This document shows, in pieces, positions 1 through 45,450 of a stretch of DNA of 45,450 nt (position 1 is the stretch's first letter; each line of letters opens with the position of its first letter). This DNA comes from an uncultured archaeon (GTDB taxonomy: Archaea; Asgardarchaeota; Hermodarchaeia; Hermodarchaeales; Hermodarchaeaceae), in contig CAYFXC010000007.1 in NCBI GenBank assembly GCA_964347045.1, positions 87,953 through 133,402 of the forward strand, in the 5' to 3' direction. Under the pieces are notes generated by a model. The model had not been told where the DNA came from. It worked only from the letters and a program-made list of their open reading frames with translations, and did no database searches. The position numbers and the translations under genes are program-made.

Positions 1-163
1 CCTCTGCTTCTTCCTCTTCTGCTTCTTCCTCTTCTGCTTCTTCCTCTTCTGCTTCGGCCTTTTTTTCGTCTTTAGTTTTGTTTGACTCTTCTCTGGTTTC
101 AGATTGTTTCTCTGGTTTATCTTCAAATTCCAGTTCTTTTTTTGGTGGTTTGCGTTTCGCCAT
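1..163 (-). CDS. N-terminal fragment of a protein with a highly charged, acidic N-terminus (runs off the window edge)
   Basis: ATG at 163-161 opens a stop-free frame MAKRKPPKKELEFEDKPEKQSETREESNKTKDEKKAEAEEEEAEEEEAEEEEAE; not in the ORF track because it is truncated. Confidence 0.7.
   Translation of the reverse strand, partial: MAKRKPPKKELEFEDKPEKQSETREESNKTKDEKKAEAEEEEAEEEEAEEEEAE
3..55. repeat. Perfect 15-bp tandem repeat (TCTGCTTCTTCCTCT) x3.5 encoding AEEEE on the minus strand
   Basis: Units start at 3, 18 and 33, with a partial unit at 48-55. Confidence 0.95.
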
Positions 164-321
164 GATAATCGCAGCCTCTCAACTTACTCTGTCAGTTGAA
201 GAGAGATTCTTTAAGGTTTATGTTCTCCCATTGCTTGATTCCGAAGTTCCTTTCATAATCTGCGTATTGACCAGAACAATTTTAGCTGTTTTGAGATATT
301 TACCGAACTGGAGTTTACTAA

Positions 322-696
322 ATGTCGGCTACAGCGAAGAATCTTCAAGCGCTCCTTCGCCAAATGGAGAGTACGACACCTGGCATCGAAGCAAGTGCTA
401 TTGTTACAGCACAGGGTCTTCCTATTGTCGCAGCAATGCCACAGACAATAAATGAAGCTATTGTGGCAGCAATGACCGCAGCGCTTTTAGGCGTAGCTGA
501 GCGGGCTTTGACAGAGATTCCCCGTGGAAAACTCTTACAGATTACTGTTGAGGCTGAAAATGGGTATATCATTTTAAAAGGCGCAGGTGAAAACGCGATT
601 CTCACAGCATTGGTCAAAAAAAGTGCAAATCTAGGAATGATTTTCTTGGTCATGAAACGGTATAGCAGCCAAATAGAATCTATCCTACAGTTATAG
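322..696 (+). CDS. Roadblock/LC7 (MglB-like) domain protein
   Basis: GIEASAIVTAQGLPI...AAMTAALLGVAERA...LLQITVEAENGYIIL...ILTALV pattern; 124 aa. Confidence 0.9.
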   Translation: MSATAKNLQALLRQMESTTPGIEASAIVTAQGLPIVAAMPQTINEAIVAAMTAALLGVAERALTEIPRGKLLQITVEAENGYIILKGAGENAILTALVKKSANLGMIFLVMKRYSSQIESILQL

Positions 697-761
697 ATTG
701 ATTTAGTGCCGTCTTGTCGTTAATTTTCTTTGAGCAAAAGAGTGGTAGGCTTGGGAAAGGT

Positions 762-833
762 GGCGGCTCTAGTCCGCCCGTCGTTCACTTCATCTTTATA
801 TCAGTGACATCAGGTTTCCTCTTCATTGCCGCC
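762..833 (-). ncRNA. Candidate box C/D methylation-guide sRNA
   Basis: Minus strand reads GGCGGC-A-ATGAAGA(C)-GGAAACCTGATGTCA-CTGA(D')-TATAAAG-ATGAAGT(C')-GAACGACGGGCGGA-CTAGA(D-like)-GCCGCC; 6-bp terminal stem; guide complementary to rRNA CCGCCCGUC. Confidence 0.75.
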
Positions 834-855
834 GATGTTAAAGAAAGATGGGGCG

Positions 856-1464
856 TTACTTAAGGGTTGTGAGCATTGGCTCGATATGCTTTTGGATTTG
901 GCTCTGTACTTCTTTAATAGAACCTTCAGCGTCTATTATCTTAAACCCATTTTCCTGTGCTCTTTCGATAAAGATTTGGCGCACTTTTTCAAGAAAAGCT
1001 ACGTGCTCAAATTTTTCCTTTGGTTTTGGTCGCCTTTTTCGACTTAGGGCGATTGTGGGGGAAATGTCAAGAAGGAGCGTAATGTTTGGAGTGAGTGCAT
1101 AACGATTTAAATTCTGCACCCATTCGCGATCAAGTCCTGAAGAACATTGATACGCAAAAGAGGATTCAACGTAGCGGTCACTTATGACAATTTTTCCTTG
1201 GTCAAGGGCAGGCTGAATTTTGTTCAAAGTATTATCAATACGATCAGCAGCAAATAGCAAAGCGTCGATGGCAGGGGGTACAGTAGTGTCTCGTAAAATT
1301 TCACGAATTAGACGCCCAATTCTTTCATCCGTGGGCTCATGTGTCTCAACAACAGCTATCCCTTTTTTTCTGAGCCATTTGCTCAACAATTTGGTATGCG
1401 TGGTCGTTCCACTACCATCAATTCCTTCAATTGCGATGAAAAGTCCTTGTTGCATTAAGTGCAC
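856..1464 (-). CDS. tmk: Thymidylate (dTMP) kinase
   Basis: FIAIEGIDGSGTTT P-loop, HEP, LLFAADR, ISDRY, AYQ motifs. Confidence 0.95.
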   Translation of the reverse strand: MHLMQQGLFIAIEGIDGSGTTTHTKLLSKWLRKKGIAVVETHEPTDERIGRLIREILRDTTVPPAIDALLFAADRIDNTLNKIQPALDQGKIVISDRYVESSFAYQCSSGLDREWVQNLNRYALTPNITLLLDISPTIALSRKRRPKPKEKFEHVAFLEKVRQIFIERAQENGFKIIDAEGSIKEVQSQIQKHIEPMLTTLK

Positions 1465-1526
1465 ACTCGGTTTTTTATATGAGGTTTATGTCCTGAATGA
1501 GTTAAAGGTTATCAAATAAAAAGGGA

Positions 1527-2063
1527 ATGATGGTGAATTCTCTAGCTATGAATGTAAAGCCAATATTCGCTTCTTCCATCTTTTCAATTTCGTCAGATTT
1601 AGAAGTGTATCAGGTAATCAATTATGACTACAGCGATCCAGACGGCGTATATAAGAGAATTCTAGAAGATGAAGAGGCTTTTCAATTTGAATTGGATAAA
1701 ATTTATTCGAATATGGTCGAATTTCTTGACGCCGAAAGGGTGTACATCAACGAAAAACGTGTTAAACAGAAAATTATCCATGTAGATATTGGTTTACGCG
1801 GAAGCCCTGAAACCCCGTATTTCCAATGGGTAATCCATTTTCAAGGAATTCCTCGAAAGGATGAAAATTCTCTTGCAAGCGATGTTCAGGAAGAACAAGC
1901 GGAATACGCCATAGAAGTGCTATATCTTTTTCCTGAAAGAACAAAAATTCTGGATGTTGAAACTCCTATGGAATATGAAATCCGTGGGTCCCTTCTTTTT
2001 GTTTGGGCACAAGAAGGAGATGTTGTGGGAGGGCATGAGATAGTTCGGTTCCATTTACCTTAA
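1527..2063 (+). CDS. Hypothetical acidic archaeal protein
   Basis: 178-aa ORF filling the space between tmk and the next gene; no recognised catalytic motif; start could be the ATG at 1548. Confidence 0.65.
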   Translation: MMVNSLAMNVKPIFASSIFSISSDLEVYQVINYDYSDPDGVYKRILEDEEAFQFELDKIYSNMVEFLDAERVYINEKRVKQKIIHVDIGLRGSPETPYFQWVIHFQGIPRKDENSLASDVQEEQAEYAIEVLYLFPERTKILDVETPMEYEIRGSLLFVWAQEGDVVGGHEIVRFHLP

Positions 2064-2974
2064 CTTTCAAGTAGTCGCCCGCAAGAATAACACCATTTTG
2101 CATTTAGAGTTATTTTGGCTTGGCAATAGGGACAGGTTTCAGAACGGGGTTTTCCAGTAATCCTTTTTTCCGTTGAGGGAAGAGCAGATTCTTTGATAGG
2201 AATTTTTGGAGGATATGCAGCGCTGCCTAGAATTGCACGAAGCCCCGCGATGATGCTTGTTAGTCTGTTGAGTTCGTCATCAATTACCTTAAGCTGTTTC
2301 TTCACATCCCGTTTAGAAACTTCGTCAATACGCGCACGGATTTGTAGCGTCTCTTTATCAAATTCCAATTTTTGTTTGCGATTTTCTAAGAGTGCTAGCC
2401 AATTGTTGGCTAACGAAGTTTCAATATCAACGTACTGATTGATTTCGGTTAGTTTGCTTCCGTATTCGCTAGAAAGGCGCTGATAAATCGCATCATCAAC
2501 TTCTCCGGATTTCCGAAGGTCCTCGAGCCGTTGTAGGCGACCTTCTTGGATTTTCTTTTCCTGTTGAAATTTTTCTAGAGGTGTAATAGCCTTGGCTTCT
2601 AAATCCTCAATCTCTTTTGCTATAGGATTTAATCGTTCCTGCAGTTTATCTGATTGGGCCTTTGCTTCACCTTCTAATAACTCACCCACAAGTTGTTTGA
2701 CTTTTATTGTTTCCAGTTCTTCATCGAGAGCTGCTTTTTGAGATCGTAGCAGTTCGAGCTTACCTCGCATGATCAAAGCGGCCTCAACAGCAGGTGGGAT
2801 CTCTTCAACCTCTTTGGCAGGTTCTTTCTTTGGAACGGGTGTGTCAATAATAGGTTGAACATGAGCAGTTGCCACTTTAGTTTGCCGAGAGCTCAGGGAA
2901 ACTCCACAATATGAACAAAACTTTGCATTAGGTTTCAACTTTCGTCCACATTCAGGACAGGGTTGGTTTGACAT
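2060..2974 (-). CDS. Coiled-coil, CdvA-like protein flanked by N- and C-terminal zinc ribbons
   Basis: CPECG...FCSYCG at the N-terminus, CPYCQ...WCYSCG at the C-terminus; helical core with repeated KQLVGEL / RKSGEVDDAIY / RARIDEVS motifs. Confidence 0.7.
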   Translation of the reverse strand: MSNQPCPECGRKLKPNAKFCSYCGVSLSSRQTKVATAHVQPIIDTPVPKKEPAKEVEEIPPAVEAALIMRGKLELLRSQKAALDEELETIKVKQLVGELLEGEAKAQSDKLQERLNPIAKEIEDLEAKAITPLEKFQQEKKIQEGRLQRLEDLRKSGEVDDAIYQRLSSEYGSKLTEINQYVDIETSLANNWLALLENRKQKLEFDKETLQIRARIDEVSKRDVKKQLKVIDDELNRLTSIIAGLRAILGSAAYPPKIPIKESALPSTEKRITGKPRSETCPYCQAKITLNAKWCYSCGRLLES

Positions 2975-3049
2975 TATTCTCAGTCCTATCAGCTAACTTG
3001 AAAGAGCAGTAACGAACTTATAAAGTCGGGGGATTAGGCTCTTAACGAG

Positions 3050-4339
3050 TTAGATGAAATAGTATATTCCAAAAATCTGTAAAATCGTCAATATTGTTGC
3101 AGTTATCAAAGACACAGCCAAGTTATCATCCAACCGAAGTGGTAGAAGCTCAATAATTGCTGCGACGAGAGCGGTTAGTAATGCTGAAATTGGAGACACA
3201 ATTAGTAAAAGTACAAAGAAGGCAAGCGTAAATCCTATGAGCGAGCCTTCGATTGTTTTCTTGGGGTTGAAGGGATAGTGGCGTCGACCAAAAAAGATGC
3301 CACCTATTGTGGAAAATGCGTCACCAATAAGAAATGCTATAATACTGGCTGCAGCGATATATGGGAGTTGTAGAAGTGTTCCAAAAACGAGGAGGGCAAG
3401 AGTCACACCTGCAGCGAAGTATAGAGGAGATAGAACGTAACTGTCAATTTCGTCTTCTCGTCCTGCGGCTAGGACCATTTTTGATATTAAGGGAATTTGT
3501 ATTCCAAAACTCCTGAGGACTTCTGAGACGATGAAAAGAAGCGTTAAGCTTCCTATTAACAGGTATATTGGTATATGCCATGAAAGATCCCAAAGCCAGA
3601 GTATAGGAATAATTACAGCACTCGCGTGTAGAAGTTGACGCAGAATTTCTTGCCCAAGTCTTCGAGGAACATGAACTTGCACAGATGGTAATGTTATGTA
3701 GGGTAAGAGTGCTCGTAAATCTGGAGTTGTCACAACAACCCGAACATAATAGCGAGCTACTTGATCTGGTCGAAAGCCAACGGCAAGCTGAACAAATTCA
3801 AAGAGCGCTACGTTATTTCGATCATTGGCGACTGCCACTGTTTCAAAATCGGAAAGCTGGTAAGTATCGATCAGATTCTGCAACGCATCAACTTTGGTTT
3901 TTCCCCGACAATCTAGCGCAGCAATATGCCCAGTAAGTCGCTTTTCATCAAGTTCTACTCGTATACCAAAAGCAAAATGTGCCCCCAGATTCTTTGCAAG
4001 TCTTGCAACGGCGAAATCAGGTATTCCTGAGCTTAAGAGTACGATAATGTGTTTCTGATCTCGGAGCACTTTGAAGGTCTCCTTTACTCCACGATGCAAG
4101 TAAACCTGATCTGTCATACGGATGAGCCAATCCTTGGGCGCTCCACGAAGAAGGCGGTAGGAATATCGCATGAAAGAAGCTACTTCCATAATTCGAGCTT
4201 CATAGAGAACCCCTAATACACCAAAGACAAATGCCCTAATTAGACCAAGCCGAGCAATTACCTGTGAAAGCCAAAATCCATTGATTATCGTCCCGTCTAC
4301 ATCAAAAGCAATAATGCGACGCCGCCGAGGGGTAACCAT
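3050..4339 (-). CDS. Fusion of a HAD-family (SerB-like) phosphatase and a CTP-dependent polyprenol/phytol/dolichol kinase-like membrane domain
   Basis: N-terminal FDVDGT, LLSSG, GKTK; C-terminal RQLLH, GDAFSTIGG, PKKTIEGS, DDNL motifs with several TM helices. Confidence 0.85.
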   Translation of the reverse strand: MVTPRRRRIIAFDVDGTIINGFWLSQVIARLGLIRAFVFGVLGVLYEARIMEVASFMRYSYRLLRGAPKDWLIRMTDQVYLHRGVKETFKVLRDQKHIIVLLSSGIPDFAVARLAKNLGAHFAFGIRVELDEKRLTGHIAALDCRGKTKVDALQNLIDTYQLSDFETVAVANDRNNVALFEFVQLAVGFRPDQVARYYVRVVVTTPDLRALLPYITLPSVQVHVPRRLGQEILRQLLHASAVIIPILWLWDLSWHIPIYLLIGSLTLLFIVSEVLRSFGIQIPLISKMVLAAGREDEIDSYVLSPLYFAAGVTLALLVFGTLLQLPYIAAASIIAFLIGDAFSTIGGIFFGRRHYPFNPKKTIEGSLIGFTLAFFVLLLIVSPISALLTALVAAIIELLPLRLDDNLAVSLITATILTILQIFGIYYFI

Positions 4340-4472
4340 AATACCATCTACATTTCTTCTATCTTTTTAACAGTAGCTTGATTATTCGATGCTCATTAGT
4401 TCCTAGGTCGACAACAAAGTTTTACACTTATCAATGCCCAAAATAGAGTGGAATGCAATTAGGTGGTAGATT

Positions 4473-4970
4473 ATGAGACAATTTCTCTATGCAGACCCTA
4501 CAGTATGTGTTGGTTGTCGTATTTGTGAGGCAATTTGTAGTTTGCATTGGGAAAAAACAATCAACCCAAAGAAATCGCGAAATCGTGTTCGTCGGGTCGA
4601 TCCAGGGCTTGATGTTGTGGTGGCTTGTCGGAATTGCGACCAAGCATGGTGTATTGAAGCTTGTCCTGAAGAAGCACTGCGTAAAAATCGTAAGGGTATT
4701 GTAATAATTGATACAAAGAAATGCAGGGGCTGTGGGGCGTGTGTTGAGGCATGTCCTTTTGGAGCTATTTTTCTTCATCCGGATTCGCAAAAAGCCATCA
4801 AATGTGTCACGTGTGGATTTTGTACAAAATATTGCCCCGTAGAGACATTGCGCATTTTAACTGATGAGGAATTAGCCGCAATAAAGCAACAGAAAGTGAT
4901 TCAACACGAATGTGGCGATCTCCTTGATGAACTTAGAGTGGAAGAAGAATATAAGACGGGGGAACCATGA
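4473..4970 (+). CDS. Multi-[4Fe-4S] ferredoxin-type subunit (AOR small subunit)
   Basis: CVGCRICEAIC, CRNC....CIEACP, CRGCGACVEACP, KCVTCGFCTKYCP; ATGA overlap with the AOR gene. Confidence 0.9.
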   Translation: MRQFLYADPTVCVGCRICEAICSLHWEKTINPKKSRNRVRRVDPGLDVVVACRNCDQAWCIEACPEEALRKNRKGIVIIDTKKCRGCGACVEACPFGAIFLHPDSQKAIKCVTCGFCTKYCPVETLRILTDEELAAIKQQKVIQHECGDLLDELRVEEEYKTGEP

Positions 4971-6892
4971 TGGCAAAGCGGTCAAAGCTCGGTGGATATG
5001 CTGGACAACATTTGCACGTTAATATGACAAAAGGAACTTGTAAGCCTATTCCAATTGAGAAAGAGTTCGCTCTCATGTATCTTGGAGGGCAAGGATTTGC
5101 TTCACGAATAATGTATGACCGAGTCGGACCTAAAACTGACCCACTAGGTCCTGAAAATATTCTAATTTGGGCAACCGGACCTTTCACAGGAACTTTATGG
5201 CCTCAGGCATCACGTTATGTTGTTGCAGCAAAATCTCCTCTAACCGGTATATTTGGTGAAGCGCATTCTGCGGGTCATTGGGGACCTGAACTGAAATTTT
5301 CTGGATTCGATACAATAGTTATAACAGGAAGAGCGAAGACTCCCAGATATTTATTCATTGACGACGGTTCTGCTAAATTGCTTGATGCCAGTGATTTATG
5401 GGGTCGCAACACAACCAAAACTGAAGAATTAATAAAAGAAATTCATTCTGATCGAAATCTCCGCGTCTCTTGCATTGGACCAGCAGGTGAAAACCTTGTT
5501 CGTTTTGCTGCAATCATCAATGACTATGATCGTGCAGCAGCACGCTCAGGAATAGGCGCTGTTGCAGGAAGTAAACAGCTAAAAGCGGTAGCCGTTCGTG
5601 GAGGACAGGATATTCCCATCGCTAAACCTAAGCGTTACCTTGAGGTCGTCGAGGAATTACACCAAAAAATGCTGGAGAGCCCTTTTACAGCTAATCGAGC
5701 AATGTATGGTACGACAAATTTAGTTGAAATGATGCAAGAAATTGGGCGTCTTCCTAGCTATAATTTGCGTTCAGGTGTATTTGCAGAATATGAGAAAATC
5801 AGTGGTGAAGCCATAAAAAAGGATTATCTGGTTAAACCACGAGCAGATTATGCTTGTTTACAACGTTGTGGTAGATATACTAGGGTCAAAACAGGACCGT
5901 ATGCCTATTGTGGTGGAGCCCCTGAGTATGAAACGCAAGCAGCCATTGGGAGTCGATGTGGTAACGATAACCTTGAATCCATACTTTATGCGCATCATCT
6001 CAGTAACTTATATGGAATGGATACAATCTCAACTGGAGCTACAATTAGTTGGGCAATGGAAGCTTGGGATGAGGGACTTATTACCGCTGAAGACACCGGT
6101 GGAATAGACCTAAGCTGGGGTAACCACGAGTCAATCATTAAACTTATTCACATGATTGCTAAGCGAGAAGGGTTTGGTGATATATTAGCAGAGGGTAGTT
6201 ATCGGGCAGCACAGCGTATCGGAAGAGGTACTGAAAAATTTGTCATGCACAGCAAGAAACAGGAAATTGCAGGTCAAGAACCTCGTGCTCAGAAATCAAT
6301 GGGATTAGCAACTGCAACAGCCGCGCGAGGTGCTGATCATCTATATGCCTTTCCCGTTCTTGATGAAGTTGGATTTGATAAAGAAATTGAAATTCGTTAT
6401 GGAACAAAATATCTTCCTGAGATTGGAGATCGCCTTGACCCAAAATATAAAGGCTTCATGGTGAAAGAAAATGAGGACTTTTGCGCGGTTGTTGAATCTT
6501 TAGGAGTCTGTAAATATGGCACATTAATACCTCCCGTTCTATTCTATGAAGACATTGTGAAGGCTTTTGATGTCACCGTTGGAATCTCAATAACTGAAAA
6601 ACAAATACGCGCAATTGGTGAAAGGATTGTTAACCTAAACCGCTGTTTCAATGTTCGTGAAGGAATTCGTCGAAAGGACGATTCACTACCTCGTCGGCTT
6701 ACTCACACGCCTGCCCCTGAAGGTCCATCAAAAGGTCAAGTTGTCGAATTGAACCAAATGCTAGATGAATATTATGAATTAAGACATTGGCGGTTAGAAG
6801 ATGGATTACCCACCAAACATGTTTTACATCGATTGGGTCTTGACGATTTAATTATCGACCTTGAAAAACATGGTGTAGAATTACCTGAATAA
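4967..6892 (+). CDS. Tungsten-dependent aldehyde:ferredoxin oxidoreductase family protein (copy 1)
   Basis: YLGGQG, KSPLTG, IGPAGEN, GSKQLKAV, PEYET, GMDTIS, RGADHL, LDEYY..R.W motifs. Confidence 0.95.
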   Translation: MMAKRSKLGGYAGQHLHVNMTKGTCKPIPIEKEFALMYLGGQGFASRIMYDRVGPKTDPLGPENILIWATGPFTGTLWPQASRYVVAAKSPLTGIFGEAHSAGHWGPELKFSGFDTIVITGRAKTPRYLFIDDGSAKLLDASDLWGRNTTKTEELIKEIHSDRNLRVSCIGPAGENLVRFAAIINDYDRAAARSGIGAVAGSKQLKAVAVRGGQDIPIAKPKRYLEVVEELHQKMLESPFTANRAMYGTTNLVEMMQEIGRLPSYNLRSGVFAEYEKISGEAIKKDYLVKPRADYACLQRCGRYTRVKTGPYAYCGGAPEYETQAAIGSRCGNDNLESILYAHHLSNLYGMDTISTGATISWAMEAWDEGLITAEDTGGIDLSWGNHESIIKLIHMIAKREGFGDILAEGSYRAAQRIGRGTEKFVMHSKKQEIAGQEPRAQKSMGLATATAARGADHLYAFPVLDEVGFDKEIEIRYGTKYLPEIGDRLDPKYKGFMVKENEDFCAVVESLGVCKYGTLIPPVLFYEDIVKAFDVTVGISITEKQIRAIGERIVNLNRCFNVREGIRRKDDSLPRRLTHTPAPEGPSKGQVVELNQMLDEYYELRHWRLEDGLPTKHVLHRLGLDDLIIDLEKHGVELPE

Positions 6893-7017
6893 ACAGCTGT
6901 AAAACCATCTTATAAGCAATGTTTAAATTCAAACCTCTTAATGGTGAATCATCAGCGGGGCTCTGTAATGGCATACCCTTTCAATGATACAGACCAAAAA
7001 GTCAAGGAAGCCGTAAA

Positions 7018-7695
7018 ATGAAAGTGCTTGTAACAGGACCACACCTCTCAGGAAAAAGCGCCCTTATCAAACACCTAGCGAAGGGTAATGTCATTAACAT
7101 CCAAGCAAATGGAACAACTGTTGGTCTTGATCATGGTGTTGCAGAAGTATTTGGAATTCCAGTCCGCTTATTTGGAACCCCCGGACTTGCTCGTTTTAAG
7201 GTATTACGTCGAATAATTTCAGAGGGGGCCGATGGAATTCTTTTTGTTGTCGATGCCAGTAAACCCGATGGCGACGCTGAAGCCCGATATATATGGACAG
7301 AAATAAGTGACCTCTTACCAAATGTTCCGTGTATTGTCGCAGCAAATAAACAAGATTTACGAGCTGCAAGAACACCGGAAAGAATCCGCCATGATCTAAG
7401 TTTCATGGTCGGAGTACCAGTAATTCCAATTAGTAACAAAACCGAATACAACCTAGATAAGCTTCTTCCGGCAATGGCAATGCTAATTATCTATGAATGG
7501 AGCCCAATTCTACGAGCCTTTGGAGCAACTGGTAAAACCAGCTTTTCAAATCTTGCTAAAAATCTCCATATTAGTGAAAACCAGGTTCGCAACTATTTAC
7601 GCTGGTTTGAGCTACGAAAAATGGTAATAGTGGACTGGGATAAGAAAACCGCACATGTTTCGTCCGGTGTAACAAAGATTCTTGCTCAACGGTAG
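7018..7695 (+). CDS. MglA-like small GTPase with a C-terminal winged helix-turn-helix-like domain
   Basis: GPHLSGKS, TTVGLDHG, LFGTPGL, ANKQD; C-terminal SFSNLAKNLHISENQVRNYLRWFELRKMV. Confidence 0.85.
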   Translation: MKVLVTGPHLSGKSALIKHLAKGNVINIQANGTTVGLDHGVAEVFGIPVRLFGTPGLARFKVLRRIISEGADGILFVVDASKPDGDAEARYIWTEISDLLPNVPCIVAANKQDLRAARTPERIRHDLSFMVGVPVIPISNKTEYNLDKLLPAMAMLIIYEWSPILRAFGATGKTSFSNLAKNLHISENQVRNYLRWFELRKMVIVDWDKKTAHVSSGVTKILAQR

Positions 7696-7742
7696 CAAAT
7701 ATAAAAGCCCAAAAGATGCATGCATGAAACTGGGGTATTAGA

Positions 7743-8516
7743 ATGAAGAAACCAGGTCCTGCATGGAAAAGCATTCTCAAAAACATAGAGGATCAGGGCG
7801 TAGCACATTTAACTCTCATTGATCCTGACCCCATAAAACAATCCGCTACTGATGCTGGACAGATAGCTAGCTTTGCTGAAAAGGCAGGAAGTAATGGAAT
7901 AATGGTTGGAGGATCAACGGCATTTGGAATTATTGATAAATGTGTCGAGGAAATCAAGAAACAGGTTAATATTCCAGTAATCCTATTCCCGGGAAATGTA
8001 TCGGGTCTCTCTCGCTCCGCAGACGCCGTTTTTTTCATGAGCCTCCTGAACTCTCGAACAACCTATTGGATAATTGATGCACAAACCCTTGCGGCTCGCC
8101 ATATTAAAGGCTATAATCTTGAGACAATCTCAATGGCCTATCTCATTGTGCAACCAGGAGGAACCGCAGGATTTGTTGGTGATGCCCGGTTACTACCCAG
8201 ACATAAACCAGAAATTGCCCTTGGTTATTCCCTAGCAGCCCAATATCTCGGATTTCAATTTGTATACCTAGAAGCGGGATCTGGTGCCGATAATGTTGTC
8301 CCCCTTCCCATGATTGAGTTGGTTTCAGGTAATATTGACATACCTCTTGCTGTGGGCGGAGGAATCAACACCCCAGACCAAGCTGCAGCCGTAGTCACGG
8401 CAGGAGCTAATATCATCGTTCAAGGAACCATCGTTGAACGTACCATTCTTGAGGATAAAGGTAAACAACTATCTGATACTATTAGGGCGATGCACCGAGC
8501 AAAAACGAAAGCTTGA
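7743..8516 (+). CDS. Geranylgeranylglyceryl phosphate synthase
   Basis: LIDPD, IMVGGS, ILFPG, SLLNS, YLEAGSGA, VGGGI motifs. Confidence 0.95.
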   Translation: MKKPGPAWKSILKNIEDQGVAHLTLIDPDPIKQSATDAGQIASFAEKAGSNGIMVGGSTAFGIIDKCVEEIKKQVNIPVILFPGNVSGLSRSADAVFFMSLLNSRTTYWIIDAQTLAARHIKGYNLETISMAYLIVQPGGTAGFVGDARLLPRHKPEIALGYSLAAQYLGFQFVYLEAGSGADNVVPLPMIELVSGNIDIPLAVGGGINTPDQAAAVVTAGANIIVQGTIVERTILEDKGKQLSDTIRAMHRAKTKA

Positions 8517-8532
8517 TAAAGCGACTTAGATT

Positions 8533-8820
8533 TTATCCTCCACCTATTGGTGGAAATATGGCCACAATATCTCCAGCAGATAGCTTGGTTTGTAATCCTT
8601 GTTGAAGTCTAACATGACGCCCATTAACAAGAACATGAAAGTACGATTTGAGCGATCCGTCTGGCTCCAACACCATTTTTTTAAATTTTTCCCCAAATTT
8701 TTTGCTCAAAATGTCAATGACTTCTTGAACATTTTCCGCTTCTAATTGGATTTCTCTTAATCCTGTCAAAGCCCGTAAGCTGGTAAACATACGCACAGTT
8801 ACTTGTGGTTTTGTCGTCAT
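8533..8820 (-). CDS. MoaD/ThiS/SAMP ubiquitin-like sulfur carrier
   Basis: VLVNGR and C-terminal IAIFPPIGGG; 95 aa. Confidence 0.9.
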   Translation of the reverse strand: MTTKPQVTVRMFTSLRALTGLREIQLEAENVQEVIDILSKKFGEKFKKMVLEPDGSLKSYFHVLVNGRHVRLQQGLQTKLSAGDIVAIFPPIGGG

Positions 8821-8835
8821 TTTTTTCCTATCACC

Positions 8836-10023
8836 TTAACCACTTGTTTCGAAAGATAAAGCGCGATGTGGGCAAATACTTACACAGACACCACAACCAT
8901 AACAGAGATCTAAATCTACTTGGGCTTTCGAATTTTCGGGATTAACAGCAATTGCCGTATAAGTACAGGATTTACTACAAAGTCCACATCCAGAACAGGC
9001 GTCTTCATCCACAGTTGGTGGAAGACTTTCAATGCGAAGAGTTTCAGCAGGCAGATGTTTAAGGGCAACACCACGAACATCAAGCGGTGAATCATGTCCA
9101 TGAGATTTGAGGAATTTGGAGATTTCATTTGCGATACGACCATAAACAGAGTTCCCTTCGAGGATTGCTGCCGTACAAACTTGTACAGCCGTCGCACCAC
9201 ACATGAGGAATTCAATGGCATCTGCACCTGTACTAACACCGCCAACACCAATTACGGGTTTAGAAGTGCCGCGTGCTATATCAGCAACACAGCGGACAGC
9301 AAGCGGTTTGATAGCGGGACCTGACAGCCAACCAACCCCTCCTGGCCCTCCAAGAAGGGGACGCCCCGTTTCGATATCAATATGGAGGCACGGGCCCAGC
9401 GTATTAATCGCGACAAATCCATCGACATACTTGTCTACTGCCTTCGCAAAAATAGTCAAGTCCTTAACATGAGGACTCATTTTAGCAAAGACAGGAATAT
9501 CCACGGCTTCTTTCAGTGTTTTGGCTACTTCGTTAAAGACTTTGGTATCTGTTTCAATATAATGGGTGCTAAATTCAATCCCGTCGACTCCAGCTTTCTC
9601 GACAAGAGGCGCAAGTTTTCGCAATTCATCGGGGGTATAACCAACAGACGCAATGAGAGAAAGTCCAGATTTTTTGGCATGAGGGTATTCATGCTTGAGC
9701 CATTTTTGATATGGCTTATCACTCCATAATTCATGGTTCAATAATCCATACGCACCACGTACATTGATGCGTTCAAAATGTATAATCTGATTTTGCATTG
9801 CTGTTGCTAATAACCATTGACTTTTTCCTCGATCGAGCGTTTGCATATTGGGACGAGGGACCTCCGCGGGCTTCACACTGATTGTTTTTGCTACTAAGCC
9901 ACCAACTCCACCCCGAGCTGCTTCTAAAAGAATCTCTGCATCTCGGCTCGTTGGTCCCGCAGCGGTTAACACCGGATTTCGGAGTGGAATTCCTGCAATA
10001 TCTACATTCAAATTGATTGTCAT
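8836..10023 (-). CDS. Dihydropyrimidine/dihydroorotate dehydrogenase-like FMN protein with a C-terminal 2x[4Fe-4S] domain (PreA-like)
   Basis: LRNP..TAAGP, VAKT, LNHELWSD, AKMSP, AINT, GWLSGPAIKP, GVGG; CSGCGLC..SC and CYGCGVCVSICP. Confidence 0.85.
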   Translation of the reverse strand: MTINLNVDIAGIPLRNPVLTAAGPTSRDAEILLEAARGGVGGLVAKTISVKPAEVPRPNMQTLDRGKSQWLLATAMQNQIIHFERINVRGAYGLLNHELWSDKPYQKWLKHEYPHAKKSGLSLIASVGYTPDELRKLAPLVEKAGVDGIEFSTHYIETDTKVFNEVAKTLKEAVDIPVFAKMSPHVKDLTIFAKAVDKYVDGFVAINTLGPCLHIDIETGRPLLGGPGGVGWLSGPAIKPLAVRCVADIARGTSKPVIGVGGVSTGADAIEFLMCGATAVQVCTAAILEGNSVYGRIANEISKFLKSHGHDSPLDVRGVALKHLPAETLRIESLPPTVDEDACSGCGLCSKSCTYTAIAVNPENSKAQVDLDLCYGCGVCVSICPHRALSFETSG

Positions 10024-11960
10024 TATTTTTCTACCAACTTACCCATTTTTGCAAGTTCATCAGCAACATCATCTAAGCCTAATCGTTTGAGTTCCGAGCG
10101 TTTGGGAAGCCCTTCTTGGGTCCAGTTTCGTACCTCATAGTATTCATCAAGCATCGGATCAAGGTTACAAACCTGTCCTTTTGCTGGCCCATCAGGTATG
10201 GGTTCTTCGGTAAATCGGGGATGAATTTGCTCGTCTTTACGGGTTAAGCCTTCGCGAACATTAAAACACCGTCGAAGGTTACTAATACGTTCAGCAACCA
10301 TCCGTAGTTTTTTAATATCACCAAATTCCTCGATGCCTGTGAGAGGAGCAAGCATTTCGGCAATTATATCAAAGTAGTAGATGGGAGGCCACATAGTTCC
10401 GTATTTGCAAAGGATTAGGCTGTCAACTAGTACATAGAGATCTTCTTGATCCTTGATTAGATGACCTTTGTAAGTCGTACTATGTAAATCCATTACTTCA
10501 GAAGCATGAGCCTCACCAAACCGTTCTATTGCAACATCAGGAAAGCCAAGTTCTTCATAACAACTTAGGCTGCGTAAATGGTCAGCACCACGTACATTTG
10601 TAGCATAGGTTAATCCGACACTCTGTTGAGGGCGCGGATCTTGACCGGAAGCTTCCATTCCTTTTACCTGGATTGCAAACCGTTCTGCGCCCTTTCCAAT
10701 TTTTTGTGCAGCGCGCAAAGAACCTTCTGCAAGTAAATCACCAATCCCTTCTCGGTGGGCAATTTTGTCAACTAGCGTAATGATTGTTTTCTCATTGCCC
10801 CATGATAGGTCGAGCCCATCGGCTTCTCTTGAAGAGATCAACCCATGCTCAGCAGTTTCCATTAAGAACGCAATTGTACAACCTGTGCTAATAGTATCCA
10901 ATCCATAGCGGTTGCAAAGTTGATTAATATAAAGGATCGATTCGACATTACTGTTTAAGCAATTGCTACCAAAGGCCATGATTGTTTCATATTCTGGTCC
11001 TCCGGTTTTAACTTGATAAGGACCAGATTTCACTTGGGATGTATATTTACATTGTAGTGCGCACCCAAAACATGCTTCTCGGCTTGTCCGGTACTTTTTA
11101 CGTATAGTTTCAGGTCCGATGGCTTCTGCGTCTGAAAAAACCCCAGTATTATGATTCTTTGTCGGGAGCCTGCCTATCTCGCCGATCGCCTCAACTAGGT
11201 TCGTTGTGCCATATTTTCCGAGAGATTCTTCGTTCATTTCCCCCCATTTCCCGGTTGTTGTCTGCTCGTAGGCTTTTCGAGCGGCGGCTAAATATTTGCC
11301 ATGAGTTGCTACCTGTACTCCACCAAATCCTCGAGCTGCAACCGCTTTGAGATTCTTACTTCCCATAACAGCCCCTCCACCAGCTCGACCAGCTGCACGA
11401 TAATATGACCCAATAATTGCCGCATATCGGACCTTATTTTCACCTGCTATACCTATAGAAGCAACTTCTATGTCATTGTCTCCTAGCTCTTGCTTAATAG
11501 TATCAGTAGTTTCAGTTGTATCGCGTGTCCAAAGATGAGTGGCATCGTGGATGGTCACATTCTTATCTCGCACCATAAGATATACTGGGTTAGGTGCCTT
11601 GCCTTGAATTACAAGCATATCGAAGCCTGCATATTTGAGCTGTGGTCCCCAATGCCCGCCACAATGGGCTTCTCCCCAGACACCGGTTAGGGGAGATTTG
11701 AATGCAACCATAAAGCGCCCAGAGGGAGAGAAGAAGGCACCAGTAACGGGTCCTACAGCGAAGATTAAGGGATTCTTAGGATCAAATGGATCCGAGGCAG
11801 GTTTTACACGATCCCATAAGATGCGTGAGGCAAACCCAGTTCCACCTAGGTAATTCTTAGCAAAATCTCGATCAAGAGGTAGAACATCGATTTTAGAGTT
11901 TGTCAAGTCGATTTCCGCAATTCGTCCTGCGTATCCATAATACACTGCATCCTTACTCAT
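10023..11960 (-). CDS. Tungsten-dependent aldehyde:ferredoxin oxidoreductase family protein (copy 2)
   Basis: YLGGTG, KSPLTG, GSKNLKAV, CFGCALQC, PEYET, GLDTIS, RGADHL, LDEYY..R.W motifs. Confidence 0.95.
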   Translation of the reverse strand: MSKDAVYYGYAGRIAEIDLTNSKIDVLPLDRDFAKNYLGGTGFASRILWDRVKPASDPFDPKNPLIFAVGPVTGAFFSPSGRFMVAFKSPLTGVWGEAHCGGHWGPQLKYAGFDMLVIQGKAPNPVYLMVRDKNVTIHDATHLWTRDTTETTDTIKQELGDNDIEVASIGIAGENKVRYAAIIGSYYRAAGRAGGGAVMGSKNLKAVAARGFGGVQVATHGKYLAAARKAYEQTTTGKWGEMNEESLGKYGTTNLVEAIGEIGRLPTKNHNTGVFSDAEAIGPETIRKKYRTSREACFGCALQCKYTSQVKSGPYQVKTGGPEYETIMAFGSNCLNSNVESILYINQLCNRYGLDTISTGCTIAFLMETAEHGLISSREADGLDLSWGNEKTIITLVDKIAHREGIGDLLAEGSLRAAQKIGKGAERFAIQVKGMEASGQDPRPQQSVGLTYATNVRGADHLRSLSCYEELGFPDVAIERFGEAHASEVMDLHSTTYKGHLIKDQEDLYVLVDSLILCKYGTMWPPIYYFDIIAEMLAPLTGIEEFGDIKKLRMVAERISNLRRCFNVREGLTRKDEQIHPRFTEEPIPDGPAKGQVCNLDPMLDEYYEVRNWTQEGLPKRSELKRLGLDDVADELAKMGKLVEK

Positions 11961-12463
11961 TCTTCCGCACCTCCCGTGATAACGTGGAGATAATCAGCGG
12001 CCTGTTTCACACCTTTTTGTCGAAGACGATTAGTCAGCTCACTAGGTTTAAGGTACAAGAGGGCTTCTCTGGGGCAAAATTGCGCACACATCGCATAACC
12101 CTTACACAAATCGCATTTTACAGTACGACCATCAGTTGGATCAATATGAATTCCTCCAAATGGACATGCAACAAGACATTGATGGCAACCAATGCAATTG
12201 TCTTGTGTGATGCAAACGGCGTTGGTTTTGTTATCTCGATAAATTGCATCAGCAGGACAACTTTCCATACAGAGAGGTGTATCACAATGCTGACAAATCA
12301 CCGGAATATTAATCCCGCTCTTTTCATCCCGAATTATTGTCAAGAGTGCTCGAGAAGGATTGTATTCCTTGTTATGACGAAATGAGCACACGAGAGTACA
12401 AATACCACAACCTGTGCATTTCTCTGGATCAATAACTAGTACCTTATGAGACAACCTGTTCAT
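11957..12463 (-). CDS. Multi-[4Fe-4S] ferredoxin-type subunit (AOR small subunit)
   Basis: CTGCGICTLVC, CQHC..PLC..SCP, CIGCHQCLVACP, KCDLC....CAQFCP; overlaps the AOR start by 4 nt. Confidence 0.9.
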   Translation of the reverse strand: MNRLSHKVLVIDPEKCTGCGICTLVCSFRHNKEYNPSRALLTIIRDEKSGINIPVICQHCDTPLCMESCPADAIYRDNKTNAVCITQDNCIGCHQCLVACPFGGIHIDPTDGRTVKCDLCKGYAMCAQFCPREALLYLKPSELTNRLRQKGVKQAADYLHVITGGAEE

Positions 12464-12557
12464 GGGAATACACGCTAAAAAAAAGGGGACGTGGAAGCCT
12501 TAAAGGCTTACTCGATTACCATATTCAACGATTACAGTTTGCTAGGAGTGAACAACT

Positions 12558-13889
12558 ATGCGTATATTGATTAAAAACGCAACTATTGTTACAATGGACC
12601 CAAAACGCCGAATTTTAAAAGATTCTGATATACTCATCGACGGTTCAAATATCACAAACATAGGTCCTGACATCAAAGAGTCAGCAGATCATGTAATTGA
12701 TGGATCAGGTCGAATGGTTCTGCCGGGATTCATTTGTGGACATACCCATTTATACGGCATCATGCTCCGTGGAGCACCATTAGATATCAAGCCTACAACT
12801 GATTTTCTTCAAATCCTTGATCGGATTTGGTGGAAAGTGGATTCCGCGTTTGTTAATGAGGACGCCTATGCAAGCGCTCTCGCGTCCTGTTATGAGTTTA
12901 TTCGAAGTGGAACTACGTGTTTTGCCGACACTTACTCCGGTCCCGGATCTATTGAGGGCGTTCTAGATGCTATTGCGAAAGGCGCTGCAGAAGTTGGAAT
13001 TCGCGGGATTCTCGCATTTGAAGCAACTGAAAGGAATTCGAAAAAAGAAGGAGGCCGAGGACTCCAGGAGAATATTCGATTTATCAAGAAGCTCCAAAAA
13101 ACCCCGAACTCACTTCTATCGGGGATGTACAGTTTACATGCATCATTTACTCTCAGTGATGAATTAATTCAAAAAACACGGGAACAAGCGGATAAGCTTC
13201 CAGCCCCGCTTACTATTCATACAAGTGAAGGCCTTATCGATGTCTACCATAACCTCGAGAGATATGACAAACGTACCGTTGAACGTCTCTTTGACCTTGG
13301 AGTTCTTGGACAAGATGTAATTCTTGCCCATTGTGTACATGTTAACCGTGACGAAATGGAGTTGATCAAGGGTAGTGGAGCTTCAGTAGCCCATAATCCA
13401 ATGAGTAACATGAATAATGCTGTCGGAATAAGCCCAGTAAAGGAAATGTATGAGCGTGGTATTCCAATATGTTTGGGAAATGATGGTTTCATCTTCGATG
13501 CCATCGAAAATATTCGCACAGCGTACCTGATCCATAAGGTGCATCATCTCGATACGCGGGTTACAACCCCCCAACAAGTTATCGAAATGGCGACAATTAA
13601 TGGTGCTCAAATTTATGGTTTAAGTAACCAACTTGGATCCATCGAACCTGGAAAACTTGCGGATTTAGTAATGCTCCACCCTAATCCTCGTGTTACACCA
13701 ATTCTGCCTGATGGCGTGTATGGATATATTGTCTATGGTTGTACTGCTCATGATGTTGAACATGTATTTGTCAACGGCAAACAGGTTGTTGATAACCACC
13801 AAGTGGTGTCTGTTCAATCTGAGGTGGTTGAAAAGGCACTAGAACGCGTCGTTCCTATTCTTTGGGAGAAGCTTGGAATTGATATTTAG
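12558..13889 (+). CDS. Metal-dependent amidohydrolase, SsnA-like
   Basis: GHTHLY, LDRIWWKVD, LHASFTLSD, IHTSEG, AHCVHV, HNPMSNMNNAVG, LGNDG. Confidence 0.85.
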   Translation: MRILIKNATIVTMDPKRRILKDSDILIDGSNITNIGPDIKESADHVIDGSGRMVLPGFICGHTHLYGIMLRGAPLDIKPTTDFLQILDRIWWKVDSAFVNEDAYASALASCYEFIRSGTTCFADTYSGPGSIEGVLDAIAKGAAEVGIRGILAFEATERNSKKEGGRGLQENIRFIKKLQKTPNSLLSGMYSLHASFTLSDELIQKTREQADKLPAPLTIHTSEGLIDVYHNLERYDKRTVERLFDLGVLGQDVILAHCVHVNRDEMELIKGSGASVAHNPMSNMNNAVGISPVKEMYERGIPICLGNDGFIFDAIENIRTAYLIHKVHHLDTRVTTPQQVIEMATINGAQIYGLSNQLGSIEPGKLADLVMLHPNPRVTPILPDGVYGYIVYGCTAHDVEHVFVNGKQVVDNHQVVSVQSEVVEKALERVVPILWEKLGIDI

Positions 13890-13897
13890 TTGAGAGA

Positions 13898-14179
13898 CTA
13901 ACCCCCAGCTACTGGAGGAAAGAGTGCTATAGTATCACCATCTGAAAGCTGGGTATCAAGACCTTGAAGAACATGAAGTCCGCGACCATTTACGAGAATT
14001 TTAATATACCGCCGTAATTGTCCTTCATCATCAAAAACTGTATTTTGGAATTTTCTTCCTTGTTCTTCACATAATTGATTTAAAAGATCAAGAACTGTCC
14101 GACCTTTGAAATTCACTGTAAGCTGCTGAAATCCGAACTGTTCAGTAAAGGGGCCGATCGTACGAACAAGGACATACAT
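13898..14179 (-). CDS. MoaD/ThiS/SAMP ubiquitin-like sulfur carrier (second paralog)
   Basis: ILVNGR and C-terminal IALFPPVAGG; ATG at 14179 preferred over the ORF-track start at 14197. Confidence 0.9.
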   Translation of the reverse strand: MYVLVRTIGPFTEQFGFQQLTVNFKGRTVLDLLNQLCEEQGRKFQNTVFDDEGQLRRYIKILVNGRGLHVLQGLDTQLSDGDTIALFPPVAGG

Positions 14180-14296
14180 CGTAAGAGCTCTCCACACACG
14201 GCAAATGTCCTGCTACACAAAAACCTGTTGGTATCCTTACTCACTGATAATGCCAATCCTTAATAGGAGAGAGAAGTAAGCTCACTGCTGATTTTA

Positions 14297-15715
14297 ATGG
14301 CAGATTTGATGATAGATGGTGCTACCGTCGTAACTGTGGACCCACAACGCCGAATTATTTCGGATGGAGCAGTGGTTGTGGAAGACCAACGTGTTATTGC
14401 TGTTGGAAAATCTCACGAAATCAAACAGAAATTCAATGCCGATACGCGTATTTCCGGAAAACATAAAATCCTAATTCCCGGTCTTATCGACTGTCACATA
14501 CATCTAGCTCAGGCGCTTATTCGTGGAACAGCAGATGATGTAGATCTTATTCCATGGCTCCGCGATTACGTATGGGTTTTACAAGGAAACTTTACTCCAG
14601 AAGATGGCAAGGTCAGTGCTGAACTTTGTATCGCGGAGATGCTCAAATCAGGTACAACGAGTTTTCTCGAGAGCATGATACACAAACGTTATGGTTTTGA
14701 GGGTATTGCTAAGGTAGTCGAAAAAACAGGTATTCGGGGTTGTCTTTCAAAGCTCTTCATGGACTGGACTGGTTACGCGGACGAAGAATCAATCATGTAT
14801 GAGGGAATGATCGAAGATCCTGAGGAGTGTATTGCAGAAACACTTGCGATGCATAATAAATGGCAGGGAGCAGCAGATGGTCGGGTATTTATTTGGTGGG
14901 GAGCCCGTACTCCTGGCGCTGTCAGTCCTAAGTTATATCGCCGTGTTGCAGAACTGTCGAAGAAACGACATATGAGAATTACCATGCACCTCGGTGAAGT
15001 GAAAGAAGACGTAGAATACACGAAATCTCACTTTAATCAACTACCTGCAGAGTTCGCTCAAGACGTAGGAATGATGGGCGAAAACGTCGTTTTAGTGCAT
15101 GGTGTATGGATTAGCGCCAAAGAGTTTCCCATTTATGCTGAGACCGGTACTCACATGTGCCATTGTCCAGCTAGTAATTCGAAGCTGGCATCAGGCATCG
15201 CACCTATTCCCGAGATGATAAATGCAGGAATCAATGTCTGTTTGGGCTGTGATGGTGGACCAAGTAATAACGCCTATGATATGTTCCGTGAAATGTTTCT
15301 CGCTGCGGTAATCCATAAAGCACGTACCTTGGACCCGTTAACAATGCCTGCGGAAACGGTTTTGGAGATGGCTACTATAAATGGTGCCAAGGCAATCGGG
15401 CTTGAGAAGGAAATTGGAAGCATTGAAGTGGGAAAGAAAGCTGATTTGGTGCTGATAGATACGACTCACTTAAACCTCGCTCCCACTTATAACCCGGTAA
15501 GTAATATCATCTATGCTGCTAATGGCTTCAATGTTCATACTACAATTGTTAATGGACAAATCCTTGTCCATGAAGGTAAACTACTAACTTTGGACAAAGA
15601 GAAAGTTATTGAGAATGCTAGGGAGCGAGGACAACAATTATTGGATCGCGCGGATGTAAAAATTCAAAGCCGATGGCAAAAAAATAAAGGCGGCTTTGGA
15701 TTAATTCGCAATTAA
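14297..15715 (+). CDS. Metal-dependent amidohydrolase (MtaD/AtzA/TrzA-like nucleobase deaminase family)
   Basis: DCHIHL, LKSGTT, MHLGE, VHGV, HCPASNSKLASG, LGCDG, MATINGA. Confidence 0.9.
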   Translation: MADLMIDGATVVTVDPQRRIISDGAVVVEDQRVIAVGKSHEIKQKFNADTRISGKHKILIPGLIDCHIHLAQALIRGTADDVDLIPWLRDYVWVLQGNFTPEDGKVSAELCIAEMLKSGTTSFLESMIHKRYGFEGIAKVVEKTGIRGCLSKLFMDWTGYADEESIMYEGMIEDPEECIAETLAMHNKWQGAADGRVFIWWGARTPGAVSPKLYRRVAELSKKRHMRITMHLGEVKEDVEYTKSHFNQLPAEFAQDVGMMGENVVLVHGVWISAKEFPIYAETGTHMCHCPASNSKLASGIAPIPEMINAGINVCLGCDGGPSNNAYDMFREMFLAAVIHKARTLDPLTMPAETVLEMATINGAKAIGLEKEIGSIEVGKKADLVLIDTTHLNLAPTYNPVSNIIYAANGFNVHTTIVNGQILVHEGKLLTLDKEKVIENARERGQQLLDRADVKIQSRWQKNKGGFGLIRN

Positions 15716-15731
15716 TTAGGGTGACTCTAAA

Positions 15732-16799
15732 ATGGGGGCTGATATTGTTGGTAAATATCATGGTCGTGACTGGTTGACTATCCAAGAATGGACCCAAGAA
15801 GAGCTGCAAACATTGATTGAAGCAGCAATCGAGATTAAGAAAATACAAAAGGCACGAAAACCACACGATTATCTTCTCAGGCAAACGTTATTCATGATTT
15901 TCTTCAATCGATCATTAAGAACACGAAACTCCTTCGAAGCAGGTATGACGCAGATGGGGGGTCATGCTCACTTCCTTTCTCCTCAAGATGTTTATCGACC
16001 CGCATTACCAGACGATGAAGAAGCATATACGAGTGAACGGATTTCAGATGTAGCGCGAGTACTTGCTCGGATGGGTGATGCTATCGCTATTCGAATTTAT
16101 GGATCTCATGCTAAATGGATTTATGGTCGTGGTCATCGAGTCCTCCGAGAATTTGCGAAATGGTCGAAAGTTCCTCTCATAAATATGGAAGATGACGTCT
16201 ACCATCCGTGCCAAGCCCTAGCGGATATGCAAGCGATTCAAGAACACTCGCCGAAAGTACAAGGAAAGAAGTTTGTCATGAGTTGGGCTTACAGCCCCAG
16301 TATGAAGAAACCACTCGCCGTTCCCCAAAGCGGAGTTCTAATGGGCACTAAGTGGGGAATGGATACTGTGCTTGCGCATCCCAAAGGCTTTGAATTAGAT
16401 CCTAAAATAATTGAAATGTGTGAAAAGAATGTCGCCGAGTATGGCGGCTCCTTTGAAATCACCAATGATATGGAGGAAGCGTTTGCAGGTGCTCATTATG
16501 TATACCCGAAATGTTGGACAAGTAAGCATCATATTCCTCCTATTGCACCTGCAGAAGATTGGAAAGGATGTAAGAAGCTCTTCGATGCAAATAAGGATTG
16601 GATTGCAACACCAGAAAAAATGGATCTTGGAGAAAAGGATGTCAAATACATGCATTGTCTACCCGCTGACCGAGGATTCGAAGTAGCCGATGAAGTACTG
16701 GATGGAAAATGGAGTATCGCTTTTGATGAAGCAGAAAATCGGCTTCATGCTCAGAAAGCGATAATGGCAGCAATTATGGGTGAACCCAAGAAAGTGTAA
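15732..16799 (+). CDS. Carbamoyltransferase, YgeW/N-acylornithine (knotted) type, paralog 1
   Basis: SLRT, HPCQ, SWAYSP, KPLAVPQS, YPKCW, MHCLP, EAENR; lacks the OTCase DxxxSMG motif. Confidence 0.85.
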   Translation: MGADIVGKYHGRDWLTIQEWTQEELQTLIEAAIEIKKIQKARKPHDYLLRQTLFMIFFNRSLRTRNSFEAGMTQMGGHAHFLSPQDVYRPALPDDEEAYTSERISDVARVLARMGDAIAIRIYGSHAKWIYGRGHRVLREFAKWSKVPLINMEDDVYHPCQALADMQAIQEHSPKVQGKKFVMSWAYSPSMKKPLAVPQSGVLMGTKWGMDTVLAHPKGFELDPKIIEMCEKNVAEYGGSFEITNDMEEAFAGAHYVYPKCWTSKHHIPPIAPAEDWKGCKKLFDANKDWIATPEKMDLGEKDVKYMHCLPADRGFEVADEVLDGKWSIAFDEAENRLHAQKAIMAAIMGEPKKV

Positions 16800-16808
16800 T
16801 TAGAGTGT

Positions 16809-17828
16809 TTAAAGTAAATTCTCATCACTCATTACTAGTGATAGGAGCCCTTTTTGCAGATGTAAACGGTTCTCGGCTTGATCAAAAATAACGCTTTGAG
16901 GGCTATCAACGACTTCATCCGTTGCCTCTTCGCCGCGAAATACGGGAAGGCAGTGCATAAAGATGGCGTCTTTATGCGCTAATTCCATGAGTTCAGAATT
17001 ACAAATCCAATCACGGTATTTCTCGTGGAGTTGAGCTTCAGTGTCTTCACCCAACTTATCGATGCCAACAGCGGAGCATTCAGCACTCATCCAAGACCGA
17101 GGATAAACCACATGAGCATCTGAATAACCTTCTTTGACATCATTTGTGATTGAAAATGCACCACCTGATTCATTTGCGTTTAATTGGCACCAATCGATAA
17201 CCTCAGGATCTAGTTCAAAACCAGGTGGATGGGCGAGAGTTACATCCATCCCGAATCGTGTAGCTGTTAATATTGCACTTTGGACACTACACCATGACCG
17301 AGAATGGCGACTGTAGGCCCAAGAAAAGAGGAATTTCTTCCCTTGGATTTTCGAGAAGTTTTCTTGTACCGTCATGAGATCAGTGAGTGATTGACAGGGA
17401 TGGAATTTATCGTCAGCCATATTGATGATGGGAATATCCGACCATTTCGCATAATCACGAAGAACTTGGTTTCCACGTCCATAGACATAACCAACCGCTT
17501 TTTCGAGAATTCGAATTCCGATGCCATTCCCATATCGGGCTAGTGTATTAGCTGTATCTTTTACACTTTCACCTTCTCCAAGCCGCATTGCACTCGGCTC
17601 AAGAAATTGAGCATGACCCCCCAGTTCTGTTAATGCAGCTTCAAAACTGGCACGGGTTCTAGTGCTTGTGTTGTAAAATAGCATGAAAAAGGTTTTATCA
17701 GCCAGAAGGTGTGGAGATTTTCCTGCCTTAGTCTTTTTTTTCAAATCTTTTGAAAATTTTAGGACCGCTTCAAGTTCTTCCCGAGTCCACTCTTGAGTGG
17801 TTATCATATCTCTGCCACGAAGATCCAT
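16809..17828 (-). CDS. Carbamoyltransferase, YgeW/N-acylornithine (knotted) type, paralog 2
   Basis: STRT, HPCQ, SWAYS, YPRSW, MHCLP, QAENR; start moved to ATG 17828 (MDLRGRD aligns with paralog 1 and avoids overlapping tatD). Confidence 0.85.
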   Translation of the reverse strand: MDLRGRDMITTQEWTREELEAVLKFSKDLKKKTKAGKSPHLLADKTFFMLFYNTSTRTRASFEAALTELGGHAQFLEPSAMRLGEGESVKDTANTLARYGNGIGIRILEKAVGYVYGRGNQVLRDYAKWSDIPIINMADDKFHPCQSLTDLMTVQENFSKIQGKKFLFSWAYSRHSRSWCSVQSAILTATRFGMDVTLAHPPGFELDPEVIDWCQLNANESGGAFSITNDVKEGYSDAHVVYPRSWMSAECSAVGIDKLGEDTEAQLHEKYRDWICNSELMELAHKDAIFMHCLPVFRGEEATDEVVDSPQSVIFDQAENRLHLQKGLLSLVMSDENLL

Positions 17829-17919
17829 CTTTGTCAGCTTCAAGGTATTATTATGTGGATGCGGTAGAGTCAAAACCTTTTGAAGCTTTCGAGAAGACGC
17901 TAGCTTGAAGGGTTTTATC

Positions 17920-18690
17920 ATGAGGTTTTTTGACACCCACTCACATTTGGAGATGCCGCGACTTTTTCCCAAAGCGGAATCAATCGTTCGTCGTGCCAAA
18001 GAAGCAGGTGTTATAGGAATCGTTGTGAGTGCAATTGAGCCAAAATTTTTTCCTAAAGCCTTAGATTTGAAAAAACGATTTCCAGAGTTCGTATGGCCTA
18101 CTTTTGGTCTTCACCCTCCAAGAGCAACAACTCGAATGGTAAAACGAACGATTGAGGCCATCTATGATTATCAAGAAGAGATTGTGGCAATTGGTGAGGT
18201 GGGATTGGATTATTACTGGGTGAAGGATGCGAAAGTACGAGAAGATCAAAAATCTGCATTTATTAATTTCATTCGACTTGCTGATGAATTGAATTTGCCG
18301 TTGGTTGTGCACTCTCGGAATGCTGAAGCAGATGTGTTGCAGATTTTGCGAAATGAGAAGATGTTTGATGCTCAATTACATTGTTTCAATAATCTTGAAC
18401 ATGTTCAACTAGCAGCAGAACAAAGATTCTTCATGAGCGTTCCCACTAGCGTGGTTTCACGTCAACGCATGCAACATATTGCGGAGGCTATGCCCCTAGA
18501 GAATATGCTTTTAGAAACTGATGCTCCTTATCTCTCTCCTGTTCCTGGAAAAACAAATGAGCCATCAAATCTTCCATATGCTGCTGCAAAAATTGCTGAA
18601 CTTAAAGGGATATCAACTGAAATGGTCGCAGCTACTACAACAACTAACGCTCTAAATTTCTTGCATCTGCAACAGTTCTACCAAGTATGA
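17920..18690 (+). CDS. tatD: TatD family nuclease/hydrolase
   Basis: DTHSHL, GLHP, IGEVGLDY, VHSR, LHCF, LETDAPYL, NEP. Confidence 0.92.
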   Translation: MRFFDTHSHLEMPRLFPKAESIVRRAKEAGVIGIVVSAIEPKFFPKALDLKKRFPEFVWPTFGLHPPRATTRMVKRTIEAIYDYQEEIVAIGEVGLDYYWVKDAKVREDQKSAFINFIRLADELNLPLVVHSRNAEADVLQILRNEKMFDAQLHCFNNLEHVQLAAEQRFFMSVPTSVVSRQRMQHIAEAMPLENMLLETDAPYLSPVPGKTNEPSNLPYAAAKIAELKGISTEMVAATTTTNALNFLHLQQFYQV

Positions 18691-18710
18691 AATGCTTATT
18701 ATTAGCCTTG

Positions 18711-20537
18711 TTATCGCACTGTTAGTGTCTTACTAATATTGCGTGGATAGTCTGGGTCAATGTTTTTGTATGTTGCGAGATGGTAGGCCATAAGTTGAAG
18801 GGGGATGGCTTGGAGTATTGGGCTTACATATTTGTTTGAGTTGGGTACGACAAGAAAATCTTCCTCATTTACATAGCGTCTAAGTAGTTGATGATCTTCG
18901 CCTGTTGCAATAATACGAGCGCCACGGCATTCGACCTCTGCTAAGTGATTTACGATGTGTTCGGCATCATTTGGTGCAATTGAAAAAACAATAGGATAGC
19001 CTTCATCGACTATGCTAAGCGGTCCATGTTTAAATTCACTGGAATACATGCCATCAGCAACAATATAGCATACTTCTTTGATTTTCAATGCCCCTTCCAG
19101 AGCTACACCGTGAGTTAATCCATGACCAAGAACATAGAAGTGAGAGAAATTAGATAAGTAAGGAGCGAGGGCTCTGGCTTTCAATGTAGTTGTTGATATA
19201 GTTTCGTCAATAAGGGGAGGAAGACGTGTTTTTAAGTCCTTCAACATGGAATCCACTGTTTTTTTGTCTAAGATGCTTTTCTTGTGACCCGCTTGGGTTG
19301 CAAGGAAGCTAAAGAGAGTGACTTGGCTTGTATAGGTTTTCGTGGCAGGGACACTGATTTCAAAACCGGACCCCAAAGGCAAATAAAGATCACTTAGATG
19401 AGTGAGTGTTGAACCAAGAACGTTGACTACACTGAGAATTTTGACATTATGTTTTTGGGAATGGTGAACGGCATCCATGACATCTTTAGTTTCCCCACTT
19501 TGGCTTACACATACAACGACGTCGTTTTCACTAAGAGATTCACCATATTGCGAATTAAATTGTCCTCCAATAACTGGGATAGCGGCGATATTGGCTAAAT
19601 CGTTGAAGTAGTAGCTTCCGACTATGGTTGCGTGATAACTGGAACCGCATGCTACGAAAAAGACTCTTTCAGCTTCAATAAGTGTGTCAACAAATTGACT
19701 GATGTATGGTTCACGAATGGCGCTGAAGAGTGTCCGTGTAGCGCTGACCTGTTCATGGATTTCTTTGAGCATGAAATGAGGGTAGCCACCTTTTTGAGCA
19801 ACACGGATGTCCGCATCGGATGTGTACGGGTTTCTTTCAATAGTGGCACCATCAGAAAGTCTGAGAATTTCAAGTTTCTGAGGAGAAAGAATAATCATTT
19901 CGCCATCATGAACATTGACGATTTCCCTAGTTACAGGTAGTATACTGGGAAGGTCACTGCTCACACAGGTTTCACCGTCGCCGATGCCTGCAAAAAGGCT
20001 AGATCCCATTTTCACTGCGTAAATCTTATCGTCATCTTTGTGCATCACAGCGAAGGCATAGTCGCCCTTTAAATCACGGCAACCTTTTCGAATCGCTTCA
20101 ACTAGATCACCAGATTGATTGAAGTATCTTTCAACGACGTGGACACAAATCTCCCCATCATTCATACTTCGAACAGTGTGTCCTTCTTCAGTATATTGCT
20201 CACGAAGGGGAAGGAAATTTAGTATATTTCCATTATGTGCAGCACAAAGAATCTCATCACAATCGAGATGAGGTTGAGCGTTCAGTTTACTGGGCGCACC
20301 GAATGTTGCCCATCGTAGCTGAGCAATTCCTTTTGAACCGCGCATTTCGCGAAGACGATGTTTTTCCGCGACCTCATCAAACTTACCTTTATCTTTGCGA
20401 AGGTGAATTTGATCTTTAAATACCGTGGCGACGCCCACGGTGTCATAGCCTCTATAGGTAAGTTTCTCGGCACATTCAACTAGGGTTTCACCGATGTCGT
20501 TTCGCCGGTTACTGGTAATTGCGAAAATGCCGCACAC
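18711..20537 (-). CDS. glmS: Glutamine--fructose-6-phosphate aminotransferase
   Basis: N-terminal MCGIF, YRGYD, RWAT, HNG, SQSGET, EGALKIKE, KHGP, PRNISK. Confidence 0.95.
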   Translation of the reverse strand: MCGIFAITSNRRNDIGETLVECAEKLTYRGYDTVGVATVFKDQIHLRKDKGKFDEVAEKHRLREMRGSKGIAQLRWATFGAPSKLNAQPHLDCDEILCAAHNGNILNFLPLREQYTEEGHTVRSMNDGEICVHVVERYFNQSGDLVEAIRKGCRDLKGDYAFAVMHKDDDKIYAVKMGSSLFAGIGDGETCVSSDLPSILPVTREIVNVHDGEMIILSPQKLEILRLSDGATIERNPYTSDADIRVAQKGGYPHFMLKEIHEQVSATRTLFSAIREPYISQFVDTLIEAERVFFVACGSSYHATIVGSYYFNDLANIAAIPVIGGQFNSQYGESLSENDVVVCVSQSGETKDVMDAVHHSQKHNVKILSVVNVLGSTLTHLSDLYLPLGSGFEISVPATKTYTSQVTLFSFLATQAGHKKSILDKKTVDSMLKDLKTRLPPLIDETISTTTLKARALAPYLSNFSHFYVLGHGLTHGVALEGALKIKEVCYIVADGMYSSEFKHGPLSIVDEGYPIVFSIAPNDAEHIVNHLAEVECRGARIIATGEDHQLLRRYVNEEDFLVVPNSNKYVSPILQAIPLQLMAYHLATYKNIDPDYPRNISKTLTVR

Positions 20538-20579
20538 ACAATTTCGCTCCTTATAATAGGCTCAACAGGGAAAAATCGT

Positions 20580-21869
20580 TTAACTGTGTTTCGTTGTTAC
20601 ATTCTTTAAATTTTGCAGTTTTAGAGCAGATTGGAGTTGTTCAATGTCTGGGTCAATTACAGGAGGTGTTGATACACGTTGAATTACAATATCTTGATCT
20701 TTAAGCCCGCCGCCCGTAGCCTCGATGAGTATGGTCTCTGAGGGGTCTTGGACTCCGGATTCAAGTTGATTAATCAGACCGGCAAGCCCAGTAACTCCTG
20801 TTGGCTCAGCAAAGATTCCTTCATATTTTGCTAGTAATTGTTGGGCTTGCAGAATCGCATCATCATCTACTGCAATAGCAGAACCTTCAGATTCCCGCAC
20901 GGCTTTAAGCGCTAGATCACCATCCCAAGGAAGCGGGTCACATAATCCTTCAGCCACACTATGAGGAGAGGCACAGGGAATAATCTTGAAAGGATCTTGG
21001 TTAGTGTGGTAAGCTTGAACAAGCGGTGCGCACCCGGTGGCTTGGACAGCGAGCATACGAGGGCGATTTTTCACAAATCCGAGTTTGTGGAATTCAGTGA
21101 AACCGCGCCATTGGCCACCGAGGAGTCCTCCTGCGCCCACTTGAACATAGGCGATATCAGGAACATTCCAGTCAAGTTGTTCGATGATTTCATACCCAAG
21201 GGTTTTGGGACCTTCAGCTTGGTATGGATTAAAGGGACCGAAGCTTGGACAGGGTGTCCATCCGTACGCTGCACAAGCTTCACGAAGGAGTTTGACGGTT
21301 GGGTCGTCTCCTTTATGTAATCCGCGGAGGCGTACAACTTTAGCCCCATATAGGAGTAATTGAGCGATTTTCCCCATGGGTGCGATGTCAGGTACGAAAC
21401 AGTAGCACGTAAATCCAGCACGTGCACAATAAGCAGCTAAAGCCGCAGCAGCGTTACCACTACTTGCTGAAACGAGTGTAGTGGCACCTTGTTCCTTAGC
21501 TTTGGATACACCAACTGTCATAGGGCGATCTTTAAACGACCATGTAGGATTTCGTGTCTCATCCTTGATGTATAATTCACGAAGCCTTAGGTGTTCAGCA
21601 AGGCGTTTACTACGAATTAAAGGGGTTCCACCCTCACCTAAACTAATTATGTTTGCCTTGTCTGCAACCGGCAATAATTCGAAATAACTCCACACACCAA
21701 GAGGACGCTTAGCAATTATCTTCTTAGAAAGAACTTCCCTGAGTTGTGTATAATCATAAAATACATCGATACGTGCTTCACACTCATTGGTTTTACAAAA
21801 TATTGGATTCTGAGAGAGATTATATTCAGTACCACATTTGGGACATCTCAAATGGGTTACGTAAGACAA
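20580..21869 (-). CDS. thrC: Threonine synthase-like fold-type II PLP enzyme
   Basis: CPKC, LGEGGTPL, NPTWSFKDR, ASSGNA, EGPKT, EGIFAEP; substrate not certain. Confidence 0.8.
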   Translation of the reverse strand: MSYVTHLRCPKCGTEYNLSQNPIFCKTNECEARIDVFYDYTQLREVLSKKIIAKRPLGVWSYFELLPVADKANIISLGEGGTPLIRSKRLAEHLRLRELYIKDETRNPTWSFKDRPMTVGVSKAKEQGATTLVSASSGNAAAALAAYCARAGFTCYCFVPDIAPMGKIAQLLLYGAKVVRLRGLHKGDDPTVKLLREACAAYGWTPCPSFGPFNPYQAEGPKTLGYEIIEQLDWNVPDIAYVQVGAGGLLGGQWRGFTEFHKLGFVKNRPRMLAVQATGCAPLVQAYHTNQDPFKIIPCASPHSVAEGLCDPLPWDGDLALKAVRESEGSAIAVDDDAILQAQQLLAKYEGIFAEPTGVTGLAGLINQLESGVQDPSETILIEATGGGLKDQDIVIQRVSTPPVIDPDIEQLQSALKLQNLKNVTTKHS

Positions 21870-21871
21870 AG

Positions 21872-22495
21872 TTAGATATCCTCCTGCTGAATTTCACGCC
21901 GTAACGCGATAAGTCCATCCTGGATTATAATATATCGTTCCGACAAAGCCTCTAAATGCTCAAAAAGAGTTGCATGTTTCCCTCGGCTTCTCAAAGTTGA
22001 TTTTGTTTCCAAGTCATTGATTGGATCTAAGGACTTTCGATTTATTGCACGACGCAATGCAATTGCTACTCGGTATCCGTCTTCACGTCTAAGACGAGCC
22101 TGCTGAAGTTTAGATAAAGAATTTCTGTATTTGTTGAGCCTATTAGTTAGAGTGATTGGATCCTCTATAATCGTTAAACAAGCCAGTAAAAAAAAGATGT
22201 CTCCAATCATCTCTTTTTCCCACCACATTAACCGATGGGGTTGAACCATTAAATCAAGAGCGCCTTGTAAACACCGTTGGCTAGTTTCTAGATTTCGTAC
22301 TAAATAGAATAGATCACTTGCTTCTAAAAGGAGCCCGGCAGCACGCGTGGGCTGGTGTTGCCTCCAATAATATTCTCCACAAACAAGAATAAGGACTAAA
22401 GCATTTTTGTATTGTTTGTTCTTCCGAAGTTTCAAAGCTTCTTGAAGATATCGCCCTAATTTTACCTTCGCTATTTCAGGGCCAGGCGACATCAT
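21872..22495 (-). CDS. Hypothetical all-alpha (TPR/SNAP-like) protein
   Basis: Amphipathic helical hairpin pattern; stop 2 nt before the thrC-like start; frame is open upstream to a CTG at 22585. Confidence 0.6.
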   Translation of the reverse strand: MMSPGPEIAKVKLGRYLQEALKLRKNKQYKNALVLILVCGEYYWRQHQPTRAAGLLLEASDLFYLVRNLETSQRCLQGALDLMVQPHRLMWWEKEMIGDIFFLLACLTIIEDPITLTNRLNKYRNSLSKLQQARLRREDGYRVAIALRRAINRKSLDPINDLETKSTLRSRGKHATLFEHLEALSERYIIIQDGLIALRREIQQEDI

Positions 22496-22749
22496 AAGCC
22501 CAGTAAGGCGTAACTCCGCCTCAGTTTCAGATGACTTTTTCTGAGTTTCAATTTCCCTGTAAAAGTCATTCCATAAGTTAAGCAGAGAAACACCTCTTCA
22601 CGGAATTGCAAAATATTCGCATCTGTTCATAGTTTAAAAAGATAGAAAAACGTTCGGTGACCACTAAAACTGCAACAATTATTAGGTTTATCTATTGAAA
22701 CTAGCAAAGTTTATGTTGGCTCAGCGTTTGTTTCAGTTGGTGGCATTAA

Positions 22750-25700
22750 GTGGTTTCCAAGCGGTCTATAGTGGCAGCTATCTCCGCAGCTATCATTCTA
22801 ATGCTAATTCTAAGTTTTCTTTTACCCCTTCTGTTTTTGCCTTCAATACCTCGCCAAAAGCCTTATGATGATGTCGAGGATTGGGGAACTGGGGTGACTG
22901 TTGAAGGGGGAAATGATACTTTCCTCGATAATATCACACTTGATGATGTCACCTTAGATTTGAATTGGTCAATCAATCCTTCATTCATAGTCGCTATCGT
23001 TTCACCTGCTGAACCACCCCGTTATTGGCGAAATACTGCTTATGATCGCTACCTGGGAACCGATTGGGAAAAGAGTTCGAATAATGCCCAACCGCTTGTA
23101 GGTGTAAATCCCGGAAGTGAAATTGTTTATACTGTTACTCAAAACATCACAAATCAAGGTGTGACCGGAACCTACCCACTCCTATCCCTGTGGCCAGATC
23201 CATTAATCATTAGTAACTCTCTTCAATTTCCACATCTTTCGACTCCTAGTTCCTATAGTTTGGAAGTTGATGATTTTGGTACAATGCTCTTTAATGGATT
23301 ATTTGACCAAAATGGAACTGCATCTTTGCAGTATCAAGTTACTTATATTCCTCGAAATTGGACACTGATTCGGCCACAATCGCTTTCAGCTAGTTCAACT
23401 CCTGGTGCTATTCTTGCGCAATATCAGCAACAGGGACTTAGTTTTATGACTCCATCCACCCGTTCCGATGTGCAAACGCGGCTATCTACGATTCTGGCAG
23501 GAGTACCCAATACTGCTTTTGAACAGGCTTTTGCGATTCAAAATTATTTCAAGGCAAGCTTTGCCTTCGACCCCTTTGCTCCGAGACCTGGCGCAAGTGA
23601 TGAGCATGTCGAATGGTTTCTCCAACAAGGTGGAGGCATCGGCATCGATTTTGCCACCGCGTATACGATGTTTCTCCGAGAAGCAGGAATTGCCGCGCGA
23701 CCAGTGTTTGGAGTGATACTTGGAGAAGACCAGGGAACACAAAGAGTACTTCATCTGATGCACATACATTTCTGGGTCGAAGTGTATATTCCCACGGCTA
23801 CGCAAGGATATTGGATCCAATTTGATCCTACTCCCCTACCTAGCTTCATCACAGATGGCAGTCCCCCACCAATACCTTCGCCATCAAATAGTGTTCCAGA
23901 TCCAGTCGTTCCCGATGAAGACCCATACGTTGTGAGCACCTATTTCAATCTCACAATCAATGTTACTCCGTTAATTGTCAATCGGGGAGAAATATTCCAA
24001 ATTACTGCTATTCTCACCCAAGACGGAGCTCCCCAACCAGGAGAGACCATTTTCTTCTACGACGCAACAGAACAATGGTTCTTAGGAAGTAATGTAACAT
24101 CAGTACTTGGAGAAACAAGTATAACATTTGATTATAATGATTCAGCTCTTGTCGGTTTTCACTTGCTTCGTGCTGAGTTTAGTGCGTTAAGCTCATATAA
24201 TGTAGTCGCCCTTCGTGGCGGAGCCAATCTATCGCTATCAGTAACTCCGTTTGAAGCCAATCGAAGTGCGTTTGTTCATATTAATGGTACTTTGATAGAC
24301 GCAGTTAACGGAAGAGGAATCTCTGCTAATGAAACAGGTTACATAGGAGTTAGTATATTATTCAATTCTTTCATTGCCACAGAACCACTTACTGATATTA
24401 ATGGACGCTATGTTGTGGACTATTCCATCCCCCTCTCTCAGGCACCCTTGGGCCCAACTTCAGTTCAAGCGACTTTTTCAATTCCCACCATCATTAATCC
24501 AACCTCTAGCACCATTGAAATTCTAAATGTAACTGCCACATCACAACTCACAATTCAAGCCATTCCAAATTCTATTCGCCAATACAGCAATACTACAGTT
24601 CAAGGAAGATTACGATATGATAATGGAACGGGAATCGCAGGAGAATCAATTCAGCTTTTCTGGAACGGAACATCCATCGGCGCAGTAAACACCGATAGTG
24701 CTGGCTATTATTCTATGCAGTACAATGCCACACCTCCGGTTGGACAAGTCACCATAGACGCTGAATTTCTTGGCATTCAATATGTGTATGGTTCAAAAGC
24801 GTCAAATATTGCGCTTGTTCATGACGAAGGTACAATTGCAATTTTTGTTGACGACGATGATGGTGATGATATTACACAACGAGGAAATACCATATTCTTT
24901 TCGGGCTGGGTAGAAGATTCTAACGGGACACGTCAGGGAGGAGTAACTGTTCGCATTTACTTGAATGGGACACAAGTTGTTTCTACTGTGACCTTTACTA
25001 ATGGCTCATTCTTTATCAGCTATCCGCTGGTAGCAACTCAACCAGTCGGTGTACGAGAAGTAACAGGTGATATTGTTCATCCGACATTAGTGGTCATTTC
25101 GAGTTTTGATTACTTCACGATTAATTCGTCAACACAAATCAGGAACTTAATGGTTGATTTTTCCCCTGTGATGCTTGGAGAAACGGTCACACTAACTGGT
25201 CAATTGGTTGATGACCAAGGAAACGGGCTTTCAGGACATGATCTTAATATTGAAATTTCATATCTAGCCGTATCTTTTCCTGTGGGAACTCTAATCACTC
25301 AATCGGGAGGCACTTTTTCATTCGTTTTAATAATTCCAGCTAGTGTTCCCACAAGTGTTTCTACGGTTTCATTTGATGTTACGTATTCAGGAACCGTATA
25401 TTATGGAAGCAGCTCTGACTCTGAGCTTTTTGATGTGTTTTCAAACGCTACATTACTGATTGATGTACCATCTGGCCCCTTTGCATGGAATGCGAGTGTT
25501 TTAGTTAACGGGACGCTTGTGGATAACTTTGGACGTGCTTTACCAAACCGTGATATCCGGTTATTTGTTAATGGAACTAACATCATTTCTACTGCATCAA
25601 ATCAATTTGGCCAGGTGGGTTTCGTGCTCAGATTCGCTCCTTCAGGAATAAACGATATTTCTTATGCTCTTCAGCTTCGGCACGAAACGATAATTACCCT

Positions 25701-26262
25701 TAACTCATCTGTTAGGAACATAATTGTGGAGGCTCAACAACCTATGCAACCACCACCGCCCCTTAGTATCCCACTTGAATGGATTATTGCGATAGTCGGG
25801 ATCATAATCATTGTAATAATAGTTATCCTTGGCTATCGCTACTGGAAACGTCGTCCTCGGCAGCCTACTGTACCGTCAATTGATGCATCTTCGATGTTAA
25901 CATCGCTTCGCCGACTACTAAAAGATAAGAAATACCGTGAAGCTGTCATCTATGCCTTTCGAATGTATGAGACAATAATTCAAGCGAAACTCGGAATATA
26001 TCGGGACCCAAGTATTACGGTTCGAGAGTTTGCCAACCTGACGATCGCGCATGGTCGTTTTGATTCACGAAACATGGAAGTCTTCATTCGGGGTGTCGAG
26101 GAAGCCCGCTATAGTGATCACCCCATTAGCTATAATTTAGCCCTTTCAACATTAAGTGCCTTTGCTAGTCTCTATAACTCCTTGACTGGAGGCAATCTAC
26201 GATTTGTCACACAAGAAGAACAACTACGCCAACCAGAAGCCGAACCAACCGAAGGCGGCTGA
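22750..26262 (+). CDS. Large membrane-anchored protein: transglutaminase-like domain, Ig-like repeats, TM helix and DUF4129-like tail
   Basis: N-terminal hydrophobic anchor, YWRNTAYDRY, DFATAYTMFLREAGIAAR, HFWVEVY, FDPTP, repeated G.L.D..G..I beta units, TM then RYWKRR, TVREF...EEARYS. Confidence 0.9.
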   Translation: MVSKRSIVAAISAAIILMLILSFLLPLLFLPSIPRQKPYDDVEDWGTGVTVEGGNDTFLDNITLDDVTLDLNWSINPSFIVAIVSPAEPPRYWRNTAYDRYLGTDWEKSSNNAQPLVGVNPGSEIVYTVTQNITNQGVTGTYPLLSLWPDPLIISNSLQFPHLSTPSSYSLEVDDFGTMLFNGLFDQNGTASLQYQVTYIPRNWTLIRPQSLSASSTPGAILAQYQQQGLSFMTPSTRSDVQTRLSTILAGVPNTAFEQAFAIQNYFKASFAFDPFAPRPGASDEHVEWFLQQGGGIGIDFATAYTMFLREAGIAARPVFGVILGEDQGTQRVLHLMHIHFWVEVYIPTATQGYWIQFDPTPLPSFITDGSPPPIPSPSNSVPDPVVPDEDPYVVSTYFNLTINVTPLIVNRGEIFQITAILTQDGAPQPGETIFFYDATEQWFLGSNVTSVLGETSITFDYNDSALVGFHLLRAEFSALSSYNVVALRGGANLSLSVTPFEANRSAFVHINGTLIDAVNGRGISANETGYIGVSILFNSFIATEPLTDINGRYVVDYSIPLSQAPLGPTSVQATFSIPTIINPTSSTIEILNVTATSQLTIQAIPNSIRQYSNTTVQGRLRYDNGTGIAGESIQLFWNGTSIGAVNTDSAGYYSMQYNATPPVGQVTIDAEFLGIQYVYGSKASNIALVHDEGTIAIFVDDDDGDDITQRGNTIFFSGWVEDSNGTRQGGVTVRIYLNGTQVVSTVTFTNGSFFISYPLVATQPVGVREVTGDIVHPTLVVISSFDYFTINSSTQIRNLMVDFSPVMLGETVTLTGQLVDDQGNGLSGHDLNIEISYLAVSFPVGTLITQSGGTFSFVLIIPASVPTSVSTVSFDVTYSGTVYYGSSSDSELFDVFSNATLLIDVPSGPFAWNASVLVNGTLVDNFGRALPNRDIRLFVNGTNIISTASNQFGQVGFVLRFAPSGINDISYALQLRHETIITLNSSVRNIIVEAQQPMQPPPPLSIPLEWIIAIVGIIIIVIIVILGYRYWKRRPRQPTVPSIDASSMLTSLRRLLKDKKYREAVIYAFRMYETIIQAKLGIYRDPSITVREFANLTIAHGRFDSRNMEVFIRGVEEARYSDHPISYNLALSTLSAFASLYNSLTGGNLRFVTQEEQLRQPEAEPTEGG

Positions 26263-27652
26263 AGCGAAAACACGAAGTAAATTCATAACAATCTTTGTCT
26301 TCTGCTTCGTGTTCGCTATAGCGTGGCTGCCAATTCTTCTCAGCGTTACCGGAGTAGGAGGAGTGGACATTCTACCTTTCTCAATTTACAATTATAGCCC
26401 ATTTCCGGGTGATGGTTGCTCTGAACTTGCACTTGAATTAGAAAATAATGGTTATGAGGTAAATCCTCTAATTAGTTCTCTAAGCGTCATTAATGGCATC
26501 CCAGGAAATCAGGTCCTATTCATTATCGGTCCTACGCATTTCTTCTCAATTATTGAGACTTCAGCCCTTTTGGATTTCTTCATAAATGGTGGGAGTATGC
26601 TTTTAGTTGACGATTTTGGCTCCGCTAACACCATTTTAGACGGGCTTGCAATATACATTGATTATTGGCCAAAACGAATGGAGAACTTAATGCTTGTTTC
26701 AGCGATTCGCTTTACCCAAGGTTTACTTCTTGATGCAACCAACAATGATAATGGAACGCCTCTGCTAGCTGCGATTAATTCATTTAATGACGGCGGCCGC
26801 ATCTTTTCTTCTGGGCATCATGTTGTAATGAATTACGCCACATCAATTGAAGCTCCTGCAGGATTAGCGTTAGCAACTTCATCGACAAATTCGTGGATTG
26901 TAGCAGGAGATGTCGTAAATCACATCCAACATGGAGGAGATCCAAATTACATCGCGTATAATGCAAGTCGAGGAGACCAACCAGGCCCACTCCCGCTCAT
27001 GATCGAAATGCAGATAGAAAATGGACGGTTAATGCTGCTAAGTGATCCAAGCATTTTCATCAATAATATGATTGATCGAGGAACTAACCGTTTATTTGCA
27101 TTGGAGCTTTTTACCTATTTAGCAAACCAAGCGCAAGCTGATACCATAATAATTGATCATAACCATCTTGGCTGGTCTCCTTCATCACCAGTTCTCTATG
27201 TTGGTATGATGCTAGGACAGATTACCTATGTTTCCACAAATTGGCTTTTAGCGCCCTTGGCACCGCTTCTAGCCCTTTGGATGGTAAGACGATATTTGCC
27301 GTTTGGACGACCTGAGAAGCAAAAACCGATGGAAATGTACCGGTTACGTGGACAAACAATGTTTACCAAAACGTTGTACGATTATATTAACAATCATCGA
27401 TACAACGATGCACTAGAAATCATCTATGGTCAACTTAAACGCGATTTACGTCGGCGACATGGTTTGCGCGTATTTGATGTGCCAAGGCTTCTTGTTACTG
27501 TTTCTCGTACTCGTCAGCCAAGCGATATTGCGCTGATAACTAATGATTTTGAGACATTGGAAAAAGCAGTCCATGAATCAAAGCAGATTAAGCGAGAAGA
27601 GTTCTTGGATCTCTTTTTCAAAATTGAAAGAATTCGAGACAATATAGGGTGA
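26204..27652 (+). CDS. DUF4350-like membrane-anchored protein
   Basis: N-terminal TM, GCSEL, GGSMLLVDDFG..N.IL, GRLMLLSDPSIFINNMI, C-terminal TM; operon context. Confidence 0.75.
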   Translation: MSHKKNNYANQKPNQPKAAEAKTRSKFITIFVFCFVFAIAWLPILLSVTGVGGVDILPFSIYNYSPFPGDGCSELALELENNGYEVNPLISSLSVINGIPGNQVLFIIGPTHFFSIIETSALLDFFINGGSMLLVDDFGSANTILDGLAIYIDYWPKRMENLMLVSAIRFTQGLLLDATNNDNGTPLLAAINSFNDGGRIFSSGHHVVMNYATSIEAPAGLALATSSTNSWIVAGDVVNHIQHGGDPNYIAYNASRGDQPGPLPLMIEMQIENGRLMLLSDPSIFINNMIDRGTNRLFALELFTYLANQAQADTIIIDHNHLGWSPSSPVLYVGMMLGQITYVSTNWLLAPLAPLLALWMVRRYLPFGRPEKQKPMEMYRLRGQTMFTKTLYDYINNHRYNDALEIIYGQLKRDLRRRHGLRVFDVPRLLVTVSRTRQPSDIALITNDFETLEKAVHESKQIKREEFLDLFFKIERIRDNIG

Positions 27653-27658
27653 ATAACA

Positions 27659-28630
27659 ATGAGTAGAAGACGAAGACGTAGTGATGGAATGTCGATTTCC
27701 GAAGTACGAAGTCAAGCTACTAACATTCTAGATGAAGTTGGAAAAGTAATTGTGGGGAAACGAAACATCCTCCAAGAAATATTGATTGGCCTTTTAGCAA
27801 AAGGTCATATTCTTCTTGAGGGTGTTCCAGGAATAGCAAAGACTTACATGGCAAATGCTTTTGCACAGGCCATTGGTTGCGAGTTTAAGCGAATTCAGTT
27901 TACCCCTGATATGCTCCCTGCAGATATTGTTGGTACAAATATCTATGATCCAAATACCGGAGAATTTCGCTTACGAAAAGGCCCAGTGTTTTCAAATCTT
28001 GTTTTAGCAGACGAAGTCAATAGGTCTCCACCTAAGACCCAATCAGCCCTTTTAGAGGCTATGCAGGAAAAACAGGTTACAATTGAAGGTTCAACCTTAC
28101 CATTACCAGAGCCTTTCATGGTTTTAGCAACTCAAAACCCAATTGAACTTGAAGGTACCTATCCTCTTCCCGAAGCACAAGTTGACAGGTTCCTTTTCAA
28201 ACTCCTTGTCGATTATCCATCAGACGCAGAAGAGATCGAGATCCTTAGAAGAAAGCATCAACCTGAAGAAGTTGAATTAGCGCCAGTAGTTGACCCGCCT
28301 ACTTTGATTCAAATGCAGGAAACCACTAAACGTGTTTTCGTTGAGCCATACATTATGACCTATATTCGTGACATTGTGGTTCGGACACGAAATGATCCGC
28401 AGATTCTGATAGGGGGTTCACCCCGTGCGTCGATTGTAATGCTTGAGACCTCAAAGGTTCATGCGGCTTTGAGTGGTCGAGATTACGTTACTCCCGATGA
28501 TGTTAAGGTATTGGCTCGGCATGCATTAAACCATCGTCTAATACTTAAACCCGAAGCAGAGTTAGAAGGAACCTCTGTCCACGCGGTCATCGACCGAATT
28601 CTAAAACAAATTAGTGCACCGGGAGCGTAA
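27659..28630 (+). CDS. moxR: MoxR family AAA+ ATPase
   Basis: HILLEGVPGIAKT, RIQFTPD, LADEVNR, KTQSALLEAMQE, ATQNPIE.EGTYPLPEAQ, SPRAS. Confidence 0.95.
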   Translation: MSRRRRRSDGMSISEVRSQATNILDEVGKVIVGKRNILQEILIGLLAKGHILLEGVPGIAKTYMANAFAQAIGCEFKRIQFTPDMLPADIVGTNIYDPNTGEFRLRKGPVFSNLVLADEVNRSPPKTQSALLEAMQEKQVTIEGSTLPLPEPFMVLATQNPIELEGTYPLPEAQVDRFLFKLLVDYPSDAEEIEILRRKHQPEEVELAPVVDPPTLIQMQETTKRVFVEPYIMTYIRDIVVRTRNDPQILIGGSPRASIVMLETSKVHAALSGRDYVTPDDVKVLARHALNHRLILKPEAELEGTSVHAVIDRILKQISAPGA

Positions 28631-28636
28631 ATTTGC

Positions 28637-29959
28637 GTGTTCTCCGAACGTGGACGAGCAGTCCTTCTCATGGGTATTTTCATCCTCGTCTCAGGGTTCG
28701 CCTTCTTAAACTATGTTCTTGTAATCTTAGGGATCTTTCTTATCATTGGATCTGTTGCAAGTTCACCTTATTTTCAACTTACGATGCCAGTTGAAACTTT
28801 AGAGGTTACACGAGAAATTGATAAACGCAAGATTTTCCAAGACGATTTTATACACGTGAAAATCACGGTGAAAAATACGGGAACACACCGCATTGATTCT
28901 GTCGACATTTTCGATGTATATCCAGAGATTTTTCGAATAGTTTTAGGGAAAAACCGGATCCGAACACGTATCGACCCAAACCAAGAGGTGAAGTTTTCTT
29001 ATATTCTTCAAGCAGCCTTACGAGGAAAGTTTACCTTTGGTCCAACGAAGTTTCAAATATATGACCGGCTAGAATTTCGTTTTGAGGAATTGTCAGGGGA
29101 AAACTATGAAGAACTTCTGATTTATCCGAATGTCGAAGATGTACGTATCATGGAAAGCCTTGCTAAAAAACGAAGGCTTGGCCATATGTTTGGAATTCAC
29201 AAAACCCGTCAGATGAGCTTAGGTACTGATTTTACAGGAATTCGCAAATATGAAGTGGGTGATGAATATCGGCGTATTGATTGGAAGTCATCTGCAAGAT
29301 TACAAAAGCTCATGATGCGCCAATATGAAACTGAGCGAAATATTCGAATGTTCATCATTCTCGATACTGGTTCAACCATGGCGGCTGGGCGCCCTGAGAA
29401 TAGTAAACTGGAAGCGGCTATTCGCGCTGCTTTAATGCTAGCAAAAACTGCTATGGAAAGGAAAGACCACGTAGGGCTCCTAACATGGTCGACGAAAACG
29501 AACTCATTTCTCAAACCCGGTTTAGGTGAGCCACATTATCATCGAATGCTCGATCTTTTAGCAGAAATTGAACCCGGTGGTGAATTTGATTTAACATCAG
29601 CGGTCGAGTATCTGGCGCCACGTGTAACGCAGCAAAGCTTCTTCGTTATAATAACCGACCTTGAATCAAATCGTAAACGTTTAGAGAAGGGTATCAAACT
29701 GATTCGCGGCTACAAACATAACGCCATCATTATTCGACCATTTGGACCGTGGTTTGAAATCGAAGAGATATACCTTTCACCTGTTGAACGTGCCATTGGA
29801 GAAGCAATTGTTCACAAACTTCTTGAAGAACAATCAGCTTTAGCTAAAAACTTTCAACGGGTGGGCGTTTCCATTATCCCTGTAGGTCCAGGAGACTTTC
29901 TTCCAACAATATTAAGCGAGTACCTCAAAGCCAAGAAACGAAGTGTTGCGGTGATGTAA
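28637..29959 (+). CDS. DUF58 / vWA-like membrane protein
   Basis: N-terminal TMs, RGKF.FGP, F.GIRKY..GDEYRRIDWKSSAR, ILDTGSTM, IITD. Confidence 0.9.
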   Translation: MFSERGRAVLLMGIFILVSGFAFLNYVLVILGIFLIIGSVASSPYFQLTMPVETLEVTREIDKRKIFQDDFIHVKITVKNTGTHRIDSVDIFDVYPEIFRIVLGKNRIRTRIDPNQEVKFSYILQAALRGKFTFGPTKFQIYDRLEFRFEELSGENYEELLIYPNVEDVRIMESLAKKRRLGHMFGIHKTRQMSLGTDFTGIRKYEVGDEYRRIDWKSSARLQKLMMRQYETERNIRMFIILDTGSTMAAGRPENSKLEAAIRAALMLAKTAMERKDHVGLLTWSTKTNSFLKPGLGEPHYHRMLDLLAEIEPGGEFDLTSAVEYLAPRVTQQSFFVIITDLESNRKRLEKGIKLIRGYKHNAIIIRPFGPWFEIEEIYLSPVERAIGEAIVHKLLEEQSALAKNFQRVGVSIIPVGPGDFLPTILSEYLKAKKRSVAVM

Positions 29960-29979
29960 TAAATGGAGTTGAATGGCAA

Positions 29980-31245
29980 ATGACACGATACATTCTCTGG
30001 GTGTTACGGGGTGTCGCTATTGCAGCATTCGCTGCCTTGGCCGCCATAATACTCCTAAGTTTGGACCCAATAGTTTGGCGTGTGAATGGACCTGCAGGCG
30101 TTTTCACGGCGCTGTTAGAATTTGCCGTGGGCCTTCGTAATGTGTTAACACTAATGATAACTCTCTTCGCAGAATTGGCAGCATACATTAGTGCGTTCAT
30201 CGGATCCTTTGCATTTCATCAACCAATGAATCTACTGATTCCCTTTTATCGATTCACAATTACAGCATACTTCCAAGCCTTTGGCTTCACTCTCTCTCCT
30301 CCAGGACTTTTTGCCTTTGATTACGTTTTCACATTTCTTCTTAGCCTCTATTTCTTGTCATTCTGGATAATATTATTCATGGCGTTAGCCGCCGGAGTAA
30401 TTTCATTTCTACGGATTAGTGGTAGGCTAGCTACGTTATGTTTAATCTCAATGATAGCTTTAGCCATCTTAGGTGCGGCTGGAATTGTGCTAAATATTCC
30501 CGGAAGCGAAACAGGGTATTTTCTTTCCCAATATAGTGCAACCCCGCCACCTGCGAACATCAGTTGGTTCTTAACCTCACCAATTTTTCTTGTTGCACTA
30601 GTTAGTTTCATTTACCTAGAGGCCTCTTATCAAGTCGTTTATTTTTACTCGCTTCTAGAACCGCCAACGGTTAGAGAAGAGCAGTTGCGAAAACAAATAG
30701 ATCAGTTACAAACCGATGCACATCGCCAGGTTCCAGTTCAAACCCAAGATGTTCCAGTTCCCAAAGCCCTTCAACGAATGTTGGGATCAGACGCGTTTAG
30801 ATTGATGCGGCAGGTCATCGAAAGGAAGCTTCTGCGACGGGAGTGGCTTGTTGAATTAAAAGACGCGCACGAAATCCGGCGTTTAAACACCTTTGTCACA
30901 CGACTCTTCCGAGAGGATCCAGAAGCTCAATCCGCATTAACGGCTCGTGCTTCTACTCCTTCACTATCTCGCATGACAGCGCTATCAATTGGTTCGTCTG
31001 TTATCCGATTTGTCTTTGTGATATTAATTGCATACATTTGTCTCCATCCAGTGATATTTCTGGCTTTTTTGAATGCACCACTGATTATTATAGAATCAAT
31101 TGAGTTGTTATTTTTGCCGGAAAAGACCTTATTTTTCCTTGTACCATTAGCTCTTCTCTTTCCACTTGTAGCTACAATAATTGGGTATATTCGGCAACGC
31201 CGCGCTAAACTAGCAGAATCAATTACACCGACATTGTCACAATAG
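29980..31245 (+). CDS. Polytopic membrane protein of unknown function (last gene of the MoxR operon)
   Basis: About 8-9 hydrophobic segments with a long charged cytoplasmic loop. Confidence 0.75.
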   Translation: MTRYILWVLRGVAIAAFAALAAIILLSLDPIVWRVNGPAGVFTALLEFAVGLRNVLTLMITLFAELAAYISAFIGSFAFHQPMNLLIPFYRFTITAYFQAFGFTLSPPGLFAFDYVFTFLLSLYFLSFWIILFMALAAGVISFLRISGRLATLCLISMIALAILGAAGIVLNIPGSETGYFLSQYSATPPPANISWFLTSPIFLVALVSFIYLEASYQVVYFYSLLEPPTVREEQLRKQIDQLQTDAHRQVPVQTQDVPVPKALQRMLGSDAFRLMRQVIERKLLRREWLVELKDAHEIRRLNTFVTRLFREDPEAQSALTARASTPSLSRMTALSIGSSVIRFVFVILIAYICLHPVIFLAFLNAPLIIIESIELLFLPEKTLFFLVPLALLFPLVATIIGYIRQRRAKLAESITPTLSQ

Positions 31246-31699
31246 CGCGGGAGGTGGCACTTTCAGCTAGATTTACCTGAACCTGAGAGATGTTTGGAAA
31301 ATCTGTTGAAAGGTTTTCTACCAACTTTTGGCATAAAAACCCTGCAAGTTCTTCCGCGGTTGTTTCGATGACATCTATCACCTGTACATCTTTGCTAGGA
31401 AAGGAATAGGTTTCATTTGGTGTTTGTACTTGTATTTGCTGGTCTTTCTGAGTTGTATGGATTAATTTTGATTTCGCCGGTAAAAGGATAAAATGATCCC
31501 ATTGTTTACACAATTTTCGTATCCGTTGTTTAAGTTTGCGAAAATCGATGATCATACCTTGTGAATTGATATCTCCATGAACGGTAACAGCTACATGATA
31601 ATTATGTCCATGAAGCTTCTCACAGGCTCCACCTTCACTGACAAAGTGAGCTGCTGCAAAATCTATTCCAGAAACCTCAACTGAGACATGTTTGGTCAT
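31223..31699 (-). CDS. queD: 6-carboxy-5,6,7,8-tetrahydropterin synthase (PTPS family)
   Basis: FAAAHF, CEKLHGHNY, IDF..LK, WDH, TTAEELA, ES. Confidence 0.88.
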   Translation of the reverse strand: MTKHVSVEVSGIDFAAAHFVSEGGACEKLHGHNYHVAVTVHGDINSQGMIIDFRKLKQRIRKLCKQWDHFILLPAKSKLIHTTQKDQQIQVQTPNETYSFPSKDVQVIDVIETTAEELAGFLCQKLVENLSTDFPNISQVQVNLAESATSRAIVTMSV

Positions 31700-31733
31700 G
31701 GAAACTACCTACTTCTATATTGGATGCGAGAGT

Positions 31734-31784
31734 AAAAAAAGAATAGGAAAAAAGAAGAGATGAGCGTCCGTAAGAATGGACGCT
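31734..31784 (-). terminator. Putative terminator downstream of the thermosome gene
   Basis: 7-bp inverted repeat AGCGTCC/GGACGCT (31763-31784) followed on the minus strand by T6 and T7 tracts. Confidence 0.55.
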
Positions 31785-31787
31785 GAG

Positions 31788-33464
31788 TTACATCATTCCA
31801 GGCATTCCACCCATGCCAGGAGGCATACCGCCCATGCCTGGGGGCATTCCGCCAGGCCCACCGGGTCCACCAGGGGGAGCAGCGCTTCGCTTAGAAGCGA
31901 TAACATCATCAATTCGGAGAATGAGCGATGCTGCTTCAGCTGCGGAGCGTATAGCGTGAGTTTTTACACGGAGTGGCTCAAGTACGCCTGCTTTTAGCAT
32001 GTCTTTAGCTTTGCCTGTGATGATATCGACACCTATGGTCTTTTTGGCACTCCCGTGTTCAGCACGAAGTGCAACTATGACATCGATTGGGTCATGACCG
32101 GCATTTTCCGCAAGGGTTTTGGGAATGACTTCCATTGCGTCAGCGAATTTGTTAACGGCGATTTGCTCACGACCCTTGAGAGAGGAGGCGTATTCTCGAA
32201 GGTGTGAAGAGACCTCCACTTCGGGAGCTCCACCTCCCGCAACAATTTTGCCATCTTCAACAGCATCGCGTACCACTGAGACGGCATCATGGAATGCCCT
32301 TTCAGCCTCATCTACGACGCGTTCAGTTCCGCCACGAATGAGCACACTTACTGTTTTGGGATCTTTGCACCCTTCGACGAAGACCATTTTGTCGTCACCG
32401 ACTTTCCGTTCTTCAACGATTGCACAGCTTCCAAGATCATTGAGAGTAAGATGGTCGATGGACGATACAACTTGTCCTCCGGTTGCTCGAGCAAGTGCTT
32501 CCATATCGCTCTTCTTCACACGACGAACAGCAAGAATTCCATCTTTAGCGAGATAGTGTTGTACCTTGTCATCAATGCCTTTTTGAGCAAAGACAACATT
32601 GGCACCCACCTCTTTCACTTTTTCAGAGATGTTTTTTAGCATACGCTGTTCTTCATCGAGGAAAGATTGCATCTGTTCAGGATTCGTGATTCTAATTTCA
32701 GCATCCATTTCTGTTTTTTCAACTTCCATGGAAGCATTTAGAAGAGCAATTTTAGCTTTATTTACACGACGGGGCATTTCAGAATGTACAATTTCCTTAT
32801 CGACGATAACCCCTTTAACTAATTGGGTTTCCCGGATTGAACCGCCTTCTTTCTTTTCGACTTTAATGTGTTCGATATCAGCGACAATTCCATCAGAAGT
32901 TTGTTCTGTGATTTGCAAAACGGCATCAACAGCAATAGGAGAGAAGAAATCCATGGCTTCCGCAATGAGTTTGCTAGCCATCGAAGTATTACTAACTTTC
33001 AAAAGTTTATCACGATCTTCAGTTGAGCAGTCAACGGCCATGTTATTAAGAATTTCACTAGCCTTGTCTACGGCTTTTCGATATCCTGAGATAATAACAG
33101 TAGGGTGGACACCTGATGTGATGAGTCCTAGAGCTTGTTTAAGCAATTCACCGCAAAGAACAACCGCTGAGGTGGTGCCGTCACCCGTTTCAGAGTCTTG
33201 GGCTTTGGCTACCTGAACAAGCATTTTGGCAGCGGGATGTTGAACTTCAATCTCATCAAGGATAGTAGCACCATCATTTGTGATGGTTACATCACCTAGG
33301 CTATCTACCAGCATTTTATCTTGACCACGCGGCCCAAGAGATGTGCGTACTGCGTCAGATAGTGCTCGCACTGCCATGATGTTGTTTTCGCGAGCATCAC
33401 GACCTCGGGCGCGTTCAGTTCCTTCTTTGAGTATTAAGACCGGCACACCTTGCATTTGTGCCAT
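31788..33464 (-). CDS. Thermosome subunit (group II chaperonin)
   Basis: [36 protein letters not shown]; GGM/PPG-rich tail; alpha/beta not assignable. Confidence 0.97.
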
Positions 33465-33582
33465 GATAGTGTTCCTCCTTAGTAATTATTGGTTTTTCCA
33501 GTAGGATGAACTGGTCGGCAATCCTTGCACTGACATAAAAAGCTTACGCCATTTCTGCAAGTAATCTCAATTTTTAGTCATA

Positions 33583-34182
33583 TTACATTTCTGTAAGCGG
33601 AATATAATCCCACTTCGTAAAGATGGTCTTAAGCATGCTTACTATACCACGTGAAAGAAAGATTGTTTCCATCAGAAAGGCCATGAAAAGAATCTCAATC
33701 CAAGCTTTTCCAACAATTCCCAAAGCAATTATGAGGACAAATTCAGCCGGAATGGGCGTCATAAATGGAACGACAAAAAGGAATAGCCAAATTGTAAAAA
33801 GGCACTCTGGCACGTAACCAAGGATAACTGAAAGAAATGGACGTTTAAAGGTTCTCTGAACGGCTCCGCTGGTAAATCCTGCCAAGGCTTTTCCAGCTGG
33901 TAGACCAATAAGTCCAACTATGCCCAATGAGCCCCAAATATACCCAAAAGCAAGTCCAGGATATATTCCGACTATAGCCGCTGTTATTGCACCCAGAATG
34001 GCACCACCAGGTATAGCGACCAAGAAGGTCCCAAGGTGACTTAAATCAAGAGCAATCTGTGTAGCGCCTAGTTGCACCATGTTAATTGTAAGAATAGAAA
34101 CGGCCGTACCAAGAGCCGCCATCACTGCAATATAGACAATGATCTTTGTGCTATAGCGTTGAGAGGGTTTTTGCTCAGTCAA
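33583..34182 (-). CDS. ECF transporter S-component-like membrane protein
   Basis: IAVMAAL (AxxxA) in helix 1, LDLSHL, GG...G, about 6 TMs; TTG at 34182 follows GGAG (ORF-track start 34209). Confidence 0.7.
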   Translation of the reverse strand: MTEQKPSQRYSTKIIVYIAVMAALGTAVSILTINMVQLGATQIALDLSHLGTFLVAIPGGAILGAITAAIVGIYPGLAFGYIWGSLGIVGLIGLPAGKALAGFTSGAVQRTFKRPFLSVILGYVPECLFTIWLFLFVVPFMTPIPAEFVLIIALGIVGKAWIEILFMAFLMETIFLSRGIVSMLKTIFTKWDYIPLTEM

Positions 34183-34321
34183 GTAGGCATCTCCAGGGAG
34201 TAGGCGCATTGACGGTTTTTAGTATATAAGAGTAGCTACTCGTTTTTGAGTAGATGCTTATCATGGTTACGGAGAAAGCTATTTCTGATTTGAGTCTACG
34301 AACAGTGGTGAGGTTGATTCA

Positions 34322-35737
34322 GTGTCTAAGTACCGACATGCATTTCTACCAACAGCGGGTGGTCAAGAAGCTGAAATGCTTGCTGTCCTTGGAATTAAAA
34401 ACATCCATGAATTATTCGAAGATATTCCTTCAAAATTCCAGTTGAAAAAGCGTTTGAGGATACCCGACGGCTTATCAGAACAAGAAGTTCAAAAGAAGGT
34501 TTCCGATTTGCTTGCCCATAACTGGGATACTCGAAAGGGTACAAGCTTTTTAGGAGGAGGTGTTTGGCCTCATATTATTCCGGATGCAGTGAAAGCTATT
34601 GTAAACCGCACTGAGTTCTTATCAGCTTACACACCGTATCAAGCAGAAATCAGCCAAGGTATACTCCAAGCGCTGTTTGAGTATCAGAGCTTGATGGCGG
34701 AGCTGGTAGATTTACCTGTTGTGAACGCTTCAATGTATGATTGGGCGAGTGCGTTGGGTGAAGCGGCACTAATGGCACACCGAATCACAAAACGCGGAAC
34801 ATTCTTAGTGCCCCAACTCATTTCACCGAATCGCCGGGCTGTGTTACATACCTATACTCATCCAGCAGGAGTTAAGGTTGCAAGTGTAGGCTATAACCAA
34901 CGGACAGGTCAACTAAATGTTGACCTAATGGGAGAACTTATCGATGCAAACACAGCGGGCGTCTATTTTGAAAACCCAGGATATTTGGGTGTTCTGCAAG
35001 AGGATGTCGATGCTATCGCTAACATTGTACATGATGCTGGAGCGCTTTTGGTTGTTGGTGTAGATCCAATTTCGTTGGGAATCATTCGGCCTCCAGGGGA
35101 TTATGGTGCAGATATTGTGATTGGTGAAGGTCAACCTTTAGGCAGCTCAGTGAATTTTGGTGGTCCTCTATTAGGAATCTTTGCAAGCCGAGATGAGAGA
35201 AAAATAATGCGTCAGCTTCCCGGCCGAATAATTGGTCTTACTTCAACTGAAGAAGGAGACGAAAGAGGTTATGTGATGACGATTCAAGCTCGAGAACAAC
35301 ATATTCGTCGAGAGAAAGCAACCTCAAACATTTGCTCTAATCAAGCACATTCAGCCATCACCGCGGCTGTCTATCTCTCACTATTAGGGGCTCAAGGTAT
35401 GGTAGAACTTGGAGAAAAGATTCTTCAACTTCGTCATTACACCGAACAACAGCTTAATGCTATTGAAGGAACAAAAGCTCCATTTTTTGACGCGCCTCAT
35501 TTCAAGGAATTTGTCGTTACAATTGAGAATGGACAGGGTTCTGATCACCAAAAAAAGAAAATTAGAACAATCTTAGAACATATCCAACAATGTGGAATTT
35601 TAGCCGGAGTGCCTTTGGATCAAAGCTTCCCTGATTTGGGACAAGCTGCTCTAGTATGTGTTACTGAGACTCATACACAAGCTGCAATTGACCAACTTAC
35701 AATAGCATTTCAACAGGCAATGGAGGGTGAACAATGA
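34322..35737 (+). CDS. gcvPA: Glycine dehydrogenase (decarboxylating) subunit 1
   Basis: FLGGG, AYTPYQAEISQG, NASMYD, GEGQPLG, REQHIRREKATSNICSN. Confidence 0.96.
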   Translation: MSKYRHAFLPTAGGQEAEMLAVLGIKNIHELFEDIPSKFQLKKRLRIPDGLSEQEVQKKVSDLLAHNWDTRKGTSFLGGGVWPHIIPDAVKAIVNRTEFLSAYTPYQAEISQGILQALFEYQSLMAELVDLPVVNASMYDWASALGEAALMAHRITKRGTFLVPQLISPNRRAVLHTYTHPAGVKVASVGYNQRTGQLNVDLMGELIDANTAGVYFENPGYLGVLQEDVDAIANIVHDAGALLVVGVDPISLGIIRPPGDYGADIVIGEGQPLGSSVNFGGPLLGIFASRDERKIMRQLPGRIIGLTSTEEGDERGYVMTIQAREQHIRREKATSNICSNQAHSAITAAVYLSLLGAQGMVELGEKILQLRHYTEQQLNAIEGTKAPFFDAPHFKEFVVTIENGQGSDHQKKKIRTILEHIQQCGILAGVPLDQSFPDLGQAALVCVTETHTQAAIDQLTIAFQQAMEGEQ

Positions 35738-37266
35738 AGTTTCGCCAAGCAAAATGGAATGAACCCTTACTCTTTGAGCGATCGCGAGCGGGTGCCGTGG
35801 GCTATTCTTTACCCACAACCAGTAAATCCATTCAAAAAATGCTTCAAACGCCTCTTTCAACTGTCCCAAAAGAGCTACGTCGAAAAACACCCCCCAGATT
35901 ACCCGAGTTATCAGAACCCGAAGTCGTCCAACATTTTGTTAGACTATCTCAGATGAACTATAGCGTTGATCTAGGTCTTTACCCATTGGGGAGTTGTACA
36001 ATGAAGTATAATCCCCCGATGAATGAAGAGATTATCAAGAACCCACAGTTTACCCAATCTCACCCCTACCAAGATTGTTCAACCCTACAAGGAATTTTAC
36101 GAATCCTATTCGAATTGCAGCAGTGGTTATCTGAGATTACAGGGATGGACCAGCATTCGTTACAACCTGCGGCAGGAGCACAGGGAGAATTTGCTGGTGT
36201 TCTCATTATTCGCGCCTATCATGAAGAGCGTGGTGAACTCAAAACACGTCGACAAATTATTGTTCCCGACTCCGCTCATGGTACCAACCCAGCAAGCGCT
36301 GCGATGGCAGGATTTGATGTGGTCGTAGTTCCATCGAATGAGCAAGGGCAGGTAGATACTCAGGCCCTTGAAAGCGCGGTCTCAAAACAAACTGCTGGCT
36401 TGATGCTAACTAATCCGAATACGCTTGGATTATTTGAGCAAGAAATTGAGACTATTGCGTCAATTGTTCACAAAGCAGGTGGTTTACTTTACTATGATGG
36501 AGCGAACCTGAACGCAAATCTAGGACACGTTCGACCTGGCGATATGGGCTTTGATATCATTCATACAAATCTGCACAAGACTTTTGCCACCCCCCATGGA
36601 GGTGGTGGTCCCGGGTCAGGACCTGTAGGCGTCAAGCAACAACTTGCGGAGTATTTGCCAGTTCCTATCATTTCTTTTGATGGAGCTCAGTATTACTCAG
36701 ATTTCGACCGCCCGAAATCGATTGGTCGCCTTCATGGTTTTCATGGAAATATTGCCGTTTTATTGAAAGCTTATGCGTATATTATGCGGATGGGTTGGCA
36801 GGGTTTACATGCCGTTTCAGATTATGCTGTTTTGAATGCGAATTACCTATTGAAACGAATTGAAGACATCAAGGGGTTTAGTATTCCATTCGCCTCAGGA
36901 ATATGGCGAAAACATGAGGTCGTCGTAAGTGCGAAGCCCCTTGAACGGGATACTGGCGTAAATGCACGTGATGTTGCGAAAGCCCTACTTGATCGAGGAA
37001 TACATGCGCCTACATTCTACTTCCCAGCGATTGTTGAGGAAGCTTTAATGATTGAGCCCACAGAAACATTCAGCAAAGTAGAACTGGATCGTTTCGTCGA
37101 AGCGCTACAAGAAATTTCAAACCAAGCTTATACCGATTCAAATCTTGTCTTTAGTGCGCCACAAAATACCTCAATAAAACGACTTGATGAAGTTAAGGCA
37201 GCACACCCACGCACTATGAAGTTAAGTTGGCGGATGATGCAACAAGCTGACGATAAACCTACCTAA
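35734..37266 (+). CDS. gcvPB: Glycine dehydrogenase (decarboxylating) subunit 2
   Basis: YPLGSCTMKYNP, SAHGTNPASA, YDGAN, NLHKTF.TPHGGGGPG, IEPTE. Confidence 0.96.
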   Translation: MKFRQAKWNEPLLFERSRAGAVGYSLPTTSKSIQKMLQTPLSTVPKELRRKTPPRLPELSEPEVVQHFVRLSQMNYSVDLGLYPLGSCTMKYNPPMNEEIIKNPQFTQSHPYQDCSTLQGILRILFELQQWLSEITGMDQHSLQPAAGAQGEFAGVLIIRAYHEERGELKTRRQIIVPDSAHGTNPASAAMAGFDVVVVPSNEQGQVDTQALESAVSKQTAGLMLTNPNTLGLFEQEIETIASIVHKAGGLLYYDGANLNANLGHVRPGDMGFDIIHTNLHKTFATPHGGGGPGSGPVGVKQQLAEYLPVPIISFDGAQYYSDFDRPKSIGRLHGFHGNIAVLLKAYAYIMRMGWQGLHAVSDYAVLNANYLLKRIEDIKGFSIPFASGIWRKHEVVVSAKPLERDTGVNARDVAKALLDRGIHAPTFYFPAIVEEALMIEPTETFSKVELDRFVEALQEISNQAYTDSNLVFSAPQNTSIKRLDEVKAAHPRTMKLSWRMMQQADDKPT

Positions 37267-37298
37267 AACTAGTTCGAAACTCTTAATCAGGTAACTGT

Positions 37299-38030
37299 CT
37301 ATCCTCGTTTCTTCCTACCTGAACGCTTTGGTGCAATAAGTCCCACTTTACGACCAGGTGGAGCGGTACGGGGAACAGAACTTGGACCACCAGGGCGTTG
37401 CTTGTTTCCTCCACCGTGTGGATGACTGACCGCATTCATTGCGACGCCACGCACCTTTGGGTAAGTATGCCCTTTGGCGTATCGGTGCTTGTGTTTACTT
37501 CCAGCCTTCAAAAAGGGTTTTTCAGGGCGTCCACCTCCCGATACAACACCAATTGTGGCACGCGCTGTGGAGCTGAAAGTTCGAGTCTTCCCCGATGGTA
37601 GGCGAATCGAAGTTTTTCCTCGGGAATGCGTAATAATGGTAGCGTATGTTCCGCTAGATCGAACAAATCTTCCCCCATCACCTGGTTGACTTTCAATATT
37701 AAAGACAGGTGTGCCTTCTGGGATTTTCCCAAGAGGCAAAATATGTCCTGCTCGTATCCCTGCTTTTGGTCCTATTCGAATTTTTTGTCCAATTGCAGTT
37801 CCTTCGGGAACAAGAGCCAAATAGGTTTCCCCATCCTCAAATCGAAGTCTAGCAACAGGAGCGCCACGACCTGGATCATGCATAAGCTCTTCAATGTCAG
37901 CTAAAAGGTACCCTCGTTTACTCATGAGTGCAAGTGGAGGGTATTTTACTGCACCACGTCTTCGATGTGTTTTCGCACGAAATGTTGTTGAACCACGACC
38001 GCGACGCTGCACTAAGATGCGTTTCCCCAT
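37299..38030 (-). CDS. rpl2: 50S ribosomal protein uL2
   Basis: MGKRILVQRRGRG, HDPGRGAP, VRGVAMNAVSHPHGGG, PPGRKVG. Confidence 0.98.
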   Translation of the reverse strand: MGKRILVQRRGRGSTTFRAKTHRRRGAVKYPPLALMSKRGYLLADIEELMHDPGRGAPVARLRFEDGETYLALVPEGTAIGQKIRIGPKAGIRAGHILPLGKIPEGTPVFNIESQPGDGGRFVRSSGTYATIITHSRGKTSIRLPSGKTRTFSSTARATIGVVSGGGRPEKPFLKAGSKHKHRYAKGHTYPKVRGVAMNAVSHPHGGGNKQRPGGPSSVPRTAPPGRKVGLIAPKRSGRKKRG

Positions 38031-38045
38031 TTTACCTACCTCCGA

Positions 38046-38306
38046 TTAGAATAATCCTAATTTTACTGCCAAGTCAGCGGCATTGTATTCGGGAGAAAGT
38101 TTTACAAGGGCTTTCTTTTTGCCCTCCGGAGTAATCATGGTATTCACTTTTACAACTTTCACTTCATACAATAGCTCAATCGCTTCGCGAATTTGACCCT
38201 TAGTTGCTTTTCGATTTACCATGAAAGTTAATCGGTTTTCTTTTTCAACAATTTCCGAGGCACGCTCAGTAATCATCATCCGAATTATCACGTCATAAGG
38301 ATCCAT
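38046..38306 (-). CDS. rpl23: 50S ribosomal protein uL23
   Basis: ITERA, N.LTFMV, VKVVKVNT, KKALVKL. Confidence 0.97.
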   Translation of the reverse strand: MDPYDVIIRMMITERASEIVEKENRLTFMVNRKATKGQIREAIELLYEVKVVKVNTMITPEGKKKALVKLSPEYNAADLAVKLGLF

Positions 38307-39097
38307 TACTGATCACCTTCACTAATTCCCTTCGCGAGAGTTTCTAATGCTGATTTTGTCCAAATCGTCAGGCGCCCTGGCTGTGTTCCTGGTGCTAGGA
38401 TTTCAGCGTTGAGTTTTGAAACATAAACAACATTAACGCCGGGAATATTTCGAGCAGCTTGTCGTATTCCCCCATCCTTTGTAATGACAATTAAGGGCCC
38501 CACTGGTCTTCGATATTTACGTCCGCGGCGTCGAGCATTTCCGCCTCGTACTTTGCGACCATTTTTCACTCGAACTACATCACTCCATAAACCGAGGTTT
38601 TCTAACACCTCTTTAACTTCCTCAGTTGATTCTAAATCTTGTATTTTATCAACAATAACAAGCGGGAGTTGAGAGACTTCAAATACATGACCGCGCGATA
38701 AAACGACTGATTGATCAGCAGTTGCAGCAATGGCTGAACGAATGGCTAAGCGCCGTTCTTTTTTGTTAATTCGTTCTAGAGGGTTTTTTGCTGCTTCAGG
38801 AGGATGTGTTCTACGTCCACTAACAGTGAAAGGTGCAAAGGCACCATGTGATGCACTTCGGTAGCCCTGTCCTTTCCTTCGGGGAACTCTTGCCCTCCCG
38901 TGTCCCACACCCCAAGATTCAGCTGAAGTTCGCTTTCCAGCCATTGGGTCCACACCGTGTCTGTGATACCTTGCGGATTGCTGAGAAAGTACTGCACGTT
39001 TAATTATATCCCTGCGAAGTGGAGTCTCAAATATAGCGGGAAGGGTAACTGTCCCCTTTTTCTTTCCCTCTAAGGTATAAACATTAATTGAAACCAT
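38306..39097 (-). CDS. rpl4: 50S ribosomal protein uL4 (archaeal/eukaryotic type)
   Basis: AGKRTSAESWG.G.GRARVPR, GRRTHPP, INKKERRLAI, LAPGTQPGRL. Confidence 0.97.
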   Translation of the reverse strand: MVSINVYTLEGKKKGTVTLPAIFETPLRRDIIKRAVLSQQSARYHRHGVDPMAGKRTSAESWGVGHGRARVPRRKGQGYRSASHGAFAPFTVSGRRTHPPEAAKNPLERINKKERRLAIRSAIAATADQSVVLSRGHVFEVSQLPLVIVDKIQDLESTEEVKEVLENLGLWSDVVRVKNGRKVRGGNARRRGRKYRRPVGPLIVITKDGGIRQAARNIPGVNVVYVSKLNAEILAPGTQPGRLTIWTKSALETLAKGISEGDQ

Positions 39098-39113
39098 ATT
39101 TTATCCCCCATCT

Positions 39114-40115
39114 CTATTTCTTCGCAGTTGTACTGATATAGACAATTTCAGGCGGTTTATCTGGAAGTGGTTTAGGTCGACTGGGAATGCGTAGACGGAC
39201 CAATCTTCGTGACGGCCCGGGTATGGAACCGTCAACTAAGAGAAAATCAGATTGCAGGTTACCGTAATGAGGAAATCCACCTGCAGGGGTGATGTCATCA
39301 CTTTTTTCGCCGATTCGCAATAATCGTTTATTAAATTCTGTTCGCTGATGGAAGCCCATTTGTCCTGCACGAGGAACCGTATACATAATGCGGCTTGGAT
39401 GCCAGGGTCCAAGAGTACCCACGGCACGAATTCTTTTGCGTGATTTGTGTGGTAGCTTTGAAACTCCAAATCGTTTTACCACGCCTTGGAAGCCCTTACC
39501 TTTAGTAACAGCAACCACGTCTAAAAACTGACCGGGTTGAAAAATATCCCGAACACGAATTTCTTGTCCCAAAAGGGCTTTCACGTGTTCGAATTGATCT
39601 TGGATTGAACCACCAAAAATACCACATTCAATAATCTCAGGTTTCTTCTTTCCAATGCCCGCTTGTTTTGGTTGTGTTAGAAGACAGACACGTAGTTCCG
39701 TAATGTCATCTAAGGATTTTATAAATTTGTTCATAGATCCTTTGGCATCATAATCTTTGGGCCAAGGCATTAATCGTCGAATATCTCGTGGAAGGTTTTC
39801 AATCCAAGTTTCGCCTAAAACCTTCAGTTCACCACCATTCTGACCATATCCACGGATTGACGCAACCAGCATTGGGGGTGTATCAACAATCGTGACAGCG
39901 CGACTAATTTCTCGACCAAACCAGGGGCTATTAGGCTTGTCATCAATGAGAATCACATGTGTCATACCTACTTTATACCCAGCAAAGCCGAGGATTTGGG
40001 GTTCCGCAGCCTGTTCTGGCCAATGACGAATCCGTCCACTAACCCGACGCACTCGTTTGCGGGGGCGGTAGGAAAGGCTACCATGTCTTGGGGCGCTTTG
40101 TTTTCGATGACCCAT
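39114..40115 (-). CDS. rpl3: 50S ribosomal protein uL3
   Basis: HRKQSAPRHGSL, GFAGYKVGMTH, TKGKGFQG, GQMGFHQRTEFNKR. Confidence 0.98.
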   Translation of the reverse strand: MGHRKQSAPRHGSLSYRPRKRVRRVSGRIRHWPEQAAEPQILGFAGYKVGMTHVILIDDKPNSPWFGREISRAVTIVDTPPMLVASIRGYGQNGGELKVLGETWIENLPRDIRRLMPWPKDYDAKGSMNKFIKSLDDITELRVCLLTQPKQAGIGKKKPEIIECGIFGGSIQDQFEHVKALLGQEIRVRDIFQPGQFLDVVAVTKGKGFQGVVKRFGVSKLPHKSRKRIRAVGTLGPWHPSRIMYTVPRAGQMGFHQRTEFNKRLLRIGEKSDDITPAGGFPHYGNLQSDFLLVDGSIPGPSRRLVRLRIPSRPKPLPDKPPEIVYISTTAKK

Positions 40116-40214
40116 GGATTCCTCTTCCGAGGGAAGTTATAACCGAAGAGGCAAGTTCTAATGCTAATAAGGAGTTGCCTCCACCAGCTCAACGGCTCGG
40201 AAGCGGTTTGAGCG

Positions 40215-40227
40215 ATTTAAGTCTTTC
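40215..40227 (-). promoter_or_regulatory. Putative BRE/TATA promoter of the rpl3 operon
   Basis: Minus strand GAAAGA-CTTAAAT about 100 nt upstream of the rpl3 ATG. Confidence 0.45.
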
Positions 40228-40357
40228 GTACTCGTAAACCTTGGAAAACCAAAACGATACACAATTCGTTTTAGCACCGCCGTTTTTCGAACACCGCTAT
40301 TCCTTTAAACTATGGCTTCTATCGTTTTCGAAGAAAGAAGGAGAAATATTTCACAAA

Positions 40358-40469
40358 GCCGGGATAGCCAAGCGGTTACGGCGCGGGCCTTGAGAGATGC
40401 AAATTAGTATCATCCAAGGTAGCCTGTGACCTTTGGGTCGCAAGGGTTCGAATCCCTTTCCCGGCGCCA
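40358..40469 (+). tRNA. tRNA-Ser(TGA) with a 26-nt canonical (37/38) intron at 40395-40420 and encoded CCA
   Basis: Acceptor GCCGGGA/TCCCGGC, discriminator G, anticodon stem CGGGC/GCCTG, TGA at 40391-40393, long variable arm, GTTCGAATC T-loop; BHB motif: CTTG/CAAG helix with AGA and GTA bulges. Confidence 0.93.
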
Positions 40470-40583
40470 TCTTTCTATTTTCAACAGGAGCTAATTTCTC
40501 TCAAAAGAGGAGATTCACGAAAGCCGAATGTTAAAATGTGAAAAGCCTTCCTGTTTTTTCTGTCTTTGACATGGTGATAGTCT

Positions 40584-41006
40584 GTGGAATTCGAATATTT
40601 TGACGAAATCACGTCGGACCAGATGTTCCGTGCATACGGATCCACCCTACCGGAGGTTTTCCGATCAGCAGCAAGGGCAATGTTTGGAGTTATGTATGAC
40701 TTGGATGAAGTGAAGCTTGACCATGAGGTCAAAGTATGTGCCTCAGGTGTTGATGAGGAACACCTACTTTATGATTGGTTATCCAATCTGTTACTAGAGT
40801 TCGAAATACAAGGAGTATTTTTCGCTGACTTTTCCATCACTTCAATCAAAAAAACGGCCGAAGAAGAATTTCAGCTGGTGGGGATAGCAAAGGGCAGTCA
40901 AAAGCGGCCAGAACTCCGTACTCATGTTAAAGGCGTAACATTCCACCGGTTCGCTCTTGAAAGGGTTAATAACAGATACATAGCTACGGTTGTAGTAGAT
41001 GTTTAA
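40584..41006 (+). CDS. Archease
   Basis: FEYFDEITSD..FRAYG, LLYDWLS.LL, VKGVTFH, C-terminal VVVDV; directly upstream of rtcB. Confidence 0.92.
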   Translation: MEFEYFDEITSDQMFRAYGSTLPEVFRSAARAMFGVMYDLDEVKLDHEVKVCASGVDEEHLLYDWLSNLLLEFEIQGVFFADFSITSIKKTAEEEFQLVGIAKGSQKRPELRTHVKGVTFHRFALERVNNRYIATVVVDV

Positions 41007-41035
41007 AATCAGGAATCATAGGAGTGTGATATATT

Positions 41036-42484
41036 GTGAAAGAAAAATTAGTGCAAATAGATGAGTTTCGTTGGTGGCTAGACAAGTCAGTGCGACCTCG
41101 AATGAATGTCAGCGCTAAAATTATTGGCTCAAAGAAAATTATCGACATCTTAGAAAACGCGGCGATAGAACAACTTACAAATGTAGCGACACTCCCGGGG
41201 GCTGTCGAGCCAGTTCTTGCAATGCCTGATGCCCATTGGGGATATGGCCTTCCTATGGGCGCAGTTGGAGCATTTGATGCTGAAACTGGCATTATCTCTG
41301 CAGGTTGTACAGGATTTGATATTAACTGCGGTGTTCGACTCATACGCACCAATCTTAGATTTGAAGACGCTAAACCTAAACTTCGCCAACTAGTTGATGA
41401 ATTATTTTCACGAGTACCCGCAGGAGTCGGTTCTAAGGGAAAAATCCGGTTAACTGAGAAGCAATTTAGCGATGTACTTCGACTTGGCGCAAGATGGGCC
41501 GTTGAGAACGATCATGGAATACCTGAAGATTTAACCCACTGCGAAGAAGGAGGATCGATGGAGGGAGCAGCCACTGGAGCACCTCAAATAACTGAAAAAG
41601 CTAGACGTCGTGGGCGCCCTCAGCTTGGGACTTTGGGAGCAGGAAACCATTATCTTGAGATTCAAAAAGTTGAGAAAATTTTTGATGCGCCCGTTGCCGA
41701 TGTTTTTGGTCTTGAAAAGGGGCAAGTGGTTGTTATGCTCCATTGTGGTTCACGTGGATTTGGTCACCAAGTTGCTACGGATTATTTAGAGAGGATGGCA
41801 GTTGCAGTTAAGAAATACAACATCTGGTTACCAGACCGACAGCTCGTATGTGCACCAGCAACCTCACCTGAAGGTCAGGATTACTTTGCAGCCATGAAAG
41901 CGGCAGTAAACTTCGCATTTTGTAATCGCCAAGTAATGACCCATTGGATTCGTGAAGGCTTCCAAGCAGTATTTGGTCAAGACTGGGAATCATTGGATTT
42001 GAACCTTGTTTATGACGTTACACACAATATCTTAAAGTTCGAAACCCATGAATTGAATGGTACTAAACGGGAATTGTACGTTCATCGTAAAGGTGCGACT
42101 CGCGCTTTTGGACCAGGACACCCAAAGGTTCCACAAGTCTATCGATCAGTTGGTCAGCCTGTCTTAATTGGTGGATCAATGGGAACCGCATCGTATGTTT
42201 TGGTTGGAACAGAGCAGGCCATGAAAGAAACTTTTGGCTCCACCTGTCATGGTGCGGGTCGTGCGATGTCCCGAAAGGCTGCTATTCGAAAATACCACGG
42301 TCGTGATATTAAACAAGCCCTTGAAGCCAAAGGCAAAGTAGTACGGTCAACCAGTACAAAGATTCTAGCAGAAGAAGCACCCAACGCCTACAAGGATGTA
42401 CACATTGTTGTTGACTCAGTCCATGGTGCTGATATCTCTCGAAAAGTAGCTAGTCAAATCCCTTTGGGTGTCGTGAAAGGCTAG
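41036..42484 (+). CDS. rtcB: RNA-splicing ligase RtcB
   Basis: MPDAHWGYG, GFDINCG, GTLGAGNHY, HCGSRG, HRKGAT, STCHGAGR, EEAP.AYK. Confidence 0.97.
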   Translation: MKEKLVQIDEFRWWLDKSVRPRMNVSAKIIGSKKIIDILENAAIEQLTNVATLPGAVEPVLAMPDAHWGYGLPMGAVGAFDAETGIISAGCTGFDINCGVRLIRTNLRFEDAKPKLRQLVDELFSRVPAGVGSKGKIRLTEKQFSDVLRLGARWAVENDHGIPEDLTHCEEGGSMEGAATGAPQITEKARRRGRPQLGTLGAGNHYLEIQKVEKIFDAPVADVFGLEKGQVVVMLHCGSRGFGHQVATDYLERMAVAVKKYNIWLPDRQLVCAPATSPEGQDYFAAMKAAVNFAFCNRQVMTHWIREGFQAVFGQDWESLDLNLVYDVTHNILKFETHELNGTKRELYVHRKGATRAFGPGHPKVPQVYRSVGQPVLIGGSMGTASYVLVGTEQAMKETFGSTCHGAGRAMSRKAAIRKYHGRDIKQALEAKGKVVRSTSTKILAEEAPNAYKDVHIVVDSVHGADISRKVASQIPLGVVKG

Positions 42485-42499
42485 GTTTGGTATTCAAGA

Positions 42500-43387
42500 A
42501 TGTCACCTAAAGAAGTAGACCGGAGCCCCCTCGCTATTTCCATTGCCATACCTACCTCCTTTATTGATGTTTATCCCAATAAAGCCCAAAGAACTCAACA
42601 AATCGGACGAATTGCACGTGCTGTAGTAATCTTTCAAGTTGATGAAATTATCCTTTATCGTGATAGACTAGATAAAAGACAAGCAAAAAATTTGGAATTC
42701 ATTTCTAGAGTTCTCGAGTACATGGAAACACCACAATATCTCCGAAAATACCTCTTTGGGAAAATACCGGACCTACAATATGCAGGATTACTTCCTCCTC
42801 TTCGTACACCCCATCATCCTCTTGCAAAGAAATCAACAGAACTTAGAACTGGTGAAGTTCGGGAGGGAGTAACGTATCTAGAGAAAGGAAAGTTGGTTGT
42901 AGATGTTGGAGTCGAAACACCAATTCCAATTGTGCAATCTAAGGCTATTCAGCTTCGACAGCGAATTACCGTCCAAATTAATCGAAATAGATCTGGTAAG
43001 TTAATTGCAACCCCCCATTTTTCATCCCGATTGGATTTGTATTGGGGGTATGCTATAAGGAGGTTGGAATCATCATTAGGGGAGTTTTTAACTCACAGAA
43101 ATAAGTTTGAATTTATCATAGCAACTAGCCGAAAGGGGAGCCCTCTACAAGCCTATGCAAATAGTATTCGTAGCAATTGGCGGAAATCTAAACGCCTGCT
43201 CCTGCTTTTTGGAAGTTATAAAGAGGGGCTTGGAGAGATTCTTCAGCGAGAGAAAATCGATGTAGTTTCAGTTGTTAATCATTTGATTAATTTGGTTCTC
43301 AACCAGGGCACAGCCACTATTCGTACGGAAGAAGCAGTGTTAATCGGGCTTTCGGCATTTCGATTTCTAGAACGACAAAAGGACTAG
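42500..43387 (+). CDS. SPOUT RNA methyltransferase, MTH1/SPOUT1 (DUF171) family
   Basis: IGRIARA..IFQVDEI, YMETPQYLRK, GLLPPLRTPHH, REG, YWGY, TIRTEEA. Confidence 0.92.
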   Translation: MSPKEVDRSPLAISIAIPTSFIDVYPNKAQRTQQIGRIARAVVIFQVDEIILYRDRLDKRQAKNLEFISRVLEYMETPQYLRKYLFGKIPDLQYAGLLPPLRTPHHPLAKKSTELRTGEVREGVTYLEKGKLVVDVGVETPIPIVQSKAIQLRQRITVQINRNRSGKLIATPHFSSRLDLYWGYAIRRLESSLGEFLTHRNKFEFIIATSRKGSPLQAYANSIRSNWRKSKRLLLLFGSYKEGLGEILQREKIDVVSVVNHLINLVLNQGTATIRTEEAVLIGLSAFRFLERQKD

Positions 43388-43404
43388 AAGTACACAATTA
43401 CTCT

Positions 43405-43932
43405 TTATTCAAGAGTTTCGTGAGGTTCACCTTTGGCAATAAGAAGTTCATATGAACTTGTTCCCTTAAAATATCCCTCGTGAGTTACTTGAATAGTAAT
43501 TTTATGATACCCAGGAGAAACTTCAGGGATTCGAAGACCCAATTCTGTAGGGCTTGATTGTAACTTCTGAGTTGTGATATTAAGATTCCCGAGAAACGCT
43601 TCAAGCAAAGCATTCTTCGGAGGCCCATTTCCTGGAAAGCCTATGGCCACAGTTAACTTTATTTCGTCACCAGGTTCAGCTGCTGCAGGTTCTGGTCCAA
43701 GTACTTTCACGTCAATTCGATGGCTCCAGTAAACATAGCTTGAGGGAAGTAAAAAGATCAACAATAGAATAAGATAGACAAATGCACCCTGTAAAACTGC
43801 AATGATGAGATCACCGCGGATAATTATTGTAGGTGCGATGAAAGGCAGGAGAATAATTGCAAGGGATATGTAGACTATAAGACTTCCACAAAGCACAATT
43901 GTCAATGTAGAACGAGGATTACGTTCGGTCAC
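43405..43932 (-). CDS. Membrane protein with two N-terminal TM helices and a C-terminal Ig-like beta domain
   Basis: Two hydrophobic helices followed by PGDEIKLTV...LRIP...PGYHKITI beta pattern. Confidence 0.65.
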   Translation of the reverse strand: MTERNPRSTLTIVLCGSLIVYISLAIILLPFIAPTIIIRGDLIIAVLQGAFVYLILLLIFLLPSSYVYWSHRIDVKVLGPEPAAAEPGDEIKLTVAIGFPGNGPPKNALLEAFLGNLNITTQKLQSSPTELGLRIPEVSPGYHKITIQVTHEGYFKGTSSYELLIAKGEPHETLE

Positions 43933-44044
43933 AGATAAATGGATGCTAATCTGGTGCTAAATAGCATTTCGATTAAGGATTAAACTCACTAATAGGTGGT
44001 CAAACCTGACAGATTTTACGCTAGCCCAAAAAAATGCGTATTGT

Positions 44045-44353
44045 CTATTTGAGAGTAATTTCGATGAAAACTTCATCAGGTACCCGGATGCGCATAATTT
44101 GGCGCATTGTACGTTCATCTGCTTCTAAATCGATGAGCCGTTTATGGATGCGCATTTGCCAATGATCCCATGTAGGGGTACCTTCTCCACAAGGTGATTT
44201 TCGCGTGTGGACTTTGAGTGTTTTTGTAGGCAACGGAATAGGACCCGACATATGTACTCCTGTTCTAGCTACTATGGATTGGACTTGGCTACAAACTTCG
44301 TTTAATTTAGGGATGTCTGTACTTGATAGTCGAATCCGAGCTTTTTGTGCCAT
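44045..44353 (-). CDS. rps10: 30S ribosomal protein uS10
   Basis: [37 protein letters not shown]. Confidence 0.98.
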
Positions 44354-44457
44354 AATTACTACACCAAATTGACATCAGGAATCAACCCGAATGTTTGGTT
44401 CCTTAAAACTTTTTTTGCATGTCCACAGAGTTACTATTTTGCAGATATTGGAGCATT

Positions 44458-44502
44458 AAAAAAAAGGGGAGAGAAGGATTATGATAGCAATTTGAGGCTA
44501 TC
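44458..44502 (-). terminator. Putative terminator downstream of the EF-1alpha gene
   Basis: GATAGC/GCTATC hairpin (44483-44502) followed by a pyrimidine run ending in T8 on the minus strand. Confidence 0.55.
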
Positions 44503-44503
44503 C

Positions 44504-45450
44504 CTACTTCTTCTCCTCAACGATTTTTCGGACAATACCCACAGCAACTGTTCTTCCGCTGTCTCTGATTGCAAAGCGACCTAGCTGTTTCATATCGGCG
44601 TATGTTTCTAGACAGACAGGTGTAACAGGCCGGAGTTTTATTAGTGCAGACTCACCCTGTTTAATGAAATCGGGTTTCTCTTGTATAGTTTCTCCCGTTC
44701 GTGGGTCAATCTTAGCTAAGATTTCTGTAAAGGTTGCCGCTACTTGGGCTGTGTGAGCGTGCATGACTGGAGTATAACCGGCTGCGATTGCCCGTGGGTG
44801 GAAAATGACAATAATTTGTCCTTCAAACTCGGCGACAACGCGTGGTGGGTTATCGACGTGACCCATTACATCGCCTCGACGAATTTCGTCTTTACCTATA
44901 CCTCGGACATTAAAGCCGATGTTGTCTCCTGGTTCAGCGTTGTCCAAGCGTTCATGATGCATTTCAATCGTCTTTATTTCGCCTTGTTTGGCAGGCGGCA
45001 TAAAGATGACTTTATCACCTATTTTCATTTTTCCGGTCTCAACCCGCCCTACGGGAACTGTGCCAACACCTGTGATGGTGTAGACATCTTGAACGGGGAC
45101 CCGAAGTGGTTTGTCAACGGGTTTGGGTGGTAGAACAAATTCATCGAGTGCATTGAGCAGTGGTGGACCCTTGTACCAGTCCATGTTGGAGCTGGCATCA
45201 GTTAGCAGGTCACCGGTCCACGCAGACACTGGAACAAAATTGGTTTTGCTAGTGTCAAATTGTGCACCTTTCAACAGTTCTGTGACTTCGGCCTTAATCT
45301 CTTCGTAACGATCTTGAGACCATTTAGGCGTTGAGTCATCCATTTTGTTGATGGCAACGACAAGCTGCTCGATGCCCAGAGTTCGTGCGAGGAAAGCGTG
45401 CTCGCGCGTCTGACCACCAGCACCCACGCCAGCTTCAAACTCACCCTTAC
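44504..45450 (-). CDS. tuf: Translation elongation factor EF-1alpha (C-terminal part; 5' end outside the window)
   Basis: GQTREHA, INKMD, PVSAW.G, GVGTVPVGRVETG, PGDNIGFNV, LGRFAIRD. Confidence 0.98.
   Translation of the reverse strand, partial: KGEFEAGVGAGGQTREHAFLARTLGIEQLVVAINKMDDSTPKWSQDRYEEIKAEVTELLKGAQFDTSKTNFVPVSAWTGDLLTDASSNMDWYKGPPLLNALDEFVLPPKPVDKPLRVPVQDVYTITGVGTVPVGRVETGKMKIGDKVIFMPPAKQGEIKTIEMHHERLDNAEPGDNIGFNVRGIGKDEIRRGDVMGHVDNPPRVVAEFEGQIIVIFHPRAIAAGYTPVMHAHTAQVAATFTEILAKIDPRTGETIQEKPDFIKQGESALIKLRPVTPVCLETYADMKQLGRFAIRDSGRTVAVGIVRKIVEEKK

Follow-up and report, generated by a model that had tools for sequence, protein, structure and literature searches.

In Escherichia coli, the m4Cm1402 of 16S rRNA is made by two enzymes, RsmH and RsmI (PMC2794176, PMC11542601). 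The same nucleotide corresponds to Cm1639 in yeast, which is assigned to the guide RNA snR70, to Cm1703 in human and to Cm1645 in Arabidopsis, the last assigned to U43 (PMC2794176, PMC11542601), and these two sources bear out the parallels with RsmI, snR70 and SNORD43 that were drawn at C1402 when the element described below was originally predicted. Within the archaea, Cm1369 of Pyrococcus abyssi 16S rRNA has been listed as the equivalent of E. coli Cm1402 (PMC11542601, Table 2), and helix-44 predictions are sparse in seven other archaea (Dennis et al. 2015, PMC4644070). P. abyssi is a euryarchaeal thermophile and not a member of the Asgard archaea. A C/D guide is to be expected behind its Cm1369, as reportedly described by Gaspin et al. 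in 2000. In the literature searched, no description of Asgard C/D sRNAs was found.

In box C/D sRNAs, the methylated nucleotide is the one that pairs with the guide five positions upstream of where box D starts (N+5; PMC6009581). The genes of archaeal sRNAs are commonly located at the 3' end of protein genes, and co-transcription followed by trimming has been described for many of them (PMC6009581). Here we analysed a DNA window of 45,450 nucleotides (the whole stretch under study), in which a box C/D sRNA directed at the equivalent of C1402 had been predicted just downstream of the thymidylate kinase gene tmk. The host had been taken for a probable Asgard archaeon, and the nearest relatives of its tmk indeed belong to Candidatus Hermodarchaeota / Promethearchaeota, in the NCBI kingdom Promethearchaeati.

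Results

The box C/D sRNA gene is 72 nt long and occupies positions 833..762 of the window, on the minus strand (Table 1). The sequence reads exactly as in the original prediction with regard to coordinates, to the C, D', C' and D-like boxes in the correct order and to the terminal stem GGCGGC/GCCGCC. From 5' to 3', the RNA is composed of GGCGGC-A-AUGAAGA-GGAAACCUGAUGUCA-CUGA-UAUAAAG-AUGAAGU-GAACGACGGGCGGA-CUAGA-GCCGCC. Six of the seven positions of the C box fit RUGAUGA, and the C' box takes the form AUGAUGG or AUGAGGU in a second group of the genus. The D box has the GA needed for the sheared pairs and is either 5 nt long or a 4-nt UAGA. The box order, the stem, the two spacers and the D-adjacent guide with its N+5 position are shared with the archaeal box C/D sRNAs of Pyrococcus, Sulfolobus and Pyrobaculum, as are the location 3' of a gene and the presence of genes for fibrillarin, Nop5 and L7Ae. 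The element differs from these sRNAs in its spacers, which measure 15 nt from C to D' and 14 nt from C' to D in place of the ~12 nt typical of thermophiles, in the A or G at position 5 of the C box and in the extra A of the D box.

Table 1. Features of the sRNA locus, in window coordinates.
Feature	Position	Strand	Basis or remark
Whole box C/D sRNA gene	762..833	-	Sequence; single covariance-model match per genome; conservation falls sharply at both ends
Terminal stem, 5' half, GGCGGC	828..833	-	Pairs with 762-767
C box AUGAAGA (consensus RUGAUGA; position 5 = A)	820..826	-	Invariant in close group
D' spacer / orphan guide GGAAACCUGAUGUCA, 15 nt	805..819	-	D'-proximal half variable among near-identical species
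D' box CUGA	801..804	-	CACUGAU invariant in close group
D'-C' loop UAUAAAG	794..800	-	Most variable segment, 69% identity in close group
C' box AUGAAGU	787..793	-	Invariant in close group
D spacer GAACGACGGGCGGA	773..786	-	Guide core CGACGGGCGG = 783..774
Atypical D box CUAGA	768..772	-	CUGA with inserted A, or UAGA preceded by C
Terminal stem, 3' half, GCCGCC	762..767	-	Pairs with 828..833
Thymidylate kinase (tmk) gene, directly upstream of sRNA	856..1464	-	PF02223, E 3e-52

Homologues were sought by BLAST and then with a covariance model (R1) in the family, which comprises 19 genomes of Hermodarchaeota-type Asgard MAGs, and exactly one copy was found in 17 of them; a covariance-model search of related genomes had been put forward as a check on the original prediction, and its outcome agrees with it. 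Seven distinct sequences make up a close group, in which identity over the whole element is 94%. Within this group the terminal stem, the C and C' boxes, the D guide and the D box are 100% identical, the D' spacer is 85% identical and the loop 69%, such variability being expected of the linker of a K-loop. The 40-nt flanks are 49% and 36% identical, and conservation begins and ends exactly at the terminal stem. A second model (R2), built from diverged members, recovered homologues in about 12 further Asgard families, one per genome. Of the sequences parsed, 12 of 13 from the genus and three of four from the sister genus have the guide core CGACGGGCGG unchanged, the genomes G012 and G018 carrying an A at its last position, and spacers of 12 nt occur in the homologues of g2, f2, f7, f9 and f13. 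Every homologue from outside the genus has CUGA or CCGA as its D box; CUAGA (eight genomes) and CCAGA (five genomes) are confined to the genus itself, so that the D box was rightly called atypical. On this pattern of sequence conservation the element is a conserved gene and not a chance motif.

The pairing of the terminal stem (6 bp) was analysed in an alignment of 15 sequences. Standard pairs were found in 94.2% of cells, against 80.3% in shuffles, with none of 500 shuffles reaching as high a value, and in slid controls, in which the partner was moved by 1-3 columns, 27-49% of cells were paired. Both sides have changed in five of the six pairs. The stem is GGCGGC/GCUGCU or GGCAGC/GCUGCU in the sister genus, and more distant variants include AUAGGC/GCCU.. 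in f2 and ACACGA/UUGUGU in f13. The G.U pairs of the sister genus can form only in an RNA read from the minus strand. Position 5 of the C box, normally U, covaries with position 2 of the D box (A-U in six cases, G-C in five and G.U in three). Judged by its anatomy, its conservation pattern and this covariation, the element is a genuine box C/D sRNA.

The position just downstream of tmk was also confirmed, the stop of this 202-aa ORF (1464..856, minus strand, PF02223) lying 22 nt before the start of the sRNA. On the other side, a Roadblock/LC7 gene (322..696, plus strand) is convergent to the sRNA. The Roadblock/LC7 gene adjoins the sRNA in the genus, the sister genus and family f2, and tmk adjoins it in the genus, f3 and f2, being inverted in f2; the retention of both neighbours as far as f2 supports the orthology of the homologues. 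No AT-rich or TATA-like box was seen at promoter distance upstream of the stem on reading the sequence, and in most species a short T-rich tract follows the 3' half of the stem. The lack of a promoter-like box, together with this tract, suggests that the sRNA is transcribed along with tmk and then trimmed back to its stem.

Elsewhere in the window, a tRNA match at 40358-40466 (plus strand) extends over 109 nt against a model of 71 positions, and this tRNA gene probably contains an intron. A 304-aa ORF at 2060-2974 (minus strand) carries zinc-ribbon-like motifs (CxxC...CxxC) at each end, and its long middle part, rich in E, K and L, is probably a coiled-coil.

The source genome encodes the proteins of a C/D RNP, namely fibrillarin (PF01269, 304 bits), whose gene is adjacent to that of Nop5 (PF01798, 228 bits) on contig C1, and L7Ae (PF01248, 96 bits). 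Neither RsmI (TIGR00096) nor RsmH (PF01795) was found in this genome, which is 88.9% complete. A regular-expression scan of the genome for further C/D sRNAs returned three candidates only, the pattern being too strict to inform, and a scan for 10-mers complementary to rRNA was too noisy to read.

Another box C/D sRNA, with a terminal stem of 10 bp, was observed outside the window on contig C1 of the same genome (G000:C1:48075-48150, L109). Its D guide is AAGGAUCUUGAGUG, and its D' guide, ACCUGACCCU(C), is complementary to 23S rRNA just upstream of the sarcin-ricin loop. This sRNA is conserved in 14 of 18 family genomes, with a D' box that reads UAGA, ACGA, AAGA or UGGA. A second CUAGA in another sRNA of the genome was considered as a recurrence of the 5-nt box and rejected, as relatives show a degenerate 4-nt NNGA D' box.

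The D spacer contains GACGGGCGG, the reverse complement of CCGCCCGUC, which lies at positions 1400-1408 of the 1543-nt 16S copy of E. coli CFT073 used for numbering, or 1399-1407 when counted on the standard 1542-nt sequence. This offset of one position agrees with the nucleotides that textbooks give for E. coli 16S rRNA, namely G1405, U1406, C1407 and A1408. Searches of the source genome (2.58 Mb in 83 contigs, 88.9% complete) for SSU and LSU rRNA found none assembled, so the target was read from the rRNA of relatives, the search covering the 16S of nine Asgard genomes. All nine 16S genes (L021-L030) read CCGCCCGUCG, corresponding to E. coli 1399-1408, and with each of them the guide core CGACGGGCGG forms a perfect duplex of 10 bp. 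The exact complementarity to the conserved 1399-1407 segment, as originally predicted, holds and in fact extends by one pair: the duplex is of 10 and not 9 bp because Asgard 16S carries G1408 (nine of nine genes), where E. coli has A, and the 5'-most C of the guide pairs there. Eukaryotic 18S rRNA likewise has G at the position equivalent to 1408. The bases flanking the guide core are unpaired with 16S in every lineage, so that pairing stops at exactly 10 bp, which is, according to structural work, the maximum guide duplex accommodated in archaeal C/D RNPs.

In the relatives' rRNA available, no other comparable match of the D guide was found save one at the apex of helix 44 in G008. Here GUCCGCUCGUCGU (L030:1244-1256) forms 13 bp, with one G.U, with the D guide ACGACGGGCGGAC of the group to which the window belongs. 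This match is longer than that at the decoding site and is specific to G008, whose 16S is the only one assembled in the close group; G006 differs there, and the site lies in a stable helix. It could be due to chance or represent a second target.

Several of the relatives' 16S genes have insertions. In the genus and the sister genus, about 30-32 nt are inserted between E. coli 1397 and 1399, directly 5' of the target, at L030:1170-1201 in G008, L027 reverse ~4880-4908 in G006 and L024 reverse ~2868-2896 in G016 of the sister genus. The canonical GCACAC followed by ACCGCCCGUCG is replaced in these genes by GCACACA, the insert, and GUGUAR followed by ACCGCCCGUCG, and in G029, of another family, GUGUAG and not GCACAC stands directly 5' of ACCGCCCGUCG. 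The insertion may be a mini-intron; three folds, one of them on the correct strand, gave no clear bulge-helix-bulge motif. A further insertion is found in helix 45 beside the GGGGAA dimethyl-adenosine loop, with about 95 nt in G008 (L030:1331-1425) and about 32 nt in G006 (L027 reverse ~5036-5070). In G006, G004 and G015 the 16S matches are broken into pieces or drawn out over 3.6 kb, a sign that these genes may hold several further insertions or introns.

The half of the D' spacer that adjoins the D' box, and in which N+5 would fall, reads GAUGUCA, GAUCUCA, GAUCGCA, AUAGUCA or GAUCACA in near-identical species, and the D' spacer of the second group of the genus is unrelated. No target of at least 9 bp that was free of several G.U pairs was found for this guide in the 16S and 23S rRNA of G006, G008, G016 and G019 or among the 19 tRNAs of the source genome, in agreement with the original failure to assign a target to the second guide. 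Matches of 8-9 bp or rich in G.U, among them one of 8 bp in the spacer downstream of 16S, were rejected as chance. Going by its sequence, the D' half is probably an orphan, or a structural spacer with no target. Also downstream of 16S, in G008, the region L030:1860-1900 (GUGACGAUGAGGAAGCC...) has C-box-like words, and GUACUCAGGU within it is complementary over 10 bp to the D' spacer of the sister genus; this region may hold another small RNA, or the match may be due to chance.

Rfam gave no match at the element at gathering thresholds. With relaxed settings (E up to 10, 650..950), the matches spanning the element were weak and all to C/D families (sR43, sn2429, sR17 and snoU54). The SNORD43 and snR70 models gave no match at E up to 10 over 650..950, nor in 13 homologues at E up to 5. 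Pyrococcus sR1 (RF01152) was considered and set aside, as the homologues reached 16-31 bits against a threshold of 45; the boxes and the GGC/GCC ends match and the guide differs.

The original prediction had left the methylated nucleotide ambiguous between two counts, both of which were reproduced here. Counting five from the C of CUAGA leads to the guide G at window position 777, which is paired with C1402, and counting from UAGA leads to G1401. The ambiguity is real within this genus, whereas outside it 31 homologues were parsed, from the sister genus and 11 families (12 lineages), and 30 of them have C1402 at N+5. Many of these homologues have a spacer of 12 nt and pair at guide positions 2-11 or 3-11. 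In the one exception, G067, an extra spacer nucleotide shifts the count to G1401. The genus member G012 also has one extra spacer nucleotide and is off register under either reading of its box, at G1401 or C1400. Given the sequences of G012 and G067, the register is not absolutely fixed. The Y of CYAGA was found to change together with position 5 of the C box, A occurring with U in one group and G with C in the other.

Discussion

We consider it highly probable, from these sequence comparisons, that positions 833..762 of the window encode a box C/D sRNA, and C1402 is the nucleotide whose 2'-O-methylation it would most likely guide. The view originally taken of it, as a C/D guide counterpart at the C1402 equivalent, finds support in the anatomy, the covariation, the 10-bp target and the register. 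For transcription, RNP assembly and methylation we infer the following steps. The sRNA would be transcribed with, or just behind, tmk, and its C/D and C'/D' motifs would fold into a K-turn and a K-loop, to be bound by L7Ae, Nop5 and fibrillarin. The D guide CGACGGGCGG would pair with 16S 1399-1408 in the pre-ribosome, and fibrillarin would 2'-O-methylate the nucleotide facing position five of the guide, the P-site cytidine C1402 being the most likely one. The D' half would act as a structural spacer without a target.

The choice of nucleotide depends on how the odd D box is read. With the extra A taken as an insertion within the box, the count does not shift and leads to C1402, whereas a K-turn built on UAGA or CAGA would direct the methylation to G1401. 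In the latter case the RNA would be the same C/D sRNA, working through a 4-nt D box (UAGA, or CAGA in the second group) and methylating G1401, an outcome that we think possible but less likely. A bulge that separates the sheared G.A pairs from position 3n is not a normal feature of K-turns, and CYAGA read without a bulge gives a YAGA box, a bulge beside the sheared G.A pairs being unorthodox. Boxes of the UAGA type do occur, as the degenerate 4-nt NNGA D' boxes of the second sRNA (G000:C1:48075-48150) demonstrate, and the one-nucleotide departures of G067 and G012 also lean towards G1401. However, the homologues with ordinary boxes, from about 12 families, keep the C1402 register in all cases but one, and the covariation of Y with the C box is what would be expected if Y is still position 2 of the D box and an A has been inserted. 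To our knowledge, moreover, Gm1401 is not a known conserved modification. With the continuity of the register in other families and the covariation of Y with the C box both pointing the same way, C1402 is favoured with reasonable, though not high, confidence.

Two readings would dispense with guided methylation as the main function, and both appear improbable, the second more so than the first. The RNA could serve mainly as a folding chaperone for the 16S 1399-1408 strand, with methylation secondary or absent. Such a role would suit a conserved 10-nt complement whose spacing from the D box shifts by 1-2 nt in G012 and G067, and the 16S insertion between 1397 and 1399, beside the target, in the genus and sister genus could be cited for it. 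However, f2 has the sRNA and a 16S without the insertion, the boxes and the methyltransferase genes are intact, and a register kept in 30 of 31 homologues would be needless for a pure chaperone. Alternatively, the element might not be a guide at all and might act within the 3'-UTR of tmk, as a terminator hairpin or as a regulatory K-turn bound by L7Ae, or it might belong to the plus-strand ORF 714..863. It begins 22 nt past the tmk stop and lacks a suitably spaced TATA-like box of its own, and the plus-strand ORF, of 49 aa, does overlap it. Against a 3'-UTR element stands f2, where tmk is inverted and the RNA is still kept, and the stem encloses 60 nt, hence it is no terminator. A coding function fits poorly with substitutions that cluster in the loop and the D' spacer and not at third codon positions, and with G.U pairs that fit the minus strand only. 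Neither the 3'-UTR nor the ORF accounts for the invariant 10-nt complement to rRNA. A box C/D guide, by comparison, is the reading we retain.

As judged from the sequence, C/D-RNA-guided ribose methylation of C1402 is indicated for the Asgard archaea, at a nucleotide for which bacteria use RsmI and eukaryotes snR70/U43. The bacterial enzyme 2'-O-methylates the same nucleotide but is a stand-alone protein. The snR70, SNORD43 (U43) and Arabidopsis U43 RNAs are C/D guides for the same nucleotide, and the present sRNA resembles them in function only; since any guide has to fit its target, a shared guide sequence would not prove common descent with snR70/U43. P. abyssi is an archaeon listed with a ribose methylation at the same decoding-site cytidine, Cm1369, and the likeness to it is one of site. 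What the present data add is a pan-Asgard spread and an unusual D box, the site having already been listed for Pyrococcus, and for that reason none of these findings should surprise a specialist. They would fit the view that the eukaryotic route to C1402 methylation was already in place in the archaeal lineage, and they add to the Asgard genomes an unannotated ncRNA gene family that is absent from Rfam. With its inserted A, the D box of this one genus offers a natural test case for what sets the N+5 ruler. A bolder proposal, to which we would give little credence at present, is that the pan-Asgard sRNA is the orthologous forerunner of eukaryotic U43/snR70 and that, in the Hermodarchaeota-type genus, a D box of 5 nt with its A bulged out is tolerated and still sets C1402 as the target. 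If this were true, the Cm1402 guide would belong to the very small number of single guide-RNA genes that eukaryotes received from their archaeal ancestor.

Follow-up and report, generated by a model that had tools for sequence, protein, structure and literature searches.

The window analyzed here is a stretch of 45,450 nucleotides from an uncultured archaeon of the Hermodarchaeaceae, in which an ORF and domain check recovered all nine of the genes named in the first-pass annotation, each at its coordinates. Both coordinates and domains agree with the tight operon described there, which lies on the reverse strand. It opens with a 168-aa polyferredoxin subunit (11957..12463; Fer4_11 and related families), followed by a 645-aa AOR-family enzyme of a cluster-linked clade, B (10023..11960; AFOR_N and AFOR_C), and a 395-aa FMN protein of the DHOD/DPD superfamily (8836..10023; DHO_dh with a C-terminal 2x[4Fe-4S] Fer4 region), and is closed by a 95-aa ubiquitin-like sulfur carrier of the MoaD/SAMP1 type (8533..8820; TIGR01687 and SAMP1). 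The genes are tightly coupled: the stop of the Fe-S gene and the start of the AOR gene share 4 nt (ATGA), and the AOR stop overlaps the start of the flavoprotein, which is translationally coupled to it, by 1 nt. Divergent from this operon is an SsnA-like amidohydrolase (12558..13889, forward strand), beyond which lie a second MoaD-type carrier of 99 aa (13898..14197, reverse; SAMP1 and TIGR01687), a deaminase-type amidohydrolase (14297..15715, forward) resembling TRZ/ATZ, DadD and 8-oxoguanine-deaminase proteins with all models below cut-off, and two carbamoyltransferases of the OTC superfamily, the AOTC/YgeW-like CT1 (15732..16799, forward) and the OTC-like CT2 (16809..17828, reverse; OTC models below cut-off). 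The true start of CT2 is likely 17828 rather than the mechanical TTG ORF end at 17999, because its orthologues are 339–349 aa long. HyuA, YgeY and carbamate kinase are, as annotated, missing from the window. The cluster probably extends further than first noted, taking in an Fe-S+AOR pair at 4473–6892 on the forward strand, composed of a polyferredoxin subunit of the 4x[4Fe-4S] type (4473..4970; Pfam Fer4 families) and an AOR of cluster-linked clade A (4967..6892; AFOR_N and AFOR_C), and a ThrC-like fold-type-II PLP enzyme (20580..21869, reverse). Unrelated genes for a GTPase, GGGP synthase, TatD and GlmS are scattered through the locus.

Two Fe-S+AOR pairs therefore lie in the window, and a third is found on contig C11 of the same genome, which encodes ten AOR paralogues. 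Phylogenetic analysis placed the three cluster-linked AOR orthogroups (support 100 for clade A, 99 for clade B and 100 for the third) in one clade, separate from six other paralogues of the genome. The clade A enzyme shares 61–65% identity with AORs adjacent to SsnA-like genes at loci L019, L024 and L032, and loci of Hecatella, Baldrarchaeota and Nitrososphaeria have orthologues of its Fe-S subunit next to SsnA-like genes. Among solved structures, the clade B enzyme comes closest to 9MQX (455 bits) and 1AOR (420 bits); it keeps the equivalents of Glu313 and His448 and the Cys cluster ligands, and its polyferredoxin has 16 Cys that are invariant across seven orthologues. Both clades share ∼40% identity with broad-range aldehyde oxidoreductases of the classical type (9MQX, 1AOR and AorB), to which they are closest, and retain the canonical aldehyde-oxidising residues. 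As the catalytic Glu and His are kept together with every cluster ligand, nothing in the sequence demands non-aldehyde chemistry.

The two small carriers had been labeled SAMPs, and they do match the SAMP1 model and end in GG; the first scores 78.5 bits with TIGR01687 (cut-off 49.5) and 67.4 bits with SAMP1 (cut-off 60) and ends in a free GG (...FPPIGGG), and the second scores 68.6 bits with SAMP1 and 64.2 bits with TIGR01687 and likewise has a free GG end (...FPPVAGG). They are, however, most plausibly carriers of the MoaD type that serve tungsten-cofactor synthesis, long-known companions of AORs whose genes have been described as strict neighbors of AOR genes (Iyer, Burroughs & Aravind 2006, PMC1779556; Makarova & Koonin 2010, PMC2948915). 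The C-terminal-GG beta-grasp protein, the AOR operon and the 4Fe-4S ferredoxin gene are common to those operons and to this locus, with no essential difference, except that the second MoaD is here separated from any AOR in the genome. Its counterpart in the Baldr locus and L089 sits between the Fe-S gene and the AOR of clade C, the position taken by a MoaD gene in L024 and L089.

The FMN protein deserves its earlier name of PreA-like with regard to architecture, DHO_dh joined to 2x[4Fe-4S], but not with regard to its active site; the PreA model reaches 192 bits against a cut-off of 335, and the catalytic Cys loop of PreA, DPD and PyrD (N-x-S-C-P) is absent from the sequence, the loop being rebuilt. 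It has no FAD/NAD module and adjoins the SsnA-like gene, an architecture that equals the published C. difficile "UacX" variant. Orthologues (49–62% identity) adjoin SsnA-like genes or AOR clade B in other phyla.

The SsnA-like protein matches the SsnA model NF005540 best (391 bits, cut-off 444; next model 296) and is 29% identical to E. coli SsnA. Its family (support 97) groups with E. coli SsnA (99) to the exclusion of the deaminase-type amidohydrolases and GuaD, but it falls outside SsnA proper and is a pan-archaeal sister paralogue. Since it is such a paralogue, and since Hadarchaeota carry both forms, with SsnA proper adjoining a YgfK homologue 40% identical to that of E. coli, the archaeal substrate may differ from dihydro-2,8-dioxopurine. 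The deaminase-type amidohydrolase lies outside the SsnA clade, and its orthologues (51–56%) flank AOR clade B in Thorarchaeota-type loci.

Both carbamoyltransferases had been called YgeW-like. CT1 does share YgeW-type motifs ("WAYSPS..KPL.VPQ"), but neither protein is a YgeW orthologue, with YgeW models scoring 155–173 against cut-offs of 453–500 (155 against 453 for CT1), and the nearest matches are to AOTC for CT1 and to the OTC of Pyrococcus furiosus for CT2. The two form separate pan-archaeal orthogroups (support 95 and 97) in which the carbamoyl-phosphate motifs S-T/L-R-T-R, HPxQ and HCLP are present, and the ornithine loop DxxxSMG is absent from the sequences of both. As the genome encodes separate ArgF-like and PyrB-like genes, with a bona fide OTC containing DxxxSMG located elsewhere, CT1 and CT2 are distinct from housekeeping OTC or ATCase. 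A role as the genome's own arginine-pathway OTC is disfavored by the separate orthogroups, the missing ornithine loop and a catabolic context elsewhere; CT2 adjoins carbamate kinase or XDH in other archaea, and in other phyla both carbamoyltransferases show linkage to carbamate kinase. Elsewhere in the genome, contig C18 encodes a carbamate kinase that passes its cut-off at 374.8 bits, and contig C13 a hydantoinase/dihydropyrimidinase.

The whole gene order is retained at 81–88% protein identity at around 12 loci from Hermod, "Promethearchaeota" and Thor MAGs, and subsets of the genes recur in at least eight other archaeal lineages at 50–65% protein identity in both search directions, a co-occurrence across archaeal phyla that goes beyond chance. 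Across the 80 SsnA-like neighborhoods examined, the recurrent members are a hydantoinase, an FMN/Fe-S protein of DHOD/DPD-like type, both carbamoyltransferase orthogroups, carbamate kinase and a PLP enzyme resembling ThrC. Among the 66 of these loci of at least 10 kb, a hydantoinase is present in 40, the DHO_dh/Fe-S protein in 33, carbamoyltransferases in 21, a ThrC-like PALP in 18, the deaminase-type amidohydrolase in 17 and carbamate kinase in nine. The Desulfurococcales locus L051 has deaminase-CT2-CT1-CK-SsnA-flavoprotein-PALP-M20 on one strand, and L106 has the entire gene set with three Fe-S+AOR pairs. Reciprocally, the flavoprotein was found within 5 kb of the AOR for six of seven sampled clade B homologues (54–59% identity), along with the deaminase orthologue, a hydantoinase and MoaD, and some of these loci also include nucleoside ABC transporter (Bmp), PRTase, ADSL or nucleoside-kinase-type genes. 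Such synteny, together with the genuine OTC elsewhere in the genome and the carbamate kinase linkage of CT1 and CT2, already disfavors the explanation that the genes have no common function and that a generic AOR operon with MoaD, salvage deaminases and biosynthetic (acetyl)ornithine carbamoyltransferases are chance neighbors. This explanation would be in keeping with CT1 only barely exceeding the NCBIfam AOTC cut-off (292.8 against 288), the generic pairing of MoaD with AOR, the number of AOR paralogues and the interspersed unrelated genes, yet it is very improbable.

The ThrC-like enzyme shares 48% identity with the PALP embedded in the Hecatella cluster, and in the tree it joins such cluster-embedded PALPs (support 85) rather than canonical ThrC; with the ThrC model it scores 206 bits, within the 190–231 of cluster-type paralogues, as against 271–347 for canonical proteins. 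The genome yielded neither a YgeX homologue nor a cluster-linked YgeY homologue, and the enzyme is an uncertain candidate for the functional counterpart of YgeX. It could also be the housekeeping threonine synthase, as it is the sole ThrC-family match over cut-off in a MAG that is 89% complete. The hydantoinase/dihydropyrimidinase on C13 sits within a classical pyrimidine cluster (true PreA, dihydropyrimidinase, C-N hydrolase and aminotransferase), so the genome has a nucleobase route besides the cluster in the window, for which uracil or thymine is thereby a less likely substrate. This bears on whether the substrate is instead another N-heterocycle or ureide, such as pyrimidines, hydantoins, or xanthine opened hydrolytically as in classical clostridial fermentation. 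The paralogous status of the SsnA-like protein, the rebuilt loop of the flavoprotein and the ability of XDH-type clusters to manage without a flavoprotein would all suit such a substrate, as would the Thorarchaeota-type loci, where AOR, flavoprotein, deaminase and hydantoinase occur with no SsnA-like or carbamoyltransferase genes nearby and adjoin pyrimidine/nucleoside genes, e.g., thymidylate kinase and nucleoside deoxyribosyltransferase. The pyrimidine cluster already in the genome, the fit of two carbamoyltransferases and a PLP enzyme to a purine route that has two ureido groups and ends in diaminopropionate, and the XDH-family enzymes beside SsnA-like genes in other archaea, which indicate purines, make it improbable, however.

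Beside SsnA-like genes, Fe-S+AOR and XDH-family genes never occur together: of the 66 loci, 14 have AOR, eight have XDH and none has both, with neither within 10 kb in the remaining 44. In Caldarchaeum, SsnA-XdhB-XdhC-XdhA-CT2 are contiguous, whereas Asgard, Baldr, Hecatella and Nitrososphaeria loci have Fe-S+AOR beside SsnA instead. XDH-family genes occur in all five genomes that lack a cluster AOR, and none of the five encodes an AOR more than 48% identical to clade B, whereas searches of the Baldr and Nitrososphaeria genomes, of two relatives and of the genome of the window itself found no XDH-family genes; Hecatella has an SsnA-adjacent AOR and eight XDH-family genes in one genome. The flavoprotein is absent genome-wide from the archaea with XDH-type clusters that were searched, which suggests that XDH-type and AOR-type clusters may run different chemistry.

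These patterns also have to be set against the view that this is a nucleobase cluster in which the AORs perform ordinary aldehyde (or acid) chemistry. An aldehyde would be oxidised by Fe-S/AOR and low-potential electrons passed via polyferredoxin to the flavoprotein, comparable to AorA-AorB and AorC in Aromatoleum. The flavoprotein has no PreT or FAD-NAD(P)H partner, is joined to the Fe-S and AOR genes by the ATGA and 1-nt overlaps, has Fe-S+AOR pairs on both sides in Baldr, Nitrososphaeria, L089 and L106, and accompanies clade B in six of seven reciprocal contexts; in Hecatella and some Hadarchaeota, which do have a PreT-type partner, the reductase of DPD type is a classical one. The catalytic Glu and His are conserved and the nearest structures are classical AORs, including AorB (8C0Z); a role as electron donor for the flavoprotein fits the operon structure as well as a (de)hydroxylase role for a W-AOR does. 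Nevertheless, the flavoprotein occurs with no AOR nearby in Hadarchaeota and Desulfurococcales, the clade A AOR of Hecatella adjoins SsnA with no flavoprotein there, up to three AOR orthogroups per cluster exceed what electron input needs, the bacterial pathway has no known aldehyde, and both the exclusive XDH/AOR pattern and the lack of XDH in AOR-type genomes would be left unexplained, so that aldehyde chemistry is considered rather unlikely.

Taken together, the gene content suggests that the locus is quite probably a reductive catabolic cluster for purines or other N-heterocyclic nucleobases with ureide phosphorolysis, yielding carbamoyl phosphate, with the logic of the bacterial uric acid/2,8-dioxopurine route. 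There is perhaps an even chance that it represents the Asgard (Hermodarchaeota-type) version of a pan-archaeal, oxygen-free catabolic cluster for purine-type N-heterocycles with AORs replacing XDH; that the AORs act directly on the heterocycle is proposed more tentatively. In the predicted purine route, for which we infer the substrates, direction of electron flow, metal and AOR chemistry, amino-purines would enter through the deaminase-type amidohydrolase, and the Fe-S+AOR pairs, wired via their polyferredoxin subunits to ferredoxin and the co-translated flavoprotein, would take the part of XDH/XdhD-type molybdenum hydroxylases in adjusting how far the ring carbons are oxidised. The flavoprotein would reduce (dearomatise) the ring, the SsnA-like amidohydrolase would open it, and the second ring would possibly be opened by the hydantoinase. 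CT1 and CT2 would then take off two ureido groups by phosphorolysis, with carbamoyl phosphate converted to ATP by carbamate kinase and the remaining diamino acid handled by the ThrC-like enzyme, whilst the two MoaD-type proteins would serve tungsten/molybdopterin cofactor synthesis for the AORs. If true, this would be a new predicted job for the tungsten-type AOR family, in place of molybdenum xanthine dehydrogenase.

A literature search found no paper describing the archaeal cluster. [quoted passage not shown] SsnA is the marker of these clusters, accompanied by HyuA, YgeW (PF00185), carbamate kinase, YgeY, YgeX and an XDH-family enzyme, and the reductase is either YgfK or the PF01180 protein UacX, the latter without an FAD domain (10.1101/2025.05.19.654654, 10.1101/2025.04.24.650524). 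The parallel drawn in the first-pass annotation stands, as the cluster together with the hydantoinase, carbamate kinase and PLP enzyme parallels this gene set. Both systems share an SsnA-family amidohydrolase as anchor, a DHO_dh-type FMN/Fe-S reductase equivalent to UacX by architecture, OTC-superfamily carbamoyltransferase(s), a carbamate kinase in the genome, a fold-type-II PLP enzyme, a purine-type deaminase comparable to guaD of the E. coli cluster, and a hydantoinase that is within the cluster in other archaea. Here, however, Fe-S+AOR pairs fill the XDH slot, the SsnA-like protein is a sister paralogue, two carbamoyltransferases occur with no YgeW orthologue, YgeY is absent from the cluster, the PLP enzyme is ThrC-like rather than YgeX, the flavoprotein is without the DPD/PreA Cys loop, and the genes for carbamate kinase and hydantoinase lie on contigs other than that of the cluster. 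With AOR sensu stricto (P. furiosus 1AOR, Aromatoleum AorABC 8C0Z and 9MQX), the enzymes share the two-domain fold, the Glu313/His448 equivalents and [4Fe-4S] Cys ligands, a four-cluster Fe-S partner encoded upstream and a MoaD-type gene in the operon; the third redox subunit downstream is analogous in position to AorC, but is an FMN protein of the DHOD/DPD type, whereas AorC binds FAD/NAD. Identity is only ∼40%, however, three orthogroups here show a specific linkage to nucleobase-catabolic genes, and the predicted substrate is a heterocycle. CT1 finds its best PDB match in the AOTC of Xanthomonas (3KZC, 229 bits) and CT2 in the OTC of P. furiosus (1A1S/1PVV, 237 bits), and they share the carbamoyl-phosphate motifs with these enzymes, but lack the DxxxSMG loop, form orthogroups separate from the genome's OTC and occur in a catabolic context of carbamate kinase and SsnA-like genes rather than one of arginine biosynthesis.

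The window (87953-133402 of contig CAYFXC010000007.1) belongs to a MAG of 2.58 Mb and 88.9% completeness, and its nearest relatives are Hermodarchaeota/'Promethearchaeota'/Thorarchaeota MAGs. A search for sequencing runs containing this DNA gave a single hit, the probable source metagenome, and no RNA run. All nine genes claimed in the first-pass annotation were found as described there, through ORFs and domain models. A minus-strand operon begins with a polyferredoxin gene (11957-12463) and continues with an AOR gene (10023-11960, clade B; both family domains, PF02730 and PF01314, at 427 and 259 bits), a gene for a flavoprotein composed of a DHO_dh domain and two [4Fe-4S] clusters (8836-10023) and, lastly, a MoaD-type gene (8533-8820), with overlaps of 4 nt at the first junction (polyferredoxin/AOR) and 1 nt at the second (AOR/flavoprotein). 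Divergent from this operon is the gene of an SsnA-like amidohydrolase (12558-13889), beyond which lie a second MoaD-type gene (13898-14197, minus strand), a deaminase-type amidohydrolase gene (14297-15715) and two convergent carbamoyltransferase genes, CT1 (15732-16799, plus strand) and CT2 (16809-17828, minus strand). The longest ORF for CT2 has a TTG start at 17999, overlapping the start of the TatD gene (17905), but the true start is likely the ATG at 17828, since orthologues are 339-349 aa long. Upstream of this core is a second polyferredoxin and AOR pair (clade A, 4473-6892; AOR at 4967-6892), with a small GTPase and a GGGP synthase gene standing between, and downstream, past TatD and GlmS, is a ThrC-like PLP gene (20580-21869).

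The remainder of the window holds housekeeping genes; there are no tRNA genes in it, and no nucleobase transporters among the window ORFs screened. The genes at 22750-31245, encoding a TgpA-like transglutaminase (1170 aa, Ig-like domains), DUF4350, a MoxR AAA+ ATPase, DUF58/VWA and a 421-aa unassigned protein, are a BatA/MoxR-type cluster unrelated to the purine-type cluster. Further downstream, 12.5 kb past the last cluster gene, are the genes for the glycine-cleavage P-protein subunits GcvPA and GcvPB (34322-37266); glycine is among the end products of classical clostridial purine fermentation, but any link with the cluster would be conjectural. The Ras/Arf-like small GTPase gene (7018-7695) directly follows the clade A pair, and another small GTPase gene, on contig C11 (L095:11970-12515), is divergent from the clade C Fe-S and AOR pair. 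GTPases being abundant in this Asgard genome, their presence beside two of the three cluster-type pairs may be due to chance.

The best-supported statement that can be made about this gene set is that it is probably an archaeal variant of a reductive purine/ureide catabolic cluster, with ATP gained via carbamoyl phosphate. The bacterial route was reconstituted in two 2025 preprints: XdhD/XdhAC turn urate into 2,8-dioxopurine; YgfK, or in C. difficile UacX (PF01180 without FAD domain), reductively dearomatises the ring; SsnA and HyuA open the rings; YgeW (phosphorolytic, with ATP via carbamate kinase) and YgeY remove the ureido groups; and YgeX converts diaminopropionate to pyruvate (10.1101/2025.05.19.654654; 10.1101/2025.04.24.650524). 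Relatives of the SsnA-like protein number in the thousands, and those at 50-59% identity occur in Hadarchaeota, Bathyarchaeia, Caldarchaeum, Nitrososphaeria, Desulfurococcales, and Baldr-, Heimdall- and Hecatella-type archaea. We compared 80 loci around SsnA-like genes, with 10-kb flanks, annotating their ORFs against the window proteins, a locus from Hecatella and the ygeW-xdhD region of E. coli, and took counts from the 66 loci that span 10 kb or more. Hydantoinase genes were present in 40 of the 66, mostly divergent from the SsnA-like gene, and the DHO_dh/Fe-S protein in 33 (in Hadarchaeota immediately downstream), with carbamoyltransferases in 21, a ThrC-like PALP in 18, a deaminase-type amidohydrolase in 17 and carbamate kinase in nine; all genomes compared are MAGs and absences are provisional. 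Some single archaeal loci carry almost the entire bacterial gene list. Desulfurococcales locus L051 has, on one strand, deaminase, CT2, CT1, carbamate kinase, SsnA-like, flavoprotein, PALP and M20 peptidase genes; the Hecatella locus has PALP, PreT and PreA, carbamate kinase, hydantoinase, CT2, CT1, SsnA-like, and Fe-S and AOR genes; and locus L106 has the complete set with three Fe-S and AOR pairs. The set that the first-pass annotation had proposed as a pathway therefore does recur beside SsnA-like genes across archaeal lineages.

SsnA is the top-scoring model for the amidohydrolase at 12558-13889 by around 95 bits, with 391 bits against NF005540 (cut-off 444; next model 296) and 374 bits against a second SsnA model, TIGR03314 (cut-off 455.5). 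In the amidohydrolase tree, which included one characterised SsnA (E. coli) and, like the other trees here, was a quick search with SH-aLRT support only, the family forms a 24-row clade (support 97). Its sister, a clade of E. coli SsnA and a second Hadarchaeal paralogue (99), is united with it at 99 to the exclusion of the deaminase-type amidohydrolases and GuaD. The relationship to SsnA proposed initially thus stands, but membership of SsnA proper does not; as a sister clade joined to it apart from the deaminases, the family is SsnA-related but paralogous, and its exact substrate may differ from that of SsnA. The neighbours that serve as SSN criteria for SsnA in a 2025 preprint (a reductase that dearomatises the ring, hydantoinase, carbamoyltransferase and an XDH-type enzyme) all recur among the 66 loci. 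The second Hadarchaeal paralogue adjoins either a YgfK homologue (40% identity, 1040 residues) or PreT and PreA. At two Hadarchaeota loci (L028:12457-17119 and L037:6284-10949) the full-length homologue (40% to E. coli YgfK, ∼1040 residues) and the SsnA-proper paralogue sit directly beside the hydantoinase/SsnA-like/flavoprotein trio, giving two parallel reductase and amidohydrolase modules per locus.

The description of the flavoprotein as PreA-like was not sustained. It scores 192 bits against the PreA model NF006183 (cut-off 335), its operon contains no PreT gene, and in all five lineages examined the catalytic Cys loop of PreA/DPD/PyrD (N-x-S-C-P) is replaced by E-F-S-T-H with a 12-residue deletion. 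The structures closest to it, DPD and DHODH, reach just 84-94 bits, and the true PreA of this genome is on contig C13. In architecture and description it is like the isoxanthine reductase UacX of C. difficile (Q181U4), which also combines DHO_dh with Fe-S clusters, has no FAD/NAD domain and is encoded with an SsnA-type gene. The flavoprotein gene adjoins the SsnA-like gene in Hadarchaeota and Desulfurococcales, in both of which it has no AOR nearby, and is divergent from it in the window. Look-alike DHO_dh and Fer4 clusters (∼365 aa) in Bacillota (Atlas) are a lead only.

The genome encodes 10 AOR paralogues, and many unclassified AORs have been noted in an Asgard wetland paper. In a tree with the related loci, the cluster-linked copies fall into orthogroups A (support 100), B (99) and C (100; the copy on contig C11, accompanied by an Fe-S gene of its own), together a single clade separate from six other paralogues of this genome; no pathway genes were found around the C11 copy. 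A reciprocal search found the Cys-less flavoprotein within 5 kb of six of seven clade B homologues (54-59% identity, long contigs), and the same six loci also carry orthologues of the window deaminase (51-56%), hydantoinase, MoaD and a further Fe-S and AOR pair. Some clade B loci add a nucleoside ABC transporter, phosphoribosyltransferase, and adenylosuccinate-lyase or nucleoside-kinase-type genes. The flavoprotein lies between Fe-S and AOR pairs in four lineages, and in the window is translationally coupled to the AOR.

Alignment to 1AOR shows that the CxxCxxxC...C [4Fe-4S] ligands and the equivalents of Glu313 and His448 are conserved. Comparison with characterised AORs (Pf AOR, FOR, WOR5, BamB), as with AOTC and UacX, was through PDB scores, these references being absent from the trees. 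Clades A and B are nearest to classical AORs (9MQX, 455 bits; 1AOR, 420-443; AorB 8C0Z, 384-403), with much lower scores for the FOR, WOR5 and BamB structures. The known chemistry of the AOR family is that of aldehydes and acids, the exception being BamB, a benzoyl-CoA reductase, and judged from sequence nothing in clades A and B forces a non-aldehyde chemistry. Tungsten is the metal predicted from family membership, and the MoaD genes do not separate W from Mo.

Like the reciprocal search and the position of the flavoprotein, the distribution of the AORs ties them to the pathway. AOR genes occur in 14 and an XDH-family large subunit in eight of the 66 loci, and both in none. Caldarchaeum has contiguous SsnA-XdhB-XdhC-XdhA-CT2, while other lineages have Fe-S and AOR beside SsnA. 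No XDH family was detected in the genome carrying the window, with neither a PF02738 match nor a tblastn hit for XdhA, XdhD, XdhB or YgfM, and no XDH-family gene in two relatives, one Baldrarchaeote and one Nitrososphaeria MAG. The flavoprotein is absent genome-wide where the cluster is XDH-type. Five genomes whose loci have neither enzyme all have XDH-family genes elsewhere, and no clade B orthologue (best 48% identity); Hecatella has clade A alone beside SsnA and eight XDH-family genes in its genome. Counted by lineage and not by genome, the exclusive pattern is suggestive, not conclusive.

To our knowledge, purine hydroxylation and dehydroxylation have so far been confined to the XDH family. 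The proposal of the first-pass annotation, that the AORs replace an XDH-type (de)hydroxylase, has in its favour that AOR and XDH exclude each other in distribution, that their positions are equivalent, that several AOR orthogroups are involved and that the known route contains no aldehyde. Direct action of the AORs on a heterocycle is put forward tentatively. In a second reading the AORs would be an aldehyde-driven electron-input module feeding the flavoprotein; the operon coupling of AOR with flavoprotein and the conserved aldehyde-type residues both argue for it, and the two readings are not mutually exclusive. More tentative still is the fuller form of the XDH-replacement reading, in which clades A, B and C would be purine/N-heterocycle (de)hydroxylases that, in several lineages of archaea, took over from the molybdenum hydroxylases of the XDH family, and at least one would form a complex with the Cys-less flavoprotein, electronically coupling (de)hydroxylation at the W centre to FMN ring reduction. 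In this reading, a route with two phosphorolytic carbamoyltransferases could yield two ATP per purine.

The two small proteins annotated initially as SAMPs are of MoaD/SAMP type, with 78.5 and 64.2 bits against TIGR01687 (cut-off 49.5), and both stop exactly at a free C-terminal Gly-Gly. Papers of 2006 and 2010 reported MoaD genes lying strictly next to genes for AOR and ferredoxin and saw them as probable helpers in making the tungsten cofactor (PMC1779556; PMC2948915); a role in SAMPylation need not be invoked for these AOR companions. The two MoaD-type proteins of several close relatives have 2-25 additional residues beyond Gly-Gly (L006:5919-6263, L014:5913-6263, L015:833-1135, L008:11329-11622 and others), some of which may stem from ORF calling or assembly.

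CT1 and CT2 represent two pan-archaeal orthogroups (support 95 and 97), apart from the ArgF-like and PyrB-like genes of this genome. They were initially called YgeW-like, yet they score far below the YgeW models (NF005538/TIGR03316; cut-offs 453 and 500), with 155 and 150 bits for CT1 and 174 and 162 for CT2. Their closest solved structures are AOTC for CT1 and P. furiosus OTC for CT2, and the YgeW structure 3Q98, at 147-156 bits, is much lower than AOTC and OTC. A first tree grouped E. coli YgeW with both (support 90), but orthology on this basis was not accepted, since that tree had no AOTC/SOTC/PTC references and had long branches, and the PDB and HMM scores point to AOTC/OTC. CT1 does carry YgeW-type motifs, WAYSPS..KPLxVPQ (the proline-rich loop), YPKSW (replacing DxxxSMG) and HCLPAD, which AOTC may share; CT2 has YPRSW alone and is without the proline-rich loop. 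Nor do CT1 and CT2 appear to be ornithine biosynthetic enzymes: in the alignment the DxxxSMG ornithine loop, present in E. coli ArgI and the ArgF-like protein on contig C22, is absent from both, and OTC models give 247-280 bits (cut-offs 281-306). The AOTC model NF003384 (cut-off 288) is marginally exceeded by CT1 (292.8) but not by CT2 (271.5), and the company of genes for carbamate kinase, SsnA-like and XDH/AOR proteins speaks against an arginine-biosynthetic role. CT1 and CT2 thus appear to be neither OTC nor YgeW orthologues. Phosphorolysis of both ureido groups would be in keeping with the presence of two carbamoyltransferases, the lack of YgeY and the association with carbamate kinase.

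A candidate hydantoinase and a carbamate kinase, both missing from the window, were found elsewhere in the genome. The HyuA-like gene (38.6% identity to E. coli HyuA) is on contig C13 inside a pyrimidine-type cluster, and carbamate kinase (48.7% identity to YqeA, 375 bits) is on contig C18. The sole relative of YgeY is a generic M20 peptidase on C13 (26%). The C13 region (18800-29800; L086:4846-15799) is a classical reductive pyrimidine-degradation cluster, which encodes a true PreA (440 bits), a dihydropyrimidinase/hydantoinase (504 bits), a class-III aminotransferase, an M20 deacylase and a C-N hydrolase resembling N-carbamoylputrescine amidase; PreA has no PreT gene beside it. No YgeX was found in the genome, which has a ThrC-like PLP enzyme instead. 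This is the only ThrC-family gene over cut-off in the MAG and may therefore be a housekeeping threonine synthase, but the tree and scores favour a cluster-type paralogue: it falls among the cluster-embedded PALPs (support 85) and outside the canonical ThrC clade, is 48% identical to the cluster-embedded PALP of Hecatella, and has a ThrC score of 206 bits, where genomes with both types give 190-231 for cluster-type and 271-347 for canonical copies. On C18 (6115-8169; L087), the genes for carbamate kinase and for a PLP enzyme of Ser/Thr-dehydratase type are divergent; the PLP enzyme scores 427 bits against the threo-3-hydroxyaspartate ammonia-lyase model (cut-off 452) and might alternatively serve as a diaminopropionate-type lyase.

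Should the XDH-replacement reading be true, XDH would have been displaced non-orthologously by AORs, widening the catalytic range of tungstoenzymes; part of the large, mostly unassigned AOR sets of Asgard, Bathyarchaeia-related and other sediment archaea would be accounted for; and nucleic-acid bases would join the substrates that these abundant anaerobes can ferment for ATP via carbamoyl phosphate. The cluster offers a concrete gene set for biochemistry (Fe-S/AOR/flavoprotein, SsnA-like, CT1, CT2 and ThrC-like) and supplies uncharacterised sister families of SsnA, YgeW/AOTC and DPD. In the literature searched, no description of the pathway in an archaeal or AOR-based form was found. Compared with the bacterial 2,8-dioxopurine cluster, the logic of the archaeal cluster is alike and the proteins are partly different; the bacterial cluster has an XDH-family dehydroxylase (XdhD/XdhAC), whereas no XDH-family gene was found in the 88.9%-complete genome described here.
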